From a virus, in IMG/VR virus record IMGVR_UViG_3300012944_000005: a DNA stretch of 64,000 nucleotides; one strand, given 5' to 3'. Each line of letters begins with the position of its first letter. Positions within the stretch are counted from its first letter, which is position 1. Below, one piece after another: positions 1-64,000 of the stretch. The notes beneath the pieces are model-generated. The model searched no databases. It was not told the origin of the DNA and saw nothing but the letters and a program-made list of their open reading frames with translations. The position numbers were made by a program, and so were the translations under genes.

Positions 1-474
1 GATAGCGTTGAGCCGACCGATAACAGGCAGAAGGCGATTGATGGTCTGTTCGGCGACATTGAAGATGCGTAACTGCGTATCCAGCGCGGTCGCGAGAGAG
101 GTCGTCAGTCCGGGGGTTTTCTGCGCTATCTGGAAAAGTTCCTGAAATCGCTGCTGGGCCGCCGCCGCGCTTCCGGTCAAAGCCCTGAGCGAATTGATCT
201 GCCGATCTATCGCAATGGCAGCATCCACGGCGCGGCTCGCAATATCCCTCAGGACCGCAATGCCACCCAGTGCCGCGAAGGCCGCCGTCAGCCCAGTCAC
301 CGCTGTGCGCATTGTGTTGATGCCGAGCGTTGCAGAGTCGGTCGAGGATTTCAGGCTCTTGAAACCGGCGCCACCGCCATCCAGCGCGCCTTTTAGTTTG
401 CTCTGAATCTCCTGCGCCGCGCGAGCTATATCGCGCGTGTCGAGGGTGATTTTGATCACGATTCCTTGGGCCAT
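1..474 (-). CDS. tape measure protein, N-terminal part (ORF runs off the left edge)
   Basis: Manual minus-strand translation from ATG 474: MAQGIVIKITLDTRDIARAAQEIQSKLKGALDGGGAGFKSL... It stays open to position 1. Ala/Leu/Gly-rich helical sequence directly downstream of the chaperone pair, the canonical TMP position. Confidence 0.6.
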   Translation of the reverse strand, partial: MAQGIVIKITLDTRDIARAAQEIQSKLKGALDGGGAGFKSLKSSTDSATLGINTMRTAVTGLTAAFAALGGIAVLRDIASRAVDAAIAIDRQINSLRALTGSAAAAQQRFQELFQIAQKTPGLTTSLATALDTQLRIFNVAEQTINRLLPVIGRLNAI

Positions 475-477
475 ATT

Positions 478-795
478 TTACCTGTGGCTCAGTCGCTCCA
501 ATTCGGCGCGTCTTGATGCCTCTTCGGCCTTCCTCTGCCTATCCTTCATTCCATTGTTGTCGCTATTGCTCCGCGCGGCCTTGATCGCGACGAGACATAC
601 CCATTCAAGCGGATCGAGGTAATCTAGAATCTCGGGATACGCGAAGCCGCTGCATACTAAGCTGTCTTCTTCCAGTTCGCTGGCGATCTGGATCGCCTGT
701 GATAAATGTAAGGGCTCGCGTCCCGGTTTCGTCTCTTTCAGCCTGCATTCGGCGCATATCTGTTCGATCTCTTTATCGGGCTGGCTCTTACGCAT
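478..795 (-). CDS. tail assembly chaperone -1 frame extension (gpT-like) candidate
   Basis: Stop at 478-480 abuts the TMP ATG at 474. The frame stays open upstream through at least 796-958 with no start codon. It is the -1 frame of the 900..1709 ORF. Confidence 0.4.
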   Translation of the reverse strand: MRKSQPDKEIEQICAECRLKETKPGREPLHLSQAIQIASELEEDSLVCSGFAYPEILDYLDPLEWVCLVAIKAARSNSDNNGMKDRQRKAEEASRRAELERLSHR

Positions 796-899
796 CTGGT
801 AAATTCTCGCGCCTCTCTTCGTCTCGCATCGCTCTTCACCAGGACAGCTCTCGTAATTCAGTTCCCTAATCTTGTCGAACCGAACGGTGAACCACTCCG

Positions 900-1709
900 T
901 CAGTTCTTCTTTAAGTCCCGGTGTGGAGCCGCGAAACTACTGACCAGTTCATCAATCGCACCCTGTTTCCAGAGAGCGCTTACGAGATCCTTGCGTTGAG
1001 CGATATTCGGGTCGTTGCCGCTGACGCCTTCGAGTCGGAGGAAAAGCCTGTCGTAAAGATCGACGAAGGGTTTCACGTTCGTGAAGATCTTTGACTTAAC
1101 CTTGGCCGATCCTGACTGATATTGTGTCTCTCGCGATTTACGCACGAGCTCGCGTCGATCTTTCTCGGATGGCCTGTGAAACACATGCCATATCTCGTAT
1201 GGCCCGTAGGACTGTTTGACGCGATAGGTTTGCGCGCCCAGAACGAAGCCCTTACCCTTCGGTCTCTCGACCTCGAACTCTGACGCGAACAAGCCGACAA
1301 GTGCCTCAGATTTGTGCTCTGATGGAATCTCGGCGGCGAGTTCGGCTGTAACAGGCGTCCATTGATCCGGATCGATGCCGTTCCATTCGTAGCCCCTTAC
1401 CTGACTCGCAAACTTGTCCCAAAGCCTGGCGTTTGCGGATACGCTGTCGGCGTTCTGGTATTTACTCACTCCTACGCCGAGCACCTGCGTCTCCGCCGGC
1501 GTCTGCTGATCTCTCTCAATGAGCGCACCGAGTGTTGGCCATTTGATTCTGTGCGAAAGCGTCATTTTCGAGTCGTCGCCGTCAACGACCTCGATTTCAA
1601 TCGTGGCTTCGGGCAGATCAAGCGGATAAAGCCTGGGCAAGTCTTCTGACTGGGATTCGATGATGAGGGTGTCGAGTTTTTCGACTGCGGTTTCTGCTGC
1701 TTCGTTCAT
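900..1709 (-). CDS. tail assembly chaperone (gpG-like) candidate
   Basis: ATG 1709 preceded by AAGGAGG. Lies between the tail tube candidate and TMP. Ends ...GAC TTA AAG AAG AAC TGA. Assigned by synteny only. Confidence 0.4.
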   Translation of the reverse strand: MNEAAETAVEKLDTLIIESQSEDLPRLYPLDLPEATIEIEVVDGDDSKMTLSHRIKWPTLGALIERDQQTPAETQVLGVGVSKYQNADSVSANARLWDKFASQVRGYEWNGIDPDQWTPVTAELAAEIPSEHKSEALVGLFASEFEVERPKGKGFVLGAQTYRVKQSYGPYEIWHVFHRPSEKDRRELVRKSRETQYQSGSAKVKSKIFTNVKPFVDLYDRLFLRLEGVSGNDPNIAQRKDLVSALWKQGAIDELVSSFAAPHRDLKKN

Positions 1710-1817
1710 ATGCCTCCTTCGTGGCAATCCTTCAATTAGGTATCGGCCCGCGAGCGCGTGAAGGTGTCGCGCTTTGTCCTCGCGGCGCGCAACCGCGAGT
1801 GAGCGAGCCGATGGTTA

Positions 1818-2015
1818 TTACTGCTCGCGAGCGGGCTCCTTCGCTTCGAAGACTTCCCGCCCGTCGAATGAGTTATGAATGATCAACGCGGTCTGTCCGT
1901 GGACTTCCACGCGAGGCTTGCATGCGCAAGGACCGCCTTTCAGATTGTGCGGCGCGAGATCGTTGAGCGGGTAAACGTGCTCAATTTTGATTGAGATTGT
2001 TAAGCCTTCAGCCAT
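1818..2015 (-). CDS. hypothetical small protein (65 aa)
   Basis: ORF co-oriented with and tightly packed in the tail module. No recognisable motif. Confidence 0.35.
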   Translation of the reverse strand: MAEGLTISIKIEHVYPLNDLAPHNLKGGPCACKPRVEVHGQTALIIHNSFDGREVFEAKEPAREQ

Positions 2016-2016
2016 G

Positions 2017-2250
2017 TCACCATTTATCCTTCGGACACTTCAGATCCCGCATCCGCCATTTCGTTCTCAAATCGCTGACCGCCCAGGGCGGACATTCGCA
2101 GGCATTGCAGAACACGCCGTTCGACATCAGTCGCAGGTGCTCGCAGCCCAGACAGATCGCCTGCCGGCGGTCGTGCTCGACCAATAGCGCATCGCCGTGC
2201 CGAGCAAACGACCAGAGCGCGCGTAGAAAACTCTCTACTTTCCACAGCAT
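2017..2250 (-). CDS. Cys-rich small protein (putative zinc-binding)
   Basis: 77 aa with CLGC...CNACEC...CP cysteine pattern. 1-nt gap to the next ORF. Confidence 0.4.
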   Translation of the reverse strand: MLWKVESFLRALWSFARHGDALLVEHDRRQAICLGCEHLRLMSNGVFCNACECPPWAVSDLRTKWRMRDLKCPKDKW

Positions 2251-2483
2251 CGCCTGACTACCTCGACGCCATCGGTTGACGTGTGGTCTTCGAACTTTAG
2301 GCCGTTGCTTTCGAGAATGGCCTTGCGTTCAGCGAGCGCCTGCTCGTTGCGGCGCTGGTAATCCTCGCGCGCGAGCCTGTCGCGAGCCTGCTCGTAGGTT
2401 TCTTCGGCGACGGTCGGAGGGACCGCCAAGCTTTCTTCAACTGCGACGTCTTCGGCCATTGCTTCTTTCTCTTTTTTAGCCAT
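2235..2483 (-). CDS. hypothetical acidic protein (82 aa)
   Basis: ORF with Glu/Ala-rich helical sequence. Overlaps the downstream start by 16 nt. Confidence 0.4.
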   Translation of the reverse strand: MAKKEKEAMAEDVAVEESLAVPPTVAEETYEQARDRLAREDYQRRNEQALAERKAILESNGLKFEDHTSTDGVEVVRRCCGK

Positions 2484-2584
2484 TTTTCCTCGGTCATTTG
2501 GCGGTGAGGTGCGAGCGAATGTTGCCAGCGAGCCGAACTTAATCGGTCAACTCACCGCTGGCTCGTCTCCCTCACCATAACTCC

Positions 2585-4018
2585 TCAGTTATACAGCGGC
2601 GAGACCCCATCAAGTCCGTTGATAACCTCGATACGCGCGCCAATCGCGGTCGTGTCGAATTCAGTCTCAAAGCTCAAAGTAAACGCGGCGAAGCCGTCGC
2701 TATCAGCGCCACGGAGCACGCCGAATTTCGCTTTAGGGATGACCACTTTCAACGCCTCATAGGTCGGCCCCGCGCCATCAAGCAGAGCGCCGCGAGCGCC
2801 AAAAATGACGCCAGTAAGTTGAACGCTGTCGCAAAGCGCTTCCCATTGAGCCAAGTTTTCATCGACCAGATACGTGATCTCGGCCGTGATCGTGCGAGGA
2901 CCGCGTGAGAGCTTTTGTAAATAAGCTCCCACACCTACACCGGTCGTGACCGTGTAATCGCCGCGCTTCTGTCGCTGGTCGCCGCCGCAACGGTCGCGCT
3001 GCGGGGAATGATTGTTGTTGATCGCGACTGACCAGGCGCGCCATCGGCAAGTCGCCGTCAGGTCCTGCAAGCCGCCGGGATCGGTGTATTGAAGGAACGG
3101 CTGCGCGTTGAGACAGGCAAACGCAGGGGCCGCTGGCAGCGTGTACGAGCCGGCTGTCGTATTCGCCGACGTCAGAGCCGGCGTGATGCCTGTGCAAGTG
3201 CCATTGTCCAGGCTCAGGTTCATCGTGGTGTCGTTAGGTGCCGTTGCGCGCGCTGTTAAGATGACGGCAGTCGTCGCGCCAGAGACGACAAAGAACCCAT
3301 TCACGATTGGATCAGCCGTCAGCGCGGCGCGCACTTTTCCTGCCCAGACGGTGGCCGTGTCAGTGCTCGTCACTGCGACCGAAACAGTCCTCGGCGAGCC
3401 GGACATTCCGGCGGCCGTGACGATGACGGTTGCGTTGCCTGATGTGCCGATTGTGCCGACCGCCGTCGCCGTCTCGACCTGTTGGACGCCTATAAGATGC
3501 GGCCTGCGGTGTTTACCCGAACCGACGAGGCTGAATTGAACCTGTACATCATCATCGCCCTGCTGCGACATGGCGAAAGAGTCAACGACGACGCCCGGCC
3601 AGAGGAATGAAGCCCCGCCAACGGCTGTCACAGCGTTGAACGATGGCAACTGTAAGCCGGCCGATTTTGGCAGCATGTTAGCCGCGTGTTGGAATGCCGT
3701 GACTGCGACCAGCGTAACCGGCGCGAGGGGTGCGCCGCCGACGCAGCGCATTGCTAGTTTCCCGTAAAGGCCGAAGTTCGCTCGATCGGTAATTCCGATG
3801 GTCTCCGGAAGGAAGCGCCGCAGACACCGACCTGTCGCGAATTCTGAGGCGTTGCCAGCACGCCCGGCGTCGTTCGAGAACTCGGGTTCAGGGATATACA
3901 CGGCCGGGCTCTGCGTCGTGGCGCGATCGTAATTCGTCCCGACCGTGACTGGCGTGTTGAATGCGCCTTCCCGTGTCGAGATGAATAGCTCAATATCTTG
4001 TGTCAAAAAATCAGGCAT
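2585..4018 (-). CDS. major tail protein candidate with inserted Thr/Ala/Val-rich domain
   Basis: 477 aa. Largest ORF between the head-tail joining genes and the chaperone/TMP block. Assigned by synteny only. Confidence 0.45.
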   Translation of the reverse strand: MPDFLTQDIELFISTREGAFNTPVTVGTNYDRATTQSPAVYIPEPEFSNDAGRAGNASEFATGRCLRRFLPETIGITDRANFGLYGKLAMRCVGGAPLAPVTLVAVTAFQHAANMLPKSAGLQLPSFNAVTAVGGASFLWPGVVVDSFAMSQQGDDDVQVQFSLVGSGKHRRPHLIGVQQVETATAVGTIGTSGNATVIVTAAGMSGSPRTVSVAVTSTDTATVWAGKVRAALTADPIVNGFFVVSGATTAVILTARATAPNDTTMNLSLDNGTCTGITPALTSANTTAGSYTLPAAPAFACLNAQPFLQYTDPGGLQDLTATCRWRAWSVAINNNHSPQRDRCGGDQRQKRGDYTVTTGVGVGAYLQKLSRGPRTITAEITYLVDENLAQWEALCDSVQLTGVIFGARGALLDGAGPTYEALKVVIPKAKFGVLRGADSDGFAAFTLSFETEFDTTAIGARIEVINGLDGVSPLYN

Positions 4019-4252
4019 AGCGTTCCCTCGTCAGGTTGTCGAGGTCGCTATGCGCTGATTGGCAGCGTTGACAGGTCTAGCTTCCGCCTTCGCCCGTCGC
4101 TCTCTCGTGTATTAATTTGTCAATCAGTCCCGAGTCTGCGGCAGCTCGCTCTCTTCCCTGCTCTCTTTGAGCCAGTCTTCCCACGCCTTCAAGATACCCT
4201 TAAAGAGCGTAATCAATCGTTCATGGAGTCGGATTGTGGCTGTCCTCATTGC

Positions 4253-4720
4253 TCAACATTGCTCAATCGTTATTTCCCCAACCGATCGATGCAGCATCTG
4301 CCCTCCGAACACGTTCAAATCAATCGTAAAATCCAATTCGCTGTTCTCTGCTATCCGGTTGATTGACTTCGGCAAGGTCGTCCTATTTGCAAACCGCGCG
4401 CAGATCGCGTCGAGTTCGGCGTTGTAGGTCAGATCGGTATTCGCCGTGCGGTCGCCGGTCTCATACCAGCGCAAGCCGCGAATCTGATAAGTAAAAAAGC
4501 GCCTCACGCATGCCGGATTCTCTCGCTTACCAAAAGTCCGCCGGCGCGTGATCACGTAGCCGTGAACCCTGTTGTCGTCGGCTGCGGAAACCAGCTTGCC
4601 CGGCCATTGCCGATCGTCCCCGCCCAAAGCCCACCAACTGAAAACAACTGCGAGCGGCGCCGCCAATTGAATCTGACCTTCGAGCTCTGCGCGCATTTGG
4701 GCTTCGGTGTAGGTCGCCAT
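4253..4720 (-). CDS. tail completion / head-tail joining protein candidate
   Basis: 155 aa. Its start overlaps the stop of the gp10-like gene. Assigned by synteny. Confidence 0.4.
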   Translation of the reverse strand: MATYTEAQMRAELEGQIQLAAPLAVVFSWWALGGDDRQWPGKLVSAADDNRVHGYVITRRRTFGKRENPACVRRFFTYQIRGLRWYETGDRTANTDLTYNAELDAICARFANRTTLPKSINRIAENSELDFTIDLNVFGGQMLHRSVGEITIEQC

Positions 4721-5097
4721 TACTCGCTCGCCCCCGACAGAAATCCGCCGCCATCAAACTGCTTCAACACGCTTTCAATCGCGGGCCGCACGAAGGGCCG
4801 ATCTTTCATAAATTCCAGCGCCTCGGCATATTCAGCGCCGATTGTGATCTGGGCTTCGGTATCAGATTTCACGCTTGTCTGAATCGAATTGATCAGAAAC
4901 CCGGTATCAACAGCGGGCGCTTCGCCTGGCGCAGAGGCGATATGGATACGGCCGCGCCGGTTGTACTCGCGCCCGCCCTTCGGCCCGGTCATCAGGATCT
5001 TCATCTCCGCTTCGATCCCGAAGGCAATGGCGCGCACGAATCGACCGATCTCTTTGTTATTGTCGCCGCTGATTTGAACGTTGAAGGTCAGACTCAT
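4720..5097 (-). CDS. HK97 gp10-family tail component
   Basis: Motif GGREYNRRGRIHIASAPGEAPAVDTGFLINSI is typical of the HK97 gp10 family. Start taken at MSLTFNV (ATG 5097). Confidence 0.6.
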   Translation of the reverse strand: MSLTFNVQISGDNNKEIGRFVRAIAFGIEAEMKILMTGPKGGREYNRRGRIHIASAPGEAPAVDTGFLINSIQTSVKSDTEAQITIGAEYAEALEFMKDRPFVRPAIESVLKQFDGGGFLSGASE

Positions 5098-5098
5098 C

Positions 5099-5374
5099 TC
5101 AGCAATTCCCTCGCGCCTTCGGTAAGACGCCACAAGATAAAGTCAACGGACGAATCTGGCGTGTCGGGACTATTTTCGGCCGCTCCCGATCAATTCGTGG
5201 CAATACTCTTTTCACTGGGGGCTCCGATTCTGGCACTGGTAAGACATATCCGACATTGCTGGCGTAATTCCCGTAAATCAGCATGCTGCCTGTCCCGCAG
5301 TCATGGCCAGAATGCCAGCCCCTGCCACAGCAGTTGCAATAACCTAAGCCGAGTAACGTGTCGGAACTGATCAC
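5099..5374 (-). CDS. small Cys/Gly-rich protein
   Basis: 91 aa. The start overlaps the upstream stop (ATGA) and the stop abuts the next start. That packing suggests a real gene. Confidence 0.35.
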   Translation of the reverse strand: MISSDTLLGLGYCNCCGRGWHSGHDCGTGSMLIYGNYASNVGYVLPVPESEPPVKRVLPRIDRERPKIVPTRQIRPLTLSCGVLPKARGNC

Positions 5375-5733
5375 GTGGTCGCCCCCGTCAATGGAATCAA
5401 TCTCAGGACGTACCCCGCGCCGATCTGTTGCTGCGGCAAAAGCTCGTCAATTGAGTACCGCAGTGTCTGCCCGTTGATTGTGAGCGCAACAGCGCCGCCG
5501 ACGTGAAGCTGATCGCGGTCAATCTCGGTATCGGTAGCCAAGACCATCTTGACTCCGGTTCCATCTTGCCCTGGTCCGCGCTGCTCACGGATGACGGAGA
5601 AACCGCCCGTAATACTGCCGATCTCGACTTCCCCGTCCGACGGTGTGACCTTGTAAAACACGGCTTGAACGTTCCGCCCGTAGAGCGTGCGGTTGATCTT
5701 GTTCAGCCGGGATTTGGCAAGGAGTGTTTTCAT
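5371..5733 (-). CDS. head-tail adaptor candidate
   Basis: 120 aa, overlapping start/stop with neighbours in the head-tail joining block. Confidence 0.4.
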   Translation of the reverse strand: MKTLLAKSRLNKINRTLYGRNVQAVFYKVTPSDGEVEIGSITGGFSVIREQRGPGQDGTGVKMVLATDTEIDRDQLHVGGAVALTINGQTLRYSIDELLPQQQIGAGYVLRLIPLTGATT

Positions 5734-6179
5734 TTCGGCAACATATCTACCAACCGAAGCGCCAGATCCTGCACGAATGACTCATGCCGCTGGCGCAGCT
5801 CTTCCAAAAGCGACTCGCGAAACTTTGGCGCTTCAGATTCAGGCACAATCCGATTGATCGTGTCGCGCGCCCAATCGGCCATTACGCAGGACGAGGCGTG
5901 CAAAATCTCGTGAATCACCTGCGTTCTATGTTCATCCTCGCGCTGTGGCAGAAAGCTCGGATCGAAGGTCATCGAGAAAAAGCGATAGCTGTAATTCGCG
6001 ATGCATTCAATCGTTGCGCCCTTGCCATCACCGGCATCGCCCCAGTGCACATAAATCAACTGCGCCCAAGTCGGCAATAAAGCCGAATAGCGATCGATCA
6101 GCGGCTCAATGATGCCGCGCGCCATATCTGGCACGTCGCGGTATTCGATCTTTGCCTTATAGGTGATTTGTTCTATCAA
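5730..6179 (-). CDS. hypothetical head-tail joining block protein
   Basis: 149 aa, translationally coupled on both sides. Confidence 0.4.
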   Translation of the reverse strand: MIEQITYKAKIEYRDVPDMARGIIEPLIDRYSALLPTWAQLIYVHWGDAGDGKGATIECIANYSYRFFSMTFDPSFLPQREDEHRTQVIHEILHASSCVMADWARDTINRIVPESEAPKFRESLLEELRQRHESFVQDLALRLVDMLPK

Positions 6180-6715
6180 GCTCTTACCAGCCTATTCCCG
6201 GCAATCAACCCCGAAATCAACTGCAGTACCCTCGGCGGTAGCCCACCATTAGGCCGCGACTGCCTCAGCTTCACGCTCACCCCATCTGCCGAGAATGAAT
6301 CCATCGCGTCTTCCTGCCCATCGTCAAAGCCTTCCAGATATGCTAACGCAAGCTCGCATTGGGCGTCTTTGACGAGCTGCGGGATTTCGGTCGTAAGGTA
6401 TTGCTCGCCGTAACCCCAGCCCCAATCGTAGCCGTAACTGCCGTACCAAAGGCCGATCCCGACCGGATCAACCTTCGTGACACCGATTCGCGGCCAGGTC
6501 AGCCGCTGCGTTGTCGTGACGCGATTGCCGAGCCAGTTCTCGGCGTCCAGTCTCTTGGCCGCCATCAGGAGTGCCCGAGTCTTATCGTCTGCAACTGCAG
6601 ATGACCATGAAGCGCTATTGAGCCGCGCGTCGAGGAAGCTCTCGGCGTCTTCCATTGCGACATATGAATTCGCGGAGGCGCCGCCGATCGTGATGTCTAT
6701 GACAGGAATCGCCAT
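6176..6715 (-). CDS. gp6-like head-tail connector protein
   Basis: N-terminus SANSYVAMEDAESFLDARL...DKTRALLMAAKRLD...QRLTWPR resembles the phage gp6-like connector family. Lies just downstream of the capsid gene. Confidence 0.55.
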   Translation of the reverse strand: MAIPVIDITIGGASANSYVAMEDAESFLDARLNSASWSSAVADDKTRALLMAAKRLDAENWLGNRVTTTQRLTWPRIGVTKVDPVGIGLWYGSYGYDWGWGYGEQYLTTEIPQLVKDAQCELALAYLEGFDDGQEDAMDSFSADGVSVKLRQSRPNGGLPPRVLQLISGLIAGNRLVRA

Positions 6716-6718
6716 TGA

Positions 6719-6913
6719 TTACTTCTCGACTTTGGTCTTCGGCTTGGCTTCAGGCTTTGGCGCTCCCTCGCCTTCAGGTTTTGAATCGCCATCGGGTTGC
6801 GGTGGCTCATACGCTTTATGAATCGCCGGATCAAAGTCTGATTTGTTAATTAAGTAGCAGCCTCCAGGCGCTCTTTCGTCTGCGACTTTCACGGTTTCAA
6901 TTGTTTCCGACAT
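6719..6913 (-). CDS. small Pro/Lys/Glu-rich protein
   Basis: 64-aa ORF between the capsid and connector genes. Confidence 0.35.
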   Translation of the reverse strand: MSETIETVKVADERAPGGCYLINKSDFDPAIHKAYEPPQPDGDSKPEGEGAPKPEAKPKTKVEK

Positions 6914-6997
6914 AAGATCTCCACGAAGTTTCTAGAAAGATTCAAAAGTAGCGCCAAAAGCACTGGCTATTCTTGACGCTACTTTTTTTGAAGGTCA

Positions 6998-8155
6998 TTA
7001 ACCGAGCAACACTGTGATGAAATCATTCTTCACGGCCTTGGTGCCCCATGCCATGCCAACCTCATAGCTGATCTGCCGGTATTGACGATAGAGCGCGACC
7101 TGGAAGGCGAGTCCCGTTTGCGGGTCGACAATCTCGATCACGTCATCAGCCTGATCGCCCTGCGCAGGCATCGCTGGCGCGCGAGAGAGGAGGTGAAGGG
7201 CGTTGCGGTCGAACCCTATATTTGTCGTGGCGTTGTTGCCTATAGTCATTGCCGTGGCCACCGCCGGAAGGGCGATGCGCAGCCCTGGAGCGCCTATTAC
7301 GATGGTGCCCGGCGCTGCGACACCCGTCGTAACAACGTAGATGTTCGCGTCGCCCGCGAACGTCACACGGTCGCCAGCAAGAACAGTACCCGTACCGGTG
7401 ATCAGCGGGATGGAGGTTGTTCCCACGGGGAAGCCTGCGGCGGTCGAGGTATAAGCCGTGCCCGTACCCTTCGTGACGGAGACGATTGGGAACGAATTCC
7501 CGATCATCAATCCCATCACCTCGCCGATTATGCCGCGTCGCAGCAGGTCGGCCGTGCCGGCCTCGTTAACCCTGAAGAGCACCGCCTGCTTGCCTCGCAG
7601 ATTTGCCATTGCGGCCGCACCGACAACTAGACGCCTATTACCGGCAGGTGCGCCATCATCCTCCAACACGCGCAGGACGGCCGCGAAATCGGAGAGATCG
7701 TTTGCGGTATTAAATGGAGGGGCGCCCGCCGTGCCAGTAGCGCGCGAAGCGCCCTGATAAGCCGCCGTCCACAGATCATTTTCGATTTCGTTGACGAGCG
7801 TCCTCATCGACTGCGCGAATTGATCGCGCAAAATATTCTGGCCCTGCGGAACGTCGCCCACGCTCAACGACCTGCTCTCTTCTCCTGTCCAGTTGAACGA
7901 AACCTTGCGACTCTTTGAGATCGTCATCGACCCGGCATTGATCGTTTGATCGGCGCCGGCCGGAGCGATATTGCCAGGTGTAATGTCAGCGGCCGCCATC
8001 GAACCGACAATCGGATAGCCGATGATCTGGCCCTTCGCGGCGCGCGTTGCGGCAGCGTTGAGATAAACGGCGGGAATGAAGCCCGTGAGCTCACGAGCGA
8101 CCTGATCCGCCGCCTCATAGATAGTCGGCAGAATTGCGGTCAACGTATTTGCCAT
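6998..8155 (-). CDS. major capsid protein
   Basis: 385 aa in portal-scaffold-capsid synteny. Overall composition resembles P22-coat-like/HK97-fold capsid proteins. Confidence 0.7.
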   Translation of the reverse strand: MANTLTAILPTIYEAADQVARELTGFIPAVYLNAAATRAAKGQIIGYPIVGSMAAADITPGNIAPAGADQTINAGSMTISKSRKVSFNWTGEESRSLSVGDVPQGQNILRDQFAQSMRTLVNEIENDLWTAAYQGASRATGTAGAPPFNTANDLSDFAAVLRVLEDDGAPAGNRRLVVGAAAMANLRGKQAVLFRVNEAGTADLLRRGIIGEVMGLMIGNSFPIVSVTKGTGTAYTSTAAGFPVGTTSIPLITGTGTVLAGDRVTFAGDANIYVVTTGVAAPGTIVIGAPGLRIALPAVATAMTIGNNATTNIGFDRNALHLLSRAPAMPAQGDQADDVIEIVDPQTGLAFQVALYRQYRQISYEVGMAWGTKAVKNDFITVLLG

Positions 8156-8172
8156 TGCGATAGCTCCTTAAA

Positions 8173-8958
8173 CTAATCGGTAAGCTGCCCGCCGTCTTTC
8201 ATGAACTTCGCCCGTGCGTCGTGACCAAGTTGGTCGAAAGCCCCGCGCGTCATGACTTTTCCTCCGGCCGGGCCGGTTCTGTTATTATTGTTGTGCGCCC
8301 CAGAGCCTCCCGCGCCGGTCGCCTCGAAAGCTCGGCCAAACACTTCGTTGGCCTTCATCTCTTCAACAAGGTTGCTGATCGTGAACGGATCGCCTTTCAC
8401 GTTGGCAATCCTCGGCTGCCCTTGCGCGTCCAGCACGCGGGCGACGAATTCGCCGTTTTCCTCTACGACTTTGACCGCGCGCATCACATGCGGCAGGAGC
8501 AATTCCGGCGCACCCTTCGCGGCGGCGATTGCGGATGTCGCCTGGGCCTCGATCAAGCTCTTTTCGAGCGACGACTGCAGTTTGACGATTCGGTCATCGC
8601 GGGATTTGAGTTCCGTCTGAAAGTGCGTCTCGCGCTTGGTTAAATCAGTCGCGAGTTGCTCTTTCAACTGTTTTTCCCGCGCGTCCCAATCGCCTTTGTT
8701 CTTCAACTTGTCAGCAGCGGCTTGCTCAGCCTCCGTTTTGAGCTTTCTCGCCTCTTCTGGATCAATTCCCTCGAATCCTTTAAGCGACCTCTCGAAAGCG
8801 GCCTTCGCTTCACGCTCTTTCTGCAGCGCGCTCTTGAGACCAGCGGTCTCGGTTGGCAATTCAGCCTCGAACACGAACTTCCCGTCTTGTTCGAGTAGTG
8901 AACTGCGCAGCCATTCAGGCGCGTCCTCTTTCTTGTCAAAAACCTGCTTAACTGGCAT
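8173..8958 (-). CDS. scaffolding protein
   Basis: 261 aa, Lys/Glu/Ala-rich predicted coiled coil between portal and capsid. Confidence 0.6.
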   Translation of the reverse strand: MPVKQVFDKKEDAPEWLRSSLLEQDGKFVFEAELPTETAGLKSALQKEREAKAAFERSLKGFEGIDPEEARKLKTEAEQAAADKLKNKGDWDAREKQLKEQLATDLTKRETHFQTELKSRDDRIVKLQSSLEKSLIEAQATSAIAAAKGAPELLLPHVMRAVKVVEENGEFVARVLDAQGQPRIANVKGDPFTISNLVEEMKANEVFGRAFEATGAGGSGAHNNNNRTGPAGGKVMTRGAFDQLGHDARAKFMKDGGQLTD

Positions 8959-9043
8959 TTCAACCCTCCCGGTTGGTTATGGCGGGCGTCCTACCCGCGA
9001 CGGTTATTATTGTGAAGGAAGCGATTTATTTATTTTTCTGGCA

Positions 9044-10510
9044 CTACTGCCCGCTGTTGAACTTCTGCAACGCCAGATCTGCCAGGTTCACCTTTTTCTG
9101 CTGCTCCGCGTCGAGGCGTTGCTGCTCGACCTTAGGATCGAAGTTTGCGGGGTTCTTACCGGCCGCAGATAGGACATCCCACATTGTTTGCTTTGAGTAT
9201 TGCCCTGCGGCTTCGGCGTTCGACCAGAAGGTCATTTCCTGCGGCGTCATCGTCAGGTCGTCGAGGCTCGCGCCCAGTTCGACATTGCCACCCGTTGTGG
9301 CAGCCGGCATGAGATATTGAGCGTGGAATTTGAGCTCGAGTTCGACGGCATCTTTCAGGCTGCGCGCGGCCGTGGCGAGGTCGCTTGATTCTTCGATCTG
9401 GTCGTTCTTCTCCTCAGTCGCGGTGATCGGCCCGCCCGTGCGCTTCACGAGCAACGACAGGCCCATGATTGACATCCGCTCTTCGAGGGTTTTGATGTCG
9501 GCAGCCGCGCCGCCCAATGCCGCCCCTGTCGTCTCGGCGAATGCGACCTGACCGTTCTCGCCCACATCAAACCAGGTGTAAGGACCCACCGCTTCAATCT
9601 TTTTGCTTGTATCTCGACCGCGAAACCATAAGAGCGGCCGGCTTGCGATGTGGAGATAGATCGAAAAGTCGGAATACTTTTGATAGTGGCTGATGTTTGT
9701 CATCGCCAGGTCTAGTAATGGCGGCTGCGATTTGAGAATCCCATGCTTGCGGCTGTAGATAATTGCGACCGGAATCTCTTTGAGGGATGTTTCGCCACCA
9801 TCCTCAAAGAAGATCTTCGTCTCCTTACCGTCTTTTATCTCGCGATACAGTTCCCAACTGCCAGGCTTCAGCACTCGATAGCGCACAACTTCTTTCTCGC
9901 CGTATTCGCCATCCGACTCTTGCGAACATTCCCTAAAGACGATCAGGTCGAGCTTGGTTTGCCCGTTAACGACTACCGTCCGCCAGTTGATAATTTGATC
10001 TGCGCAATATGACACCCAATATGGACGGCGTCCCGCATTACGCTCGTCGGCAAGCGTCGCGTCTTCAGGCATCAATGGCGGCATATCCACGAGCATCGCG
10101 GCATGGCCATCGCGCATTGCGTGGGTGAAAACTTCCTTGCAGAACACAGCGCCGTGCGTGCCCGCGTTATCTATATTCTCCCACTGCCCCTCGACAGCCG
10201 TTTGAGTGTCCGTCGCTTCCCTGCCGCGAATTACTTCGGGAACGTTGTCGGCGAGTTTTGGATCGTTCCTGAAGACCATTCCAACTAGGCCGGCCAATGT
10301 CAGGTCAACGGCATTGAAGAAAATGGCGCGGCTGAGCCGGTATCTATAATGCTGATCCTCTTCACCTGGCTCACGCGGTAGATATATCGCCCCCTGTTTT
10401 CGCAATTTCAGCGTCCCAGCGGACGTATCTTCCATGATCTGCCATCCGGCCCTCATGTCCTCATAGGCGCGACAGCAATACGATGGTTGGTTTTTAGGTT
10501 CCTCGGCCAC
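9044..10510 (-). CDS. portal protein
   Basis: 488 aa, first gene of the head module. Size and synteny fit a portal. The codon at 10510 is GTG with no obvious RBS, so the start is uncertain. Confidence 0.65.
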   Translation of the reverse strand: MAEEPKNQPSYCCRAYEDMRAGWQIMEDTSAGTLKLRKQGAIYLPREPGEEDQHYRYRLSRAIFFNAVDLTLAGLVGMVFRNDPKLADNVPEVIRGREATDTQTAVEGQWENIDNAGTHGAVFCKEVFTHAMRDGHAAMLVDMPPLMPEDATLADERNAGRRPYWVSYCADQIINWRTVVVNGQTKLDLIVFRECSQESDGEYGEKEVVRYRVLKPGSWELYREIKDGKETKIFFEDGGETSLKEIPVAIIYSRKHGILKSQPPLLDLAMTNISHYQKYSDFSIYLHIASRPLLWFRGRDTSKKIEAVGPYTWFDVGENGQVAFAETTGAALGGAAADIKTLEERMSIMGLSLLVKRTGGPITATEEKNDQIEESSDLATAARSLKDAVELELKFHAQYLMPAATTGGNVELGASLDDLTMTPQEMTFWSNAEAAGQYSKQTMWDVLSAAGKNPANFDPKVEQQRLDAEQQKKVNLADLALQKFNSGQ

Positions 10511-10559
10511 GGAGGGAGATTAGGCTGGGAAGATTTTTTATTTTTGGCGAGGATTCTTC

Positions 10560-10588
10560 TTGACTAAAACCCGCCAGGGGGTTATCGT
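10560..10588 (+). promoter_or_regulatory. sigma70-like promoter candidate for the plus-strand accessory operon
   Basis: TTGACT (10560-10565), a 17-nt spacer, then TATCGT (10583-10588). Located in the portal-divergent intergenic region, 50 nt upstream of the first plus-strand ORF. Confidence 0.3.
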
Positions 10589-10638
10589 GTCCTCAGTGGC
10601 GGCAATCACGTCGCGCAAACAAACGGAGAAAAAGAAAA

Positions 10639-10890
10639 ATGATTGGTTACGATTTTGATTACGCCTATCCAGTACAAATGGAAATAATCCACGGGCGCCA
10701 CTCCTATATTTCCGGATGGTCCTCTAGGGAGGATGCGCTTAGGGGTGCGCGGAAGAGAATCGAAAATAAGCACGCAGGCACGATTTTATCGGGGGCGGAA
10801 TGCACAGTTTTTTTGCATACCGCTTACGCCTCTTATTGCGTCTGGAGACGACCAGGTCACACAGACCGAGACATAGAGGCAAGTGGGTGA
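10639..10890 (+). CDS. hypothetical protein (83 aa)
   Basis: First ORF of the plus-strand block. GGAGAAAAAG lies upstream of the ATG. Confidence 0.4.
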   Translation: MIGYDFDYAYPVQMEIIHGRHSYISGWSSREDALRGARKRIENKHAGTILSGAECTVFLHTAYASYCVWRRPGHTDRDIEASG

Positions 10891-10980
10891 AGTTCTGCGC
10901 AGAGCCTCACTCCCCGCAAACAACAATCCACCGGGGCGACGGCGCCCCACTCAACAACGCAAAGATGACAAGGAGGATCA

Positions 10981-11175
10981 ATGGCTATTTGGATGAGAGA
11001 CGAGAAAGGGGAATTCTGTACAGCCTACACGGTTGAATACCGGGGGGAGGTTTTTATCGTAACCGAGCGGGAATACGACGCTCTGGCCGAGTCGGGACCG
11101 AACGTTGCGGACGGCTCTATCGGCGGCGATGACGCTATAGGTGATTTTTTGCGAGGCTTGGGCGCTCTCGATTGA
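10981..11175 (+). CDS. hypothetical protein (64 aa)
   Basis: ORF with AAGGAGG upstream. Its stop overlaps the next start. Confidence 0.45.
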   Translation: MAIWMRDEKGEFCTAYTVEYRGEVFIVTEREYDALAESGPNVADGSIGGDDAIGDFLRGLGALD

Positions 11176-11438
11176 GCGCGATCCACGAGACATTCACTCG
11201 ATGGAAGCAAAAACAACTACAACAATCAATGGAGGAGAACAGGATGCCAGGACAATTGTGGCAAGAATGCCACTGCGGAACTGAGCCTGTGTGCTCAGAC
11301 TGCGAACACTGCAAAAAACATTGCTCGTGCGAGCAAGACAAATCGGACGCGAAACAGATTCAAGAGTTTGAGCGGGCATATCCTGGATTCTTGGAGCGCG
11401 TGCGAAAACACCACGAAGATGGCAGTAATGAACATTGA
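11172..11438 (+). CDS. Cys-rich small protein (88 aa)
   Basis: CHCG...CSDCEHCKKHCSC cysteine cluster. Coupled to its neighbours. Confidence 0.45.
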   Translation: MSAIHETFTRWKQKQLQQSMEENRMPGQLWQECHCGTEPVCSDCEHCKKHCSCEQDKSDAKQIQEFERAYPGFLERVRKHHEDGSNEH

Positions 11439-11646
11439 CCAAAAAATCCTAGCAACTCTGGGCTGGATAGCCGCCGTCAAACGCGGCGAGTCCGGCTATT
11501 TAATCTCGGCAGAGATTTTTGACGGCATTTCGACGCTCGCCGAAGAGTATAAACGGCTGGTGATTGAGAAAGCGCGTGGGTCCCAAAAGCCGAGCAAAGC
11601 GCCGGCTAGGCGCAGGCAAAAAGCCCGCAAACGCGCGGAGGATTGA
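11419..11646 (+). CDS. hypothetical protein with basic C-terminal tail
   Basis: MAVMNIDQKILATLGW... ending KAPARRRQKARKRAED. The stop is directly followed by the csf1-like ATG. Confidence 0.4.
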   Translation: MAVMNIDQKILATLGWIAAVKRGESGYLISAEIFDGISTLAEEYKRLVIEKARGSQKPSKAPARRRQKARKRAED

Positions 11647-12321
11647 ATGCCCCCTATCAGCCATTTTATTTATCCAGCCGCTCCGCGCGGCGCTGAATCC
11701 GGTATCTGCGCCGTCTGCGGCTTCGAGGGCGATGGCCAGTACGGCCGCGACATTCTGGACATCACGACCAGCAATGTTACGGCGCTGTTTGAATTGGCTT
11801 ACGGCCATATATGCGCGCCCTGCTATGGATTGTGGTCGAAGCCGAAATACTGGCATCGCGGGATCTTCGCCACTCGCGGCGGGGTGCGATTCCCAGTGAT
11901 CTCGCGCGAGAGCGTCACGCCTGAGCGTCCGACATGGTCGCAGGCGCTGCGCGCGCTCTCGCCCGATGAACCGCGCGCCATCGTCCTGACCACCGATCCA
12001 AAGAAACGCGTCTGGCCGTTTGCTCGTGTGTCATCCGGCGATACGGCGTGGATTTATATCCACGATCCATCGCGGGGCGTAAGCAGCAACCGCCCGGTCT
12101 CAATCAAGAAGTTGCTCGCCGCGCTCGACTTGGTTGAGCAGGTTTACGCGCTCGGCTGGTCCAAGCCCTGGATCGCCAGGAGCCTTATGGGCTCTCAAAA
12201 CGCCATCGTATCCACCGGCCTCGACGTCGCGCTCAATCTCGATCGGCGTCTAGCCCAAATCCGCAATGAGCCCGAGTTTCTGCCCGCGCTCATCGTTGCC
12301 CAAAAGGAGATTCCCGAATGA
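11647..12321 (+). CDS. csf1: Csf1-like (type IV Cas8-like) zinc-finger protein
   Basis: 224 aa with two CxxC pairs (ICAVCG and ICAPCYG) near the N-terminus, as in the Csf1 family. ATGA overlap with the next gene. Confidence 0.55.
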   Translation: MPPISHFIYPAAPRGAESGICAVCGFEGDGQYGRDILDITTSNVTALFELAYGHICAPCYGLWSKPKYWHRGIFATRGGVRFPVISRESVTPERPTWSQALRALSPDEPRAIVLTTDPKKRVWPFARVSSGDTAWIYIHDPSRGVSSNRPVSIKKLLAALDLVEQVYALGWSKPWIARSLMGSQNAIVSTGLDVALNLDRRLAQIRNEPEFLPALIVAQKEIPE

Positions 12322-13751
12322 TATTGAATTCGCACGTCCCCGCCCCATTCCGTTTCCTGATGACCGCCGCTAACTCCGTCGCGCACGGTGAGGCCGGCGC
12401 GAACTCGACCGGGCCAAACAACACAACTCTTTTCGCTCGCGAGCTGGCGCTCCTGAAGCGCGAGCAACTCGGATATGCGCCGGCGGAAGCGAAGGAGGCA
12501 TTCAAGTCCCTCTTCGAGTCTTTCCCAGTTGCAACCACGAATATTCCCTATCTCCATACCCGCTCCGGCGCTGAACTAATCGCCATTATCTTCACAGCTC
12601 AATATCCGCTGATCTACGGCGGCACGGGCGATGGACTATTTTCCGGCCTGGAGCGCTACCAATACCTGGTCACCCGGCTGACCGACGCGGCGGCGAGTTT
12701 CTCGACCCTGCCGTCTGTCTGGGGTTATGTGGCGCGCAAGCTGGCGCTGCCGATGTACCCGGAGAGCGCCTACAGCGTCATGGCCGCGCTCTACACGCTG
12801 CCGACTGCGCTTCAAGCTGCCGCGCTCTCGGCTGTGCTGAAATCCTCCGAGCTGATCGTTATGTCTGCGCGAATGATCGCCGATGGCGTCAAGGCGTCGA
12901 GCGAGGACTACGCCCGAAAGGCCAAAGTTTCGCCGACAACGCTCGAAGTTTACAGTCCGACCGACTCCCAGATAGCCGAGATTGTGGGCGATGGCGATAA
13001 GACAATAGCCATCCGCTTGCCTGCTATCTCCGGTAATTCCCTGCGCCACAACTTGCTGCGCGCGCCGGCGGCAACTCGATTGCTCTCCGAGCTTGGACTG
13101 CAACCGGATCGCGAGATCGTCCCGGTCGGCGTCGAGCGCTTTCTGTACAGCGGCGGCAATACCCAGAAGGGCGCCAAGTCTCCCGCCGCCGCCGATCTCT
13201 ATGAGGCCAGGGCGCGCGAACGGTATCCGACAATTGATGCGCTCGGCGGTTCGACCGATCAGTTTGTCATGACCCGCTCGGCTGTGAGTATCGCGGGCTG
13301 GATCGTTTGCCGCGAGAACAATTGGATTACAGAGCGACGGACGGACGGTAATATCCGCTCCGATGCGTCGATCTTCGATCTGGTGACGGAGACGACCAGA
13401 ACGCGCGCCGGCATTGGCGGCAAGGACGCTGAGAGCGGCCAGATGATTTTCTCCTATGAGACTCTCGCGGCGGGCACTCCTGTGCTCGTGGAAGTCAATT
13501 TCCAGCCCTTTACGCGCGACCTGACCGTCGGCTCGATGCTCCAATCCCTGCGCGACTGGCAGGCTGAGGGCGGCTTCATCGGCGCTCGGAGCGCGCAGGG
13601 GCATAGCCGATTCCTGGCTGAATTCCCGGACGATGATCGCTTTGCTTGGGCGGACGCCTATTTGCAATATTTGCAGGAGAACAAAATCGAGTTGGCCGAA
13701 GGGCTGCGAGCGGCGACGTTCGGAGCGGAGGTAAAACTATGCGCGGCGTAG
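12318..13751 (+). CDS. csf2: Csf2/Cas7-like RAMP protein with large helical insertion
   Basis: 477 aa. Has N-terminal FRFLMTAANSVAHGEAG, then LPAISGNSLRHNLLR (Cas7-type G/S-x-S-L-R motif), then glycine-rich GGFIGARSAQGHSRF near the C-terminus. AAAGGAG RBS. Confidence 0.55.
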   Translation: MILNSHVPAPFRFLMTAANSVAHGEAGANSTGPNNTTLFARELALLKREQLGYAPAEAKEAFKSLFESFPVATTNIPYLHTRSGAELIAIIFTAQYPLIYGGTGDGLFSGLERYQYLVTRLTDAAASFSTLPSVWGYVARKLALPMYPESAYSVMAALYTLPTALQAAALSAVLKSSELIVMSARMIADGVKASSEDYARKAKVSPTTLEVYSPTDSQIAEIVGDGDKTIAIRLPAISGNSLRHNLLRAPAATRLLSELGLQPDREIVPVGVERFLYSGGNTQKGAKSPAAADLYEARARERYPTIDALGGSTDQFVMTRSAVSIAGWIVCRENNWITERRTDGNIRSDASIFDLVTETTRTRAGIGGKDAESGQMIFSYETLAAGTPVLVEVNFQPFTRDLTVGSMLQSLRDWQAEGGFIGARSAQGHSRFLAEFPDDDRFAWADAYLQYLQENKIELAEGLRAATFGAEVKLCAA

Positions 13752-14476
13752 TTCACCTGTCCGACCTCGACCGCTACGGCGAGCGGCTCGCCGGATTGCA
13801 GATGCGCCCGCTGCGCGTCACGGCGCGCACGGTGACGCCCGTTGCCAGCAATGATCCGGTAGCGCTCGACGCCGTACTGGCGTGGACGATGGTTGTTGAG
13901 CAATTGGAAGGTCGGCCCTTTCCTCGCGTGGAAGGGCCGGTCTGGCAACCATTGCCGCTTGCGCTTGACCGCCTGATTGACGGCTTACCGCTCTGGCAGT
14001 CAACGGACTTTATGCCGGTCGGGCTGGCGAGGGGGATGAGCCATATCCACCGCCGCACGGGCGATAACCCCTACGCGATGCGCGGATTGCAAGAGACGCT
14101 CTCCCAGAAGCGCCCGCGCCGATACCCGAGTGAACTGGCCGGGCCATATATGAATTTCAGGGTTCCGGAGCGGCGGAACGTGGCGGAGAGTTGGTCGGCG
14201 ACCTGTGTCGGCAATAAGGCGGAGATCGAGCGGCTATTGAGCTACGTCCAGTTCTTCGGCAAAGCGCCGAAGCGTGGCTGCGGGTTCATATTCGATTGGG
14301 AAGTGGAATTGCTCGATGAGCTATTTTCGCTCTATAACGAATCCGGCGAGCCGCTGCGCCCGATCCCGGTCGAGTGGGACACGGGCGTCTGTGTCCAACA
14401 GGGATGGACGCCCCCGTACTGGCTGAAAGAGACATGGCGTCCCTGTCTCAGTTCAGCAGCGGCGAGGTTTGTATGA
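13739..14476 (+). CDS. csf3: Csf3/Cas5-like RAMP protein
   Basis: 245 aa from ATG 13739 (GGAGCGGAGG upstream). Has PVALDAVLAW and the C-terminal glycine-rich loop FFGKAPKRGCGFIFDWEV typical of RAMPs. Confidence 0.5.
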   Translation: MRGVVHLSDLDRYGERLAGLQMRPLRVTARTVTPVASNDPVALDAVLAWTMVVEQLEGRPFPRVEGPVWQPLPLALDRLIDGLPLWQSTDFMPVGLARGMSHIHRRTGDNPYAMRGLQETLSQKRPRRYPSELAGPYMNFRVPERRNVAESWSATCVGNKAEIERLLSYVQFFGKAPKRGCGFIFDWEVELLDELFSLYNESGEPLRPIPVEWDTGVCVQQGWTPPYWLKETWRPCLSSAAARFV

Positions 14477-14736
14477 TCGTAGGAGATTTATTCATCACGC
14501 CGCACGCCGTGCGGCAGTTTCGCGAGCGCATACCGGGAATGTGGCGGCTCAAATACGAGCAGGCGCTAGGGCTCATCCTTCGCGCGCTGCGAGAAAACAC
14601 GGCCAGCGTCAAGCCGACGCCAAACGGCTGTGGCGTCTCTATTCGCGTGCGGGGGGAGTTGAACTTTCGCGCGATTGCAGCGCGGGGCGAGGGCGTCAAG
14701 CCAGCGGTCGTAACGATTCTGCGGAGCGGAAAATGA
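14473..14736 (+). CDS. small operon protein (87 aa), unknown fold
   Basis: ATGA overlaps at both ends. Contains the motif ITPHAVRQFRER. No confident family. Confidence 0.45.
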   Translation: MIVGDLFITPHAVRQFRERIPGMWRLKYEQALGLILRALRENTASVKPTPNGCGVSIRVRGELNFRAIAARGEGVKPAVVTILRSGK

Positions 14737-15530
14737 AGGATTGGGCAGATTACGGCATCACCGGGAAAGTTCATTATGGCCAGCCGGTCAACGCCGAGCC
14801 GTACCGCCGCGTGATTCAGCGCCGAATGGCAAAGTCTCACGTTGCAATCGAGGAATTCCTTCACCTGGTCGGCAAGTCGGGCTACGTGGCCGTGAGTTTT
14901 GGCGTTGATTCCCTTGTGGCCTACGACCTGGCGCGGCGGATCTATCCGGAGATCTGTGCCGCGTGGGTCAACCAGGGGCCGCTCGCCGAGTGGCCTGACT
15001 GTCTCGCGCTGAAGAATCTGATGGTTGCCGGCGGAATACCTCTCACAGAGATCGCGCCCGACGTGACGCTCTACGACTGGTACAAGCAAAACGGGATCGA
15101 TTTCGGCGCTAACATGAACAACGCTGAGGATGAGCGACTAAATAAGGCGCTGATCTACGACCCTATCGAGCGATTCCACCAGGAAGAGAATCGCAAAGGC
15201 GTTATTTGGGGACTGCGCTGGCGAGGCGAGGGCGGGCATCGGGCTTTTGTGATCAAGGGCAATGGTGAGCTTTATCAGCGCAAGGCTGATGGTATCTGGG
15301 TCTGCTCGCCGGTCGGCAACTGGTCGAAGAGCGAGATATGGGCCTACCTGGATTTGCACGGTCTGCCCTACCCGGCTTTCTACGATCTAGACCGCGAGAA
15401 GATCCGCAACGGCCCACCTATTGGGGTCACGGGGCTGCATATGGGGCGTCTGGTGCGGTTTCGGATGCTGTTCCCGGAGATGTGGCGGGTGTTCTGTATG
15501 GAATTTGAGGAGATTCAACGATATGGCTGA
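14733..15530 (+). CDS. CysH-like PAPS reductase / PP-loop superfamily protein
   Basis: 265 aa from ATG 14733. PP-loop-like VAVSFGVDSLVAYDL, resembling the SFG-x-D/E-S motif of the PAPS reductase family. Confidence 0.6.
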   Translation: MKDWADYGITGKVHYGQPVNAEPYRRVIQRRMAKSHVAIEEFLHLVGKSGYVAVSFGVDSLVAYDLARRIYPEICAAWVNQGPLAEWPDCLALKNLMVAGGIPLTEIAPDVTLYDWYKQNGIDFGANMNNAEDERLNKALIYDPIERFHQEENRKGVIWGLRWRGEGGHRAFVIKGNGELYQRKADGIWVCSPVGNWSKSEIWAYLDLHGLPYPAFYDLDREKIRNGPPIGVTGLHMGRLVRFRMLFPEMWRVFCMEFEEIQRYG

Positions 15531-15768
15531 ACCTGTAAAACTGGACGATATCCTCATCTCCCTGGAGATATATGAGACATGGAACAAGCTGGCCTCGCAG
15601 GTCTCCACCTGTTTACCTGCCGGCGTCTCGCCGCAGGATATTGGCGACGAGGAAGCGGAAAAGAACGCTGATGGAAGTCTGACGATATTCTGTCGCGCGA
15701 AGGGCAAGCGGATCGCCCAATTGCGCATACCAGCCACTCACTGGCAATGGAGGTTTCCGGCAAATTGA
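15523..15768 (+). CDS. hypothetical operon protein (81 aa)
   Basis: MAEPVKLDDILISLEIYETW... Overlaps the upstream stop by 8 nt and the next start by 1 nt. Confidence 0.4.
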   Translation: MAEPVKLDDILISLEIYETWNKLASQVSTCLPAGVSPQDIGDEEAEKNADGSLTIFCRAKGKRIAQLRIPATHWQWRFPAN

Positions 15769-16664
15769 TGATGATCTATCTCGGACTCGATAATCAGGAG
15801 AAAGACAGGCGGATCGCTGATTACTGCGCGGCGCACGGTGTTGAGAAAGTCGTCATCCTATCGCCGGCGAAGTTTACGCTCTCCTGCTCGTTTGCCAACT
15901 CGGAAGTAGTCGAATGGGCTGAGATCATTGAATACAAATTCTTTTATAGGCTGATTCAGGAGATCAACAGCAAGACGCTGGTCGTAGTTAATGAATGCCT
16001 GCGGACGCAAAACCGCTACGATCTGACTTATAACTGCATTCGCCACTTCCTGAATCAGACCAGCCACCAGTTAATCTTCCAGCACTTGCCGATAATCGAT
16101 TCGATCGAGGACTTCATGATTCTCTTCGACTTTGACACGCGCAGCCGTTGGAAGCGCGAGAAGTTTAACGCAAAACCGCTGGGCGAGAGCCGGATCGAGG
16201 TCGCGCCCGTCGCGGTCGTCTTCAATACGATTCCGGTCGAGATCGACGCCAAACTGAAGGACGCCTATCGGAAGGAGAAAGAGCGACTACTCGCCCACAT
16301 CGGTCTGAAAGATCCGCACACGATCCCGCGTAATCTCTATCTGATGAGTGGCAAAGCAAAGCTGAAACACGTCGAGTCCGGAGGCGCCGGACTCTTCGCC
16401 GAGCGCCGTCATTATGTCGGCCGCAACAATCGCTTCAAGATCGAAACTCTTCAGACCTACAAGGAGCCGAGCTATCCAGATGCGCCTTATATGGTCTTCG
16501 AGTTTTGTCACAACTTCATCGACTTCGTGGACTTCATGGCGCTGTCGCGCCAGTCGTCCTTCGACGTCATGGTCGCCGACCTGAAGGTCGATCAATGGTA
16601 TCTGGCCCGATACCGCGAATGGGCTGAGAGGCTAAGGAATGCCACGGCAAGTTTACAGCGATAA
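15768..16664 (+). CDS. hypothetical operon protein (298 aa)
   Basis: Long ORF with ordinary globular composition. TGATG junction upstream (alternative ATG at 15747) and a 26-nt overlap downstream. No motif recognised. Confidence 0.5.
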   Translation: MMIYLGLDNQEKDRRIADYCAAHGVEKVVILSPAKFTLSCSFANSEVVEWAEIIEYKFFYRLIQEINSKTLVVVNECLRTQNRYDLTYNCIRHFLNQTSHQLIFQHLPIIDSIEDFMILFDFDTRSRWKREKFNAKPLGESRIEVAPVAVVFNTIPVEIDAKLKDAYRKEKERLLAHIGLKDPHTIPRNLYLMSGKAKLKHVESGGAGLFAERRHYVGRNNRFKIETLQTYKEPSYPDAPYMVFEFCHNFIDFVDFMALSRQSSFDVMVADLKVDQWYLARYREWAERLRNATASLQR

Positions 16665-17766
16665 AAAGAACGTCCTCGACGCTGCGCGCGGGCGCATGGT
16701 GTTTGTCTTTGATCATTTTGAGCAGATTATCGTTTCGGTGAGCGGCGGCAAGGATTCGACCGTCCTGGCGCACCTAGCGCTTGCCGAGGCGCGCCGGCGC
16801 CAGCGCAAGATCGGGCTGTTTTTTCTGGATGAGGAGGCGATGTATCAGAGTAGCGTGGATATGGTGGAATACCTGATGGGGATTTTCCCGGAAAACGTGA
16901 ATCGCCTCTGGCTACAAATTCCTTTCAACCTGACCAGCGCGACATCATTTCAGGAAAGTCAGATGCGATGCTGGGAACCGGGCAAGCATAAAGACTGGAT
17001 GCGCCAGAAGGGGCGCAACAATATCTGCGCGAAGCCTTGGCAGGAAAAGGAGGAGTCGTTCAGGAGCGGCTATAAATGGCTGGATTTCTACGGCGTGATT
17101 GAGAATTTCGAGCGATGTTATAAGGGCGCCGCTTTTCTGGTCGGCGAGCGCGCCACGGAAAGCCCGAACCGATGGCGCAGCGTGGCAAAGAATCCGGTAA
17201 TCATCGGGGGGACGAAGGTTTTCTGGGGGACACCTCGCGGCGACAATTTTATCTTTAAGCCGATCTACGACTGGAACTTCCATGATGTATGGCACTACAT
17301 TCATGACGAGAAACTGAGGTACTCGAAGATTTACGATTTTCAGTTAAAAAAAGGCTATCCGATCAATGAGATGCGGATAAGCTCCCTTATCCACGAACGA
17401 TCATTCAAAAGTTTGTGCGACCTACCTGAGTTCGAGCCGAAGACTTTTGAAAAACTCTGTCGGCGCATCAAGGGAATCGCATTTGTTCAGGAGACGGGAA
17501 AAAACGCGAAAGTCTTCAAGGCGCGGAAGCTGCCGAAGAACTTCAAATCGTGGATCACCTACCGCGATTTTTTGCTCGAAACATATCCCGACCCGGCGAA
17601 CAAGCCCATCTTCAAGAAGAGATTCGGCAAGCATCTGATCAATGAATACGTGGCGCGCCAGCATTGTCGTCAGCTTGTTTGCAATGATTACGAAAACAAC
17701 CTGCCGGTCGATAACCGCCCTGATCCGCGCGAGGAATTGATTCGCTATTATCAGGAGGTTTTATGA
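16639..17766 (+). CDS. IbrA/DndC-like PAPS-reductase-domain protein with C-terminal extension
   Basis: 375 aa. Canonical PP-loop SVSGGKDSTVLAHL plus a C-terminal extension of roughly 170 aa, as in IbrA-type (PAPS_reduct plus DUF3440) proteins. Confidence 0.6.
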   Translation: MPRQVYSDKKNVLDAARGRMVFVFDHFEQIIVSVSGGKDSTVLAHLALAEARRRQRKIGLFFLDEEAMYQSSVDMVEYLMGIFPENVNRLWLQIPFNLTSATSFQESQMRCWEPGKHKDWMRQKGRNNICAKPWQEKEESFRSGYKWLDFYGVIENFERCYKGAAFLVGERATESPNRWRSVAKNPVIIGGTKVFWGTPRGDNFIFKPIYDWNFHDVWHYIHDEKLRYSKIYDFQLKKGYPINEMRISSLIHERSFKSLCDLPEFEPKTFEKLCRRIKGIAFVQETGKNAKVFKARKLPKNFKSWITYRDFLLETYPDPANKPIFKKRFGKHLINEYVARQHCRQLVCNDYENNLPVDNRPDPREELIRYYQEVL

Positions 17767-18365
17767 CCTACTACGTTGATACGATTGAGCAATTCTACGC
17801 CATCCGAGAGAACCTGCAGCCGGCCTATATCACCTCGAAAAAGCACGGGCGTATTGAGGTTCCTTGCGCAAATACGCTCCTGGTCAACACGGAGTTAATC
17901 AAAGCGAATAATTACAATCCGAATTACGTGCCGAGGGAAAAGATGGCACTGCTACGGCAGTCCATTCTGGATAACGGCTTTTGTTCTCCTATTGTGACAA
18001 TATGGGACGACGAGCAGGAGCGATTCATCATAGTGGACGGCTTCCACCGTGACACAATGGGCGATAAGGAGTGGCTCGATCTGGATTATATTCCGCTGGT
18101 TGTCTTGAAGCACGGCATAGTGCAGCGAATGACCGCGACTGTGCAGTTTAACAAAGCGCGCGGCGTCCACCAAGTCGACCTCGACGCCGAAGTCATACGG
18201 GCGCTGATCGAGCAAAGTTTGAGCGAGGAAGAGATTGCGATCCATCTCGGCCTTGACCTGGAAACCATTCATCGCTACAAGCAATTGACCGGCGTCGCTG
18301 AGCTGTTCAAGAACTCAGCGTATTCGATGAGCTGGGAAATGGTCGAAGAAGAGGAGACGGCGTGA
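17763..18365 (+). CDS. ParB/Srx-domain protein (IbrB/DndB-like)
   Basis: 200 aa with ParB N-terminal-domain motif IIVDGFHRD. AGGAGG RBS. ATGA overlap upstream. Confidence 0.6.
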   Translation: MTYYVDTIEQFYAIRENLQPAYITSKKHGRIEVPCANTLLVNTELIKANNYNPNYVPREKMALLRQSILDNGFCSPIVTIWDDEQERFIIVDGFHRDTMGDKEWLDLDYIPLVVLKHGIVQRMTATVQFNKARGVHQVDLDAEVIRALIEQSLSEEEIAIHLGLDLETIHRYKQLTGVAELFKNSAYSMSWEMVEEEETA

Positions 18366-19000
18366 GCGACTGGGATTATGGCGGTATCCACCGCGCTTAT
18401 GATATGTCGGGCGTGATCGAGTTGCCCAACAACTCGCGCGTCGAGGTCTGCGATTGGACGGATCGGTTGCCAAGTTTCATGCTTGGCGCCGACACGATCT
18501 TTGTCGATCCGCCGTGGAATGCTGGAAATGCTAGGACATTTTATACAAAAGCTGACAAGACGGTTGCCGCTTTCAGCTTCGAATGGTTTTCCGACCGCCT
18601 ATTTTGCAGACTGGACCAGATCGCGCCGAATTATCTATTCATCGAGATGGGCAAGGAGTGGCTCGGCTGGTATCTTGAACGCTGCCGCGAGCGCTATAAA
18701 TATGTCACTTTCTATAACTCGACCTATTATAAGAAGCGCGAGAACAAGTGTTACGTGATCCACGCCACGGATAACCATTCGCGCCGGCGCTACAAAGAGC
18801 TTGAAGATCTGGACGAGGCAGCGATCATCGAATGGCTGTGCGCCAACCACGATTATCAATGCATCGGCGATCTATGCATGGGCTGCGGGTTAGTCGGTAG
18901 ACACGCTTTTCTAAACGGCAAACGGTTCGTCGGCACGGAACTGAACCCGAAGAGATTGGCTATTCTGGTCGATTTTATTCGGAAAACAAAAGGAGATTGA
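18362..19000 (+). CDS. DNA amino-methyltransferase (N6-adenine or N4-cytosine, beta-class motif order)
   Basis: 212 aa, GTG start overlapping the upstream stop. Motif IV IFVDPPWN comes before the AdoMet motif I-like IGDLCMGCGLVG. Confidence 0.65.
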   Translation: MSDWDYGGIHRAYDMSGVIELPNNSRVEVCDWTDRLPSFMLGADTIFVDPPWNAGNARTFYTKADKTVAAFSFEWFSDRLFCRLDQIAPNYLFIEMGKEWLGWYLERCRERYKYVTFYNSTYYKKRENKCYVIHATDNHSRRRYKELEDLDEAAIIEWLCANHDYQCIGDLCMGCGLVGRHAFLNGKRFVGTELNPKRLAILVDFIRKTKGD

Positions 19001-19257
19001 GAATGCTAACGATTGAAAACGACGGCCAGGAGATCGTTAAAACGAACTTCTGGCAAACCGAGCAGGCAAAGCAGGGCGCGTTCTATTTGTCCGTTGAGTC
19101 AGGGCCAGGTGGATCGCTGGCTACCGGCTGAGGAGTCGGGGCGCACGGCCCAGTTTTCGGCGTGGATACTGAAAGACGGCAAGCCGCATTGCGCTTATCG
19201 CTCGGAGTGCTATTACCGCACAGCGCCGCGACTGCCCTACCTGAAACCGAGAGAGAA

Positions 19258-19548
19258 ATGACAAAGGAAGAAAAGGAAGTATCTTTAGTGAACGCGCGGC
19301 GCGCTTGCCTGATGCTCATCGAATTCGCAATCGGCGCCGCGCCTGCGATTATCCTGAATCACGGTCAGCGCGAAGAAATCGCCAGTCTACTTGAAGAGTT
19401 CAGCAGGCTCGACGCCATAGAGAGGCGGCAGATAGAGGCTGGGAAAAAGAATGGGAAGCTCGGGGCGATTCACGGGAAGAAGGGCGGCAGGCCGAAAGGC
19501 TCGAAGGTCGGTAAAAAGAAAGCGAAGAAAAAGATGGCCACGGCTTAA
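19258..19548 (+). CDS. hypothetical protein with Lys/Gly-rich C-terminal tail
   Basis: MTKEEKEVSLVNARR... ending GGRPKGSKVGKKKAKKKMATA. The ATG overlaps the upstream stop. Confidence 0.4.
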   Translation: MTKEEKEVSLVNARRACLMLIEFAIGAAPAIILNHGQREEIASLLEEFSRLDAIERRQIEAGKKNGKLGAIHGKKGGRPKGSKVGKKKAKKKMATA

Positions 19549-19569
19549 TCTCACATACAAGCCGTGGCC
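19536..19569. terminator. bidirectional terminator-like hairpin between convergent operons
   Basis: GGCCACGGCT (19536-19545) pairs with AGCCGTGGCC (19560-19569). 10-bp stem, 14-nt loop. Lies between the end of the plus-strand operon and the terL stop. Confidence 0.4.
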
Positions 19570-19624
19570 ATTATTGGAGGTCACCCGTGGGTGAAGCATG
19601 AACCCAAAGCGGTGTTTATTTGTC

Positions 19625-21007
19625 TTAGCGGAAGAACGTGCCCTGCTCGAACTGGCCGCGTGGCACTCTCACCCAGTTTGCAATCGCGAGCGCATCACCT
19701 CGATCCGGCGAACGCCCGAGACGCCTCTTGATGTCGTCTTTCGATTCCAGCTTGATTCGTCCGCGCGAGTCGTAGGCGAACTTGACGTTGCTCAGGTCCG
19801 CCGCCATCTTCCGGTCATCAGGCAGGGCCAGATCGCCAGCCTTCAGCGCCTCCCGTAGCGCCCACCACATTTCAGCGCGCGCATTGACGAATTTCCCATC
19901 TTCTCGCGCCGCGCTTCCACCAATGCACGCTTTGACGCTGACACCTTGCTCTTTTAGTCGGTCCGTAACGCCGCCACCGAGTCCAGCGTCGTCAACGCCG
20001 AGCGACAGAGCACCGAGCGCCTTCAATTGCCCTGCCGTCTCCATTAGATTCTGACCGTGGCGCACGGATGGTCGGCTGACAATGCCGCCCTCGAAGATCG
20101 AGAAAATGACGGTTTCATCCTGGCCGTAGCGCGCGATATCGCAGCCCACGCAAGCCAGTTTCGCGCCCGGCTGGGGTTCAACCCATCGTTTCTGCGCGGC
20201 TTCGACCAGCGAAAGCGGGATCAGAACGTCATCGCCTTCTTCCGGCCAGAGCCCGCGCACGCGCGCGCGATATAAGCCGCTCTCCCGTCCTCCATATTCC
20301 TGCTCTCGCTCGGCGATCCATTCCCGCGTCACGGCGCCGGGGACAACGATGCGCCCTTCCCTGACGTTTGGATGGTCTTCGGCAGACAGCCGCAGGACGT
20401 TCCACAGTCCCGAATCTTCCTTGCGCTTCGCCTCACTCGTCGGGTCTGTCGGGTTGCCGATGGCCAGAAAGCGATCATCGTTGCCGACCGCGATGCCCTC
20501 GGATGCCTCCCAGATGCCGGAATCAACCCCAATTGCCTCGTCGAAGATGATCATAATTCGCGGCGCGTGGAAGCCTTGAAAGCGCGTCGGGTCGTCGGTC
20601 GAGAGACCGATCGCAAACCAATTATCTGCGAGGATAATTTGGGTTTTATGGACAGCGCCTCCCAGTGGAAATTTCGAGGCCAGGTACGCCCCGCGTAGCT
20701 CCCGCCAAAGCAGGCTTTCGACTTGTATCCAGGTCGGCGCCGTCGTGATTACTTTGCTGTTCGGATTCGAATAAAGAAACCAGAGAGCGAGACGAGCCGC
20801 GAGGTATGTTTTTCCGACGGAATTGCCCGCCGTTACGAGTGTGCGTCGATGATCCCGCACGCTCTCCAATACAGACATCTGCTGCGGGGTGAGATATTCA
20901 GCGCCGAGCACATTGCGGATAAACCACGCCGGGTCATTCCGGCTCCGCTCCAGCACTGTCTTGGCTTGGGTTCGATTCATCACTCGCCATTTGGGCCAGG
21001 ACTGCAA
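19625..21007 (-). CDS. terL: terminase large subunit
   Basis: Walker A LVTAGNSVGKTYLA, Walker B IMIIFDEA, and a C-terminal nuclease-type region. The start may be at MNRTQ (20980). Confidence 0.8.
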   Translation of the reverse strand: MQSWPKWRVMNRTQAKTVLERSRNDPAWFIRNVLGAEYLTPQQMSVLESVRDHRRTLVTAGNSVGKTYLAARLALWFLYSNPNSKVITTAPTWIQVESLLWRELRGAYLASKFPLGGAVHKTQIILADNWFAIGLSTDDPTRFQGFHAPRIMIIFDEAIGVDSGIWEASEGIAVGNDDRFLAIGNPTDPTSEAKRKEDSGLWNVLRLSAEDHPNVREGRIVVPGAVTREWIAEREQEYGGRESGLYRARVRGLWPEEGDDVLIPLSLVEAAQKRWVEPQPGAKLACVGCDIARYGQDETVIFSIFEGGIVSRPSVRHGQNLMETAGQLKALGALSLGVDDAGLGGGVTDRLKEQGVSVKACIGGSAAREDGKFVNARAEMWWALREALKAGDLALPDDRKMAADLSNVKFAYDSRGRIKLESKDDIKRRLGRSPDRGDALAIANWVRVPRGQFEQGTFFR

Positions 21008-21491
21008 AAGTTATCGACTGCCCTTTGGTCGTCAGATCCACATTCGTTCTGCGCTCGCCGAGCTCCTTGGCGATGTCGTCGAGCAATCCGCGCAGTTCCC
21101 TGATCAGCGCGGCGTCATATTTATAAACCGCGCGATCCGCATCCTTGCCTCTGTAATCGCGAGCCATCAGCCCCGTAGCGCCGCCTGCCACTTCATCGGC
21201 CATCTCTTCGCCACGCGCATGAATCAGTTCGAGGTGTTTATCGAAGAGCGCCTGCAGCCCGCGAATCCGCACGGCTCTGCGCGCTAATCCCTCACTGACG
21301 GCCTCCGCTTCAAACTCCTCGCGCAGGACGCTATATCGCTTCTTTGAGCGCTGGCGCGCGTTTTTGAGTTGGAGGTATTCGACCTCAAACGGCGGGTCGA
21401 ATTTGGCGCCGCGCTCATTAATCTCGGATAACTGCAGCCCTTCGGCGGCCCATTCGAGGAGCGCATTCTGTTGTTTCCGAGCGAGTTTCAC
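20934..21491 (-). CDS. terminase small subunit candidate
   Basis: 185 aa helical protein immediately upstream of and overlapping terL. Confidence 0.45.
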   Translation of the reverse strand: MKLARKQQNALLEWAAEGLQLSEINERGAKFDPPFEVEYLQLKNARQRSKKRYSVLREEFEAEAVSEGLARRAVRIRGLQALFDKHLELIHARGEEMADEVAGGATGLMARDYRGKDADRAVYKYDAALIRELRGLLDDIAKELGERRTNVDLTTKGQSITFAVLAQMASDESNPSQDSAGAEPE

Positions 21492-21518
21492 GCTTTGAGG
21501 ATAACGTGAGAAGACGTT

Positions 21519-22532
21519 TTATTCTGGGAATGCCCCCTCACCCGCGAGCGCGCGCTTGACGCTGAGCTGGACATAGCTCTCTCCCCAAATCGGATTGCGA
21601 CTCAGACCTACCATGTCTTCCAGCTTGAGATCGCCCTTTTTGAATGCCTCGTATCCGGCGTCCGTCCCGAGAATGTCGCGCTTCACTTCGGCGGGCTGCT
21701 TCTTGAACCAATCGGTGCCACGGTCAACCGTGACGCCGCGAACGGCTGGGATCATCGTGCAACGGCAGCGGGGATGCGGCCTCATAGGCTCGGTGACTGC
21801 GTGAAATATCCCATCAAGCGCGATGCAGACAGAACAGCATCTGCGGCTGCGTGATGATCGCCAGTACCAGCCCTGAACCACATCCCTATTTTGGGCGTAA
21901 TTTTGGCGCGAACTTTCACGATAAACCCTTAGAACCTCAGTCCTCGAAATCGTCAACGCCCGCGTAAGATTGCCGCCCAATCCCTCACGAATCGTTCTCG
22001 CAATCGCCGTAGGATTCCGCCCCAACGCCACGCCTTCAATCAATCCCTGCTCGACTATCTGCCGGCCAGTTCGCGGCAACTGGTCGAGGAGTGAGCGCAG
22101 CGGCGAGCCATTGCCGAGAAAGCCGACGAGGTTTTCGACGGCGGCGACCGGAAGGCGGTTGAAAGTCGAGGCAATGCCCGTGCTCTCGGCTGCTCTTTCC
22201 ATCAGCGCGACCGAATCACCCAATCCCGCTTTTGCGGCTGCCGATTGTTGCTTGGTGATTGTCACGTCCGCGACGTCGGAGAATCGCTTGAATTCCTGAT
22301 CCACTTGGCGCAAGAGGTCGCCATATCGTTGCTGCCTGAACAGCCAGAACTGATTGACGATCTCGCCGCGAGCGCAAGCGTCTTCGATTTGTTGGTTGAT
22401 AACGGCGAGTTGCTTGGAAAGGCGGGACCAGATCGTACCGTAGACGGTGATCAGCCGCATGGCCGCTTTGCGCTCACGTAGAAGGATCGCGGCGCGGAAG
22501 GAATTCGCAAGTTGGATGAGATTATCTGGCAC
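21519..22532 (-). CDS. Mu F / SPP1 gp7-family head morphogenesis protein
   Basis: ISRTEVLRVYRES...CCSVCIALDG...RPHPRCRCTMIP matches the Phage_Mu_F signature. Confidence 0.7.
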   Translation of the reverse strand: MPDNLIQLANSFRAAILLRERKAAMRLITVYGTIWSRLSKQLAVINQQIEDACARGEIVNQFWLFRQQRYGDLLRQVDQEFKRFSDVADVTITKQQSAAAKAGLGDSVALMERAAESTGIASTFNRLPVAAVENLVGFLGNGSPLRSLLDQLPRTGRQIVEQGLIEGVALGRNPTAIARTIREGLGGNLTRALTISRTEVLRVYRESSRQNYAQNRDVVQGWYWRSSRSRRCCSVCIALDGIFHAVTEPMRPHPRCRCTMIPAVRGVTVDRGTDWFKKQPAEVKRDILGTDAGYEAFKKGDLKLEDMVGLSRNPIWGESYVQLSVKRALAGEGAFPE

Positions 22533-22535
22533 ACG

Positions 22536-22829
22536 TTAATCGAACTGGCTCTCGCCGACTTGAAAGGCGCTTTCACTGGCTGACTTATTCGACCCAGTCC
22601 CGACCCACCTAACCACCCAGACGCCTTGACGATCAGCGTCAACGTCAACGTGATAGTTTCCGGTCGAGTCTTTAACGAGCTGCGAATCGACAGGATACAC
22701 ATAGGTCGTCACGGCGCCGAGCGGCGATTTGATTTTGAACTGCACCCCGCCCGGATCGACTGCGGCACTCGCCAAATTGGTGAAGGCGACGCGGGAACGA
22801 ACCACGTCGCCGAGATCGTAAACGTTCAT
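22536..22829 (-). CDS. small beta-rich (Ig-like?) protein
   Basis: 97-aa ORF tightly packed between the HNH and MuF-like genes. Confidence 0.4.
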   Translation of the reverse strand: MNVYDLGDVVRSRVAFTNLASAAVDPGGVQFKIKSPLGAVTTYVYPVDSQLVKDSTGNYHVDVDADRQGVWVVRWVGTGSNKSASESAFQVGESQFD

Positions 22830-23543
22830 TTAGTTCTCTTCGGGAAACAAGTCACCGTAATCTCGAAGAATCTTGCGCGCCCATTTTACGAGGTCCCCGG
22901 CCCGCTGGCCCGGCGTCTGGCGTATTATCCATAGCTCTAAATTCTCTTCTCTATTATCGTCTCGCTTGCCATTCTTATGGTGAACGTTTTCGCCGGGCTT
23001 TAATGGGCGCCCTAAAATATGCTCCATTATAAGCCGATGCTCTGATACATATCCGCCATGACCAAATGCGGCAGGATGTTCAGGGTTATAAACACAAACA
23101 TAGCCATCCTTCTTCACGTATCTACCGCCACGCCAATTGTCGGACAAGTCGCCCCGGTTCCCTTGATACGTACATGGCCTAGAACAAAATCTACCGGCGT
23201 TGTTTGGTCGAGGACGAAATATCTTCCCGCATGTCTCGCAAGGCCGATCAGTTATTGCCTGATCTATTCTTCGGGCATGAATTCCATCGAGCGCGCATTT
23301 CTGACTGCAATATTTCTGATGCATTGAGCGGGCCATGAAGCCACTCCGACATGATTCGCATTCTCGTTCGCCATACGTTGTTTTATGGCGCTGCCCCAGT
23401 CTAACTGGATTCTCTACTCGCATTGATCGATGTAGGCAGGCTCGCGAGCAATACTTTTTATTTCTCGTCTTATTCGGCTTCAGCCAAAAAGACTTTTTAC
23501 ATTCTTGGCATTTCCATCGAATCTTCGCAACAGGCATCGGCAT
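22830..23543 (-). CDS. HNH endonuclease with three tandem zinc-ribbon modules
   Basis: Three copies of the pattern CxxC-x13/14-YCSxxC, followed by HHKNGKRDDNREENLELW (HNH motif). Confidence 0.7.
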   Translation of the reverse strand: MPMPVAKIRWKCQECKKSFWLKPNKTRNKKYCSRACLHRSMRVENPVRLGQRHKTTYGERECESCRSGFMARSMHQKYCSQKCALDGIHARRIDQAITDRPCETCGKIFRPRPNNAGRFCSRPCTYQGNRGDLSDNWRGGRYVKKDGYVCVYNPEHPAAFGHGGYVSEHRLIMEHILGRPLKPGENVHHKNGKRDDNREENLELWIIRQTPGQRAGDLVKWARKILRDYGDLFPEEN

Positions 23544-23587
23544 AATGTCATTTCCTCTATGACATTATACAGCGTACTTATAAAACT

Positions 23588-24274
23588 TCAACCCCCTGCC
23601 ACGAAGCTGATCGTATACGTGGCCTGCAAACTGTCCGCCCCTCCCACCAAGGCGACGCCTGTAAACTGTGATCTGTCGAGCAATGAGCCGCCGCCGTTAG
23701 CCGCCTGATCGAAGATGCCATGCTCGGCTATGGTCACGTTCGCGTCGGGAGACAGCGTCGCAACAGTCTGATACGCTCCTGTCCCACCTGAGACCTGCGA
23801 TCCCGTTGGCCTGGTATTGTCGGTCGCATATTGGGTTGTGAGTTCAGTCTGAAGAGCCGTGTCGCCTGTCGCCTCCGCGTTAGTGCCTGTCCCGAATCCG
23901 TGAAACTTCAGGTTTTCCAGTTCCTTGGTATTCAGAAACGAATCACGGATAAAATTCACGCCAGCGGTCGTTACCAACTGTAAGGACACGAGACCCAGAT
24001 CGACAACCTGCCCATTGCCTCTGATCACGGTCAGGCTTAATTGACCCGTGAAGTGCGGCAATCGAAAGAGCCGAGCGAGTGCCAGTCGGCGAATGCCACG
24101 CCATAGATTGGGAATATTCCTCAATCGCCATAGTGCGACCTCTTTACTTATTCCGAAATGCGGGAAGCCGTATTTCAGGATCTCGTAGAAACTCAATTCG
24201 CGTGGCGGCAATACCTCGCGCCTCTTCTTCTTTAGTTTAAGTGTGCCCGTAGGCGCCAGATCTCCACCAAACAT
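23588..24274 (-). CDS. hypothetical virion-associated protein
   Basis: Start chosen at ATG 24274 (MFGGDLAP), with GGAGGA 7 nt upstream and just after the upstream stop. 228 aa. Confidence 0.45.
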   Translation of the reverse strand: MFGGDLAPTGTLKLKKKRREVLPPRELSFYEILKYGFPHFGISKEVALWRLRNIPNLWRGIRRLALARLFRLPHFTGQLSLTVIRGNGQVVDLGLVSLQLVTTAGVNFIRDSFLNTKELENLKFHGFGTGTNAEATGDTALQTELTTQYATDNTRPTGSQVSGGTGAYQTVATLSPDANVTIAEHGIFDQAANGGGSLLDRSQFTGVALVGGADSLQATYTISFVAGG

Positions 24275-24278
24275 TTCG

Positions 24279-25736
24279 CTATCCTCCGATTTCATCTGAA
24301 ATATTGCAGATCGTGAGCGCTTGATCACTGAGCGCTGCTGCCGTGACTCTCGAATCACCCAACGTCGCCGACGTCACCACCTGATCTGTAATCGTTGCCG
24401 TAACACTCGACAACGGCGACCCTGCGACGAAGTTGATCACGTTCCCAGCGAGTGTAACGATTCCTGAAAATAATTTGCCGATGAGCTTGGCGATCGAGCC
24501 GACTGGAGAGATTGAGCCGCTGAGCGCCTTATTCGTGAGCCGAGTGAGCGAGCCGGAAGGCGTGATTGCGCCAGCGAAGGACCTGAGCAGCACCTTGAGC
24601 TTTGAAAATGTCCCCGTTGGCGTAATCGCTCCGGTGAGTGCCTTACTTGCCGACTTCAGGATTGCGCCGGCGGGCGTGACAACCCCGGAAAGAGTTTTCG
24701 CCGCATTCCTCACGAGCGCGCCGGCGGGCGTGATCGCCCCGACAAAAGATCGCAAGATCACCTTGACAGTCGAGAGAGCGCCGCTCGGCGTGACGCTTCC
24801 AGTCAACGGCTTCTGAGTTATTTTAAGGATTGCTCCCGCCGGCGTTACGGTGCCCGAGAGGGGCTTATTCGCCTGTTTGAGCAATGCCCCAGTCGGCGTT
24901 ATTGCACCACTCAAGGCTCGCGCGAGCGATTTAAGGAAGGCGCCCGACGGCGTCACGGCGCCGGAAAGCGGCTTCCCGATTTGCTTGATCAGGGCACCGG
25001 TCGGAGTGACTGAGCCGCCGACTGTTAGCGTCAGAGGCCCGCCCGCTGCTGCTGGAATGAATATGCGCCGCATTCCCTGGCGCCAGACCACGGGCGGGCC
25101 GTCCGAGACAGTCAGCGCCCCATTCGCCGTCAGGTCGCGCGCATTGCTAGAATAGTCTTTAGCGGAGCCCGCAACCGTGCCATCAACCATCGGTCGCCAG
25201 GAGTGGAGGTTCGCCAACCGAACCGGCGTAAGCCTCTGCGATTCTTCCCAGAGTTCAGCCGCGGAGAGAGCGGCGTCCCATTGTTTTAGCGCTGCGATTT
25301 TGCCAGGGAAGTAGCCACCAGAAGTGTTGAACCCGTTGCTAAGACAGATCTCCTCATTGTGAGCGATGCTGTCTCCGAGCGTGCCATTCACGGATGTCAG
25401 TGAAGTGGCGGTTGCAGTTCTGCGATAAGCAGTTGTTTGATTGCTTCCGGTTCCCGTTCGCGAGAGCGCGATGAATGTCCAGGTGTTAAGAGCGAGAGCG
25501 GTAATATCAATCTGACTACTGCCTTCCCATCCGTAACTCGTTCCGTCACCGACTGTGTCGTAAAAATAGACGTATCCGAATCCGCTGCCAGTGTCACGTA
25601 CTCCCCATGCACAACCGGACGCGTTCTTGTCGGTTTCGAGCATCAGCCAGAAACAGACAGTCATCACGGACTGCGCGTAGAATCCGCCCGCCGTTCTGAT
25701 TAAGTAGTCTCCGCTTGCTGCTGCGCGAATCGCCAT
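24279..25736 (-). CDS. fibre-like protein: LamG/lectin-like N-terminal region plus 11 tandem 18-20 aa repeats
   Basis: 485 aa. Residues ~240-437 are repeats of the form G-x-(V/I)-T-P-x-G-x-x-x-K-x-x-x-K-x-L-(S/T). Confidence 0.55.
   Translation of the reverse strand: MAIRAAASGDYLIRTAGGFYAQSVMTVCFWLMLETDKNASGCAWGVRDTGSGFGYVYFYDTVGDGTSYGWEGSSQIDITALALNTWTFIALSRTGTGSNQTTAYRRTATATSLTSVNGTLGDSIAHNEEICLSNGFNTSGGYFPGKIAALKQWDAALSAAELWEESQRLTPVRLANLHSWRPMVDGTVAGSAKDYSSNARDLTANGALTVSDGPPVVWRQGMRRIFIPAAAGGPLTLTVGGSVTPTGALIKQIGKPLSGAVTPSGAFLKSLARALSGAITPTGALLKQANKPLSGTVTPAGAILKITQKPLTGSVTPSGALSTVKVILRSFVGAITPAGALVRNAAKTLSGVVTPAGAILKSASKALTGAITPTGTFSKLKVLLRSFAGAITPSGSLTRLTNKALSGSISPVGSIAKLIGKLFSGIVTLAGNVINFVAGSPLSSVTATITDQVVTSATLGDSRVTAAALSDQALTICNISDEIGG
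24426..25019 (-). repeat. coding tandem repeat, ~54-nt period, about 11 units
   Basis: Periodic GSVTPTGALIKQIGKPLS / GAVTPSGAFLKSLARALS / GAITPTGALLKQANKPLS and so on, read from the ORF translation. Confidence 0.7.
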
Positions 25737-26239
25737 TACGTGTCACTGTATTCCAACCTGGCTTCAACGAATAAGGCATCACCCGTCATTGTGTCCCCGC
25801 CAGCCGCCGCATCGCGGTAGATCGCAATCCATACCGTGTCGTTTGCCGCCAGGGAGTCGAGGTTTGAGATCGTAATCGAGGTCGTCATTTCGCGCTTCGC
25901 GGGGGTTCCGAGATGGGTATCTGTTACCGTGTTGGCCGTCGCAAGCGCCTTCGTCGTGACGTCTTGATTGTCGGCGTCCGGCGTGATCGCGGCTATTTGC
26001 GCGCCCCAAATCACATCCCCGGACGTCGCGGTATCCGCGGTCCAGCGAATAACCAGCGTCAGGTTGCCAGAGCCATAATTGATGGCCTCGATCTTCCAAA
26101 ACGCAGTCTCTTTCGTCGCGGCGTCATATGCGAGCGCGGTGACTGGAAAGTTCGTGCCGAGAAGTTTGACGAATTGCGGGAACGTGGCGGCGAGAAATTG
26201 CGCCTCTTCCGGCTGTAGCAACTGTTTAATCGTCGCCAT
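25736..26239 (-). CDS. hypothetical beta-rich structural protein
   Basis: 167 aa. Its stop overlaps the downstream start. Confidence 0.4.
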   Translation of the reverse strand: MATIKQLLQPEEAQFLAATFPQFVKLLGTNFPVTALAYDAATKETAFWKIEAINYGSGNLTLVIRWTADTATSGDVIWGAQIAAITPDADNQDVTTKALATANTVTDTHLGTPAKREMTTSITISNLDSLAANDTVWIAIYRDAAAGGDTMTGDALFVEARLEYSDT

Positions 26240-26503
26240 TTACACCCCCGCTCCCCAGCGTCTGAAGATGACGTAATTCAATAATGCGGCCTTCTGCGCC
26301 GTGCTGAGCGCAGCGCGTGCCGTCGCCGGGATCGCGTTATTGATCGCGGTCGCGTTGGTATTGAGAAAATCATCGAGCGCGTTGACCGCCGCCTGTAAAT
26401 CGGCTTTCGTCATCGCGCCGATGACCGCCTCTTTATTCTGCTGCATCCATTGCGCCCAGACGGCGACGCGATCAGGGTTTGGTAAGACTGCCATTGCAAT
26501 CAC
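26240..26503 (-). CDS. hypothetical protein (87 aa)
   Basis: ORF abutting both neighbours. Confidence 0.4.
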   Translation of the reverse strand: MIAMAVLPNPDRVAVWAQWMQQNKEAVIGAMTKADLQAAVNALDDFLNTNATAINNAIPATARAALSTAQKAALLNYVIFRRWGAGV

Positions 26504-26505
26504 TC

Positions 26506-27225
26506 CTACTGAAAGATCAACCCACCGCGAAACTTAATCACGGCGTCGTGCTTGTCATAAGTTGCCACGTACTCGCCAATCGAGTCTCGATACGTCACAT
26601 AATCGGCCTCGCCGGCGAGGCGCAGGTGGACGCGTCCGAACAGGTGGCGTGTGTACGAATAACCGCCGCGATAACCACGAAGCTGCGAGTTGTTCAGGAT
26701 CGTGGTATCGGCGAAGAGACGGGAGAAGCTCAATTCGTGGCCTTTATCAAGCTCGGCGCCAACGACGAAAAAGGGATTCAGCCCGGCGGCAGGTTCGTCG
26801 TATTCGTGTCCGCCATAGGCGTGCATGGCTTCGTGCGTGAATCGCTGCCTGAAATAGTCCACGCCGCCGCCAATGAACGGGCGAACCTTGCCGATTTCGC
26901 AGCCGATGCGTAGCCGCAACTCAGGTCTGAAGCGGAACTCACCGTTCGGCTTCTTACCCCGATCCGTATCAGAGGTGAAGATCGAATTGAGCGCGACGTC
27001 CGTCGAGTATTCATTGAGGAATCGCGCCTGCAATCCGAGCGGAAACTTGTAGCCGCCTTCGACGTAAACGCCCTTGAATGTTTTGCCGCCGTCCTTCGTG
27101 GCAAGCGGCGAAGGATCGAAAGAAGATGAGCGCGTAAGCATTACGCCGCCACCGATGAATGTTTGAGCGCCGACTGAAACGGCCAGCGCGATAAGAATAA
27201 AACTAAGGGAGAGTGCTGATTTCAT
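26506..27225 (-). CDS. secreted outer-membrane beta-barrel-like protein (moron)
   Basis: Start at ATG 27225. Signal peptide MKSALSLSFILIALAVSVGAQT. Alternating beta-strand pattern rich in Gly/Tyr/Phe. C-terminus ...FRGGLIFQ. Confidence 0.5.
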   Translation of the reverse strand: MKSALSLSFILIALAVSVGAQTFIGGGVMLTRSSSFDPSPLATKDGGKTFKGVYVEGGYKFPLGLQARFLNEYSTDVALNSIFTSDTDRGKKPNGEFRFRPELRLRIGCEIGKVRPFIGGGVDYFRQRFTHEAMHAYGGHEYDEPAAGLNPFFVVGAELDKGHELSFSRLFADTTILNNSQLRGYRGGYSYTRHLFGRVHLRLAGEADYVTYRDSIGEYVATYDKHDAVIKFRGGLIFQ

Positions 27226-27362
27226 TATGTCCTTGGGGGAAATTGGGGCGTTATTAAAGGGCGGGCGTCCTTGCCCCGTGCGACGCCCGCCCGGAATTCT
27301 GACGATGACCGCATCCCCCTCACTTAAGGATTTGGCGCCCGTCAGAATAAGCGAGCCTACGC

Positions 27363-27812
27363 TCACTTTCGGATTCCGATCACGATTGCGATAACTGCCG
27401 CAACGCCTGCGATTAACGCGAACCTCCTCGATCGACTGAGTTTCTTTTCGAGACTTGCGACCCGCGCCGCCTGCTCTTCCTTGATCTTGATGAGTGCCTC
27501 CTTCGCCTCACGCTCGGCCGCGATAACCTCTTCCAGTTTCGCCCCACGCTCGGCTTCCAGCGTTCCGAGCTGCTTGAGCGACTCGATCTCTTTCTTCGCG
27601 AGGTCAATTCTAGCGTCGGCCGCCGCGATCTGGGACTCGTAGCCGGCGATCAGGTTGCGCGCGGCCTTGAGTTCAGCCGCGGCGCCAGAGCAAGCGCGCG
27701 CCAGCCTGCTGCATTCGTCACTGACACGCGTGTCCGAGCTCTGCCAACTGGATGCAAGCGTCGGCAACGGAAATAGGAGTAAAAGAGACAGGGGCATTGC
27801 GAGTGTTTTCAT
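27363..27812 (-). CDS. signal-peptide / coiled-coil / C-terminal TM protein (spanin-like)
   Basis: N-terminal MKTLAMPLSLLLLFPLPTLASS, a central coiled coil, and C-terminal FALIAGVAAVIAIVIGI. The start lies inside the 3' end of the preceding gene in another frame. Confidence 0.45.
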   Translation of the reverse strand: MKTLAMPLSLLLLFPLPTLASSWQSSDTRVSDECSRLARACSGAAAELKAARNLIAGYESQIAAADARIDLAKKEIESLKQLGTLEAERGAKLEEVIAAEREAKEALIKIKEEQAARVASLEKKLSRSRRFALIAGVAAVIAIVIGIRK

Positions 27813-28155
27813 AGGCTTCCTTTAGGGGCGTTACGGAGCGCCGGGCGTTTCGGAGATTGGTTTCAGCGGCGTCCGCTCTGGCTTGCAGGTCGCGCAGTTC
27901 GGACTGTTTGGCATCGAGAATGCGCTCAATGGCGCTGGCCTGCTGTTCAGCCTCTTGCGCCTTCGCCTCTGCGTCTTTGACTTGCTGTTCCATTGCTTGG
28001 ACGTGCTTCTCGTATTTGCCCGCCTGCCACTTCTCGACGCCGGCACGGATCGCGAAGAAGACCAGCAGGGCGGCCACCATAGCCGCCCCTATCTTGATCA
28101 ACTTCGCGCCCGTACCGCCGAAATAAGCCGACAGTCTTTGTGAAAGACTTGGCAT
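27718..28155 (-). CDS. i-spanin-like protein (N-terminal TM plus coiled coil)
   Basis: TM segment IGAAMVAALLVFFAI followed by an Ala/Glu/Gln-rich coiled coil. Rz-like architecture. Confidence 0.45.
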   Translation of the reverse strand: MPSLSQRLSAYFGGTGAKLIKIGAAMVAALLVFFAIRAGVEKWQAGKYEKHVQAMEQQVKDAEAKAQEAEQQASAIERILDAKQSELRDLQARADAAETNLRNARRSVTPLKEAYENTRNAPVSFTPISVADACIQLAELGHACQ

Positions 28156-28158
28156 GGG

Positions 28159-28632
28159 TTACTCCGGAAGATTGAGAGTGATTGCGGTTATGGCAGCGGG
28201 ATCGCCAACCGTGACCGTCACCTGCGTGGCGCCTGTCGCGACCATATTGTTAGCCGCATCGAACAGGCGCGCGGTCACATTTGCCTGAGATTCAGTGCCA
28301 TCGGGGTTCGGACCACCGACGTGGGCATGAATGAATCGCGGATCGGCCGCGTCCTGCGTCACTTCGAAGGCGGCCGGGTTATCGCTTGTCACCATCAGCG
28401 TGTGCCCGACAGGCACTGGCGCATCGGGAATCATATTTCCCTCGCTGTCGGCTGCGTTGATTGAGACTCTGAAGTCAAAATCGGCTCTATCGGATTTGTA
28501 GGTTGGCATGGTTCCAAGTTCTCCTAAATTGAGTTTGAAGGTGAACCGTGCGGCGCTCTCGATCAGCACGAGCCTTTCGAGCGCGTCCGCGATTCGGTCG
28601 AGGTGTGAAATTGTGATTGGCAGTTCGATCAT
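28159..28632 (-). CDS. hypothetical Ig-like domain protein
   Basis: 157 aa. The C-terminal half is beta-rich (TVTVGDPAAITAITLNL). Confidence 0.4.
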   Translation of the reverse strand: MIELPITISHLDRIADALERLVLIESAARFTFKLNLGELGTMPTYKSDRADFDFRVSINAADSEGNMIPDAPVPVGHTLMVTSDNPAAFEVTQDAADPRFIHAHVGGPNPDGTESQANVTARLFDAANNMVATGATQVTVTVGDPAAITAITLNLPE

Positions 28633-28943
28633 TTTGTTTCGTCGTGATTCCCGACGCCGTTGATCCAGCCGAAGAGAAAGAGGTTAAGCCAGACAATTCC
28701 CGTGCATCGCACAAGTTGCCCAAGAATCAGCGCGGCGATCGCCCACCAGACGATTTGAGGCCGGGGTCCAAATCCAAGCGTGAGCAAGCCGAATAACGAC
28801 TGCACGGCGTTGGCGAAGAATGAGATCGACACGTAGCGGCCCCAGCGGTGTTTCAGCTTGTAAAACTTGACGGCCGCATAGCCATTGCCGAGTAGGTAGA
28901 TAGCCTGCAATAAAATTATGAAGTTGTAGACAAGAATAATCAT
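28629..28943 (-). CDS. multi-pass membrane protein (holin-like candidate)
   Basis: 104 aa with 3-4 hydrophobic segments. Overlapping start/stop with neighbours. Confidence 0.4.
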   Translation of the reverse strand: MIILVYNFIILLQAIYLLGNGYAAVKFYKLKHRWGRYVSISFFANAVQSLFGLLTLGFGPRPQIVWWAIAALILGQLVRCTGIVWLNLFLFGWINGVGNHDETK

Positions 28944-29308
28944 TTGCCGTTGTTGTTTCGAACCTGCTGATCCAGGCTATCGAGCTTCTCGGCGATCTTG
29001 GTCTGGGTCTTCATCGACTCTTTATGCGTTTGGTCGACCATCACGCTTTGGGTTCTGAGCGCCGCCATAAACACCTTGCCCTGATCTTCGAACCGGCGCG
29101 CGTTGTCTTCGCGCTCCTGTCTCAACGCCTCCGTGAACAGCTTTCCCTGCTCTTCCCAGCGTTGAAGGTTTTCCTTTCGCTCGATGTCCGCGGCATCCAG
29201 TCGCTTTTCAATGGCCGGCCACATTTTCTTGTAAAGAAAGAGGCCGAGCGCCACCAGTACTAACACCGCGATCCCGTTTTTCGAGGCTATCTCGATCCAT
29301 TGCTCCAT
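28940..29308 (-). CDS. N-terminal TM plus coiled-coil protein
   Basis: IAVLVLVALGLFLY TM segment followed by a charged coiled coil. Confidence 0.4.
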   Translation of the reverse strand: MEQWIEIASKNGIAVLVLVALGLFLYKKMWPAIEKRLDAADIERKENLQRWEEQGKLFTEALRQEREDNARRFEDQGKVFMAALRTQSVMVDQTHKESMKTQTKIAEKLDSLDQQVRNNNGK

Positions 29309-29460
29309 TGGTCCTTTGATAGTTTTCTGGGTTTAACGACAGGTGGAAGGGTAAAGGAAAGGCATGCCTTATTTTGGAAAGCAAAAGAGTGCCCGCCACA
29401 GGCGCCCCTTTTGTCAGTCAACGATGGAGAATAATGGCTGGGCAGTGGAACAAGGAAATA

Positions 29461-29880
29461 CTATTCGGTTTTCGACTGATATTTTTCGCTTACAAAATAG
29501 AGCGGTCTGCGCGCACCACGGGCGGCTTCGGTCTTGCCTCCCTGGCGACGGACTTCGAGAATGTCCCGCTCGACCAGGTCGAAGAGCATCAGATCAAGAC
29601 GGCCAGCCGAAAGCAGCGTCTCTTCAGCGATATGCTCCGGATCGTTGGCGCCGTTCTGTACGACCTCGACAATGTCCACTTCATCCGGCGTCAGCGCCGC
29701 CATCAAGTCGCCGTATTTCGCCTCCTGCTCGCGAATCAGCTTCCGAATCATCGTTGAGAGCCACGCCGATTGCGAGCGAGCGCCGGTGAGAGCGACCGCG
29801 CGGCGGAATTTCGTTTGGATAGATTTCGGAAGACCTTTGAGCCTGATTGAATTACCTCTCGACATAGTTGTTACCATCAT
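29461..29880 (-). CDS. ribbon-helix-helix DNA-binding protein with C-terminal winged-helix-like domain
   Basis: Start at ATGATG 29880/29877 with GAGGAG upstream. SIRLKGLPKSIQTKFRRAVALTGARSQSAWLSTMIRKLIRE fits a beta-alpha-alpha RHH pattern. Confidence 0.5.
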   Translation of the reverse strand: MMVTTMSRGNSIRLKGLPKSIQTKFRRAVALTGARSQSAWLSTMIRKLIREQEAKYGDLMAALTPDEVDIVEVVQNGANDPEHIAEETLLSAGRLDLMLFDLVERDILEVRRQGGKTEAARGARRPLYFVSEKYQSKTE

Positions 29881-29894
29881 CTCTCCTCTTCCGT

Positions 29895-29918
29895 AAAAAG
29901 CGGGGCCAGTGTCCCCGC
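29895..29918 (-). terminator. rho-independent terminator downstream of the CRISPR array
   Basis: Minus strand reads GCGGGG-ACACTGG-CCCCGC followed by TTTTT (plus-strand A-run at 29895-29899). A second GC-rich hairpin sits at 29921-29940. Confidence 0.55.
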
Positions 29919-29972
29919 GTTGGGGCCGCATGCGGGGCCGCGTTTGTTAAAGTAGCTGACATCAATTCCCAT

Positions 29973-30162
29973 CTTTCTGATAATGTCGGCTCATCCATTG
30001 AACATCAATTGCTACGAGGATTCGCAGAAATGGAGAAGCGCAGGATCAGGTGCTTTCAATGGCTCATCCATTGAACATCAATTGCTACGTTTGAGATCCC
30101 GTATATTCCCCATTGTCGTCACACCCTTTCAATGGCTCATCCATTGAACATCAATTGCTACG
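29973..30162 (-). CRISPR. mini CRISPR array: 3 repeats (37 nt) and 2 spacers (36 nt)
   Basis: R3 (30126-30162) and R2 (30053-30089) are identical: CTTTCAATGGCTCATCCATTGAACATCAATTGCTACG. R1 (29973-30016) keeps 29 nt and is disrupted by 4-nt and 2-nt insertions. Spacers are at 30017-30052 and 30090-30125. Orientation is inferred from the cas gene, the degenerate distal repeat and the terminator. Confidence 0.85.
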
Positions 30163-30170
30163 GCACAAAC

Positions 30171-31817
30171 TCACGCTGCATTCATTGGACTTATAGGCTT
30201 AATAGCCTTCAAAAGCTGCGAGTGGTTAACCGATGCCGAAAACCCCGTCACCGCTCGCAAATAGTCCTGCACGATCCGCAGATAGTAGAGCGCCGCCGTC
30301 GCGTCTTGGTCCTCGACATGACGCTCAGCACACTCGCGGATCAGTTCGTGACCCGGCGCTATATGCTGCCCACACTCATCGCAGGTTTGCGTCGAATATG
30401 CCGCTGGATGACCCTGCAGATCACGCCCGCGTTTCTTCATCGCCTCCGCGATATAACCGCGTAGAGTATGCAAACTAGCCCATTGGCGGCGCTTCTGTGA
30501 TGCCTCACTGATGCGATCATCCACCGTCCGCTCTTGCCATTCGCCCGTCTCTTCGTGCTCTTCCTTCCGCGCCTTCTTGCGCTTTCCAGCCGCCTCCGCC
30601 ATCCGCTTCAGCCCCAAATCGCCTTCCCACGCGACGGTGTCATAGTTGTCGGCGATCCAGGCCGCGATGCAGCGATAGATGTAGTCGCGCGCGGCAATCC
30701 AATCAATCTGCGCGGCCCGGTATCGGCGTAGGTTCGTGTCGTGCCAAAAATGCCAATCCTCCAAAAACTCATATGAGATGCCAGCCTCAAAGAGTGTCCG
30801 CCGTATCCGTTGCAGCCCGCCCGCGCGCATTTTGACGACGCCCGCCATTGACGCGCGCGCCTCGTCGGGCCAAACCGAGCGATCCACACCTGCGAGATCG
30901 ATCTTGCAGGCTTCGAGATGGTCATCCATCTTGCGCTGGGCGTCTCGAATCAGCCGGATATCGCGCAGCATTGGGCGATCGACGACGCCCTGCGATTCGA
31001 GTCGCTTAATGAATTTGCGATCCTGATTGCGGCTCAAGTCGTAAGGCAATCGCAGTTCTCGGAAATCGCCGGCGCTATCCGCTAGCATGCCAATACGAAT
31101 GCAATCGCCCATATCGCGCCATCCGAGATCGAGGCCGGCGACGCGGCCAACGGACGGCGCTTTCGGATGCGGTGGAACCTGCAACGAGAAAACCAGCGAC
31201 CACTTCCATTCAAACGGCCGCTCGTGGAAGCCGGAGAGCGCGATGCCTTTGATCAGTGCGCCATCTGGAAGCGGGCGATCCATCACGATTTCAAATGGGA
31301 TTGTGATTTCATCGTACGGCGTGTGGATCACGAAATGCCCGCGCGTCGGGCCCTGAGCCTCCCGAACATAGGCGCGGTTTTCCGAGTTTGAATGAATCCA
31401 AGTGGTAGGCTCGCTAAAGCTGCCGAACTCCATCGGAAAGAGCATGCGCTCAAGACAGCGCTTTGGCTTCGGCGCGCCACCCTGTCTTTTTGCGAATCGC
31501 TGTTGTGACTTTCGGAATTGCTCATGAACCGTGTAGTAATATCGAAAATTCAGCGCGTCTTTGCTGGCCTTCGCGCGCTCGTACAAAATGCCCCCCTTGC
31601 CATTTTTCGTCAGTTTAGCAAACTGCTCTTTCCGCATCTCCTTGCTGGCGTCTTTGAATGCGCCGCAAAAAGCTTCGTGGCGCTCGGCAAGGTCACTATA
31701 GAGCGCATTCATCGCCTTGCCCGTATCCCAGATTTCTTGGGGTAAGTCGCCAATAATGCGGACGTCGTATTTGTATGCCAGTGTCGGCATGTCCGGGTTG
31801 TTCAGTTTTCTCGTCAT
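30171..31817 (-). CDS. cas12: compact Cas12/TnpB-like RuvC nuclease (type V effector candidate)
   Basis: RuvC-I RVAGLDLGW, RuvC-II DTVAWEGDLGLK, zinc ribbon STQTCDECG...IRECAERH, RuvC-III EDQDATAALYYL. 548 aa from ATG 31817 (alternatives GTG 31880 and ATG 31790). The stop is 8 nt from repeat R3. Confidence 0.8.
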   Translation of the reverse strand: MTRKLNNPDMPTLAYKYDVRIIGDLPQEIWDTGKAMNALYSDLAERHEAFCGAFKDASKEMRKEQFAKLTKNGKGGILYERAKASKDALNFRYYYTVHEQFRKSQQRFAKRQGGAPKPKRCLERMLFPMEFGSFSEPTTWIHSNSENRAYVREAQGPTRGHFVIHTPYDEITIPFEIVMDRPLPDGALIKGIALSGFHERPFEWKWSLVFSLQVPPHPKAPSVGRVAGLDLGWRDMGDCIRIGMLADSAGDFRELRLPYDLSRNQDRKFIKRLESQGVVDRPMLRDIRLIRDAQRKMDDHLEACKIDLAGVDRSVWPDEARASMAGVVKMRAGGLQRIRRTLFEAGISYEFLEDWHFWHDTNLRRYRAAQIDWIAARDYIYRCIAAWIADNYDTVAWEGDLGLKRMAEAAGKRKKARKEEHEETGEWQERTVDDRISEASQKRRQWASLHTLRGYIAEAMKKRGRDLQGHPAAYSTQTCDECGQHIAPGHELIRECAERHVEDQDATAALYYLRIVQDYLRAVTGFSASVNHSQLLKAIKPISPMNAA

Positions 31818-31870
31818 ATGCCCTCCATCTCCCCAACCTTCTCCAGCGAGCGCCCGAAGACGCCGCCATC

Positions 31871-32173
31871 CTATATCCACTGTTTCACGATCCAGCAGAA
31901 GAACAGCGTCAACGCCGGAAGGATAAACCCTCTCACGAATAGCTTGATCATTTTCTGGTTAAACGTCTTATCCTCGTCGTCGCTCTTCGTGTCCTGCCAT
32001 GTCACTAGCCGAATAACAGAGGAAAAACCGATCGCAACTGGCACGCTCAGCCGCGCAATGCCAAATGTCGGCGAGACAAACCATCCCCACACGATACTAA
32101 GAACGTAGCCGTACCAAGTGGACAGCGCCGCCCATGTCGCTATAAAGCCAACAAACATAAACAATGCTTTCAT
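31871..32173 (-). CDS. small multi-pass membrane protein
   Basis: Start at MKALFMFVGFIATWAAL (ATG 32173). Three hydrophobic segments. Immediately upstream of the cas12-like gene. Confidence 0.45.
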   Translation of the reverse strand: MKALFMFVGFIATWAALSTWYGYVLSIVWGWFVSPTFGIARLSVPVAIGFSSVIRLVTWQDTKSDDEDKTFNQKMIKLFVRGFILPALTLFFCWIVKQWI

Positions 32174-32279
32174 ACGTCTTCTCTCCTTTTTGTCGTTTCC
32201 GCTGTCTCCCCCAACCCCGCCGCCGGCTCCCACATCGGGCAGCGGATCGGTTTGAATTCGAGTTCTTGCTGTGAGTTGG

Positions 32280-33485
32280 TCATTTCCCGTTCAGATCCTG
32301 ATAACGATTGATCATGTCGCCTAACACTTGCGCGCATTGCGGGACGACCGCGTTGCCACACGCTTTGAGGGCGGCGACACGCCATCGAGCCAATCCGATG
32401 GAAATCCCATCAATTGCAAAACCCAGCGCGGATTTAAACGCGCTGCGGACTTTACCGACCACACCAGCAAGACCTCCCCGATGTCCTGTATCCGCATCAA
32501 GTATCGAAACTGAGAAAGCAGTGCGCCGGTCAAAGAGGACTCTCGGCTCTTCCCATTCGTGCTGTGGCTCTCCTGGTCGGGCTGGCCATCGCGCAACATC
32601 AGCGCAAGAGTGGGACGATCCGTCGCGCCAGGCGATGCGCTGCGATTGGTTCGCCCTGTGCCTGAATCTATCGCTGTCGGCGTCGGCCAACTGTTCACTG
32701 CCGCCGTCCTGAGCCCATCGCCGCTCTTCGCTGTGGCTCCCTTGCGGTTCGTGTTGCCGTCCACTGTTGGCGTCGGCCACATATTCGCGAATGATTCGAG
32801 GTTGGGCGATTTGCGCTGGCGTTCGGATGGGCAATCCTGATTGATCTGCGCTTTCGGCGTCGGCCATCGCCTCACCGCATAATTCAAATCCACCTGCCGC
32901 TTCTTGCCGTCGGGCGTCTGGCCGGTTGGCGTCATAGATCCGCCCTTCTCTCCGTCCGATGCTCGTGCTGTAGGCCACGAACCACACTCGTTCTCTTCCG
33001 TGCGGCGCGCCAACGTCCTCAGCAGCCAACTCGACGGGCAGGATCTCGTAACCTCTAGCCGCAAACTCACGCGCAAGCCATTCGCTGAATTGAAGTCCCT
33101 CAACGTCGAGGCTAAGCACGCCGCGAGGGTTCTCCGCCAGCAGCCACAGGAGCGGCCGTTCTTGCGCGTCGTTGATTTCAGACACCAGGCGCAAATACTC
33201 AGGCCAGAGCCAGCGATCGTCGGCGGAGCCTCGTCGCTGGCCAGCGACGCTGGCGGGTTGGCAGGGCGGTCCTCCGACAAGCGCGTTAATTCGTCCGCAG
33301 TGATCGGAAATAAGTTTCCCTGTGAGAGTTTTGACATTCGTGTGTCTCCAAATCTTCGGCCAGTGTTTTTCAAGGACAACGTTACAGAACGGCTCAAGCT
33401 CGCACTGCCCGACGCATGTCCAGTTGGCTCTTTCGAGTCCCAAATCGAATCCGCCGATACCTGTGAAGATGCTAAAGAAGTTCAA
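32280..33485 (-). CDS. dcm: DNA (cytosine-5)-methyltransferase, apparently frame-interrupted
   Basis: Frame A has motif I FTGIGGFDLG, motif IV GGPPCQPAS, motif VI ENPRGVL, motif VIII HGRERVWFVA and motif X CGNAVVPQ. The overlapping +1 frame (32321..33397) has the TRD-type WPTP repeats and LMGFPSDW. Confidence 0.6.
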   Translation of the reverse strand: MNFFSIFTGIGGFDLGLERANWTCVGQCELEPFCNVVLEKHWPKIWRHTNVKTLTGKLISDHCGRINALVGGPPCQPASVAGQRRGSADDRWLWPEYLRLVSEINDAQERPLLWLLAENPRGVLSLDVEGLQFSEWLAREFAARGYEILPVELAAEDVGAPHGRERVWFVAYSTSIGRREGRIYDANRPDARRQEAAGGFELCGEAMADAESADQSGLPIRTPAQIAQPRIIREYVADANSGRQHEPQGSHSEERRWAQDGGSEQLADADSDRFRHRANQSQRIAWRDGSSHSCADVARWPARPGEPQHEWEEPRVLFDRRTAFSVSILDADTGHRGGLAGVVGKVRSAFKSALGFAIDGISIGLARWRVAALKACGNAVVPQCAQVLGDMINRYQDLNGK

Positions 33486-33580
33486 GCTCTTTACCTTTGT
33501 ATTGATTCGTAAAGAATCGTTCCTTCGCCTTTTAAAGCCCGCCCTTGCGTTTTACCTACCGGTCCCCTCAGCCCCGCGCC

Positions 33581-33859
33581 CTATCGTTCGCCTAGCGCTT
33601 CGGCTGGCTCAAGGCTGGCCGTCGTGGAAGCGGCTTCAACGTAAAGCCGATGCTGTTCGTCGTACCAGTGGACAGCGGTGCTAGCTTCGTTCATATCCTG
33701 ACCGAATAACTTCGTAGTTTGCGGATAACCCGATGCGATCAGTTCCCGCCCCTTCGTGATCAGTTGATCAAGTGGGATTTTGGTTTCTTGTCCGTTAATG
33801 AAAATCATGGTGGTTACCTCGCCTGCGAGTTGATAGTTTTCATAAAACTGCGCTTTCAT
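33581..33859 (-). CDS. hypothetical protein (92 aa)
   Basis: ORF overlapping the stop of the upstream gene. Confidence 0.4.
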   Translation of the reverse strand: MKAQFYENYQLAGEVTTMIFINGQETKIPLDQLITKGRELIASGYPQTTKLFGQDMNEASTAVHWYDEQHRLYVEAASTTASLEPAEALGER

Positions 33860-35117
33860 GGATGTGTATGGATGTTTTGCTGGATTCCTGCTCCAGGTAA
33901 TATCCGCAGCTCACGCAATAGATAAAGCCTTCTCCCTGTTTCACTTGCCCGTCGCAGCGCTTAGCGTGCCCGCCGGTCAATAAATCGGCTTGCCGATAGG
34001 AATAAAGCCGCCAAATGGCTAATGGCGCGTTCAGGACTTCAAGGGTCTCCCACATGGGCTGACGAAAATAGTCGCGGCCCCGAAGCCCGCCGTCTGGCGT
34101 GAGATGCGCATGCCCGCCAGTTTTTAAAAAGGCCATTAATGCCGCATGCGCCCGTTCCGCTTCTTCTTTTGCTAGGCGCCGGACCTCCCGAGATGCCCGC
34201 TCAGCCTCGATCCGCTCGGCTTCCTCCTTGGCCCTACGCTCAGCCTCAATGCGCGCCTTCTCTTGCTGTTCGCGCTTCCATTCGTCGTAAACCTGAAGTC
34301 GCTGTTGCTCGACTTCCTCTTGCCGCCGCTGTTGCTCCTGGCGCAATTCTTCCCTGCGCTTCTCTTCCTGCTCGCGCTGCAATTGGAGCTCATGCTCGCG
34401 TTTAAGTCGCTCCTGCTGAATCCTTAATTGCTCCTGGCGTCGGCGGAATTCGGCCCTCCTCATCTCCTCGGCGCAGGCTTCACAAACGGAAGGCGGCCGA
34501 GGGTAGCTAATCCCGGCGCCGATGGCATCAATGGAAAGAATATGAGCAGCCTCAACATGCCCGAAGTATTCACCTGCCAGCACATGGCTGGCCGAAATCT
34601 CGAACCAGTTCAGGCCCTGGGCCTTAAATTCGCCCTGTTTCTGGTCATCAACGGCATGGGTATGGTAAATCTCTGCCGCGCCGAGAACGGCATTTGACTG
34701 ATCCAGGCAAGCAATATCGGGGCGGCGCCTACCAATGGTCCATTCCGGCTCTGCGTGATCATAGTTTTCAATTCTTAGATATGAATACCAGTGGGTACAT
34801 TTACCGCATCGATAGACAAGAGAAGCGGAATGAAAGCCGTTTAGTTTCTGAGTAAGAAACGCCTTCGCGTTCAGATGTACAGCCGACTCGCCTCCCGCCG
34901 CGCTACGGCAAGCGGAGCCCGGCAAATGCCTGAAGTGATCCTCGATATCCCTCTTAGGAAGCACGAGCACGATCTCTTCATTGCATTCTGCGCAGATAAA
35001 GCCATCAGGTCTGCCCTTAGTCGACCCGCGATATTGATCATATTCGCGAATGTTGACCAATCGGCCATCGAATAACGCGAAGCGGACAAGCATCCCCGCT
35101 AGATGAATATCTACCAT
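33840..35117 (-). CDS. CoiA-like nuclease-domain protein with E/R/Q-rich coiled coil
   Basis: ESAVHLNAK...RRRPDIACLD...AAEIYHTH pattern as in the CoiA-like family. Residues ~225-330 are EQ/ER-rich repeats. C-terminal Cys-containing domain. Confidence 0.5.
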   Translation of the reverse strand: MVDIHLAGMLVRFALFDGRLVNIREYDQYRGSTKGRPDGFICAECNEEIVLVLPKRDIEDHFRHLPGSACRSAAGGESAVHLNAKAFLTQKLNGFHSASLVYRCGKCTHWYSYLRIENYDHAEPEWTIGRRRPDIACLDQSNAVLGAAEIYHTHAVDDQKQGEFKAQGLNWFEISASHVLAGEYFGHVEAAHILSIDAIGAGISYPRPPSVCEACAEEMRRAEFRRRQEQLRIQQERLKREHELQLQREQEEKRREELRQEQQRRQEEVEQQRLQVYDEWKREQQEKARIEAERRAKEEAERIEAERASREVRRLAKEEAERAHAALMAFLKTGGHAHLTPDGGLRGRDYFRQPMWETLEVLNAPLAIWRLYSYRQADLLTGGHAKRCDGQVKQGEGFIYCVSCGYYLEQESSKTSIHIHESAVL

Positions 35118-36595
35118 CCTGCCTCCTCGGCATACTGCTTCCAGTCTCCCGGCCGCTCCTTCTTTTCGCCCGATTTAGCCTTGCGGCTGCGATTTCCATC
35201 CCCATTGACACGTTCCCGCGACCGTTCTGGTTTTCCCGCTGGATGAGCCTCAACCGCCGCGCTTTCAAACCGCGATTGCTCTCCAAAGAAGACCAGGTTG
35301 ATCGCTACATCCTTCCTGCCGCCACGATGCTTTGCGATCACAAGCCGCCTGCCTGGGTTCTCTTGATCTTCCCAGTCCTGGGGCATCAGGAACATAACAA
35401 CATCGCTATCCTGCTCAATGGAACCCGACCCCCTAAGATCTGAAAGCTGATAATCTTTATTGGCGCGTTTCGAAAATTCGCGATTCAATTGGCTTAGAAC
35501 GATCACCGGAATGTTATGCATAATCGCGATGCGCTTCAGCGTCCGGCTTATCTCGGCCAGCCGCAAATGCTCGTTCTCGCGCTTATCGTCGGAATCAAGT
35601 AATTGCAGATAATCCACAATCAGAAAATCGAGCCGCTTATATTTCCTGCGGACCTTCGCGACACGCGCCGCTAGGCTATTGGCCGTCACTCTCGAAAATC
35701 CTTCAACATATTCGATAGAGAGCCGCTTGATCTCCTCGGCTTTCTCTCGGACGAATTCCTTTTCCTGGTCGGTCAAATCGCCAGTCTCGATCCTATAGGC
35801 GTTAAGTTGCGTGAAGGTTGAAAGAGTCTTGATCATCAACTCGTCGGTCGACATTTCCAGCGAGATAATCAATCCGACTCGGGGGCCATCAGGCCCAGCC
35901 TCAGATACGATTCGCTGTCCGAAATTAAGCGCGAGGGTTGTTTTGCCGATGCCTGTCCCCGCCGCGAGGGTATAATATTTCCCGCCGCGGAAGCCGAGCA
36001 GCACTTTGTCCAGATCGGGAAAGCCGGATGGGAGGCCGATCATGCCGCTACCGGCCTCCCATCGCTGCTCCAGTTCGAGCATGGCGCGGCTGGTAGCGGC
36101 CTCGCTGGAAATCAAGTCGTCAATGATCTGATCTTCCGTCAGTTCATCGACTTTGACGCGCAATAGTGGAAGCAGATCGGCTACGCGAGCGTCATTCGCT
36201 GTTGACTCACCGAATAGCCAATTGGCGAGATAGGCTGATTTCCGCAGAATAGCCGCATCCTTGATCAGCCTCACATATGGCGATATGTCGCTAAAGCGCG
36301 GCACGCCGTCGAAGAGTCCGGTTATTGCGACAGGACCGCCGACTCGCTCAAGATTGCCGGCCTTTTCGAGTTCGGACTGAAGGGTCAGCGGATTGATTAC
36401 CCGATTACCGTTCAGATCGCCCCGGTCGATGGCTCGCATTGCCAGGAATATCAGCCGATGCGATTCGACCGAATAATCCTCCATCGCCGTCTGATAGAGC
36501 ACCTGCGGCGCGAGCCCATTATCGAGCATCACGCATCCGAGCGCCATTCTCTCGGCCTCCGGCTCTGAGGGCAGCTTGTCAACTTGGTATATCAA
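35111..36595 (-). CDS. dnaB: replicative DNA helicase DnaB
   Basis: Walker A LAAGTGIGKTTLAL, plus VIVLSQLNREF and LRGSGSIEQDSDVV motifs. N-terminal AERMALGCVML. TTG start overlaps the upstream stop. Confidence 0.85.
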   Translation of the reverse strand: MIYQVDKLPSEPEAERMALGCVMLDNGLAPQVLYQTAMEDYSVESHRLIFLAMRAIDRGDLNGNRVINPLTLQSELEKAGNLERVGGPVAITGLFDGVPRFSDISPYVRLIKDAAILRKSAYLANWLFGESTANDARVADLLPLLRVKVDELTEDQIIDDLISSEAATSRAMLELEQRWEAGSGMIGLPSGFPDLDKVLLGFRGGKYYTLAAGTGIGKTTLALNFGQRIVSEAGPDGPRVGLIISLEMSTDELMIKTLSTFTQLNAYRIETGDLTDQEKEFVREKAEEIKRLSIEYVEGFSRVTANSLAARVAKVRRKYKRLDFLIVDYLQLLDSDDKRENEHLRLAEISRTLKRIAIMHNIPVIVLSQLNREFSKRANKDYQLSDLRGSGSIEQDSDVVMFLMPQDWEDQENPGRRLVIAKHRGGRKDVAINLVFFGEQSRFESAAVEAHPAGKPERSRERVNGDGNRSRKAKSGEKKERPGDWKQYAEEAGW

Positions 36596-37464
36596 CGGAC
36601 ACCTCTCACGCAGTCACATCGCCTAGCCCGAGTCTCCCCTTGAGCGGAATTAGGCCGCAGCCATCCGCCGACACAATTCCCGCAATATTGGCGCTTTGTA
36701 GCGGCGCCGTTCCCGTTAGAGTGCGTCTCGGTATAGTCGTTTAGCGTATTAAGTAGATTAAAGTGACTCATTTGCGAGCGGGGCCATCCGTGCCGATACC
36801 AGGCCCGCCAGCCATCCAGGGTCTCAGCGGTCCACTTCCTGGCCCGCAGTGCGCCAAAAACTTTTTCGAGTTGCGGGCGATTAGCGGCCAGCGCGGGAAA
36901 TAAGTCCTGCAATTTCTCGCCTAACTGCTGAATGGGTGTCATTCCGCCGCCCTGTACAGATTCCACCCCACCAAAACTGCCCGCGCGCGTCTGCGCGTTA
37001 TTCGTCTCCGAATACGTCTCCGTCTCCGTGCGCAATTGACCGGCGCTTGACTGCCTGTTGACGGTCAATGGACGGTCATCTATCTGACTGTCAATCGGCG
37101 GGCTCTCGCCTGCCTGCGATGTGGCGGGAATCGTCGTCCCATCCATTGGCCCCGGAAATTTGCTTTCACTCTGACGCGTCCTCTGTCGAAAGTTCTGGAT
37201 TTCCAGAAACTGCCGGCCCCTGGCATCCACGTAACAGCGAATCAAACCGGACTTCTCGCACGCAGCGGTCCATCGGGAAATGTCGGTGTCGCGTATCTCT
37301 GGCAGGAGTGGGAACAGGTTGGCTTTCAACAGGCGAGGGTCAGCATGAAAGCGTCCGAAGTCGTCAACTTTCATAATCAGCCGAACGAAGAATCTCTCTG
37401 CGAGCGCATCGAGTTCGTTTATTGAATAAGAATCAGTCCAGTCTCTGAGGATTCGATTCGGCAT
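36592..37464 (-). CDS. replication initiation / replisome-organizer-like protein
   Basis: N-terminus MPNRILRDWTDSYSINELDALAERFFVRLIMKVDDFGRF. Coupled to dnaB. C-terminal CGNC...CDC cysteines. Confidence 0.4.
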   Translation of the reverse strand: MPNRILRDWTDSYSINELDALAERFFVRLIMKVDDFGRFHADPRLLKANLFPLLPEIRDTDISRWTAACEKSGLIRCYVDARGRQFLEIQNFRQRTRQSESKFPGPMDGTTIPATSQAGESPPIDSQIDDRPLTVNRQSSAGQLRTETETYSETNNAQTRAGSFGGVESVQGGGMTPIQQLGEKLQDLFPALAANRPQLEKVFGALRARKWTAETLDGWRAWYRHGWPRSQMSHFNLLNTLNDYTETHSNGNGAATKRQYCGNCVGGWLRPNSAQGETRARRCDCVRGVR

Positions 37465-37570
37465 TTGGATTAAGTATTATTGCGCATCCTGATAATTGGT
37501 CCCTAAAGTCGAGAGCAACGCGGGCTGCTCTGCATGAAAAACCGAAAGCCGTTATTTATTTTTAGAGCAG

Positions 37571-37840
37571 TCAACACACCGTCAACGTCTCGCTCACTTG
37601 CACTTTGGCCTTAGCGGTCTTCTTACCGGCCTCTAAGACGCGAAATTTCACATCCCGCATCTTCAACTTCTCCAGCAGTTCCCCGATTCCCTTCTCTGTA
37701 ATTCCTCTCACTTCCAGCCACGGCCAATCCGCCAGCACAAGATGAACTTTCGGATTGAGCGCCACGATCTCGGCGCGCAGTTCGTCGGCCTCGATCGGCG
37801 TCAGGTACGGGCGGGAAAGTTGGAGAAGGATGCTTGGCAT
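37571..37840 (-). CDS. hypothetical protein (89 aa)
   Basis: ATG 37840 overlaps the upstream stop (TAATG). Confidence 0.4.
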   Translation of the reverse strand: MPSILLQLSRPYLTPIEADELRAEIVALNPKVHLVLADWPWLEVRGITEKGIGELLEKLKMRDVKFRVLEAGKKTAKAKVQVSETLTVC

Positions 37841-38262
37841 TAAGCCAACACCTCCTGCGGAATCCACATCCCGCCCTTCCATTGAAACAACCAGAACTCA
37901 AATTCCGGATAGCAATTCGCGGCCATCTTCAGCGCCGAAATACCGGCTTCCCTCTGGCGCGGCCGTCCACCTTTGATCTCCCATAAGATCAGCTTGCCCG
38001 CCGGAAACCTGATCGCGCTCCAATCCGCTGTATACCGCAGTCCGTTTGCCAGTTTCAGCGTGATCGCCTCGTATCTATAGGCTCCAATCTGGCCAGCGGC
38101 ATACATTGGGTGAAGCTTCTCAATCTCAAACCTCTTCTCCGTCTTATTCGGCTCGCGCCGCGACTGGCGAATCACCCGCTTCCCCCCGGACAGAGGTAAC
38201 TCGCCAGCGGCCATAGCGCGGCGCGAAATCAATGCGTTGTATTCGTCTTCGGAGAGTTTCAT
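37840..38262 (-). CDS. DUF1064-like PD-(D/E)xK nuclease (resolvase-like)
   Basis: NKTEKRFEIEKL...YTADW...LWEIKGG pattern. Confidence 0.5.
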   Translation of the reverse strand: MKLSEDEYNALISRRAMAAGELPLSGGKRVIRQSRREPNKTEKRFEIEKLHPMYAAGQIGAYRYEAITLKLANGLRYTADWSAIRFPAGKLILWEIKGGRPRQREAGISALKMAANCYPEFEFWLFQWKGGMWIPQEVLA

Positions 38263-38420
38263 TGAAACTGTCTTGCCTCTTGCCGCTTCATTGCGCCGAC
38301 TAGATAATTGGTCTCTTCCGACGTTAGCCGGCGGCCCTTAGTCCGCTTTGCGTTGCGGATGGCCCGCTTGCGCAGTTCGCGCTGCATCTTCCGAAGTTGT
38401 TTTTGTCTGTGTTTACTCAT
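38259..38420 (-). CDS. small basic protein (53 aa)
   Basis: Manual translation gives MSKHRQKQLRKMQRELRKRAIRNAK... ATGA overlap with the downstream gene. Below the ORF-track length cutoff. Confidence 0.35.
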   Translation of the reverse strand: MSKHRQKQLRKMQRELRKRAIRNAKRTKGRRLTSEETNYLVGAMKRQEARQFQ

Positions 38421-38424
38421 AGGC

Positions 38425-38637
38425 TTAACTAAAAGGACAGTCGTAATCGCATTGTTCAGTTCCAGCTAGCGAGCAGTAACCATCGAGATCCTTGCCGCAC
38501 TCGGCCATCAGTTCTTCGATTGCGTCGTCGTCAGTGAATCGCTCGTCCTCGTTAAAGTCGTAATTGCACTCAGCGTGCTCCTTCCGCTCTGCGATCGCGC
38601 GATTCAATCTCGCATCCGGCCTCATATCTTTAGCCAT
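38425..38637 (-). CDS. hypothetical acidic Cys-containing protein (70 aa)
   Basis: ORF in the tightly packed early operon. Confidence 0.4.
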   Translation of the reverse strand: MAKDMRPDARLNRAIAERKEHAECNYDFNEDERFTDDDAIEELMAECGKDLDGYCSLAGTEQCDYDCPFS

Positions 38638-38640
38638 ATC

Positions 38641-38832
38641 TCAAACCTCCCACTGCTGCCACTCTGTAATCGGCTGTAGGGATTCCTCTATCTCGAATGA
38701 ATACCGCAGCGCCGCCGTCTCCAACTCGTCACAGTCCACGCAAGTCGGCTCTGGATAGTCGGACTGCGCGGAAACTTCTTTGCCGCAGAAGCGACAAGGG
38801 ACGCGCACGGTTGTAGTTTCGGGTTTCGGCAT
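38641..38832 (-). CDS. small zinc-ribbon protein
   Basis: CRFCG...CVDC pattern. 63 aa. Confidence 0.4.
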   Translation of the reverse strand: MPKPETTTVRVPCRFCGKEVSAQSDYPEPTCVDCDELETAALRYSFEIEESLQPITEWQQWEV

Positions 38833-39366
38833 TCAGACCTCCTGCCTTGCCAACCATCGCAGCACTTCCCTTGCCGCCTTCGCGTCGCCGAGTGCCCTAT
38901 GTCCGCCCGGCTCGACGCCGATGTTGTGGCAAACGGTTTCGAGCCGCTGCCAGCGGTCAAAGCCGTGGAATTCCATCCAGGCGTTCATCAAACAGTGCCA
39001 TTCGTGGTTGCGGGCCTCGGGGCCAAATGTCTGCTCGATCATCCGGGAATCGAATGGCGCGTTATAGGCGAGCAGGGCCGAGCCGCAAATGATCTGATGA
39101 ACGAGCGGCCATAATTCATCGGCCGCTATCGCCTGATCGGCCATCTCGGTTGTAATGCCGTGAATGTTCGTCGCGGCTGGCGGGATCGGCTTCGAAAGCT
39201 TGACCAATGATGCAAACTCCAACGTGTAGGCCGCGTCAACAATCGCAATCTCAACGATCTGGTCATCTTCGCCGAGACCAGTCGTTTCCGTATCGATGAT
39301 CAAGGCTTTGCTCGCGATAAATCGCTGCGCCCATTCTACGATTCGTTTCTTGCGGTCATCGGACAT
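38833..39366 (-). CDS. DnaQ-like 3'-5' exonuclease (DEDDh)
   Basis: ExoI LIIDTETTGL, ExoII LLAYNAPFDSRMI, ExoIII HRALGDAKAA. Confidence 0.75.
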   Translation of the reverse strand: MSDDRKKRIVEWAQRFIASKALIIDTETTGLGEDDQIVEIAIVDAAYTLEFASLVKLSKPIPPAATNIHGITTEMADQAIAADELWPLVHQIICGSALLAYNAPFDSRMIEQTFGPEARNHEWHCLMNAWMEFHGFDRWQRLETVCHNIGVEPGGHRALGDAKAAREVLRWLARQEV

Positions 39367-39862
39367 TCGCGCTCACCTCCCTCTCTGCCGGTATCTCAAC
39401 CGCCTTCTCTTCCAACTCCAGCGATAACACCTCGACTCGAAGCCCCTCGTGGAAGAGCTGCACGAGCTGAGTTCTGCCGTTCGCGAATTTGAACGCATCG
39501 CGATACCTGAACGGCTCGAAGGTGAGCTGAACAAAAGTCACTTCCTCGACCTCGTCGACGTCGAGTTCCTGCCGTGCCCCCAAAGGAATCCCACTAAGCA
39601 TCAGCTTCGCGCCCGGCGGAACGCAGATGGCCGGCAGGTAATAGGATTCCTGACCTGAGACCACGCGCTGGGCCTCTCTGACCCGATGAGCTATCCGGCC
39701 GAAGAATCCCGTCCCCGCCGGCGCCGGCCTGACGGTCTTCAGCGAGTTGAAGTCCGCGACCGCGGCGAGCCCTTTCGAGCTGGTATGAAACGTGTTAACG
39801 AATAACTGCTCGCCGTCAAAGGCGAGCCGATTCTTGATCCCGTGTAGGCTGTAATCGCACAT
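39356..39862 (-). CDS. hypothetical protein
   Basis: Start chosen at MCDYSLHG (ATG 39862) with AAGGAG upstream. Alternative ATG at 39901. Confidence 0.4.
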   Translation of the reverse strand: MCDYSLHGIKNRLAFDGEQLFVNTFHTSSKGLAAVADFNSLKTVRPAPAGTGFFGRIAHRVREAQRVVSGQESYYLPAICVPPGAKLMLSGIPLGARQELDVDEVEEVTFVQLTFEPFRYRDAFKFANGRTQLVQLFHEGLRVEVLSLELEEKAVEIPAEREVSANVR

Positions 39863-39879
39863 ATTGCTTTGCTCCTTTT

Positions 39880-40056
39880 CTATCTGATAATCCGCAGCCA
39901 TTGCCGCTCGATTTCGACTGAGTCCCTACGGAACTTGCTCCACGCCTTTACATCCGCATGTGTCAGTGGCTTCTTGATCGTCACGGCCTTCGGCGGCTCT
40001 TTCGCCGGCGCGGGTTCGGATTGCTCAAGTTGGGGTTTGGGGGATTTCTTCGTCAT
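39880..40056 (-). CDS. small Pro/Lys-rich protein (58 aa)
   Basis: Manual translation gives MTKKSPKPQLEQSEPAPAKEPPKAVTIKKPL... GAGGTGAG RBS. Below the ORF-track cutoff. Confidence 0.35.
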   Translation of the reverse strand: MTKKSPKPQLEQSEPAPAKEPPKAVTIKKPLTHADVKAWSKFRRDSVEIERQWLRIIR

Positions 40057-40059
40057 AAC

Positions 40060-40419
40060 TCACCTCTGTTGGACGTAGACGATGGCGTCAGGCCAGCAGC
40101 CCGATTCGTATTGTCTCGGGGAATATTCCGGATTGAGCGTCACCTTGAAGCAATGCCGCCCCGCGACCGTGTAACTGCGCACCTCAACAACGCGCGCCTC
40201 GCGAATGGCGAGTTCATGCTCGGCAACTAACACCGTGTCCCCTACCCGAACGTCTGACCAGTGCGCCTTGCAAAAGGGCCTCTTCACTGAGTCCTCCAGC
40301 TCGGCGACGCGCAACGCAGCGTTGTATTCAGCCGGCGTGATCTCGTTGGCGGCGTAAGCGCTGCTCAGTGTGGCCTTGTAAGGGATCGCTTCAGCGCCGG
40401 TTCCAAAAGTAGATAGCAT
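40060..40419 (-). CDS. hypothetical protein (119 aa)
   Basis: ORF in the early operon. Confidence 0.4.
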   Translation of the reverse strand: MLSTFGTGAEAIPYKATLSSAYAANEITPAEYNAALRVAELEDSVKRPFCKAHWSDVRVGDTVLVAEHELAIREARVVEVRSYTVAGRHCFKVTLNPEYSPRQYESGCWPDAIVYVQQR

Positions 40420-40427
40420 TGGTTCTC

Positions 40428-40955
40428 CTATTTAATACGGAGGTGATTTCCACGCTCACTAATAGCGCAACCGTTAATCTCTTCGCCCGCCTCGAGCGCT
40501 TCACGGATCGCCTGTTTGTCGAGTTCGATCACCCGGCGATGAAAAGCCTCCGGCGCGGTCGACGGCAGCGCTTCCCACATCTCCGGCACGACGAGCGGCG
40601 ACTTGCCTCCATTGGCCTGCACGCTGATGCGGAATCGCGGCGTGTCGAGCTTCTTGATCTCGTGCAGTTCGAAGAAGAGCTTTAGCCGCTCTTTCAGGCG
40701 CTTTACGTTGTTGGCGTCCGAGCCTGCAAGCGCCATCAGACGTTTCGCCTCGACCTCGCGAGCGTCGGCGCGGGCATCAAGTTCGCGGATCAACGCAGCG
40801 TAGTTGTCGATCTTCGTGTCGCGTTCGGCGCCCAGAGTGTCGAACCAATCCTGCAGCGCGGCCCCGGCCTCGTCTTCCGTTATCTCGCCGCCGGCTAGCG
40901 CCAACATCTCTTCGAGCGCCAACAGATCGTCCGAAATCTCAAACAGTGACCGCAT
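40428..40955 (-). CDS. Siphovirus Gp157-like protein
   Basis: MRSLFEISDDLLALEEML...IDNYAALIRELDARADAREVEAKRL...PRFRISVQ matches the Gp157 family pattern. AAGGAGGAG RBS. Confidence 0.55.
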   Translation of the reverse strand: MRSLFEISDDLLALEEMLALAGGEITEDEAGAALQDWFDTLGAERDTKIDNYAALIRELDARADAREVEAKRLMALAGSDANNVKRLKERLKLFFELHEIKKLDTPRFRISVQANGGKSPLVVPEMWEALPSTAPEAFHRRVIELDKQAIREALEAGEEINGCAISERGNHLRIK

Positions 40956-41135
40956 TTCGCTCCTCCTTTTCGCACTGACCACTGATCATCCCGATCTCGC
41001 TCTTGTTCTCCATGACGGTTTTAAAAACAGCCTCAGTGAGCGACTCGCGCTCCTGGTCGGTCGTTCGCGTCGCGTTGTCGGCCAGCGTCTTCGCCAGCGC
41101 GCATAGCGCCTTGGCGGTTTGATTGACTGATCTCA
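40939..41135 (-). CDS. hypothetical protein (65 aa)
   Basis: Start at MRSVNQT with AAAGGAGAAA upstream. Confidence 0.35.
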
Positions 41136-41527
41136 TTGGGTTTCTCCTTTGGCTTCGGTTTTGGCTTTGTCGAGGACGTCGCGAATGCGCCCTAGCAGTG
41201 CGACGTTGTTTTCGTAATCCTTGTGGTTGCAAAATCCGACCGGTAGTAGGCTGATGGCCGTCGCAAGCTCGCGCTCGCACTCTTCCAGCGCTTCCAGCAG
41301 TGCATCGTGCGCGTTGTACGCCCTCACGACCTTATCGGCGAACGCTTTCGCCGTAGCATCGATCTCTTCGGTCTGCGCTGGGAATCCAAATTCCTCAGCG
41401 TTGAAGATCGTGCCGGCTGTGGTTCCGCCTGGCCCTTCCCCTTCGAACAAGAAGATCGTGTCGCCCAGGTCCTGCTGTTGATATTGCGCTGAGTGGTGAA
41501 TTGACTCCGGAATCTTGATGTCGCTCA
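41133..41527 (-). CDS. hypothetical protein (131 aa)
   Basis: Start at MSDIKIPE (ATG 41527) with GGAGGG RBS. Confidence 0.4.
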
Positions 41528-41596
41528 TAGAAGTATTCCCTCCATTGGCTGTGTCAGCTCCCTTCAACGGCTCTCCCGTTGAATTGCTACCGCAAG

Positions 41597-41932
41597 TCAT
41601 CTTGCGCGGTCTGCGCAAAGCAGCTCGAAGTACCAGCCGCATTTCAGACACAGGTAAAGGTTGTTGCGTTCGTGGCCGGCGATTTCGCCGGCGCAGGCGT
41701 CCCACGGACAGGCTTTTAGCTTGCGCCCGTGGACGGTCATCGGCCTGCGAATCGAGCCGTGTGGCGGAAGCGTCAAGAGCGCGAGCATTTCGGCTTTGAC
41801 CTCCGCGACCTGAGCGCGGTCGGCGTCAGTGATGACGCCTTTCCGATCCGCGCTCAACTTCACCTTATCGCCATCCGCCCAGACGTGGACGCCGCGCTCT
41901 CCGAGGTTGTTGATGATTTCGGTTGCGGTCAT
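41597..41932 (-). CDS. hypothetical protein with C-terminal zinc-ribbon
   Basis: Start at MTATEIINNLGERGVHVW (ATGA overlap). C-terminal CPWDAC...CLKCG. Confidence 0.4.
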   Translation of the reverse strand: MTATEIINNLGERGVHVWADGDKVKLSADRKGVITDADRAQVAEVKAEMLALLTLPPHGSIRRPMTVHGRKLKACPWDACAGEIAGHERNNLYLCLKCGWYFELLCADRAR

Positions 41933-42894
41933 ACGCTCACCGTCTCGGTCTCCTGGACAGGCTCGGCGGTCGCGGCGTTGGCGGCTGCGGCCTTTTGCCA
42001 AATGGCAAGCATGGTCTCCAGTTCGTCCGGGGTTTTGTCCGAGAGCTTCATCTGATAGGCGTTCCAGTCGGTTTCCGTTTTCCCTTGTGACAAATAGACA
42101 TCACGCAGGTCGCCGATAATTGATTTACGAGCCTCTTCGTAGGCAGGATCAACCGCAGGCGCTACGGGCTTGGGCGCAGGCTCGGCCTGCCTCACTGGCT
42201 CAGGCACCGCGCCGTCCGACAGCCACGCGACGAGGATTTCGGCGAGCTCGCGACCGGGTTTCTTGAAGGTCTTCCCGTCGAGTTTGGCGCAGCGGGTCTT
42301 AGTGATGACGCCGACGTGATCGATGTCAAGTTCCATCGCCACGTCATGCTCATAGTCCATGCCTTCTCTTTGGATTGGGGCCATCCCGACCTTGCGCACC
42401 ACCGTCTGGCCGCGCTCGTTCTGTTCCTGGACGTAATCAATCTTCGATCGCATCGTGGTGATGACGTGGCATCTCGACCGAACGATCGTGTCGATGAACC
42501 GGGTATGCAGCGGTGTCACATCTGCCCAGGCCGTGTAACTGTTCTTGGTTTTCTGCTTGCGGATAGCGGCTTCGTGGAGCTCGAGAATGCCATCCTTTGA
42601 GTTCCATTCGTGCGTGAGCGAGTCGATGATCAACACGTCATATCCGGCTTTCTCCGCCGCCTCAATTGCTTCCATGTAGTTATCCGGATGGAAGTTTTCG
42701 AGTTCGATAACATCAAACTCGAAGATGTCTGAATATTTACTTGCTGAGCCGCGTTCGGTGTCAATGAGGGCGATTCTGCCCAGGTGCATGCCGATATTCA
42801 GGGCGGTATAGGTCTTGCCACTGCCCGACGATCCCGCGATTGACAGTCTCAGCCTGCTTTGCTTTTTCGTGGCCTTACGAAACTGAATTGCCAT
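41929..42894 (-). CDS. AAA_24/Sak4-like recombination ATPase
   Basis: Walker A IAGSSGSGKTYTAL and Walker B VLIIDSLTHEW. Confidence 0.6.
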   Translation of the reverse strand: MAIQFRKATKKQSRLRLSIAGSSGSGKTYTALNIGMHLGRIALIDTERGSASKYSDIFEFDVIELENFHPDNYMEAIEAAEKAGYDVLIIDSLTHEWNSKDGILELHEAAIRKQKTKNSYTAWADVTPLHTRFIDTIVRSRCHVITTMRSKIDYVQEQNERGQTVVRKVGMAPIQREGMDYEHDVAMELDIDHVGVITKTRCAKLDGKTFKKPGRELAEILVAWLSDGAVPEPVRQAEPAPKPVAPAVDPAYEEARKSIIGDLRDVYLSQGKTETDWNAYQMKLSDKTPDELETMLAIWQKAAAANAATAEPVQETETVSV

Positions 42895-42898
42895 TGCT

Positions 42899-43225
42899 TT
42901 ATCTCCCTAAAAAACCGGAGCCGCCGTTGCGCGACGGCCCCGCAGTTTCCACAGCGCCGCTTAAAGGCGCGGTCATTCGAACAAGCTGCCTGGATTGCTC
43001 GGCGGTGGCCGGCAGCGGGGCCGTTCCGCTAAGATTGATAGATCGAGACCGGAGAAGGAGGCCGCGAATATTCGAGATCACCTTCTCTTGCGCTCCGAGT
43101 CGGCGATCGCTCATTTTCAGTTGCCCGCAGGCAGCCTTTAACGCGGCGCGGATTTCGCGAGTGCGGCAGAGATGGAAGGCGGCGCCGATTACGAGTCCGA
43201 TGAAAATGCCGAGAATGAGAGTCAT
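42899..43225 (-). CDS. small membrane-anchored protein
   Basis: N-terminal TM segment MTLILGIFIGLVIGAAF. Confidence 0.35.
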   Translation of the reverse strand: MTLILGIFIGLVIGAAFHLCRTREIRAALKAACGQLKMSDRRLGAQEKVISNIRGLLLRSRSINLSGTAPLPATAEQSRQLVRMTAPLSGAVETAGPSRNGGSGFLGR

Positions 43226-43419
43226 GGTTTTTTCTTTTTCGTCTTCTCTTCTGTCCCTGTTCTCTGTGACGGCAAAGCGCCGCGTTCATTGTTCAAAAAG
43301 TCGGCGTAGTCTTCCGCGCGCTTCTGGGCTGGTGTGACAACGTTTACGGCCACTGCTTTCTTGCCGTACTTGCCCTTGACGCGGAACTTTCTCGGTTCAC
43401 TCATGTCGTATCTGTCCAT
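43222..43419 (-). CDS. small basic protein (65 aa)
   Basis: ORF coupled to its neighbours. Confidence 0.35.
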   Translation of the reverse strand: MDRYDMSEPRKFRVKGKYGKKAVAVNVVTPAQKRAEDYADFLNNERGALPSQRTGTEEKTKKKKP

Positions 43420-43907
43420 CCAGCAACAATGGCAGCCATCTTTTCCTGTAGTGCGCGGCGTTGAGACTGCAGGGCATCGATCTGTTTTCCGAACGTTCGC
43501 ATTTCCTCTTCGAGCTGCATGATGGCTTCCATTCGCTCGTGTCCTAAGATTGCCTGTCCCTTCGCCAACTTAAGCGCTTGCCACTTCATCAGTAGTTGAG
43601 CGCCGGGCGCGAAAACGGCGTTCACGGCAATCAGCAATAAGTTGAAGCGATGGCCGGGTCCGCGACGGCCACTTGGATCGTTTCCAGCAAGGGCGCCGGT
43701 AGCAGGGAGCAAGTCTGGATTGACTCGCCAAGCCTCGACTGTTCTTACATCCACCCCGAGCGTGTCGGCGACTTCCGGGGCCACCCCGTAGGGCAGCGCT
43801 TTTTCCATCACCTGGTGTATGCGCATCTTCGCGAGATCTTCATTCGTGAGAGCTTTGATCTCGGCGATTTCCTTCTCGTACTCTTTCTCGTATCCGTGAG
43901 ATGTCAT
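43401..43907 (-). CDS. HTH regulatory protein, first gene(s) of the leftward early operon
   Basis: VADTLGVDVRTVEAWR helix-turn-helix. ATG 43907, with an alternative GTG at 43952. Confidence 0.4.
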   Translation of the reverse strand: MTSHGYEKEYEKEIAEIKALTNEDLAKMRIHQVMEKALPYGVAPEVADTLGVDVRTVEAWRVNPDLLPATGALAGNDPSGRRGPGHRFNLLLIAVNAVFAPGAQLLMKWQALKLAKGQAILGHERMEAIMQLEEEMRTFGKQIDALQSQRRALQEKMAAIVAGWTDTT

Positions 43908-44285
43908 CCTGTGAGTGTCCTGTGCGTTTAAGGTAAAACTTCGCACTTCCACAGTGGGGTTGTGTCGGTGTAGCTTTGGCGTATGGTCCCGAAATCAATT
44001 CAGCGTCAACGGGTTCGTTATCGTGCAGCGTTTCGCTTTGCGCCGTGGCGTCTGCAAAAACAATATCGGCGCGTTCTCCGTGGCGGCTACCTATGCTGAG
44101 TTGAATGATCATTGCTGTTTGACAATTCGTGTTAACTACTTTCGGCAGTCAGTCTTTCCCGGCGGGCTGCCGATACGTGTATATGGCGTTTATAAAGATC
44201 ATCTCCGGAGGCGGGGCGAGCATCCCTTTTGAACACCCCGCCCCCCGGCGCTCGGAAGCCCGTGGGGTTGCTTCCGAACTTGCAT

Positions 44286-44409
44286 TGCTGCGGGCCGGAA
44301 TCGAACCGGCTTACGTGTTTCGCCTTCTTCTTCGGTTTCCCGTGGAGATAGTCGGCGTCCAACGGGCTGTACTATCCAGGCCGCGTGTCCCCATCCACGC
44401 CGCCGCAGC
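44286..44409 (-). other. tRNA-like element (perfect T-arm plus 7-bp acceptor-like closure, non-canonical length)
   Basis: Minus strand has GCTGCGG...GCGT-loop-ACGC...GCCGG-TTCGATT-CCGGC-CCGCAGC-A. It is 124 nt and has no canonical anticodon arm. Confidence 0.3.
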
Positions 44410-44827
44410 AAATTGAAACTTAAAAGATCAGGCCCGAGCGCGGCGTCACGATCCCCATCGCTTTTATCGCCGCGCCCGGTCTCGCGGAATGGAAAACTCC
44501 ATTTCCCCCATCCCGCGCAATCGAAGCCCTTCCCTTTGGCTCCGACACTTGAAGGATCAGCGTGCATTCCACGTGGCGTCTGCGAGCGTCCAATACCGCC
44601 GCCAGCCGAGGCCGGGAAAGAATGCGTAATTGCCGACGAGGCGCGTCGCCTCCGAGATGCAAGGCCGATCTCGATCAGTCGCGATCAGCGTCGTCGGCTC
44701 GCTCAGGCTGTTGGTCTCAACGATTTCCACCGGGTTTCTCCCGCGAAGGCGACGCTTCCAACGTCGCCCCCGCTGCATTTCCAACCGCCCGCGTGACGGT
44801 CACCGTTTCGGCCGAACGCCGAAGCTC

Positions 44828-45184
44828 TCACGCCGTTCGCAGCGCGGATCGCGCGCCACGCTCGCGGCTCTGCAAATAACTCTCGATTGATTCGACTCGG
44901 TACCTGATCTGGCCGCCTTCAGTGCGAATGAAGGGTATGCGCGGTGCTGGGCGCTCTTTTCGCCACTTCGCCAGACTCTCAATGCTCACGTCGAGCAGCT
45001 CGGCCGCTTGCCGCTCGGTCATCAACTGACTGCGCGAGACGACGCGCTCAAGCCGGCTCTCAATCTGGTGAGCACGAAGGTCCTGCTGTTCCGCCCGCTC
45101 GACGAGCGTCTTGACCAGTTGCTCCAGGAGCGCGATTCGCCCGAGCAATTGAGCGGTCGAGTTGTCGATGAATGGAGATTTCAC
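44828..45184 (-). CDS. excisionase/MerR-like HTH protein with N-terminal coiled coil
   Basis: MTERQAAELLDVSIESLAKWRKERPAPRIPFIR resembles Xis-type HTH_17 domains. Confidence 0.5.
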   Translation of the reverse strand: MKSPFIDNSTAQLLGRIALLEQLVKTLVERAEQQDLRAHQIESRLERVVSRSQLMTERQAAELLDVSIESLAKWRKERPAPRIPFIRTEGGQIRYRVESIESYLQSRERGARSALRTA

Positions 45185-45483
45185 GCCGCTATCCTTTCCG
45201 CGTCGCGCTTCGCGGCAGCTTTGAAATGTTCCATATCGCGCCTATTGCCTGCGAGCAACGCCTTCTCTGCCCTGCAGAGGCTGAGGGCGATGATCGGAAC
45301 AGTCGAAATTGATTTGGGAATATTGAGAGCTTCGAGGGTCAGACCAGCGTCACAGAGCATCCACGCGAACTTGACCGCACATTCCGGGCCGACGCCTTTG
45401 GCGAGCGATTCGGCGGCTTTCAAGGCTTTTTTGCAGATTTTGCAGCGTGGAATTGCGATCTTCATAAGTTCCCTCGGTTTCAA
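45181..45483 (-). CDS. DUF6011-like small protein
   Basis: CKICKKALKAAESLAKGVGPEC matches the CxxC...S...G-x-GP-x-C pattern. Confidence 0.45.
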   Translation of the reverse strand: MKPRELMKIAIPRCKICKKALKAAESLAKGVGPECAVKFAWMLCDAGLTLEALNIPKSISTVPIIALSLCRAEKALLAGNRRDMEHFKAAAKRDAERIAA

Positions 45484-45519
45484 GATTGTCGGTCTGCGTG
45501 ACTGACATGGGGAATATTA

Positions 45520-45534
45520 TACGATGTTATCGTA
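45520..45534. promoter_or_regulatory. operator-like palindrome TACGAT-N3-ATCGTA
   Basis: Perfect 6+6 inverted repeat tacgatgttatcgta. Confidence 0.5.
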
Positions 45535-45540
45535 CAAGTC

Positions 45541-45555
45541 AACGATATTATCGTA
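45541..45555. promoter_or_regulatory. operator-like palindrome (one mismatch)
   Basis: aacgatattatcgta, 7 nt from the previous copy. Overlaps the stop of the 45548 gene. Confidence 0.45.
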
Positions 45556-45850
45556 AGTTTTGAGAGAAAAATTGCGTGAGCGCGTCGGCTTGGGGAACCA
45601 AGTAGCGCAAATCAAAATCGAGAACTAAGGCAGCGCGAATCGCGACACGTAGGCTGGGCTTTGCCTGCTTACTGTTTCTATAATCGCTGTAAGTAGCTGG
45701 CTTTACACCGATTAACTCTGCAAACTGGGTATCGGTGAGATGAGGAAACTTCCTCTCTTTTTCCTGCTGGAGGCGATCCATGTCTATCTCGATCGTCTCT
45801 AGCAATGCAAACGCCTGCCTATTTAGTTGTTTTCCATCTTCGATAGCCAT
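45548..45850 (-). CDS. XRE-family HTH regulator (Cro-like, heads the leftward early operon)
   Basis: LTDTQFAELIGVKPATYSDYRNSK helix-turn-helix. Divergent from the 45915 gene. Confidence 0.6.
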   Translation of the reverse strand: MAIEDGKQLNRQAFALLETIEIDMDRLQQEKERKFPHLTDTQFAELIGVKPATYSDYRNSKQAKPSLRVAIRAALVLDFDLRYLVPQADALTQFFSQNLR

Positions 45851-45898
45851 ACGACTTCATCTTAAAACAAAAAGATAAGGTCGTAAAGCGTTTAATGA

Positions 45899-45913
45899 TA
45901 CGATCACATCGTA
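45899..45913. promoter_or_regulatory. operator-like palindrome TACGAT-N3-ATCGTA
   Basis: tacgatcacatcgta, ending 1 nt before the ATG at 45915. A degenerate half-site-like copy, tacgacttcatctta, is at 45850-45864. Confidence 0.5.
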
Positions 45914-45914
45914 A

Positions 45915-46445
45915 ATGGCAACTAGAATGACACAAGTAGAAATTGAATCTCTGATTAAATTCTCCAACGAATTTAATCACCGAGCGGAAGCTTTGCGATT
46001 GGGACCAACGGAGCTATCCCGTAGGACAGAGACAGATGAGACTGAGGGTATCAGTGTGGGATATATAAACGACATTTTAAGGGTAGGGCGAGGAGACTCC
46101 GAAAAACGATTCAGAATATACCCTGACAAAGTAACGCGCCTCGCGCGCGCAGTGGAATGGGACGAAAGTGAAGCGCTCGATTTCGCTGGCTATAAGAGGG
46201 CTGACGCTGGAGCCGAGAGCGAAAATAAGCGCACGGCGGATGCGGCTCTCATGGCAGCAGGGGTCGAGAATCTCGCGATGCTCTCAACGGACGAAAAGGC
46301 TCAGGCGGTCGCCGCGCTCAAGGCTTTCAGGGAGGGACATCCCGAAGCTCTCGATATTTTAGGCCCCAACTTTAAGGTAAAGACGACTGACGAGATTGAC
46401 CAAGATCAGACCCATATCAAAAAAGAAGACACCAAACCTAAATGA
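45915..46445 (+). CDS. HTH regulator (CI-like repressor candidate)
   Basis: 176 aa. LGPTELSRRTETDETEGISVGYINDILRVGRG is HTH-like. Co-oriented with the integrase. Confidence 0.5.
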   Translation: MATRMTQVEIESLIKFSNEFNHRAEALRLGPTELSRRTETDETEGISVGYINDILRVGRGDSEKRFRIYPDKVTRLARAVEWDESEALDFAGYKRADAGAESENKRTADAALMAAGVENLAMLSTDEKAQAVAALKAFREGHPEALDILGPNFKVKTTDEIDQDQTHIKKEDTKPK

Positions 46446-46639
46446 CAGACCAGGACATTGATACGCTCAACGCTGAAACATTCTCAGCGCTGCCACCCAA
46501 GCGCCAAATCGAGATAACAGCCGAATTGCTCACTCGGCAGGACTGGAAGAGAATTGAAGCTCTCGGGATTAAAATCGTAACGCCAGAGGAATTAGAGAAC
46601 GAACCGCCGGATGTGATCGAGGTCACGTCTTTGAACTGA
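46442..46639 (+). CDS. hypothetical protein (65 aa)
   Basis: ATGA overlap with the upstream gene. Confidence 0.4.
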   Translation: MTDQDIDTLNAETFSALPPKRQIEITAELLTRQDWKRIEALGIKIVTPEELENEPPDVIEVTSLN

Positions 46640-47012
46640 GCCCGGCGCGGACAGCGCGCGCAATTATCTCGCCGATGTTGGTTTCAAAGGCGTCGATTCG
46701 CGCAGCGAAACTGGTCTCGAACGTATTCATGCGCGCAGTGAGAGTTTCGACTTGGCTTTGCAGTTTTACCAAGGGCGGCAGCTCGGCGAGCGCCGACGAC
46801 GCCACGATGCCTGCGACCTCCGGCAAGCTCCAGAACGCCTTTTTGTTGCGGTCAGTTTCGGAATAATAGAGATAGATTATTTGGTGATTGAGATGGACTC
46901 GGAAACTATACGCCATGACTGAGACCACCTGCCCGTTGCGCAGGTAGATGTGATGTGGTTCCAGTTTCGGACTGGGTTCCGGTTTAGAGACCTTGACGTC
47001 CATTAATGTCAA
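46623..47012 (-). CDS. hypothetical protein with C-terminal coiled coil
   Basis: 129-aa ORF preceded by an AT-rich intergenic region. Confidence 0.4.
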   Translation of the reverse strand: MTLMDVKVSKPEPSPKLEPHHIYLRNGQVVSVMAYSFRVHLNHQIIYLYYSETDRNKKAFWSLPEVAGIVASSALAELPPLVKLQSQVETLTARMNTFETSFAARIDAFETNIGEIIARAVRAGLSSKT

Positions 47013-47338
47013 TATTGCTATATTGCTGAGAATTTCGGAAGTCTTTTATTGACCCCTTATAAAGACAATCATAAGCGTCCAGAAAGGAATATTAATGCGC
47101 TCACCTCCTATCTAATTCAATCGCTCTCCCGGTCGCTGACGACTTCCCCTGTCTTTGATGTATCCAACCGGTTCCCTGCTTGATATTTGAATCATAACAC
47201 GATGAATGCGGTTCGCTTGAGCTTATAGACTAGCGCCGAGACCGACTAATCCCAGAAAGAATCAATACGTGCTTCACGCCTGAGTCGTCAATTAAACAAC
47301 AAGCGGGCTGCTTTGTTTTTAACAAGGAGCACTCCGCA

Positions 47339-47677
47339 ATGACAGAATTCACCGTGGTTACTAGGGATCTCGAAACACCCTACGGCGCGCGCATTACCTA
47401 CCAGCCTCAATTCCCGATCGAGACGGGGGCGCTGTACTTACTTTCCATAGGCGACCTCTTGACCGTTGGTCGCTATTACTGCGACGTTGCCGGCTGCGAC
47501 TGGATCATACAGCCCGGACTGCTGATTCGGGTTGCGGACAGCATCAACGTCGAAATCTGGGGACTGGTCGTGTCGCTGGAATCTCCTGGCGGCGACCGAA
47601 CCGCATGGTCTGGCCTATCTATCGCAGCCGTGTCCGTCATAGAGATCTACAATCTAGTCACGCTGCTCGTGGTATGA
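47339..47677 (+). CDS. hypothetical beta-rich protein
   Basis: AAGGAG RBS. 112 aa. Confidence 0.4.
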   Translation: MTEFTVVTRDLETPYGARITYQPQFPIETGALYLLSIGDLLTVGRYYCDVAGCDWIIQPGLLIRVADSINVEIWGLVVSLESPGGDRTAWSGLSIAAVSVIEIYNLVTLLVV

Positions 47678-47766
47678 CTAGGTCGCATCCCCCATCTCAC
47701 CCACGACTGAGCGGCTCTCAGTCGCGGGATTTACTATCAACTATAGCCATAGAAAGGACTCCCTCT

Positions 47767-48396
47767 ATGCAAGAACCCCTCAAATTCTGCTCAGCCTGCG
47801 GAACGCAAAACAATCTCAGCGCTGAGTTTTGCCAGAAATGCGGCACCCAATACTCGGGCGCTCCGCCACCTGTCCAGCCCCGACCGAAGCGGGACCTTGC
47901 GGCCACGTTGCTAATCGTTGTCGTGGGAGTCTTTTTCGGATGCTGCGGACTGAGCGGGGCTATCGGTCTGCTTCGGGGGAATACAGCAAGACAGCCAGCC
48001 GACGGCGCAGGGCTGACAGATTCACCGGCGCCAGCATTCAGCGCGTCGTCACCGCTTCCATCGCCCACGCCTCTCGCTTGGACCCATTTAACGGTCGTCA
48101 AATCTAATTGGGAGAGGGGCGGCTTCGGATCTATTGCAATGTGGCATGTGACTTTCAAGAACAACAGCGACCGACCAATTGGCGACATTCAATATCGGAC
48201 AATCTATTATTCAGAAACCGGCAACGTCGTAGATAAGGGCGGTATAGATTCGCCGCTCGATAAGAAAATCATTCAGAGGGTCATTCCGGCGAAGTCAACG
48301 CGCACGGTCGAAGTCAACGATGGCTTTGTACATAGCGAAGGCGTTCGTGCGCGCTTCGAGCTTGTGGATTGTCGGTTCGTCGCTGATTCAAGGTAA
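47767..48396 (+). CDS. zinc-ribbon / TM / extracytoplasmic-domain protein
   Basis: Start at MQEPLKFCSACGTQNNLSAEFCQKCG (double CxxCG). TM segment LLIVVVGVFFGCCGLSGAIGLL. Lies next to the integrase. Confidence 0.5.
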   Translation: MQEPLKFCSACGTQNNLSAEFCQKCGTQYSGAPPPVQPRPKRDLAATLLIVVVGVFFGCCGLSGAIGLLRGNTARQPADGAGLTDSPAPAFSASSPLPSPTPLAWTHLTVVKSNWERGGFGSIAMWHVTFKNNSDRPIGDIQYRTIYYSETGNVVDKGGIDSPLDKKIIQRVIPAKSTRTVEVNDGFVHSEGVRARFELVDCRFVADSR

Positions 48397-48405
48397 GAGG
48401 TTGAT

Positions 48406-49563
48406 ATGCCGCGCAAATCAAAGGGCTATTCAAAAACCGCCGTCAAAAAGAAGGGCAAATGGTACGGACGTTTGCGTATCACCAAACCGCCCGGCGGCGA
48501 GTATTACACCCATCAGGCCCGCAACAAGACCGATGCGCGTCAGCTCACCGACGAACTCGAGGCGAAATACATCACAGGCGGAGCCGAAGCGCTCAACGCC
48601 GAGAATATGACCTTTGCCGACCTGGTCGCGCGCTTCAAAGAGAAGCGGCTGATCGAGCCGGTTTTCATTGGAGAAAGAAAAGTCGCCGGCTACAAGCACA
48701 AGAACAAACTCGAAGGCAGGATTGACCGGCTGACTGAGCACTTCGGCGCGCAGCTTCTCAGCCAGATTACGCTGGCCCAGATCGAGGATTACAAGATACA
48801 CCTGATCAAGACGCCGACCAGACTGGAAAAACAGCGGTCCGCTTACGATGTCAACCATCAGCTCCGGACTCTGCGCGTGCTGCTCAATTTTGCGAAGAAG
48901 AGCCGCTGGCTGAAAGAGAGTCCGATGGACTTCGCGACCGAGCCACTGATAAACCCAGGAGACGAAATCCCTCGGCGCCGGCCCGAGAAGAGAGGGGAAT
49001 TCGAGAAACTGCTCTGCCAGTGCGTCGGCCCACGCATACATCTGCGGCCGTGGATACTCTGCGCGATCGAGACATCGATGCGCCCAGGCGAAATCACCCG
49101 ACTCACGCGAGCCAACATACTCTTCGACGAGGGGCTGATCCAGGTCACGGCGTCGAACTCGAAGACGAATCGGGAAAGACACGTTCCACTTACCGCGCCC
49201 CTGGCCATCGAGCTGCGGAGCTGGCTGGATTTCATCGCGGAGGACCCGGTGTGGTCGGAGGCAGTCCCGGACGAGCCGGGGGCCAGAATCTTCGGCCCCG
49301 CGGCGTCGAACCGTAAAGCCTTTGCGACAGCCTGCCGCCTAGCCGGCATCAAGGACCTCCAGCGGAAGGACCTCCGTAAGTGGGCCACAACGCGATACGT
49401 CGCTTCCGCTCGCCGCGCCGGGATTCCGGAGAACCAGGTTATGACCGTGACAGGTCACACGAAGTTCGAGACCTTCCGCTGGTATCTGCTGACAGATCAG
49501 GAAACCGTCCGGTCGATCGGCGCCGCGCTCGATGCGGAGCGGGGGCGGGAGCAAAAGAAGTAG
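48406..49563 (+). CDS. int: tyrosine integrase
   Basis: 385 aa. ETSMRPGEITRL (catalytic Arg region), and GHTKFETFRWYL near the C-terminus (His and Tyr region). Followed by the tRNA fragment. Confidence 0.8.
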   Translation: MPRKSKGYSKTAVKKKGKWYGRLRITKPPGGEYYTHQARNKTDARQLTDELEAKYITGGAEALNAENMTFADLVARFKEKRLIEPVFIGERKVAGYKHKNKLEGRIDRLTEHFGAQLLSQITLAQIEDYKIHLIKTPTRLEKQRSAYDVNHQLRTLRVLLNFAKKSRWLKESPMDFATEPLINPGDEIPRRRPEKRGEFEKLLCQCVGPRIHLRPWILCAIETSMRPGEITRLTRANILFDEGLIQVTASNSKTNRERHVPLTAPLAIELRSWLDFIAEDPVWSEAVPDEPGARIFGPAASNRKAFATACRLAGIKDLQRKDLRKWATTRYVASARRAGIPENQVMTVTGHTKFETFRWYLLTDQETVRSIGAALDAERGREQKK

Positions 49564-49687
49564 GCCCGCTGTTCCCCTTTTTACTCTCCCTTTGAACGCC
49601 TGCTTGATCCGTTTTACGCTGGTCGGCGGGATTGATAATAAACGGGAAAGCGAAGAATGCCAGCCATTTACGGCTGACGACGGGCGC

Positions 49688-49740
49688 GAGTCTGCGGACT
49701 GAAAATCCGTGTGTCGGCGGTTCGACTCCGTCCCTGGCCA
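49688..49740 (+). other. 3' fragment of tRNA-Phe(GAA): attP core candidate
   Basis: Anticodon arm GCGGA-CTGAAAA-TCCGT, variable loop GTGTC, T-arm GGCGG-TTCGACT-CCGTC, acceptor 3' strand CCTGGCC-A. No matching 5' acceptor strand or D-arm lies upstream. Confidence 0.65.
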
Positions 49741-49760
49741 TCTGAAAATAAAAGAGTTAA

Positions 49761-49790
49761 GGGCGGCCGATCAGCCGCCCATTTCTTTTT
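49761..49790 (+). terminator. rho-independent terminator
   Basis: GGGCGGC-CGATCA-GCCGCCC followed by ATTTCTTTTT. Confidence 0.6.
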
Positions 49791-49968
49791 GTTCCCCCTG
49801 CTGCTCCCCTAATTGAAAAAGTTTCGCGTTCAGCCGCCTCTGTGCTATCCTGTGCCCGCATTTTCAACCGTCCTTGTCCGTCAGGTGCTTCCAACACCGG
49901 ACGCCAATCCAAAAAACAACCAAGCTCTTGCGTAGTGTATCTACGCACGTCTTTTACTCAGGAGACCT

Positions 49969-50247
49969 ATGTCAAATCACTTCTCAGACCCCAACCTCGC
50001 GCCTGACTCGCTCAAGCAAATATTCGACACGGCGCCACCAGAAGTCGGCGCGACTGGACGCTATCCGGAAGGCAAGCTTGGCGGATACGACGAAGGCGAG
50101 ATTGCTTTCGCCGTGGCGGCTGACAATGGAAGCAAGAAAGTGTTGATCAACTTTGGCAAGCCTGTGGCTTTTCTCGGAATGAGCAGGGAGTGTGCGATAG
50201 AGCTCGCCCACTTGCTGGTCCAAAAGGCTATGGAGATTGACCGCTAA
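49969..50247 (+). CDS. hypothetical protein (92 aa)
   Basis: ORF with GGAGAC upstream. First gene after attP. Confidence 0.4.
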   Translation: MSNHFSDPNLAPDSLKQIFDTAPPEVGATGRYPEGKLGGYDEGEIAFAVAADNGSKKVLINFGKPVAFLGMSRECAIELAHLLVQKAMEIDR

Positions 50248-50318
50248 GCGCGAGACGCCTGGCCGTTCAACTCGAAAGGTCAACGACCAGGCGCTTTACC
50301 TTCCACTCAGGAGGTTTT

Positions 50319-50816
50319 ATGCCAAATGGTGATAGACGCTCAGTGCTCGATTCGCTACCCATGCAGGAGAAATTTACGAACTATACAATCAAAATTGAGT
50401 GGCACAACGGATGGGAATGTTGGCTATGGCAAGGATATCTCGTGGGTAAAGGTTATGGCGGATTTAAGCAACATCATTACATGTATCTAGCGCACAGAGT
50501 TAGTTATGAGGTTTTTGTCGAGCGAATTCCAGATGGTCTTGTTATTGACCATCTATGTCGGCGACTGAACTGTATTAACCCCGACCACCTTGAGCCCGTC
50601 ACTAGCCGTGAAAACACTCTTCGCGGTAAATCAAAAATAGCGAACTTCGCACGACGGACCCATTGCAACTATGGCCATCCTTTCTCCGGCGAGAATTTGC
50701 GAATTATGTCAGGAGGGTACCGGTCTTGCAGGGAATGCGAGCGGACATATCGAGAGAAGCACGACCAATTTAAGCGGCGACGGGAATTTAAACCGCGCCG
50801 GCGGCGATCCACATGA
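50319..50816 (+). CDS. HNH endonuclease (HNH_3-like)
   Basis: CWLWQGYLVGKGYGGF...YLAHRVSYE...VIDHLCRRLNCINPDHLEPVTSRENTLRG. Confidence 0.7.
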   Translation: MPNGDRRSVLDSLPMQEKFTNYTIKIEWHNGWECWLWQGYLVGKGYGGFKQHHYMYLAHRVSYEVFVERIPDGLVIDHLCRRLNCINPDHLEPVTSRENTLRGKSKIANFARRTHCNYGHPFSGENLRIMSGGYRSCRECERTYREKHDQFKRRREFKPRRRRST

Positions 50817-50981
50817 GGCCATGTGCCTCTACACCTTCGTCCAGCAGATGAAACCCGTTGGACGAATTAACCACGAGTGGCCGTGGAAGGCGCAGAGGCA
50901 AGCGAATCGTAACCAGTAAATGGTTGAAACGCTAGCCTTTGAGCATTTCTAGCCGCTCCCTGAAACAGGGAAGGGAGCAAT

Positions 50982-51632
50982 ATGAAATCGAACATCAATG
51001 ACGTTCTACGCGACGCTGAAGATCAACTTGAAAACTCGAACACGCTGCTGATCATTGGCGCCGGGTTCATCGTCCTAACCAGCCTATTTCTGTCTTACCA
51101 CTCGTGGCATCTCTTCCTGCGCCTCGCTGGTGGAGAAGCAGCGGGGAAGGGCGCCTATCTCAACGCAACGATGGCAGTGGGCTGTGTGGAAGGCAGCCTG
51201 ATCGCCCTGATCATCTGCCACTTCCTGCTCTTCACCACGTCGGCGCAGAAGTGGATTGGCCTGGCTGGCGACGCGGTGACTTACACCATCCTGCTCTTTC
51301 ACGCCGCGCTGAACTTCCGTCAGAACATGTTTGGCTATCTGGACGGGTTCGGTGAGTTCTACCAGTCTAACGGCCTTCCCGTTCTCGTCTTCGGCGCCAC
51401 GCTCGCTACCTGGGCGGGAATCATCCTGCTTGATGTCCGCGCCAAGATGCGGATCAAAACAGTCTCTACCCTATCCGCGATGCGCGAGCGGGATCTGAAA
51501 GGCGCGCTCAGAGCAAAGACGGCTATCGCCCCGCCCTCTCAATTGCCAGTGGCCGGGTTCGCAAGATCGGCTCGGGATGAACGGGATGAACGGGATGAAG
51601 ATGGCCCAAAATCGCAGGCGGACCGGGACTAA
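50982..51632 (+). CDS. multi-pass membrane protein
   Basis: 216 aa with at least 5 hydrophobic segments. Acidic RDERDERDED tail from a 9-nt x3 tandem repeat at 51573-51599. Confidence 0.5.
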   Translation: MKSNINDVLRDAEDQLENSNTLLIIGAGFIVLTSLFLSYHSWHLFLRLAGGEAAGKGAYLNATMAVGCVEGSLIALIICHFLLFTTSAQKWIGLAGDAVTYTILLFHAALNFRQNMFGYLDGFGEFYQSNGLPVLVFGATLATWAGIILLDVRAKMRIKTVSTLSAMRERDLKGALRAKTAIAPPSQLPVAGFARSARDERDERDEDGPKSQADRD

Positions 51633-51637
51633 ACGCC

Positions 51638-52342
51638 GTGCCCGGTTCGTCGAATCGGGCGGCAATGGAGGTGAGAGATGGACAGAAAAACGAAACGGCT
51701 GATTTTGTGGGAAGTCCTAACCGGGGTGACGGGTTGCCTGATTTACGCCCTATGGCGGTGGTGGCCGAGCGTGGCGAGGTTGCTGATGTAATTGGGGCAT
51801 TTGAGGCCAAAAAGCCGACAGCAAATGCCCCAAAAATAGTTAGGGAAATGCCCCAAATGCCCCAGGGATCAAATGCCCCAAATGCCCCAACGGTAACTAT
51901 TGAAAATGCGGGATTTGCCAAACCTACAGGATGGTCGAAATTATGGAGGTTGGAACGAAATGGACTCTACTTTAAGTACAGATTGCGATTCACAAACAGC
52001 AACGACACGCCCCAAGAATTCAAGCGGGTCACTCGGCAAGGCGGGAAGATCGGCCCCAAAATCGAAAGGGCGCTCGCGAAGCGGCCGGGCAGCGGACGAC
52101 ACGCGGCCAGCAGGGTGGAAGCCGGCCGGTTCCGAAGTCGGGCTTTCGATATTGCAGGCAGGATTCGATCAAGCGCTGGACGAGGGATTGACGGCGAGAT
52201 TGGGGCATTTGCCGCCGAGCGGGGAGATCTTGCACCACAGGATATTGATCGAAATTTGGGGCGCAGCGATATGCCCCAATTGTCAGGCGTGGACGGGGCA
52301 GACGATATGCCCCGCGTGCAGGAATCAGATTGGGTGATGTGA
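51638..52342 (+). CDS. hypothetical protein, reading frame doubtful in the 3' half
   Basis: The N-terminal two-thirds are plausible in this frame. The overlapping frame (51900..52337) ends in a convincing zinc ribbon, ICPNCQAWTGQTICPACRNQIG. Confidence 0.3.
   Translation: MPGSSNRAAMEVRDGQKNETADFVGSPNRGDGLPDLRPMAVVAERGEVADVIGAFEAKKPTANAPKIVREMPQMPQGSNAPNAPTVTIENAGFAKPTGWSKLWRLERNGLYFKYRLRFTNSNDTPQEFKRVTRQGGKIGPKIERALAKRPGSGRHAASRVEAGRFRSRAFDIAGRIRSSAGRGIDGEIGAFAAERGDLAPQDIDRNLGRSDMPQLSGVDGADDMPRVQESDWVM
51793..51890. repeat. iteron-like cluster of AAATGCCCCA(A)
   Basis: Five direct copies (51823, 51846, 51855, 51871, 51880) and one inverted copy (51793-51803) within 98 nt. Confidence 0.6.
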
Positions 52343-52355
52343 AGAAAGGAAACCA

Positions 52356-52595
52356 ATGACCGTTGAAGAAATTGCCAAATCAGGCGACTGGAAAATAGCG
52401 GGCGACATTGGCGACTGCGATGTCGGGCATTGCCTAAAGACGCCAAGCTCGTACGCCGAAATTCGCAAGCAGAAGGGCCACATCACCGTGGTTGATACGT
52501 GGTTCTTCTGCGGAGAACACTTCGCTGAATACCTGCGCGCCTGTGACGAGTTGAGAGAGAAGGCGAGGCTGAGCGCTCAGTCTAACGCGGCATAG
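52356..52595 (+). CDS. hypothetical protein (79 aa)
   Basis: ORF with GAAAGGAAACC upstream. Confidence 0.4.
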   Translation: MTVEEIAKSGDWKIAGDIGDCDVGHCLKTPSSYAEIRKQKGHITVVDTWFFCGEHFAEYLRACDELREKARLSAQSNAA

Positions 52596-52604
52596 GAGAA
52601 AACC

Positions 52605-52832
52605 ATGACCACAGAACAAAACGAAACCATTCGAATCCTGCGCGAGCTGCAAGGCTCGAAATGCTTCTGCGGCGCCAAGAAAGCCATGATGCAGAGCTTT
52701 TGTCGACCGCATTATTCGTCGCTGCCGCCGCTGATGCGCTCAGTGCTATATCAGCGCTTCGGTGAAGGCTACGAAGGGGCCTACGCGAAGGCTCGGGAAT
52801 ATTTTGAGCAAAACCAGAAAGAGGGGAAGTGA
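52605..52832 (+). CDS. hypothetical protein (75 aa)
   Basis: ORF with GGAGAAAACC upstream. ATGA overlap downstream. Confidence 0.4.
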   Translation: MTTEQNETIRILRELQGSKCFCGAKKAMMQSFCRPHYSSLPPLMRSVLYQRFGEGYEGAYAKAREYFEQNQKEGK

Positions 52833-53251
52833 TGAAAGCATTATCAATCAGACAGCCCTGGGCATGGGCGATACTCAACGCCGGCAAGGATATAGAAAAC
52901 CGCGACTGGCCGACGCGCTTTCGCGGGACGGTTGCGATCCACGCCGCGAAGGGGATGACGCGCGAGGAGTACGATCTTGCAATGGAGTTCCTTCGTGATA
53001 GCTTCCAGTTGGGTAGCGAGATTCCAAATCCGCCGTACCTCAACCAGTACGATCGCGGCGCCATCCTGGGCCTCGTTGACATCGTGGACTGCGTAACGCA
53101 CTCGGATTCGCCGTGGTTTCAGGGCGAATACGGCTTTGTCCTGGCCAATCCGCGACCGCTGAAAACCCCGATCCCGTGCCGCGGCGCGCTCAATTTTTGG
53201 GACGTGCCGGCGGAGATCCTTGAACAAATAAAGGAGCAAATAAATCTATGA
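52829..53251 (+). CDS. ASCH-domain protein
   Basis: MKALSIRQPWAWAILNAGKDIENRDWPTRFRGTVAIHAA is the typical ASCH N-terminal signature. Confidence 0.6.
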   Translation: MMKALSIRQPWAWAILNAGKDIENRDWPTRFRGTVAIHAAKGMTREEYDLAMEFLRDSFQLGSEIPNPPYLNQYDRGAILGLVDIVDCVTHSDSPWFQGEYGFVLANPRPLKTPIPCRGALNFWDVPAEILEQIKEQINL

Positions 53252-53964
53252 CACCGAATGAACGGGCGCACATTGCCGCGCAAAATCTATTCACAAACGG
53301 CGCTGGCGAGAAGGCCGTCAGGCTCACGCTACTCGACGCAGACGGACGCGAAATTGGCGGCTGGGGATTCGATCCGGCCGTAAAACTGATCGAGGACGTA
53401 ATCACCGCATTCGCGCTGAATGAAGCCGACATTCAACAGATCATGCCGAATCTACCAGCGTTGAAACTGGCGGCTTACCTACCTCACCTGATCAAGGCAA
53501 TGGCGGATCACGAGATCAATACACCGCTGCGCGCGGCCGCTTTTCTCGCGCAGCTCGCTCACGAGTCAGGCGAATTCCGCTGGCTTGAGGAAATTTGGGG
53601 CCCGACGCCTGCGCAAAAACGCTACGAAGGGCGCAAGGATCTCGGCAATACTCAACCGGGCGACGGCTTCCGCTTCAGAGGCCGCGGCCCCATTCAGATC
53701 ACCGGGCGCGACAACTACAAGAAGTACGGCGAGCTGCTCGGCGTTGACCTGATCGGCGATCCCGGTCTAGCGGCGCAGCCTGAGTGGACTTTTCAGATTG
53801 CGGCGGCCTATTGGGAGACCCACGAATTAAACAAGCGAGCAGACGCCGGGGACTTCGTTGCGATCACGCGCGCGATAAATGGTGGGTTGAATGGATTGGA
53901 AGATCGTGAGCGGTATTACGAGATAGCGAAGAAGGCGCTGGGCGTGGAGGTGAAAGCAGGATGA
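53248..53964 (+). CDS. endolysin, glycoside hydrolase family 19 (chitinase-like) catalytic domain
   Basis: AAFLAQLAHESGEFRWLEE...FRGRGPIQITGRDNYKKYG...INGGLNGLEDR motifs. Confidence 0.8.
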   Translation: MTPNERAHIAAQNLFTNGAGEKAVRLTLLDADGREIGGWGFDPAVKLIEDVITAFALNEADIQQIMPNLPALKLAAYLPHLIKAMADHEINTPLRAAAFLAQLAHESGEFRWLEEIWGPTPAQKRYEGRKDLGNTQPGDGFRFRGRGPIQITGRDNYKKYGELLGVDLIGDPGLAAQPEWTFQIAAAYWETHELNKRADAGDFVAITRAINGGLNGLEDRERYYEIAKKALGVEVKAG

Positions 53965-54164
53965 GCAATCAAGGAACGACAAAATACAAATGCCGGTGTG
54001 GAAAGGTCTTCATTCTGAGAAAGGACGGGACGATTCCGCAGCACGTCAGACCTATGAATAGGGTATGGCGGCGGCCTGGTCGAAGCGCCTGGGACTTGGA
54101 TCGTTGCGGTCTCGGCGGCCAAAGACCAGAGATGTACGAGGATGTCAAAACAATCCTTTTGTAG
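53961..54164 (+). CDS. hypothetical protein (67 aa)
   Basis: ATGA overlap with the endolysin gene. Confidence 0.35.
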   Translation: MSNQGTTKYKCRCGKVFILRKDGTIPQHVRPMNRVWRRPGRSAWDLDRCGLGGQRPEMYEDVKTILL

Positions 54165-54376
54165 CGAGTAGTCAATGACTGAGCAGGTATCAGGCATAGA
54201 TCCCAAAGTTCTCACCGGCGCGAAAACAGAAACCTGATCAAGGCCAAATATCCAAAGGCCATTTGTTTTTATCACGGCGCACTCCGTGATCGTTATGGCG
54301 TCAGGCTTACACCGGACGGGGAAGTGGTCGCTTATGGCCAATCGCCCGGCCAGGCTTGGCGCAGGGCGTATGAGAA

Positions 54377-54568
54377 ATGTTTGTAAAAGGGGCTTTTATG
54401 ATGGACCCAATCGAACTTGAAGAAAAAGCGACCGACTGGCTTACCCATATCGCTAGTCTCACAGGCTGCTGGCTGGTGGGTGTGCTGCTCCTGTTGCTGC
54501 TCGCGGGGTTCGTTGGGCTTGTAGTCGGCTTTGCGATCCGGGCCGCGAAATGGGCGATGGGGGTATGA
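54377..54568 (+). CDS. small TM protein (holin/lysis-associated candidate)
   Basis: TM segment WLVGVLLLLLLAGFVGLVVGFAI. Confidence 0.4.
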   Translation: MFVKGAFMMDPIELEEKATDWLTHIASLTGCWLVGVLLLLLLAGFVGLVVGFAIRAAKWAMGV

Positions 54569-54738
54569 GCGACCGCGAACTTGAACAACTCGAAAAGGAT
54601 GCCAAGCGACCTAACCGGGGCTGCAAATACTATCCGCCGTTCGTCGTCCTGGCGCTGATTGAGGAGTTGAAGAAAGCGCGGGAAGAATTGAGGGTGAAAC
54701 AGTGCGAACTATTTTCTACCGCTGAGGTGAAGGAATGA
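54550..54738 (+). CDS. hypothetical protein (62 aa)
   Basis: ORF overlapping the upstream gene by 19 nt. Confidence 0.35.
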   Translation: MGDGGMSDRELEQLEKDAKRPNRGCKYYPPFVVLALIEELKKAREELRVKQCELFSTAEVKE

Positions 54739-54783
54739 GCGAAGGCTGAGAAAGCGCCTCCTGGTGCAAAACTTCTATGACGG

Positions 54784-55680
54784 ATGGAAAGCCAAACCGA
54801 TAGGAAAATCAGACCCTCTTACATAACCTATATTATGCACGCTACAGAACTAGACAACTTAGACACTTTTTTGGCCGGATGGCTCGACAGCGGGCGCCGT
54901 AGCAGCCCGAATACACAGGAGGCTTACAGGCGTGACGTGCGGGCCTTTGCGGCCTATTCCCGCAAGCCAATCAAGGAAACTCAACCCGGTGACGTGATTG
55001 GCTATCAGTCCTATCTGCGCCATCAGGTCGGCAGCCCGGCGACGGAATATCGGAAGCTGTCCGCCCTTCGCAGCTTCTTCAAATACCTGAAGCTGACGAA
55101 GGAGATCACGGAAGACTTGGCCGCGATCATCAAGGCGCCGAAGGTGGAGAGCAATTTCAAGGCGAAGGCGCTGAGCGTGGACGAGATCCAGGCCATCATC
55201 GATGCAGCCGCGCCCAACCCGCTCGATTCCCTACTGCTGCGAATGCTCTTTGTGACAGGCGGCCGGATCTCCGAAGTCCTGGCGCTTACGTGGACACATT
55301 TGAAGGCGGCTGAAATTGGGGGCGGCTACGTCCATATTCTCGGCAAGGGCAAGAAGGAGCGCGAGGTCTACGTCGGGCCGGAACTGTGGGCGGACTTGAA
55401 CCTACATATCGTTGACGACGGCGCTAACGGGTATTTGTTTCAAATGGATCGCCACGAGGCGGCGGCAATGCTGAAGAAGGCGGCGAAGGCTGCAAAGATC
55501 ACCAAGTCTGTCACGCCTCACATCTTCCGGCATTCGCTGGCGACCTACTTGCTGGCCAGCAGAAAAGCCACGCTGATGCAGGTACGCGATCAGCTTGGAC
55601 ACTCCGACATTTCAACCACGTCGCTCTATCTTCACGCTGAGGATAGGGCGGCAATGATTCGAGATATGCCGATTAAGTAA
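54784..55680 (+). CDS. second tyrosine recombinase (XerC/D-like)
   Basis: N-terminal SAM-like region AYRRDVRAFAAY, then TGGRISEVLALTW, HIFRHSLATYLL and LGHSDISTTSLYLH. The start may be at 54838. Confidence 0.75.
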   Translation: MESQTDRKIRPSYITYIMHATELDNLDTFLAGWLDSGRRSSPNTQEAYRRDVRAFAAYSRKPIKETQPGDVIGYQSYLRHQVGSPATEYRKLSALRSFFKYLKLTKEITEDLAAIIKAPKVESNFKAKALSVDEIQAIIDAAAPNPLDSLLLRMLFVTGGRISEVLALTWTHLKAAEIGGGYVHILGKGKKEREVYVGPELWADLNLHIVDDGANGYLFQMDRHEAAAMLKKAAKAAKITKSVTPHIFRHSLATYLLASRKATLMQVRDQLGHSDISTTSLYLHAEDRAAMIRDMPIK

Positions 55681-55717
55681 CCGACTGCACGGCTTATAGG
55701 CGATAGAGAAAGGAAAT

Positions 55718-55984
55718 ATGACGCAAGAGGAAAAACGAGCATATCAGCGAGGCTATGCGGCTGGCATTCGTGGCAGATGGCCCGTTCATAGGCCGCCCCA
55801 ACCTCCAAATCAAGTCATTGCCAGTCTATTGTTGGCGTTGCGCGAAATCCGCGACCACCTGGATAGCGAACTGGCAACAATAGACGACGCGGAGTGGGAG
55901 TTGGCGTTCAGCCCAATCATTAACAAAGCTGACGCGGCCGCTGAGTCGGTTACTGAGTGGCTAGCCAGTGCAACAGAATGTTAA
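55718..55984 (+). CDS. hypothetical protein (88 aa)
   Basis: ORF with GAAAGGAAAT upstream. Confidence 0.4.
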   Translation: MTQEEKRAYQRGYAAGIRGRWPVHRPPQPPNQVIASLLLALREIRDHLDSELATIDDAEWELAFSPIINKADAAAESVTEWLASATEC

Positions 55985-56149
55985 GAAGGTAGCGCCATAA
56001 ATCGAGGAATATGAAAGAACACAACTGGCGAGGCTGGCTAAGTTTCGCAATATTCGTGGGTTTAACCCTTACGTTGCTTTACTTGTACAGCGATAGATAT
56101 TAAACCGCGGCCGCATAACCGCCACGGACGCGTGGTAAATGGAGAGAAC

Positions 56150-56500
56150 ATGAAAGATGCAGAATTGGAATCCGGACGCGAACTCGACGCCCTGATTGCT
56201 GAGAGGGTTATGGGCTGGCTGCCACACCGGCGAAACTCTGCCTACTATGTGGACGCTGCCGCTGTGAATTCCGTCGGCGAGGCGTTTGTGATCCGCGAAT
56301 CTGTTACGCACTGGAAGCCGTCAGTCCATATTGCCGCCGCTTGGCAGGTGAAGCAGGAAATACTCAAGAAAGGCCTCGGCCAGCAGTTCGCTGACTGCTA
56401 TATCAACGAGACGCCCTGGCATTGGGTGTTCCTCAAGACCGAGGCGTTCTGTCTGATTATCTGTCGCGCCGCATTGAAGGCCATGAACATCGCCGCATAA
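56150..56500 (+). CDS. phage ABA-sandwich-domain-like protein
   Basis: Start at MKDAELESGRELDALIAERVMGWLP (GGAGAG RBS). The LDALIAE-x-VMGW signature is present. Confidence 0.45.
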   Translation: MKDAELESGRELDALIAERVMGWLPHRRNSAYYVDAAAVNSVGEAFVIRESVTHWKPSVHIAAAWQVKQEILKKGLGQQFADCYINETPWHWVFLKTEAFCLIICRAALKAMNIAA

Positions 56501-56516
56501 CCCCGCGCAGCTCAGG

Positions 56517-56756
56517 GTGTGGGATGGAAGGGACGATGCCCCGCCCAAGCCGGCGCGCAAGATGGGATTTCACTATTATGGAAAAATGACGACTTCTCGG
56601 AGAATCTTGATGCCTGAAACCATAACCGCTGAACCCATCAACCCGCCCTGCCCTATCTGCAAAGAGCAGGCGCTGATTTTGCAGCAACGCGAGCCGCCGG
56701 TCTACTGGTGTGCCATGTGCCGGAAGTGGTTTAATGAGAAATTGGAGAGGATATGA
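56517..56756 (+). CDS. small zinc-ribbon protein
   Basis: CPICKE...WCAMCRKW. The true start is possibly internal. Confidence 0.35.
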   Translation: MWDGRDDAPPKPARKMGFHYYGKMTTSRRILMPETITAEPINPPCPICKEQALILQQREPPVYWCAMCRKWFNEKLERI

Positions 56757-57406
56757 GCTTGCATTGGCTAACAAACGAATACGATCCCACCCGAGAGGAT
56801 GCCGAAAACTACCTGCCAATTATGCGCGGCCAGGATAGAGGCCAGGCATGGCGTCACCATCAAGAATGGCTGCAAGATAAGATAATTGCCCTGCCGAGAG
56901 CTACAAGCGAATATTCTGTCGAGGATATGGAGGCTGCGCACATAGTAGGGATCTATAGTAGGATGGAAGAATCTATTCCCTGCGGAATGCCATTCGAAAC
57001 GCCATTCAGGGAATACGACCCGGAACCATCTACGGATTCATCCTGCGATCTGGAGATCGAGTGCGACGCCTTGCGAGACAAAGAGGCGCGCATTCTATCC
57101 CGCGCAATTGGCGGCAATATCGAAAGCCGCGAGCTGGCTGAAGGGACATATGAGCACGCCGTAAAGGAGACGCCGATGCAATGGACAACTGAATATCCGA
57201 CGCAGCCGGGGTTTTATTGGGTTAAGAATATGATCCATCGGTCTAAGCGCGTAGATGCCGAGCCGCATATCGTAGGCGTTATTCCCGAATATCCGCCCGA
57301 ACTTGGCCCGTCTGATATGGAATTCTACTTCCCTGGCAATGAAGCGCGCGGGGATCGCGATGATGTTTCAGCCGAATGGTACGGCCCGATCGAGCCGCCG
57401 GAATAA
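56753..57406 (+). CDS. hypothetical protein (217 aa)
   Basis: ATGA overlap upstream. Last gene of the plus-strand block. Confidence 0.45.
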   Translation: MSLHWLTNEYDPTREDAENYLPIMRGQDRGQAWRHHQEWLQDKIIALPRATSEYSVEDMEAAHIVGIYSRMEESIPCGMPFETPFREYDPEPSTDSSCDLEIECDALRDKEARILSRAIGGNIESRELAEGTYEHAVKETPMQWTTEYPTQPGFYWVKNMIHRSKRVDAEPHIVGVIPEYPPELGPSDMEFYFPGNEARGDRDDVSAEWYGPIEPPE

Positions 57407-57439
57407 TCAAAGGCACGCCGGCTTCCCTGCCCTTCCCTA

Positions 57440-57700
57440 TCACCTCACCAGCTCCGTCGCCCTCGAACTATTCATAGGCGGATCGCGCCTCACGATGACA
57501 TGTCCTAACTGGCCCGTTCTCGTCGACGTCGTCACCGCTCCGGCGCATTTTACGATCACGGTATCGCCCAGGATTTCAATGATCCAGCCGTCGAGTTCCA
57601 GGCACCCAGCCCTCGGCGTCTCGGGCACAATCTCGCTGATCGGCTGCGTCGACAGATTCTGGCGTGGCAGAAGGCTGTAAATCTTTCCTTGCTCGTTCAT
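57440..57700 (-). CDS. hypothetical protein (86 aa)
   Basis: Start at MNEQGKIY (ATG 57700), overlapping the stop of the 896-aa gene. Confidence 0.4.
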   Translation of the reverse strand: MNEQGKIYSLLPRQNLSTQPISEIVPETPRAGCLELDGWIIEILGDTVIVKCAGAVTTSTRTGQLGHVIVRRDPPMNSSRATELVR

Positions 57701-60390
57701 CAAAGCCTCGCCTCCAGGAACTGGAACGAAAGATCGATCACGCATTCATCATAGCCATCGTGATGGATGATCGAGTCGAACCAGCCGACCTTGCGAATAC
57801 CGCGGAGCTTATCTTCGAGAATGAAGCGCTTGCCGAACCCGTGCGCGTCGAAGAAGGCGTCCACGCTGTTTGATTCCGTCAAACTGCGCTCGGTGAATTT
57901 CACAGGATAGGAATCGTAGGCCGGAGCCTTCTCGCGTGTGATTCGACTGCTGCGATCCTCGCTCATGCTGATCAGCGCTGTGAGATTCCGATCCCAACTG
58001 ACCGGCAGTGTCGGATTGTTCAATGGGAACAGATCGAGAATCAGCACATCCCGAATCGCCGTGAAGGTCCCATTGCTAACCGTAATTCTTACGGTCTGCC
58101 CAGTCAGCGACGGCGAGGTCCAGTTTCCCGTGCTCGAATTGATCGTACCAGTGCTGACCGTCCATACGATTGGAGCAGGCTTCAGCGCGATCGATATCCT
58201 GCCCTGAACGCTCGCAGTCGCAAGCGTGGCAGTCGTTGCGGCATATGCGCCCGCAACAACTTTCTCGCCCGTGATAACAGCGAACCCGCCGCCGTTGCCC
58301 TGCGCCGTATTGATGTCCGCCCGCTCTGTCAGATTCGCCAGATCGGTATTGACGTATCCGGACGCTTGTGGAGTGGCTGTATCCGTCGCATTCGCCACGG
58401 CCAGAACGACCAGGCAGTTAGGAAGTGTCGTCGTGTCACCGGGGATTGATACCGCCGTGCTCGACCCGCCTGTGTTGCCGGAGGTCACGTCCCACGGATT
58501 GCCGGTATCAATACAACCGCGAAACGCGTGAATCTGAGCAACCACGTGATCACCCGGATCGGTAATCGTCGGCGCTGATTCATTCGCTGTCGCCCGGCGC
58601 CAAAATACAGTCAGGGCGGTCGAGGTCGCGCCCCCAACCGTCCCTGTACCCTGCGGAGAGTCAGCAACGGCGCTCCATCCTGCCGGCGCGGAGACGGTCT
58701 CATTCGCGGTCTCGACGAATAACAGTAGGATGTCATTCGCCTGGATGCCCGCAGGCGGTCCGGGCGTAATATTCCCCGTTCCCTCGGCAAACGTCCCGGC
58801 GGCAATGAAAGTCGGTAGCGCCGGAATGTTCGTATCCCAGTCTATTGTTTCAAGCGGTCCGACGAAGGCAAAACTCGGAGTGATTATCGCGGGAATATTA
58901 ACGAGAATATCCGCCACCTGATTTCCGGTTGCGGCTGTTGCTCGAACCACGGTCGTGCCTGGAGCGATCGGCGCCGTGAAGACGCCATTCGAAAACGAGC
59001 CCCCACCGCTGACCACTGACCATGTTGGCGGATTATTGGCGACGTCGTAGTTCGTCTGAAAGCGAATTATCTGGCCCGGTTGAAGCGTGACGACTGTATC
59101 ACCAAATATCTGCAGCGGCGGAATCGTAGTTGTGGCTGATGTGCTCTGTAGGGACGGATACTTACCGAACTGATCGAATTCACACCGACCGTCGAAGAGA
59201 TAGAAGCTCCCGCCATTGAGCACTCTGCCTTCTAGGTCAACCAGTGAGGCTGGTACCTCCAATCGCGTCCATACTCCGGTCGCAGGCAGCGCGCCCATAA
59301 AGCGCCGGCTGGGCGTGCCGTTCGTCCCGTTGGCGATCAGATTCGCGCCCCAGTAGGCCCGATGCTCGAAGCCGGTCGCGTCCGTCGCCTTCCATTCCAG
59401 CACAATTTCTTGTGGAGGGGTGACCGCGTCGAGGTAGACATAGCATGTCAACACGTCGCCCTGATTGATCTGGAAAGTAGCGGCCGCGCCACTGAAAACA
59501 TAATTGTGGTTACCTGCCGCATTCGGGATTCGAAGTTCGAGATTACCCGAGATCGGCACAGGCGGCGGTGAATTGACCCATGAACCCGAAGGGGTGCCGA
59601 TAAGCGTGGCGCCGGCTGGCAGTCCGTCTTCAAGCCAGATTTCGATGCCCGTATCAATCTTCGCAGCCAGTTGATACGCGCCGGGAATGGTCGCGTTGAA
59701 GTATTCGGCTTGAAGATCAGATACGTTGGTCGAGCCGTGACTCGGCGTCGCAAAAACCACGATTGGGTTATTGCTGCGGTTCCGTGGCCGCAACCGCCAA
59801 TCTCCCTTAAGAAGCGGCGCGGGGATTACCGGGGTCCTGCCCGTGCCTGAGGGCACGGTCACCTGTAAATCGCTGAAAAACGCTGGGCCCTGAATGCCGG
59901 CCGCAAAGCCGGCGGTTCGCTCATGTGCCAATATATCGTTGATAAATAGCCGAAACCCGCTATTGAGTTCGGTTCGCACCCGATCCCCAATGCCTACTGT
60001 ACGAGCCAGCGTTGTCAGTATGGCAAAGGTCTCATCGCGGATTATTATCTGAGAGGGATTAAGCTCGACGCTGTAGATCCAATGGTTAGGATCGCCGGGG
60101 CTACCAAAATAAGCTTTCCATAGAAATATTCCACCCGAAATTACCGGCAAGCAGTTATTTTCAATCAAAAACTCAAACGAACCGGCACCCATCAATTGCA
60201 GCGCGCTTTCGGCTGCCGTGGTGGTCTGAGTGGCGCCACCGCCTGCTATGCTCTGGGCGACGGATCCATTAACTCGGACAACGCCACCAACGCCCGACCA
60301 GAGCGGGACCAAGTCTTTGGCCCTGACACTAAATATCTGACGGTCATTCGGGAAGATTTGAATGGCCTGCGGAAACATGTCTATGCTCAT
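57700..60390 (-). CDS. tail fibre / host-recognition protein
   Basis: 896 aa, last large gene of the tail-tip block. Beta-rich and Thr/Gly/Ala-rich. Shares a domain of about 110 aa with the upstream 710-aa protein. Confidence 0.55.
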   Translation of the reverse strand: MSIDMFPQAIQIFPNDRQIFSVRAKDLVPLWSGVGGVVRVNGSVAQSIAGGGATQTTTAAESALQLMGAGSFEFLIENNCLPVISGGIFLWKAYFGSPGDPNHWIYSVELNPSQIIIRDETFAILTTLARTVGIGDRVRTELNSGFRLFINDILAHERTAGFAAGIQGPAFFSDLQVTVPSGTGRTPVIPAPLLKGDWRLRPRNRSNNPIVVFATPSHGSTNVSDLQAEYFNATIPGAYQLAAKIDTGIEIWLEDGLPAGATLIGTPSGSWVNSPPPVPISGNLELRIPNAAGNHNYVFSGAAATFQINQGDVLTCYVYLDAVTPPQEIVLEWKATDATGFEHRAYWGANLIANGTNGTPSRRFMGALPATGVWTRLEVPASLVDLEGRVLNGGSFYLFDGRCEFDQFGKYPSLQSTSATTTIPPLQIFGDTVVTLQPGQIIRFQTNYDVANNPPTWSVVSGGGSFSNGVFTAPIAPGTTVVRATAATGNQVADILVNIPAIITPSFAFVGPLETIDWDTNIPALPTFIAAGTFAEGTGNITPGPPAGIQANDILLLFVETANETVSAPAGWSAVADSPQGTGTVGGATSTALTVFWRRATANESAPTITDPGDHVVAQIHAFRGCIDTGNPWDVTSGNTGGSSTAVSIPGDTTTLPNCLVVLAVANATDTATPQASGYVNTDLANLTERADINTAQGNGGGFAVITGEKVVAGAYAATTATLATASVQGRISIALKPAPIVWTVSTGTINSSTGNWTSPSLTGQTVRITVSNGTFTAIRDVLILDLFPLNNPTLPVSWDRNLTALISMSEDRSSRITREKAPAYDSYPVKFTERSLTESNSVDAFFDAHGFGKRFILEDKLRGIRKVGWFDSIIHHDGYDECVIDLSFQFLEARL

Positions 60391-62441
60391 AACGTCAGCG
60401 CCTCCTGTCGCGGCCGGTGGTAGGTATCGTCATAGAGTTTGCCGTCAATTCGCTGCAATTCGAAGGCAATTTCATCGGCTGCCTGCTCCGCGCTGCGAAG
60501 GCGAAAGCCGAGTGCGAGACAGAGTTGGTAGGGGTTTTCTATCTCGGGGTGAGAGATGGTAACGTAATCACCGGGGAGTACCTTGAACGCCTCAGCATTC
60601 CCCACCAGGAAATATCTAACTGGATTATCAAACTCCAGCCGCGCGCGGTATTCGATAAGTCGGAAAGCCTGGCTGAAGGTCATATTAGTGAATTCGCGCT
60701 CGGAGCGTATCTCGCCGACTTTTAGAATCGCCCGCTCGCGGCGGGTGTGTTCAGGAGTAAAATCCGGCGGCTCGACAGATGCGGCGCCGAGGAAGCCATC
60801 ATCGAGGTCGCGGAATCTTGCAATGAATCGGTTCGCCCTGCGCCGCATGTCTACGACCGAGATATTGACGCCGCCGCCGATGATATTGCTGGAAGTGAAA
60901 TGATGAACCGGCGCGCGATCGATCGGCGGAAGAAAGATCAGCTTGCTCCCCTCGTCCTGCCAGAAAGTCGCAGACAAGCCCGTAATTTGGTCGAGGGCCT
61001 GGGCGAGCGATAGGTCACCGGCGAAAGCGATGTGAGCTTCAAAACGAGGGATAAATACATTCGTACCGCTGCCGTCGCGGTCCCAAGCTATGAGCGCATC
61101 ACAAAAGTCTCGCCACTCAACCCAGGAAGGCCAATAGATACGGTCGCGGAATTTCTCTCTGGCGAGCGGAATATTGTTGCGATACCTTCGCTCATAAAAA
61201 TGAAGGATTCTATCCGCCGCTACCCTTGCAGGATTCGCTGAGTATCCATAATCGACCTCTGCCCCCGTCGCGTCGAAGTTGAAAACCCTCCTGCACTTCG
61301 CGCGAACTTTAAGGCCATCAGGGCGATCCTGTGCCGATTGGGTCGTGTTTAATCTTACCGTGGCATGCGCCGAGCCGTTGTAAGCCAGTCCGCTCGGCCA
61401 AGCACTAAGATTCTGTGCCTGAATCAAATCGTTGTGATCGGGCGCGATAATGCCGGGGCGGAAAATGTATCCACTGTTACCGCTCGTTGTGCTAATCCAG
61501 CGCACTACCGGACCCCAAGTCGCCGCTCCGCCGAAGAGAAGGAAGGCCGCGCCATCGATAGTCGTCCCTTCCAACCCAACCTGGCTAGCAAGAATATCCA
61601 GCCGCTGCCATGATCCTGTTGGGCCTATTGAGGCGCTGAGCTGGCGGCGCGAGTTCGTGCCGTTCACGCCTAGCGCGATCGAATTCGCGCCCCAATAGGC
61701 GCGGTGCTCGAAGTCTGCTCCGATCGAGAATTGCAGCATTATCTCGGTCGGCGGATTCACCGGATCAATGAATATCCAACACGAAATTACATCGCCCGTT
61801 CCAATCGCCAGCCCCTGCGCGCCCCCGAAACTATGGTCATGCTGGCCGGCTATGACGGGCGATTGGTGAGAGTATTTGCCGAGATAGGGCGGCGGGCTGG
61901 CTGATACCCAGTTCCAGCCATCCAGGTTTGTGGCCGCAATAGCGCCCGGTGGCAACCTATCCCGGAACCATTCTGTCAAGCTGAAGCGGTTCGCAAGCTC
62001 TTCGCCGAGATACCAGGCCTTTACTATCCCCTCCCATTCGCCGTGTCCCCCTAAGCCGCCCCACCCTTCACCGAGGACGAGAGTAAACGTGTTGCGCGGA
62101 ACACCCGGCTCGTACAAATGCGAAACCAGCGTCCCGCTCAGCAGCCTCTCACCGTAATCAATCGGAATTGCCGCACCTTCTTCGGTCTCCATCCGCGCGG
62201 CCTGATCAACTTGCGCAACGCTAAGACCGCCCGCGAGTTCCTGTGCGTTTGTGATGGGGGTTGGAAGCGAGGCGGGCGCTGGCATGGCAAGCGGTGACGT
62301 CTGTATAGATGGGCCGGTAAAGCTCCCTCTGTCACTAAAGCTCTCGTCGAGGGGCACATCGCTGAGGACGGGCTCGAAACGGATATATCGCGGCCCGCCG
62401 GCGCGGTGTTGAGAGCGAGAATTTAAGAGCGGGAAAGCCAT
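60387..62441 (-). CDS. tail-tip / host specificity protein (gpJ-like central tail hub)
   Basis: Start at MAFPLLNS (ATG 62441). Large protein following a gpL-like gene. The C-terminal half resembles the phage-tail_3 type region. Confidence 0.5.
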   Translation of the reverse strand: MAFPLLNSRSQHRAGGPRYIRFEPVLSDVPLDESFSDRGSFTGPSIQTSPLAMPAPASLPTPITNAQELAGGLSVAQVDQAARMETEEGAAIPIDYGERLLSGTLVSHLYEPGVPRNTFTLVLGEGWGGLGGHGEWEGIVKAWYLGEELANRFSLTEWFRDRLPPGAIAATNLDGWNWVSASPPPYLGKYSHQSPVIAGQHDHSFGGAQGLAIGTGDVISCWIFIDPVNPPTEIMLQFSIGADFEHRAYWGANSIALGVNGTNSRRQLSASIGPTGSWQRLDILASQVGLEGTTIDGAAFLLFGGAATWGPVVRWISTTSGNSGYIFRPGIIAPDHNDLIQAQNLSAWPSGLAYNGSAHATVRLNTTQSAQDRPDGLKVRAKCRRVFNFDATGAEVDYGYSANPARVAADRILHFYERRYRNNIPLAREKFRDRIYWPSWVEWRDFCDALIAWDRDGSGTNVFIPRFEAHIAFAGDLSLAQALDQITGLSATFWQDEGSKLIFLPPIDRAPVHHFTSSNIIGGGVNISVVDMRRRANRFIARFRDLDDGFLGAASVEPPDFTPEHTRRERAILKVGEIRSEREFTNMTFSQAFRLIEYRARLEFDNPVRYFLVGNAEAFKVLPGDYVTISHPEIENPYQLCLALGFRLRSAEQAADEIAFELQRIDGKLYDDTYHRPRQEALTL

Positions 62442-63091
62442 CAAATGATCTTTTGAAAAACCTGATTGTCGAGGAACGGCGTGCCCATATGGCGAACGAA
62501 TTTTTCTACCGCGCCCCAACGCCCATCACAGCCGCCCGCGCCGTTGAGAGTGAAATCACAGGTCGGCGGGTCAGTGACAGGCCGGCCGCATTCGGGCGTC
62601 TTATATCCCGCCTGGCAGAGTCGCCGGATATGGCGGAACGGGCCGACAGAGACGCCTGAATAGGTGTCGGGAATAATTGTTAATTGAACGGATTGCTCAT
62701 TGGGATCGAGACCGGTAACGAGTCCGGTTAATAGCGTTTCATGCCATTCAGAACCGCGCTCTAAGTCGGCCCAATATCTACCCACGCGTGCTTCGGCTCC
62801 GAAAAGGAATTCCTCAATAGCAACGAATGCGATTCCGAGAATTGTATCGACATTCTGGATTTCGAGTATCGCTTCGCTCGCGTCGGCCCCGAGATTCGCT
62901 GTAATCTCAGCCGTCGCTCTCAACTCTGGCCGCCAATTGATGCCGTTGAAATTGAGCGTGGCTGTGGCCAGATAATAACTTCGCGTTTCGGCACCAGTGT
63001 TAACCGCGAGTTCCAGCGTGCCATGTGAGCGCATCCGCTGATCGGTACGTCCGATCACGTCGCCCAGCCCTGCGGCCATCAGTCTCGGCAC
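62441..63091 (-). CDS. gpL-like minor tail protein with 4-Cys cluster
   Basis: 216 aa directly after TMP. C-terminal CQAGYKTPEC...PPTCDFTLNGAGGCDGRWG (four Cys). Confidence 0.5.
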   Translation of the reverse strand: MPRLMAAGLGDVIGRTDQRMRSHGTLELAVNTGAETRSYYLATATLNFNGINWRPELRATAEITANLGADASEAILEIQNVDTILGIAFVAIEEFLFGAEARVGRYWADLERGSEWHETLLTGLVTGLDPNEQSVQLTIIPDTYSGVSVGPFRHIRRLCQAGYKTPECGRPVTDPPTCDFTLNGAGGCDGRWGAVEKFVRHMGTPFLDNQVFQKII

Positions 63092-64000
63092 TATCTGCCT
63101 CCCTTTCTGAGCCGCACGTTTTCGATATGGTTGACGACCACCTGCTCGCCGTTGCGGCCGCTCATACCCGTAATCGCTATTCCCTCAGCGTCCACGCTGA
63201 CAAATAACCGATCGATTACGACAGTTCCGCCCGATCCGCTTGAACTAGCAGTCCGAGCATACCCACCGTCCGCGTACCTGCCCGACGTATTGACGGCCGG
63301 GACGCCGGCGCGAGAGAAGACATCCGGCCCAGCTTGGCGCATCACGCCAGCTTGCTGTCCGCGATTGAGAACCAGCTCGCCCGGCGTCAACATTGTCAAT
63401 ACAGAGTCACGTCCACGGTCAATCCCTGACACGAAGCCGCCTGATGCGAATTGTGGTATGAGCCGGCTATCAATCGCTGAGAATCGTGCAGAGTCCGCAG
63501 CCAGGCGCGCAGCGTCGGCAGCTTTGCGCTGCTGTTCAGCGATCAAGGGCGGGATGCGCGCCTGGTAGGTATTTTCGAGATCGCGCACCTGATTGTGCAG
63601 GCGCGAGTCGCGGACACTCGCAGTTTTGAGCGCGCCGATTTGCCGCTTGAACGTGGCGAGGATTTGGCTGTCGAAGATCGAGCGCGCCTGGCTGCCGTCA
63701 ATCTGACCACTCCCTACGCCGGCTGCCAATTGGTCAATGGCTGTGAGAGCCTGCGTGAGAAACTGGCCGGAAGCCTCTTCGTCTTTTCGACGTTGAGCCG
63801 CTTTGCCGAGAAGGATCGAGCCGATCAGCAGCGGGACGCCAATCAACGCTGCCGGCCCCAGCGCCGCCAGCGCTGCCTGAGCTATCCCGCCGCCAGCGCC
63901 AAATACGGAGGCCCCGAACGATACGCCGAGTCCCACCGCGCCAGCGCCGGCAGCTCCGAGGACCTGGCCAGTCTTACTTTGTCCACCCAGTCCGGCGCCG
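63091..64000 (-). CDS. tape measure protein, C-terminal part (ORF enters from the right edge)
   Basis: The frame is open from 64000 down to the stop at 63091. Gly/Ala-rich TM-like stretch, then a coiled coil. Followed by the gpL-like gene. Confidence 0.6.
   Translation of the reverse strand, partial: GAGLGGQSKTGQVLGAAGAGAVGLGVSFGASVFGAGGGIAQAALAALGPAALIGVPLLIGSILLGKAAQRRKDEEASGQFLTQALTAIDQLAAGVGSGQIDGSQARSIFDSQILATFKRQIGALKTASVRDSRLHNQVRDLENTYQARIPPLIAEQQRKAADAARLAADSARFSAIDSRLIPQFASGGFVSGIDRGRDSVLTMLTPGELVLNRGQQAGVMRQAGPDVFSRAGVPAVNTSGRYADGGYARTASSSGSGGTVVIDRLFVSVDAEGIAITGMSGRNGEQVVVNHIENVRLRKGGR

Follow-up and report, generated by a model that had tools for sequence, protein, structure and literature searches.

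A phage-borne, array-less type IV-B CRISPR-Cas cassette joined in one operon to predicted nucleic-acid-modifying enzymes

A 9-kb plus-strand block lying between the portal and large terminase genes of a temperate phage is a type IV-B CRISPR-Cas cassette without an array, which is joined in one operon to a set of predicted nucleic-acid-modifying enzymes. The window analyzed is a stretch of 64,000 nucleotides from the IMG/VR virus record IMGVR_UViG_3300012944_000005. The same partnership recurs in many other viruses and in one plasmid and provides a concrete lead to the function of type IV-B systems, which is still listed as unknown in reviews of 2024-25. Csf1-3 together with a CysH-like PP-loop protein, in the absence of an adjacent array, Cas6 or helicase, constitute the described type IV-B CRISPR-Cas (PMC8175902, PMC7038947), which has already been reported in prophages, some lytic phages and archaeal viruses (PMC10848311). 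However, three features appear to be new: the absence of a separate cas11 gene, with a Cas11-like helical domain residing inside Csf2; the linkage of the cassette to a module of a 298-aa SF2/Snf2-like protein, an IbrA-like protein, a ParB-like protein and a methyltransferase, which was not found in the papers searched; and the conservation of an 87-aa gene between csf3 and cysH.

Table 1. Features of the plus-strand block and its surroundings, with the junction of each gene to the preceding one (spacing in nt in parentheses; negative values are overlaps).
Coordinates	Strand	Length	Feature	Junction
9044-10510	-		Portal-type protein (DUF4055), left flank	
10560-10588	+		Sigma-70-like promoter match, TTGACT-17-TATCGT	
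10639-11646	+		Four small lineage-specific ORFs: 10639-10890, 10981-11175, 11244-11438, 11428-11646	
11647-12321	+	224 aa	csf1, small Cas8-like subunit of type IV systems	TGA-ATG at 11644-11649 (0)
12318-13751	+	477 aa	csf2, type IV Cas7; inserted Cas11-like helical domain at about residues 47-228 (nt ~12456-13001)	ATGA at 12318 (-4)
13739-14476	+	245 aa	csf3, type IV Cas5	13-nt overlap at 13739 (-13)
14473-14736	+	87 aa	Conserved protein of unknown fold	ATGA at 14473 (-4)
14733-15530	+	265 aa	cysH-like PP-loop ATP pyrophosphatase, type IV-B signature accessory gene	ATGA at 14733 (-4)
15523-15768	+	81 aa	ORF, not conserved	8-nt overlap at 15523 (-8)
15768-16664	+	298 aa	Protein with predicted two-lobed SF2/Snf2-like fold	TGATG at 15766 (-1)
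16639-17766	+	375 aa	IbrA-like PP-loop enzyme, PAPS_reduct + DUF3440	26-nt overlap at 16639 (-26)
17763-18365	+	200 aa	ParB/Srx-fold protein of the IbrB type	ATGA at 17763 (-4)
18362-19000	+	212 aa	Small beta-class amino-methyltransferase	GTGA at 18362 (-4)
19003-19548	+	42 and 96 aa	Two lineage-specific small ORFs: 19003-19131 and 19258-19548 (lysine-rich tail)	2 nt before 19003 (+2)
19533-19572			14-bp hairpin between the convergent block and terL	
19625-21007	-		Large terminase subunit, right flank	
29980-31880			Cas12m-like gene with a three-repeat mini-array	

The original prediction described an opposite-strand accessory operon with ten consecutively coupled genes, its own promoter-like element and a terminal hairpin, and this observation was confirmed, since all ten overlapping or abutting junctions are present in the sequence and an eleventh tight junction follows them (Table 1). 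Both flanking genes are on the minus strand, and their identities rest on Pfam matches to DUF4055 (E 4.1e-28) and Terminase_6N (E 6.5e-5), respectively; the terminase homologue in L004, a relative (L numbers denote the loci fetched for comparison), carries Terminase_6C. The promoter-like site is only a 9/12 match, and since the region contains 10 such matches against 4.9 +/- 1.8 in shuffled sequences, it is weak evidence. The terminal hairpin is real (dG -26.2 kcal/mol, z -4.35), although no U-run follows it. Tight coupling is common in phage operons and proves little by itself; the genes are real because all but the 81-aa one have homologues elsewhere. The small lineage-specific ORFs at both ends of the block, which rest on gene calls on the source contig, returned no family hits and no homologues in any of the other loci. 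The slot between terL and portal is used repeatedly, as L004 carries the same genes there, while Flavobacterium phage FCL-2 carries a ParB/PAPS-reductase pair at this position.

The interpretation given in the original prediction, i.e., one co-translated functional unit of Csf-like proteins, two PP-loop enzymes, a ParB-like protein, a methyltransferase and three unknown proteins in a combination not known as a described system, was supported in part. Every gene assignment holds up under profile and structure searches, and the neighborhood is conserved elsewhere, so that neither unrelated families for the Csf-like genes nor a lack of conservation, both of which had been named beforehand as grounds for rejection, was found. 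Furthermore, comparative genomics favors one functional unit. However, the core of the combination is the described type IV-B system, and a single co-translated operon is not a conserved property, since the two halves are convergent in L004/L015, L022 and a plasmid of Rhodovastum atsumiense, and each half also occurs alone. Of the three unknown proteins, one has a predicted SF2/Snf2-like fold, one is a conserved small partner, and the 81-aa one is not conserved anywhere, with no family hit and no homologue in any fetched locus.

Csf1 was identified with the PADLOC typeIV_Cas8/Csf1 profile (E 9.1e-7, covering profile positions 17-212 of 227), contains CxxC...CxxC cysteines near its N-terminus, and is conserved upstream of csf2 in L002-L018. 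Csf3 was matched by PADLOC Csf3 (E 2.3e-27) and by TIGR03116 cas5_csf3 (E 7.5e-12, below the curated cutoff), and a precomputed PF27782 Csf3 annotation exists on the source contig. In Csf2, the PADLOC typeIV_Cas7 match (E 2.2e-30) covers residues 231-463 only. The AlphaFold2 model of the protein (pLDDT 83.5) displays an all-helical insert at residues 55-225, after the first strands of the Cas7 fold, and the best Foldseek hits are the type IV-A Csf2 (E 4e-8) and the type IV-B Csf2 of PDB 7JHY, the reference complex from Mycobacterium sp. JS623. A profile of the whole family hits both Csf2 and Cas11 of 7JHY, whereas a profile of the insert alone hits only 7JHY Cas11 (E 1e-5); additionally, PADLOC typeIV_Cas11 hits the same region in relatives (L034, E 3e-15).

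The CysH-like protein matches Pfam PAPS_reduct (E 1.5e-8) and contains the PP-motif SFGVDS, and the pattern S[FWG]G[AVK]DS is conserved in 30 relatives. The position of the CysH catalytic ECGLH motif reads GVTGLH, so the cysteine is absent, which matches the published description of the type IV-B accessory protein (PMC8175902). The 87-aa protein returned no family hit; however, homologues are located after cysH in L005/L006, after parB in L027, and between csf3 and cysH on the Rhodovastum plasmid (42% identity, E 2e-17). Compared with the reference type IV-B system, in which Cas11 is a separate gene, the cassette shares the usual order of Csf1, Csf2 and Csf3, the adjacent CysH-like gene with an SxGxDS motif and no catalytic cysteine, carriage by a mobile element, and the absence of an adjacent array, Cas6, adaptation genes, nuclease or DinG/RecD. 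It differs in the fused Cas11-like domain, the 87-aa gene, the four further coupled genes, and the host element, which is a tailed temperate phage rather than an actinobacterial plasmid.

The 298-aa protein returned no Pfam hit but has 867 homologues at E <= 1e-3. Its AlphaFold2 model (pLDDT 84.3) resembles the ATPase cores of INO80, ISWI, Chd1 and SsoRad54 in Foldseek (E 4.5e-8, TM about 0.55), and SNF2/SF2 helicases were recovered from BFVD. However, the protein lacks canonical Walker A and DExx motifs, and an alignment of the family shows NEC to be invariant where DExx would be. A helicase-fold partner is also suggested by full-length SNF2 genes that overlap csf1 in L005 and the 298-aa gene in L021. 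Types IV-A and IV-D likewise pair a Csf complex with an SF2-fold partner (DinG or RecD) and have no nuclease, and type IV-A acts by binding and silencing rather than cutting; however, these types have arrays, Cas6 and an active helicase, while the partners found here are modification-type enzymes.

The IbrA-like enzyme matches Pfam PAPS_reduct (E 1.3e-12), DUF3440 (E 1.2e-7) and phrog_2302 (E 1.2e-79), and its SGGKDS motif is conserved in 35 of 36 relatives. The ParB-like protein matches phrog_2159 (E 2.1e-41) and, below the cutoff, Pfam ParB_N (E 0.003), and contains a DGFHR motif, which is conserved as DG[FY]HR in all 34 relatives (DGFHR in 33), along with a C-terminal helix-turn-helix-like segment. 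The methyltransferase carries DPPW (motif IV) near the N-terminus, conserved in 27 of 31 relatives, and an AdoMet-binding glycine motif near the C-terminus; its Pfam match to N6_N4_Mtase is below threshold and limited to the C-terminal part (E 0.086), whereas PADLOC mad2 gave E 1.7e-6. The domain architectures and adjacency of the IbrA-like and ParB-like genes are the same as in the closest known pair, and the position is that in phage FCL-2, although here the pair is preceded by the conserved SF2-like protein, followed by a small methyltransferase, and joined to Csf genes. No biochemical activity is known for this family, and no close solved structure exists. The Dnd and Ssp phosphorothioation systems and type 4 BREX (BrxP) also use PAPS-reductase-family PP-loop proteins on DNA, DndB is ParB-like, and a role in marking DNA is likewise predicted here. 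However, matches to DndC, SspD and BrxP profiles are weak and partial, and no cysteine desulfurase, DndD/E, SspB/C or BREX core genes are among the ten proteins.

The association of the two halves was examined from both sides. Seeded with Csf2, 5 of 10 lineages carry an IbrA/ParB pair within 10 kb; L018, a Microbacterium MAG, has the order csf1-csf2-ibrA-parB-cysH-csf3-cas6, while L007 has a distant IbrA/ParB pair (30% and 38% identity) directly after cysH. Seeded independently with the 298-aa protein, 11 of 25 IMG/VR loci carry csf and cysH genes beside or interleaved with the module, in at least seven gene orders; PADLOC confirmed Csf2 in ten of them, and the eleventh, L028, is the L015 contig. 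These orders include csf1-cas11-csf2-csf3-[298aa-ibrA-parB-mt]-cysH, csf1-csf2-cysH-[298aa-ibrA-parB-mt]-csf3 and cysH-mt-298aa-ibrA-parB-csf3, in which the defining type IV-B genes bracket the module. One of two further homologues of the 298-aa protein, chosen only for lying on long contigs, sits beside a canonical type IV-B with a separate cas11 (L022), and the RefSeq Rhodovastum plasmid shows the same composite. As a background rate, IbrA-like genes occur in 0.42% of 50,697 phage records. Many of the positive loci come from related phages, so the counts overstate the number of independent events.

Alternatively, two unrelated cargo systems, a type IV-B cassette and a stand-alone DNA-modification or anti-restriction module (ParB/IbrA/methyltransferase), may sit together only because the terL/portal junction tolerates insertions. 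This view is consistent with the module alone occupying that slot in FCL-2, the greater abundance of the module (867 homologues of the 298-aa protein against 58 of this Csf2), the absence of csf genes from 14 of 25 module loci and L021, the absence of a nearby IbrA/ParB pair from five Csf2 lineages and a Rhodococcus plasmid, and the convergent halves in L004, L022 and L049. However, a hotspot does not explain interleaving: cysH or csf3 lies on the far side of the module in at least eight loci, and ibrA-parB lies between csf2 and cysH in L018. The link also recurs outside the terL/portal slot (in L005 next to an integrase and SNF2 gene, on a plasmid, and on a 473-kb contig), with both split and fused cas11 architectures, and with IbrA/ParB pairs only 28-38% identical to those of the window. 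Moreover, in a neighbor-joining tree the IbrA proteins split into one clade that is 13 of 18 csf-positive and one that is 0 of 9. The two-cargo explanation is thus possible, but we consider it unlikely.

No CRISPR-like repeats were detected next to the cassette here or in 12 related loci, in which no arrays lie within 10 kb of the csf genes. The mini-array of the window lies 11 kb away, and it might be argued that the Csf complex borrows crRNAs in trans, from this or from host arrays, to block competing mobile elements in the lysogen by binding and marking their DNA, much as type IV-A acts by transcriptional repression. In favor of this, the phage is temperate (it encodes an integrase), the distant relative L018 has cas6 right after csf3, an archaeal virus type IV-B has a mini-array (PMC10848311), and type IV-B has been drawn next to an inactivated type V-B variant with a mini-array on a plasmid (PMC12669027). 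Contrary to this view, the mini-array belongs by adjacency to the Cas12m-like gene, its repeat has a type V-style terminal hairpin, no Cas6 was detected in the window, no protospacer was found for either spacer, and the recombinant type IV-B complex did not load co-expressed type I-E crRNA, which renders the explanation doubtful.

The solved type IV-B complex assembles on heterogeneous, non-CRISPR RNA (PMC7937560 as summarised in PMC8175902), and Csf1 and Csf3 were not resolved in it; therefore, a guided mode is unproven. This behavior, along with the location of the present system on a phage and its lack of an array of its own, is in favor of a counter-defense sponge that soaks up host crRNAs or other guide RNAs, a hypothesis stated in PMC7038947 and in a 2023 preprint on a virus-borne type IV-B; here the PP-loop enzymes would chemically inactivate the captured RNA, while the ParB/methyltransferase genes separately protect phage DNA. 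However, the authors of PMC7038947 themselves judged so complex an anti-CRISPR unlikely, and the hypothesis does not explain the tight linkage to DNA-directed proteins (ParB-like, DNA-type methyltransferase, SF2-like fold). Additionally, the layout of a self-contained insert with its own promoter-like site and hairpin in a temperate phage does not suggest a gene set needed early in infection, and we regard this reading as improbable.

We propose, with moderate confidence, that the two halves are one composite system, in which an RNA-protein filament is coupled to ATP-dependent nucleic-acid modification. The gene content of the cassette and the module and their translationally coupled arrangement on one strand are established by the analysis, whereas the unity of the system and its mechanism, including RNA binding, catalysis and any contact between the Csf proteins and the enzymes, are inferred from sequence, predicted structure and analogy. 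By analogy with the solved complex, Csf2 with its built-in Cas11 would polymerize on an RNA, capped by Csf1 and Csf3, and this filament would serve as the nucleic-acid-binding platform that places the enzymes on a bound nucleic acid, most likely DNA. There, the PP-loop enzymes may activate a position by adenylation with release of pyrophosphate, which is the chemistry of their superfamily; the CysH-like protein lacks the cysteine needed for sulfonucleotide reduction. The methyltransferase would add methyl marks, while the ParB-like and SF2-like proteins would provide DNA loading or tracking, the role played by DinG and RecD helicases in other type IV subtypes. In this view, the outcome would be covalent marking of DNA, which could protect the phage genome or silence a competing element.

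The plus-strand block is real, and the observation behind the original prediction holds: reading the sequence at each junction confirmed all ten overlaps or abutments that it had listed, and an eleventh tight junction follows, 2 nt before a 42-codon ORF. The spacings are 0, -4, -13, -4, -4, -8, -1, -26, -4, -4, and +2. However, tight coupling is ordinary in phage operons and is given little weight on its own. The flanks are packaging genes, with a P22-type coat protein and a Mu F-like protein lying nearby. The block belongs to a 66-kb ENA metagenome contig of a temperate tailed phage with an integrase, a DnaB helicase, and a C5 methyltransferase. DNA and protein searches of the block and of Csf2 against isolated phage genomes found nothing, and the phage has no close relative among them. 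The gene-by-gene reading of the original prediction was correct. Its interpretation is partly supported, since part of the combination that it did not recognise as a described system is type IV-B CRISPR-Cas.

Coordinates and supporting evidence for the features of the window and of related loci
Locus	Feature	Coordinates	Strand	Size	Evidence or remark
Window	Portal-type protein	9044-10510	-		DUF4055
Window	Promoter-like site	10560-10588			9/12 consensus match, in a region where such matches are only about twice the shuffled expectation
Window	csf1	11647-12321	+	224 aa	PADLOC E 9.1e-7 over nearly the whole profile
Window	csf2 (type IV Cas7)	12318-13751	+	477 aa	PADLOC typeIV_Cas7 E 2.2e-30, on residues 231-463 only
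Window	csf3 (Cas5)	13739-14476	+	245 aa	PADLOC E 2.3e-27; TIGR03116 E 7.5e-12 (below the curated cutoff); PF27782 precomputed
Window	Conserved small protein	14473-14736	+	87 aa	No family hit
Window	cysH-like gene	14733-15530	+	265 aa	PAPS_reduct E 1.5e-8; SFGVDS motif
Window	Non-conserved ORF	15523-15768	+	81 aa	No family hit; no homologue
Window	Protein with a predicted SF2/Snf2-like fold	15768-16664	+	298 aa	No sequence-family hit; Foldseek
Window	IbrA-like gene	16639-17766	+	375 aa	PAPS_reduct E 1.3e-12 and DUF3440 E 1.2e-7; phrog_2302 E 1.2e-79
Window	ParB-like gene	17763-18365	+	200 aa	phrog_2159 E 2.1e-41; DGFHR motif; ParB_N E 0.003 (below the Pfam cutoff)
Window	Predicted amino-methyltransferase	18362-19000	+	212 aa	DPPW, then a C-terminal glycine motif; N6_N4_Mtase E 0.086 (below the Pfam cutoff)
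Window	ORF after the eleventh junction	from 19003		42 codons
Window	Terminal hairpin	19533-19572		14 bp	-26.2 kcal/mol, z -4.35; no U-run
Window	Large terminase	19625-21007	-
Window	Mini-CRISPR array	29980-30162	-	three 37-nt repeats, two unique 36-nt spacers	Followed by a GC hairpin with a T-run
Window	Cas12m/Cas12f-like gene	30171-31880	-	569 aa	Cas12u1/Cas12f profiles, E 2.7e-23 and 5e-20
Window	C5 cytosine DNA methyltransferase	32280-33485	-		PF00145 E 6e-30
Window	Two copies of a direct repeat	51822-51905		27 nt each, 57 nt apart	CAAATGCCCCAAAAATAGTTAGGGAAA; second copy 74% identical
L004 (phage contig)	GNAT acetyltransferase	16055-16429			Inside the IbrA/ParB module
L005	SNF2-family helicase gene, full length	3662-7432			Overlaps the start of csf1; intein and LAGLIDADG domain
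L016 (related viral contig)	Tandem units	8280-8360		21 nt each	GTTCACGTGGTGCACTACGTA and variants
L018 (Microbacterium MAG CAZBZR010000065)	cas6	~6700-7575			PF10040 E 4e-16; directly after csf3
L021 (Acidobacteria MAG, prophage-like region)	SNF2-family helicase gene, full length	8637-10004			Overlaps the start of the 298-aa gene
L021	AcrVA2-like gene	18685-19695			PF26125
L049 (Rhodovastum atsumiense G2-11 plasmid RHOApd, NZ_OW485605)	csf cassette facing the ParB-GNAT-DUF3440-HTH genes	24245-32527 of the record
L049	GNAT acetyltransferase	12953-13414			Inside the IbrA/ParB module

Csf1, Csf2, Csf3, Cas11, and a cysH-like gene, without an array, Cas6, adaptation genes, or a helicase, define type IV-B CRISPR-Cas (PMC8175902, PMC7038947), a subtype known from plasmids, prophages, some lytic phages, and archaeal viruses. 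The identity of Csf2 is further supported by a profile match to the Csf2 of 7JHY, by Foldseek top hits that are Csf2 chains, and by an hhalign comparison with a canonical 302-aa Csf2 (probability 98.3), whereas the Csf1 match is the weakest of the three Csf matches. The CysH-like protein carries a PP-motif and reads GVTGLH where true CysH has its catalytic ECGLH, and these are the features published for the type IV-B accessory protein (PMC8175902). No CRISPR-like repeats were found in 10500-19600, and none of the ten proteins matched Cas6, Cas1, Cas2, or DinG, a result that covers these ten proteins and not each protein of the remaining window. The only array in the window lies 11 kb away, next to a Cas12m-like gene.

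The window has no separate cas11 gene; however, a putative Cas11-like domain lies inside Csf2. The Csf2 family represented here is about 470 aa rather than about 300 aa, and the structural model shows two N-terminal strands, a predicted all-helical insert at about residues 55-225, and then the Cas7 core. A profile of the family matches 7JHY Csf2 with its N-terminus and its C-terminal two-thirds, and 7JHY Cas11 with the middle, while a profile of the insert alone has 7JHY Cas11 as its only significant PDB hit (E 1e-5). In relatives found independently, PADLOC type IV Cas11 profiles hit the same part of the long Csf2 ORFs (E 3e-15 in L034 and 1.5e-8 in L025, both IMG/VR loci), but they did not hit the window protein itself, and hhalign of the Csf2 family against a single separate Cas11, taken from the long-contig locus L022, found nothing. 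The assignment of the domain therefore rests on the 7JHY match and on the PADLOC hits in relatives. The family profile finds 143 cluster representatives at E <= 1e-30 among 1.84 billion, and about 110 of the best 150 are full length (430-540 aa); the apparently fused form is therefore a sizeable family and not a one-off.

Among the remaining proteins, the 298-aa protein is modelled confidently (pLDDT 84) and resembles the two-lobed ATPase core of Snf2-family and other SF2 proteins, although its invariant residues do not include a canonical Walker A or DExx motif. The IbrA-like and ParB-like proteins form an adjacent pair of the IbrA/IbrB type, for which a role as a co-activator of prophage gene expression is an annotation carried by the family name (PMC4490671). 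In the predicted methyltransferase, a DPPW motif precedes a C-terminal glycine motif, and both motifs are conserved, which would be compatible with a beta-class N6-adenine/N4-cytosine DNA methyltransferase, in which motif IV (DPPY/W) precedes the AdoMet-binding motif I; the Pfam match is nevertheless below the cutoff, and homologues in L005 and L022 carry only faint or weak precomputed N6_N4_Mtase hits. Readings as a Dnd or Ssp phosphorothioation system or as BREX were rejected, since the matches are only partial (for DndC and SspD, E 1e-7 to 1.6e-3, about 60 residues) and the partner genes are missing, with no other Dnd or Ssp component, such as a cysteine desulfurase, DndD/E, or SspB/C, among the ten proteins. 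The CysH-like, IbrA-like, and ParB-like proteins have no informative solved relatives.

The linkage of the type IV-B cassette to the IbrA/ParB module was examined from two independent seeds. Seeded with Csf2, ten lineages were recovered, of which five have an IbrA/ParB pair within 10 kb: the window itself; L004/L015/L017, in which the halves are convergent and again lie between terL and portal; L005/L006, in which the pair lies 2.7 kb downstream, next to an integrase and an intein-bearing SNF2 gene that overlaps csf1; L007, in which the pair directly follows cysH and the IbrA and ParB are only 30% and 38% identical to those of the window; and L018, the Microbacterium MAG, which reads csf1-csf2-ibrA-parB-cysH-csf3-cas6. 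Cas6 is rare in type IV-B, and no array is present on the 10-kb contig of L018. A search of plasmids with the Microbacterium Csf2 gave only weak haloarchaeal hits.

Seeded with the 298-aa protein, a family with 867 homologues, 25 IMG/VR loci were retrieved, all of which carry the module and 11 of which also carry csf genes. PADLOC confirmed Csf2 in ten of these, and the eleventh, L028, is the contig already seen as L015. The gene orders differ, namely csf1-cas11-csf2-csf3-298aa-ibrA-parB-mt-cysH (L033), csf1-cas11-csf2-csf3-mt-298aa-ibrA-parB-cysH (L043, L045), csf1-csf2-csf3-298aa-ibrA-parB-mt-cysH (L034), csf1-csf2-cysH-298aa-ibrA-parB-mt-csf3 (L025, L044), and csf2 ... cysH-mt-298aa-ibrA-parB-csf3 (L031), where mt is the predicted methyltransferase gene. 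In these loci, the genes that define type IV-B bracket the module. Two further homologues were chosen only because they lie on long contigs; one sits beside a canonical type IV-B with a separate cas11 (L022), while the other (L021) has no csf genes. Neither a canonical Csf2 nor the 298-aa protein has a match among isolated phage genomes, and the 298-aa protein has none in PLSDB.

Additionally, a RefSeq plasmid of the cultured alphaproteobacterium Rhodovastum atsumiense G2-11 (L049) has csf1-cas11-csf2-csf3-85aa-cysH facing ParB-GNAT-DUF3440-HTH, and its 85-aa protein is 42% identical to the 87-aa protein of the window and occupies the same position. A GNAT acetyltransferase sits inside the IbrA/ParB module in two unrelated loci, the phage contig L004 and the Rhodovastum plasmid. 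The full-length SNF2-family genes of L005 and L021 hint that an active translocase sometimes joins the system. In L021, an AcrVA2-like gene lies 6 kb from the csf-less copy of the 298aa-IbrA-ParB-methyltransferase module, and in L016 the run of tandem units, about 0.9 kb upstream of csf1, may be an operator or iteron array.

As a measure of background, IbrA-like genes occur in 0.42% of 50,697 phage records. In a neighbour-joining tree, the IbrA proteins of the module split into one clade that is 13 of 18 csf-positive, in which three of the five negatives are on truncated contigs, and a second clade that is 0 of 9 csf-positive. However, each half also exists alone: phage FCL-2 has ParB plus PAPS reductase between terL and portal without csf genes, 14 of the 25 module loci lack csf genes, and five Csf2 lineages and a Rhodococcus plasmid lack the module. 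The two halves are convergent in three lineages, and many positives are related phages, so that the counts are not independent events. Coincidence of two cargo systems in a shared insertion hotspot is a rival explanation, but it is countered mainly by the interleaved orders and by recurrence outside the terL/portal slot, and we regard it as unlikely. The small ORFs flanking the core and the 81-aa gene are not conserved anywhere, and no conserved non-coding element or conserved small ORF was found upstream or downstream of the cassette; the conserved unit is 11647-19000 minus the 81-aa gene.

Neither ParB nor DUF3440 appears in the two comparative papers on type IV that were consulted, which do not include Faure et al. 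2019, and full-text searches found no paper linking type IV-B to IbrA, ParB, or DUF3440. An N6-methyltransferase is mentioned in a figure legend of type IV-B neighbourhoods in the 2018 preprint. A 2015 report of IbrA/B and CRISPR/Cas on one glacial phage-plasmid concerns a type I-E system and is not the same association.

The analysis itself establishes the parts list, the conservation of the catalytic motifs in both PP-loop proteins, the predicted methyltransferase, and the ParB-like protein, and the recurrent, order-shuffled linkage; what the parts do together is inferred. Csf2 and Cas11 form intertwined filaments on RNA (7JHY, as summarised in PMC8175902), an assembly known only for the JS623 complex and assumed here by analogy. 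PP-loop ATP pyrophosphatases activate substrates by adenylation, DPPW enzymes methylate exocyclic amino groups, ParB/Srx-fold proteins with a helix-turn-helix bind DNA, and other type IV subtypes pair the Csf complex with an SF2 helicase. In this view, the Csf filament would be the nucleic-acid-binding platform that positions the enzymes, and the product would be a covalent mark, most likely on DNA. We hold the composite-system reading as a whole to be about as likely as not; its specific chemistry and biological role are speculative, and the role could be self-protection of phage DNA, or silencing and exclusion of competitors from the lysogen. The insert-like layout, with its own promoter-like site and hairpin on the opposite strand in a temperate phage, leans slightly towards expression independent of the late genes. 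A guide-RNA sponge is very unlikely in our judgement, since it does not explain the DNA-directed partners. Rfam and tRNA scans of the window gave no hits, so no known RNA partner was found.

A second CRISPR-derived system is present in the same phage, in which a Cas12m/Cas12f-like gene lies directly upstream of a mini-array. This array was first read as possibly Cas6-processed, because the minus-strand repeat ends in ATTGAAAG, and it was considered whether it might feed the Csf complex. However, adjacency assigns the array to the upstream gene, the best solved relative of which is Cas12m, and the minus-strand repeat ends in an 8-bp hairpin two bases before the spacer, as in type V crRNAs. A pattern scan of IMG/VR found no relatives of the Cas12m-like protein. 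The repeat has no exact match in IMG/VR, and its one match in JGI metagenomes, the only one outside, is a fragment of the same phage. No protospacers were found, as the spacers have no match in the window, in the fetched loci, or in IMG/VR. The use of crRNAs in trans by the Csf complex is compatible with the main model, yet it appears improbable on present evidence. The 2025 classification shows a type IV-B next to an inactivated type V-B variant with a mini-array on a plasmid; the pairing may therefore not be accidental, although we have no evidence that the Csf complex uses these crRNAs. The C5 cytosine methyltransferase gene lies next to the Cas12m-like gene, so that the phage carries at least two predicted DNA methyltransferases. 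Elsewhere in the window, the two copies of the 27-nt direct repeat are unexplained.

The locus is a member of type IV-B that differs from described systems in the putative Cas11-like domain built into Csf2, the conserved small partner, and the recurrent enzymatic module. Reviews up to 2025 still list the target, RNA source, and activity of type IV-B as unknown: a 2024 review tabulates target and nuclease as 'Unknown', and the 2025 classification only says that the subtype lacks effector nucleases. The only lead has been the unexplained cysH-like gene. To this, the locus and its relatives add a second PP-loop enzyme, a ParB-like protein, a predicted methyltransferase, an SF2-like protein, and the 87-aa partner, all of which point to chemistry on nucleic acids, together with a putative natural Cas7-Cas11 fusion, which would constrain the stoichiometry of the filament. 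Rhodovastum atsumiense G2-11, a cultured strain that carries the composite on a native plasmid, could serve as an experimental model, and the finding is of interest chiefly because it makes type IV-B function experimentally approachable.

A more far-reaching possibility, which we consider doubtful although it is not excluded, is that type IV-B Csf complexes are the targeting or scaffolding half of a previously unrecognised nucleic-acid modification machine, whose natural partners would be the CysH-like protein plus an IbrA-like PP-loop enzyme, a ParB-like protein, an amino-methyltransferase, and an SF2-like protein. The 'orphan' type IV-B cassettes known from plasmids would then be reduced versions of this machine, and the function of type IV-B would be RNA-scaffolded, possibly RNA-guided, covalent marking of DNA rather than interference by binding or cutting. 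If the coupling is not real, the locus is still a clean example of a phage carrying two CRISPR-derived systems, type IV-B and a Cas12m-like gene with a mini-array. If the coupling is real, it would be a CRISPR-derived complex recruited for epigenetic marking, which would interest both phage-host biology and tool development.

Follow-up and report, generated by a model that had tools for sequence, protein, structure and literature searches.

The window, the whole stretch of 64,000 nucleotides analysed from the IMG/VR virus record IMGVR_UViG_3300012944_000005, contains three co-directional plus-strand genes at 11647-14476 with overlapping start and stop codons: csf1 (11647..12321; 224 aa), which encodes a type IV large subunit with a four-cysteine zinc-finger-like motif, csf2 (12318..13751; 477 aa), which encodes a Cas7 backbone protein with an inserted Cas11-like domain, and csf3 (13739..14476; 245 aa), which encodes a Cas5 homologue. 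An earlier sequence-only reading had described this three-gene module, and its existence, extent and gene overlaps were verified; only the start of csf3 was moved from 13646, the first in-frame TTG, to the ATG at 13739, which is favoured by the public gene call and by the profile matches. An 87-aa gene follows on the same strand (14473..14736), overlapping at its ends with csf3 and with the cysH-like gene that the earlier reading had already seen behind the module (14733..15530, plus strand; 265 aa). The plus strand continues with two genes from public gene calls that code for proteins of 81 and 298 aa (15523..16664), an IbrA-like PP-loop enzyme with PAPS_reduct and DUF3440 domains (16639..17766; 375 aa), an IbrB-like protein with a ParB N-terminal domain (17763..18365; 200 aa), and a 212-aa gene (18362..19000), which is the last of this plus-strand accessory island. 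The csf module lies in the island between the portal and terminase genes, and the genes for portal, scaffold, capsid, terminase and two tyrosine integrases bear out the claim that it is carried by a phage within its structural region. The carrier, of about 66 kb, is a temperate siphovirus-like phage whose host is probably a proteobacterium. Phage carriage had been regarded as notable, and this is less surprising than assumed, since phage or prophage locations of subtype IV-B have already been published (PMC7038947, PMC10848311).

The assignments of the three proteins to Csf1, to a Csf2/Cas7-type RAMP protein and to a Csf3/Cas5-type RAMP protein are supported by sequence profiles for all three and by AlphaFold models for Csf1 and Csf2, with matches far better than chance would give. 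Csf1, which had been recognized by its two CxxC pairs, matched the PADLOC profile Csf1_0_IV with residues 12-215 (E=9.1e-7), and an alignment of 34 sequences showed that C21/C24 are nearly invariant and C56/C59 invariant. The search for Csf1 gave no meaningful match in Pfam or NCBIfam, and the only two significant Foldseek matches of its AlphaFold2 model (pLDDT 90) in the PDB were 7xg1_A and 8rc3_G (E~1e-5, TM ~0.5), both of them type IV-A Csf1 structures. For Csf2, residues 231-463 matched the PADLOC profile typeIV_Cas7 (E=2.2e-30), and type IV Csf2 chains were on top of the Foldseek list obtained with its AlphaFold2 model (pLDDT 84; E=1.4e-8). The single Csf2 sequence found no match in the PDB and a family profile was needed, which matched the IV-B Csf2 chain 7jhy_e in three stretches (E=5.6e-8), skipping residues 39-224 and aligning the PAISGNSLRH motif and the previously noted C-terminal glycine-rich loop with Csf2 of PDB 7JHY. 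All type IV chains matched by this family profile in the PDB sequence search were of subtype IV-B, and the best Foldseek and PADLOC Cas7 matches carry a IV-A label. Csf3 matched both PADLOC Csf3_0_IV (E=2.3e-27) and NCBIfam TIGR03116 (E=1.1e-11) over its full length, a precomputed match to Pfam PF27782 is on record, and its GCG loop aligned with Csf3 of PDB 8RC3 (8rc3_F; E=0.026).

The NCBIfam scores of Csf2 (21.6 bits) and Csf3 (44.8 bits) are far below the curated cut-offs of 130 and 140 bits, and the Csf family must therefore be very divergent; as all three Csf proteins escape the curated thresholds of Pfam and NCBIfam, such loci go unannotated. One could take these low scores, the Pfam search without a match for any of the three proteins, the lack of a relevant NCBIfam match for Csf1, and the label "hypothetical protein" that the homologues bear in public sources as signs of a decaying remnant, or of misidentified RAMP proteins that form no CRISPR-type complex. 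This we regard as very improbable, as the reading frames are intact and translationally coupled, the matches to type IV profiles and folds are specific, the gene order is conserved over different phage and integrative-element backbones, and the motif residues are invariant in full-length homologues of 28-88% identity. The family comprises more than 100 clusters at 50% identity, all of them metagenomic, with none among 50,697 GenBank phage records, and when the 150 best representatives at 50% identity were compared, about 100 had the full length and contained the insert in Csf2. The module also keeps its place beside the portal gene in phages that share only 52-63% identity in their capsid and portal proteins. 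Judged by the full-length homologues, the invariant alignment columns and this kept position, the module is functional and not decaying.

The component list of the sequence-only reading was right with respect to Csf1, Csf2 and Csf3 and did not account for Cas11, which is a defining part of subtype IV-B. In the AlphaFold2 model of Csf2, an all-helical insert of nine helices (residues ~47-226; 12456..12995, plus strand) is placed between the strands 39-46 and 230-237, and a profile built from the insert only (A3) had a single sequence match in the PDB, the IV-B Cas11 chain 7jhy_h (E=3.5e-4). A relative, locus L023, has a stand-alone gene for a 130-aa protein upstream of an insert-less csf2 that codes for 281 aa, in the canonical order csf1, 130-aa gene, csf2, PAPS-reductase gene, 272-aa gene, and hhalign aligned the insert with this 130-aa protein over 114 columns (probability 83%, E=8.8e-6). 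As the insert matches IV-B Cas11 and is homologous to the stand-alone protein, the comparisons indicate, with moderate statistics, that Cas11 is present as a helical domain of 180 residues inserted in Csf2. Family profile searches gave no match for the 87-aa protein, whose gene is absent from locus L017. In the distant relative L014/L015, a 357-aa Csf3 carries a homologue of the 87-aa protein as a C-terminal fusion, and because of this Rosetta-stone fusion the 87-aa protein probably is a Csf3-associated, additional subunit.

DinG/RecD helicase, cas6 and adaptation genes were not found among the examined reading frames, which covered the island at 10.6-19.0 kb and the other large ORFs, and this agrees with the absences that had been reported. 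Csf1, Csf2, Csf3, Cas11 and a neighboring cysH-like gene without the cysteine are thus found at a locus that has no helicase, Cas6, adaptation genes or array, which is the component set and the set of absences expected for the subtype IV-B that had been proposed, although the placement relies on gene content and sequence matches to 7JHY rather than on phylogeny. We are highly confident that the locus is an intact IV-B operon consisting of csf1, csf2 with an inserted cas11, csf3, an 87-aa adaptor gene and a cysH-like gene. It shares Csf1, Cas11, Csf2, Csf3 and the cysH-like neighbor with the IV-B system on a megaplasmid of Mycobacterium sp. JS623 (PDB 7JHY; PMC7937560), which likewise lacks an array, Cas6, a helicase and a nuclease, and whose Csf2 (E=5.6e-8) and Cas11 (E=3.5e-4) are the best sequence relatives of known structure for the family profile, despite a very low sequence identity to the phage proteins. 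The two systems differ in that Cas11 is encoded by a separate gene in JS623, whereas here it is an insert that follows the first strand and loop of Csf2, in that the phage has the extra 87-aa gene 3′ of csf3 and not a plasmid but a phage as carrier, and in that the putative catalytic Asp42 of JS623 Csf2 aligns with an Asn of the phage protein, beside an invariant Asn. The Csf2 model finds its best structural matches, and the Csf1 model its only significant ones, in type IV-A complexes (PDB 8RC3, 7XG1), but type IV-A has DinG, Cas6/Csf5 and an array, which were not found at the phage locus, and lacks the Cas11 and CysH components that are present there. Another virus-encoded IV-B system with a CysH-like neighbor and a mini-array in the viral genome is that of the Bathyarchaeia virus Fuxivirus (PMC10848311), which differs in that its virus is archaeal, its cas11 is a separate gene and its mini-array lies within the IV-B locus, whereas in the phage the array is that of a Cas12m-like gene, at a distance of 15.5 kb.

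The earlier statement that no array adjoins the module holds for its surroundings, as no CRISPR array lies within ~15 kb in this phage and no solitary repeat was found near the csf operon, but it cannot be extended to the whole phage genome, which contains a mini-CRISPR array on the minus strand (29980..30162), in which two 36-nt spacers lie between three 37-nt repeats. It begins 9 nt behind the minus-strand gene for a Cas12m-like type V effector (30171..31880; 548-569 aa), outside the csf operon and ~15.5 kb from the csf module. The repeat is CGTAGCAATTGATGTTCAATGGATGAGCCATTGAAAG, the 3′ end of which folds into a hairpin of 8 bp; of the three copies, the distal one is degenerate, and no protospacers were found for the spacers. 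Residues 193-531 of the Cas12m-like protein match Cas12m of PDB 23vw_A (E=6.2e-6), there are further matches to Pfam Cas12f1-like_TNB and NCBIfam TnpB, and 21 homologues show no variation in the RuvC residues D230, E398 and D503/D505 or in a CCCH zinc site. We thus see a compact Cas12 with RuvC and zinc ribbon, an adjacent array and similarity to Cas12m, as in type V-M, where size, RuvC and zinc-ribbon regions, an array directly downstream and the 3′ repeat hairpin are similar; in comparison with that system, the phage protein is only a distant relative, phage-borne and equipped with only two spacers.

A mini-array that can be transcribed from the same genome raises the question of whether the Csf proteins load crRNAs from it, or from host arrays, and use them to silence, without cleavage, complementary DNA or RNA from the host or from competing elements, as in type IV-A. 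The repeat of the mini-array ends in ATTGAAAG, which matches the 8-nt 5′ handle that class 1 crRNAs commonly have. Such crRNA-guided interference in trans has been the interpretation for the archaeal virus with IV-B and a mini-array (PMC10848311), and a plasmid that combines IV-B with an inactivated Cas12b3 and mini-arrays also fits it (PMC12669027, Extended Data Fig. 7). We nevertheless consider it unlikely. The mini-array belongs to the type V system, as it lies so close to the Cas12m-like gene and as homologues of this gene have their own arrays, being found directly upstream of arrays with 8 and 14 repeats. The Cas12m-like gene and the mini-array are not conserved with the csf module: the gene was not detected on any of the Csf-bearing IMG/VR contigs searched, and none of 11 related loci has an array within 10 kb of csf. 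That no cas6 was found among the examined reading frames and that the operon has no solitary repeat nearby also argue against a use of crRNAs in trans, and co-expressed crRNAs were ignored by the solved IV-B complex (PMC7937560).

What does accompany the csf genes is a PP-loop enzyme. The CysH-like protein matches Pfam PAPS_reduct (E=3e-8) and TIGR00434 (E=7.5e-9) and belongs to the PP-loop ATP pyrophosphatases, and every related locus of sufficient length has its gene next to the csf operon or within it. The 13 homologues compared share the PP-loop S[FGW]G[VAK]DS and have no conserved Cys at the ECGLH position; the protein encoded here has SFGVDS, and GVTGLH in place of ECGLH. IV-B CysH has been described as lacking the catalytic cysteine, and an AMPylation-type modification has been proposed for it (PMC8175902). 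The second PP-loop enzyme, the IbrA-like protein, has an SGGKDS motif and matches phrog_2302 (E=1.2e-79), Pfam PAPS_reduct (E=1.3e-12) and DUF3440 (E=1.2e-7), with weak matches to DndC, SspD and BrxP. It is followed by the IbrB-like protein (phrog_2159, E=2.1e-41; Pfam ParB_N, E=0.003; TIGR00180, E=4.9e-5), whose gene was its constant companion in the compared loci, and the order of a PAPS_reduct/DUF3440 protein and a protein with a ParB N-terminal domain is that of the IbrA/IbrB-type pairs of phages and prophages, of which Flavobacterium phage FCV-1 is an annotated example and whose families (phrog_2302, phrog_2159) strongly match the region 16639-18365. A link of such pairs to CRISPR-Cas was not described in the literature that we found, whereas here the pair recurs beside IV-B modules and once lies inside the operon. 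The IbrA-like gene adjoins the csf module in the window, in L004, in L012/L017 and in L014/L015, and in L019, a Microbacterium genome assembled from a metagenome, the IbrA-like/ParB-like pair lies between csf2 and cysH-csf3. About 5 of 11 independent lineages have the pair next to the module, and IbrA-like genes are found in only 149 of 50,697 phage records. The pair is not obligatory, as roughly half of the lineages lack it within 10 kb (L007, L013, L010 and L001 among them), and its adjacency could partly be due to a shared hotspot for accessory genes. Other island genes recur in this neighborhood as well: the 212-aa gene is next to the IbrB-like gene also in L012/L017/L018 (64-69% identity), and the C-terminal 40 residues of its product match PADLOC mad2 (E=1.7e-6); for the 81-aa and 298-aa proteins, family profile searches gave no match, and a homologue of the latter (54% identity) adjoins the IbrA-like gene in L012/L017.

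Another conceivable function would be that of an RNA sponge or anti-CRISPR, in which a non-specific filament sequesters crRNAs or small RNAs of the host and thereby blunts its RNA-guided defenses during infection or lysogeny. In the only IV-B complex solved, Csf2 and Cas11 form a filament on RNA that is heterogeneous but uniform in length, and Csf1 and Csf3 were not resolved (PMC7937560). This RNA binding, the phage-borne position in an accessory island and the negative correlation of IV-B with other CRISPR systems are in line with such a role, an idea that has been raised before (PMC7038947). It would leave unexplained why a PP-loop enzyme is nearly universally coupled to the module and why Csf1 and Csf3 are conserved as caps, which implies defined ends, and the authors who raised the idea judged so complex an anti-CRISPR to be unlikely (PMC7038947); we find it quite improbable, too. 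The best overall explanation, to which we assign a probability of roughly 0.7, is that the module encodes an intact IV-B effector, and for its function the likeliest, though far less certain, reading is that of a filament on RNA, without a nuclease, to which ATP-dependent modifying enzymes would be recruited.

How such an effector might act can be outlined by analogy, and we propose the following recruit-and-modify mechanism tentatively, with considerable doubt. Csf2 would polymerize on RNA into a Cas7 filament, as in the solved IV-B complex, and as each Csf2 copy brings its own Cas11 domain, the minor filament would be built in at a 1:1 ratio. Csf3 with the 87-aa protein and Csf1 would cap the filament. 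The complex, which lacks its own nuclease, helicase, Cas6 and array, probably serves as an RNA-based binding or scaffold module that would bring PP-loop ATP pyrophosphatases to the bound nucleic acid, namely the CysH-like protein without the cysteine and, in many of the relatives, also the IbrA-like enzyme with its ParB-like partner. The recruited enzymes may adenylate the nucleic acid, which would modify or block it, and the phage could gain from this in counter-defense or in competition with other mobile elements. A more far-reaching and rather speculative idea, which we consider improbable, is that in this clade the IV-B filament is the nucleic-acid-recognition scaffold of a composite machine, in which the CysH-like protein and the IbrA-like protein, together with an NTP-binding partner of the ParB type, would chemically mark or block particular DNA or RNA for the phage. 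The fusion of Cas11 into Cas7 might then be an adaptation that fixes the filament stoichiometry in a streamlined viral version.

To our knowledge, subtype IV-B is among the few CRISPR-Cas subtypes without a known biological function, and the phage locus offers a compact model for array-less IV-B, with Cas11 inside the backbone protein and nucleotide-activating enzymes alongside. Four IV-B subunits are encoded in three or four genes, the phage family forms a large and coherent set for comparison, and a temperate phage of ~66 kb is a tractable carrier for knock-outs and infection phenotypes. The recurrent IbrA-like/ParB-like pair strengthens the idea of an ATP-dependent IV-B chemistry on nucleic acids. 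If the composite machine were true, IV-B would serve not for interference but for modification on an RNA scaffold, and this phage family would offer the minimal model for a proof.

The type IV identity of Csf1, Csf2 and Csf3 is settled, at the level of sequence profiles, by the PADLOC type IV models: Csf1_0_IV matched Csf1 over its full length (E=9.1e-7), typeIV_Cas7 matched Csf2 (E=2.2e-30), and Csf3_0_IV matched Csf3 (E=2.3e-27). The curated libraries were nearly blind to them, as the Pfam scan gave no match for any of the three, the NCBIfam Csf2 model matched the C-terminus alone (E=1e-4), and the NCBIfam Csf3 model matched across its whole length (E=1.1e-11) but scored 44.8 bits where the cut-off is 140. 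PDB sequence searches with the single Csf1 or Csf2 sequence gave no match, and PDB matches of these two proteins came only via family profiles and via structures predicted from alignments of homologues (58 for Csf2 and 34 for Csf1, every one metagenomic). The structural comparison pointed the same way: the predicted Csf2 model (pLDDT 84) was closest to type IV Csf2 chains (8rc3_D, E=1.4e-8, with the IV-B chain 7jhy_a among the matches), and the predicted Csf1 model (pLDDT 90) had exactly two significant PDB matches, both type IV-A Csf1 (E~1e-5, TM~0.5, full length). The Csf2 model had no significant match in the viral structure library BFVD.

The three ORFs overlap and are co-directional on the plus strand, with csf1 at 11647-12321 (224 aa), csf2 at 12318-13751 (477 aa), and csf3 from an ATG at 13739 to 14476 (245 aa). 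The csf3 start is the one annotated publicly on the source contig (66,183 bp, ENA metagenome assembly), and it replaces the upstream TTG at 13646 assumed before. The motifs quoted for the three proteins are present and conserved. In the alignment of 34 Csf1 homologues, C21/C24 are nearly invariant and C56/C59 invariant; PAISGNSLRH and the C-terminal glycine-rich loop of Csf2 can be aligned to the Csf2 chain in the solved IV-B complex, and the GCG loop in the third protein to Csf3 of the type IV-A complex 8RC3. Upstream of the module, four short genes span the region from a promoter-like site at 10560-10588 to csf1, and one of them is a small cysteine-rich ORF at 11172-11438 on the plus strand (CHCG...CSDCEHCKKHCSC). 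In the related phage locus L013, csf1 is preceded at a distance of about 900 nt by tandem 21-nt units (GTTCACGTGGTGCACTACGTA-like, 8280-8360) that may be regulator-binding sites.

Our comparisons of Csf2 indicate that the protein carries an inserted Cas11 domain. The Csf2 family profile aligned with Csf2 of the solved IV-B complex 7JHY at residues 5-38, 225-314 and 371-434 (E=5.6e-8), and the intervening stretch of the profile matched the Cas11 of that complex. In the predicted model, about nine helices lie between strands 39-46 and 230-237, and a profile of this insert only (residues 47-226, 24 sequences) found a single match among 177,635 PDB sequences, the IV-B Cas11 chain 7jhy_h (E=3.5e-4). 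With the full Csf2 profile as query, a search of 1.84 billion representatives (50% identity) yielded 894 relatives, and for 141 of these E was 1e-30 or lower. Among the best 150, about 100 have a length of 430-540 aa and match along the entire profile; about 15 have 270-340 aa and two matching stretches that skip the insert. One of these insert-less proteins (P0219, 281 aa) is encoded on a 96-kb contig in the order csf1, 130-aa gene, csf2, PAPS-reductase gene, 272-aa gene, where the Csf1 profile aligns with the 235-aa csf1 product (98%) and the insert profile with the product of the 130-aa gene (hhalign 83%, E=8.8e-6, 114 columns). The separate cas11 of that contig is therefore homologous to the inserted domain, and by these profile alignments the domain within Csf2 is a homologue of the canonical separate cas11. 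A description of a Csf2-Cas11 fusion was not found in the searchable literature.

The csf module is followed by an 87-aa gene (14473-14736, plus strand) and then by the cysH-like gene that had been noticed downstream, which encodes a PAPS-reductase-family protein of 265 aa (14733-15530, plus strand). The 87-aa gene was considered as the missing Cas11 and rejected, since some relatives, close ones included, lack it and it is the Csf2 insert that gives the Cas11 signal. Loci L014 and L015 represent the most distant relative that was examined (28% Csf2 identity), and in them a homologue of the 87-aa gene is fused to the C-terminus of Csf3, giving a 357-aa protein (L014 11356-12429; L015 3379-4452). 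Wherever a related locus is long enough to tell, a cysH-like gene adjoins the csf module, and in one sub-clade it is placed, together with a cupin gene, between csf2 and csf3. The PP-loop S[FGW]G[VAK]DS is conserved among the CysH-like proteins (13 homologues from related loci), and these have no conserved cysteine at the ECGLH position, which reads GVTGLH in the window; both features have been reported for the CysH of type IV-B (PMC8175902). In the sub-clade of loci L001/L002/L009 and L008, csf2 and csf3 are separated by a 233-aa PAPS-reductase gene; in L001/L002, a 121-aa Cupin_2 gene was called next to it. The contigs of this sub-clade also have a serine recombinase and an HNH gene.

Further downstream, an 81-aa gene and a 298-aa gene precede a second PP-loop enzyme gene, which is IbrA-like (PAPS_reduct and DUF3440 domains, 16639-17766), and a gene with a ParB N-terminal domain (17763-18365), and the island ends with a 212-aa gene (18362-19000; the last three all on the plus strand). 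The IbrA-like/ParB-like pair adjoins the csf module also in L004, in inverted orientation in L012/L017, and in L014/L015, where the element has ParA, FtsK/SpoIIIE and an integrase instead of phage structural genes. In L019, a Microbacterium metagenome-assembled genome, the pair lies between csf2 and cysH-csf3 and is thus enclosed in a type IV-B operon (csf1, csf2, ibrA-like, ParB-like, cysH-like, csf3; 1000-6900 of CAZBZR010000065.1). In about half of the lineages, no such pair was present within 10 kb of the module. IbrA-like genes occur in just 149 of 50,697 GenBank phage records, and the association with the csf module is thus strongly enriched; our literature search found no paper linking IbrA/IbrB to CRISPR. 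The 212-aa gene is conserved beside the ParB-like gene in L012/L017/L018, and the last 40 residues of its product match the PADLOC model mad2 (E=1.7e-6).

The csf module had been described as array-less, and no array adjoins it, but a mini-CRISPR array elsewhere in the phage had been missed (29980-30162, minus strand; three 37-nt repeats and two 36-nt spacers). It begins 9 nt downstream of a gene for a Cas12m-like type V effector of 548-569 aa (within 29980-31880, minus strand), which matches PDB 23vw_A (E=6.2e-6) as well as TNB and TnpB profiles, and whose RuvC residues and zinc site are invariant among 21 homologues. Cas12m-like homologues with 29-35% identity lie directly upstream of arrays with 14 and 8 repeats. 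The repeat has an 8-bp hairpin at its 3' end (sequence end ATTGAAAG), and the distal repeat is degenerate. No protospacer was found: matches of the spacers to phages in blastn were at chance level (E=0.4), and neither exact spacer 24-25-mers nor the repeat core had an exact match in IMG/VR. The sole metagenome match of a spacer, L027 (JGI contig Ga0137411_1377721, 4636 bp), comes from a second metagenome and is another copy of the same array, not a protospacer: it contains a near-identical end of the Cas12m-like gene, the first repeat and the spacer, with single-base deletions in repeat and spacer. The two ends of L027 both have the spacer, inverted relative to each other, as would be expected of a palindromic artefact of the assembly. 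We considered the mini-array as crRNA source for the Csf complex and rejected it on repeat, related-locus and viral-contig evidence. No solitary repeat was found near the csf operon, 11 related loci had no array within 10 kb of the csf module, and the Cas12m-like gene was not found on Csf-bearing IMG/VR contigs; the Cas12m-like gene and mini-array are therefore treated as a type V system separate from the csf operon. Silencing by the Csf complex guided by crRNAs in trans is a possible function, but it fits the comparative data less well than a complex that recruits a modifying enzyme.

The carriage by a phage was borne out, as the window encodes portal, scaffold, major capsid and large terminase proteins and two separate tyrosine integrase-family proteins (48406-49563 and 54784-55680, plus strand; phrog_1, E=7e-37 and 2e-43), along with a Mu-F-like head protein, DnaB, a replication initiator and an endolysin. 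The capsid protein is ~50% identical to siphovirus capsids of Caulobacter, Acinetobacter, Rhizobium and enterobacteria. Csf2 had just two matches in 185,579 species representatives, both metagenome-assembled genomes, labelled Proteobacteria (58% identity) and Microbacterium (33%). By tblastn, Csf2 had no match in the 50,697 GenBank phage records, its only matches being three weak ones to haloarchaeal plasmids, and the 8-kb island had no megablast match in GenBank phages. The island has the portal gene on one side and the terminase gene on the other, and the csf module is still beside the portal gene in relatives with 52-63% identity in the portal and capsid proteins, which argues for long-term retention of the module in these phages. 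Rfam and tRNA searches of the window found nothing. Other features of the phage are a 237-aa HNH_3 endonuclease-domain protein adjoining the head-morphogenesis genes (22830-23543, minus strand), with a weak Cas12f1-like TNB zinc-ribbon match (E=0.0075), and a C-5 cytosine DNA methyltransferase gene (32280-33485, minus strand) whose coding region includes three imperfect direct repeats of 30 nt at a spacing of 87-90 nt (32672-32878). A short-repeat cluster at 51573-51905, around a gene at 51638-52342, contains CGGGATGAA as a perfect 9-nt triplet, AAATGCCCC in about five copies, and a 27-nt direct repeat with a spacing of 57 nt, and may represent operator or iteron sites.

Type IV-B systems have already been published on plasmids, sometimes prophages, and one archaeal virus (PMC7038947, PMC10848311), and for their function after 2021 our literature search found only reviews. 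A Csf2 with Cas11 built in, the recurrence of IbrA-like/ParB-like partners, the 87-aa partner, and the size of the metagenome-only, phage-borne clade appear to be new. The component set of the csf module, its conservation and its genetic coupling are established, and from there we infer the mechanism. By analogy with 7JHY (PMC7937560), Csf2 would polymerise on RNA, the inserted Cas11 domain would provide the minor filament at 1:1, and the ends would be capped by Csf1 and by Csf3 with the 87-aa protein. Nuclease, helicase and Cas6 are all absent from the module, and the putative catalytic Asp42 of JS623 Csf2 is replaced by Asn at the aligned position in the window. Such a filament could simply sequester RNA, but this, too, agrees less well with the comparative data. 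The tight coupling to a PP-loop enzyme lacking the cysteine, often plus a second one with a ParB-like partner, favours the recruit-and-modify model, in which the filament would bind nucleic acid and recruit an ATP-dependent adenylating or modifying activity, a role that has been hypothesised for IV-B CysH (PMC8175902). In a phage, such recruitment would be of use in counter-defence or where mobile elements compete.
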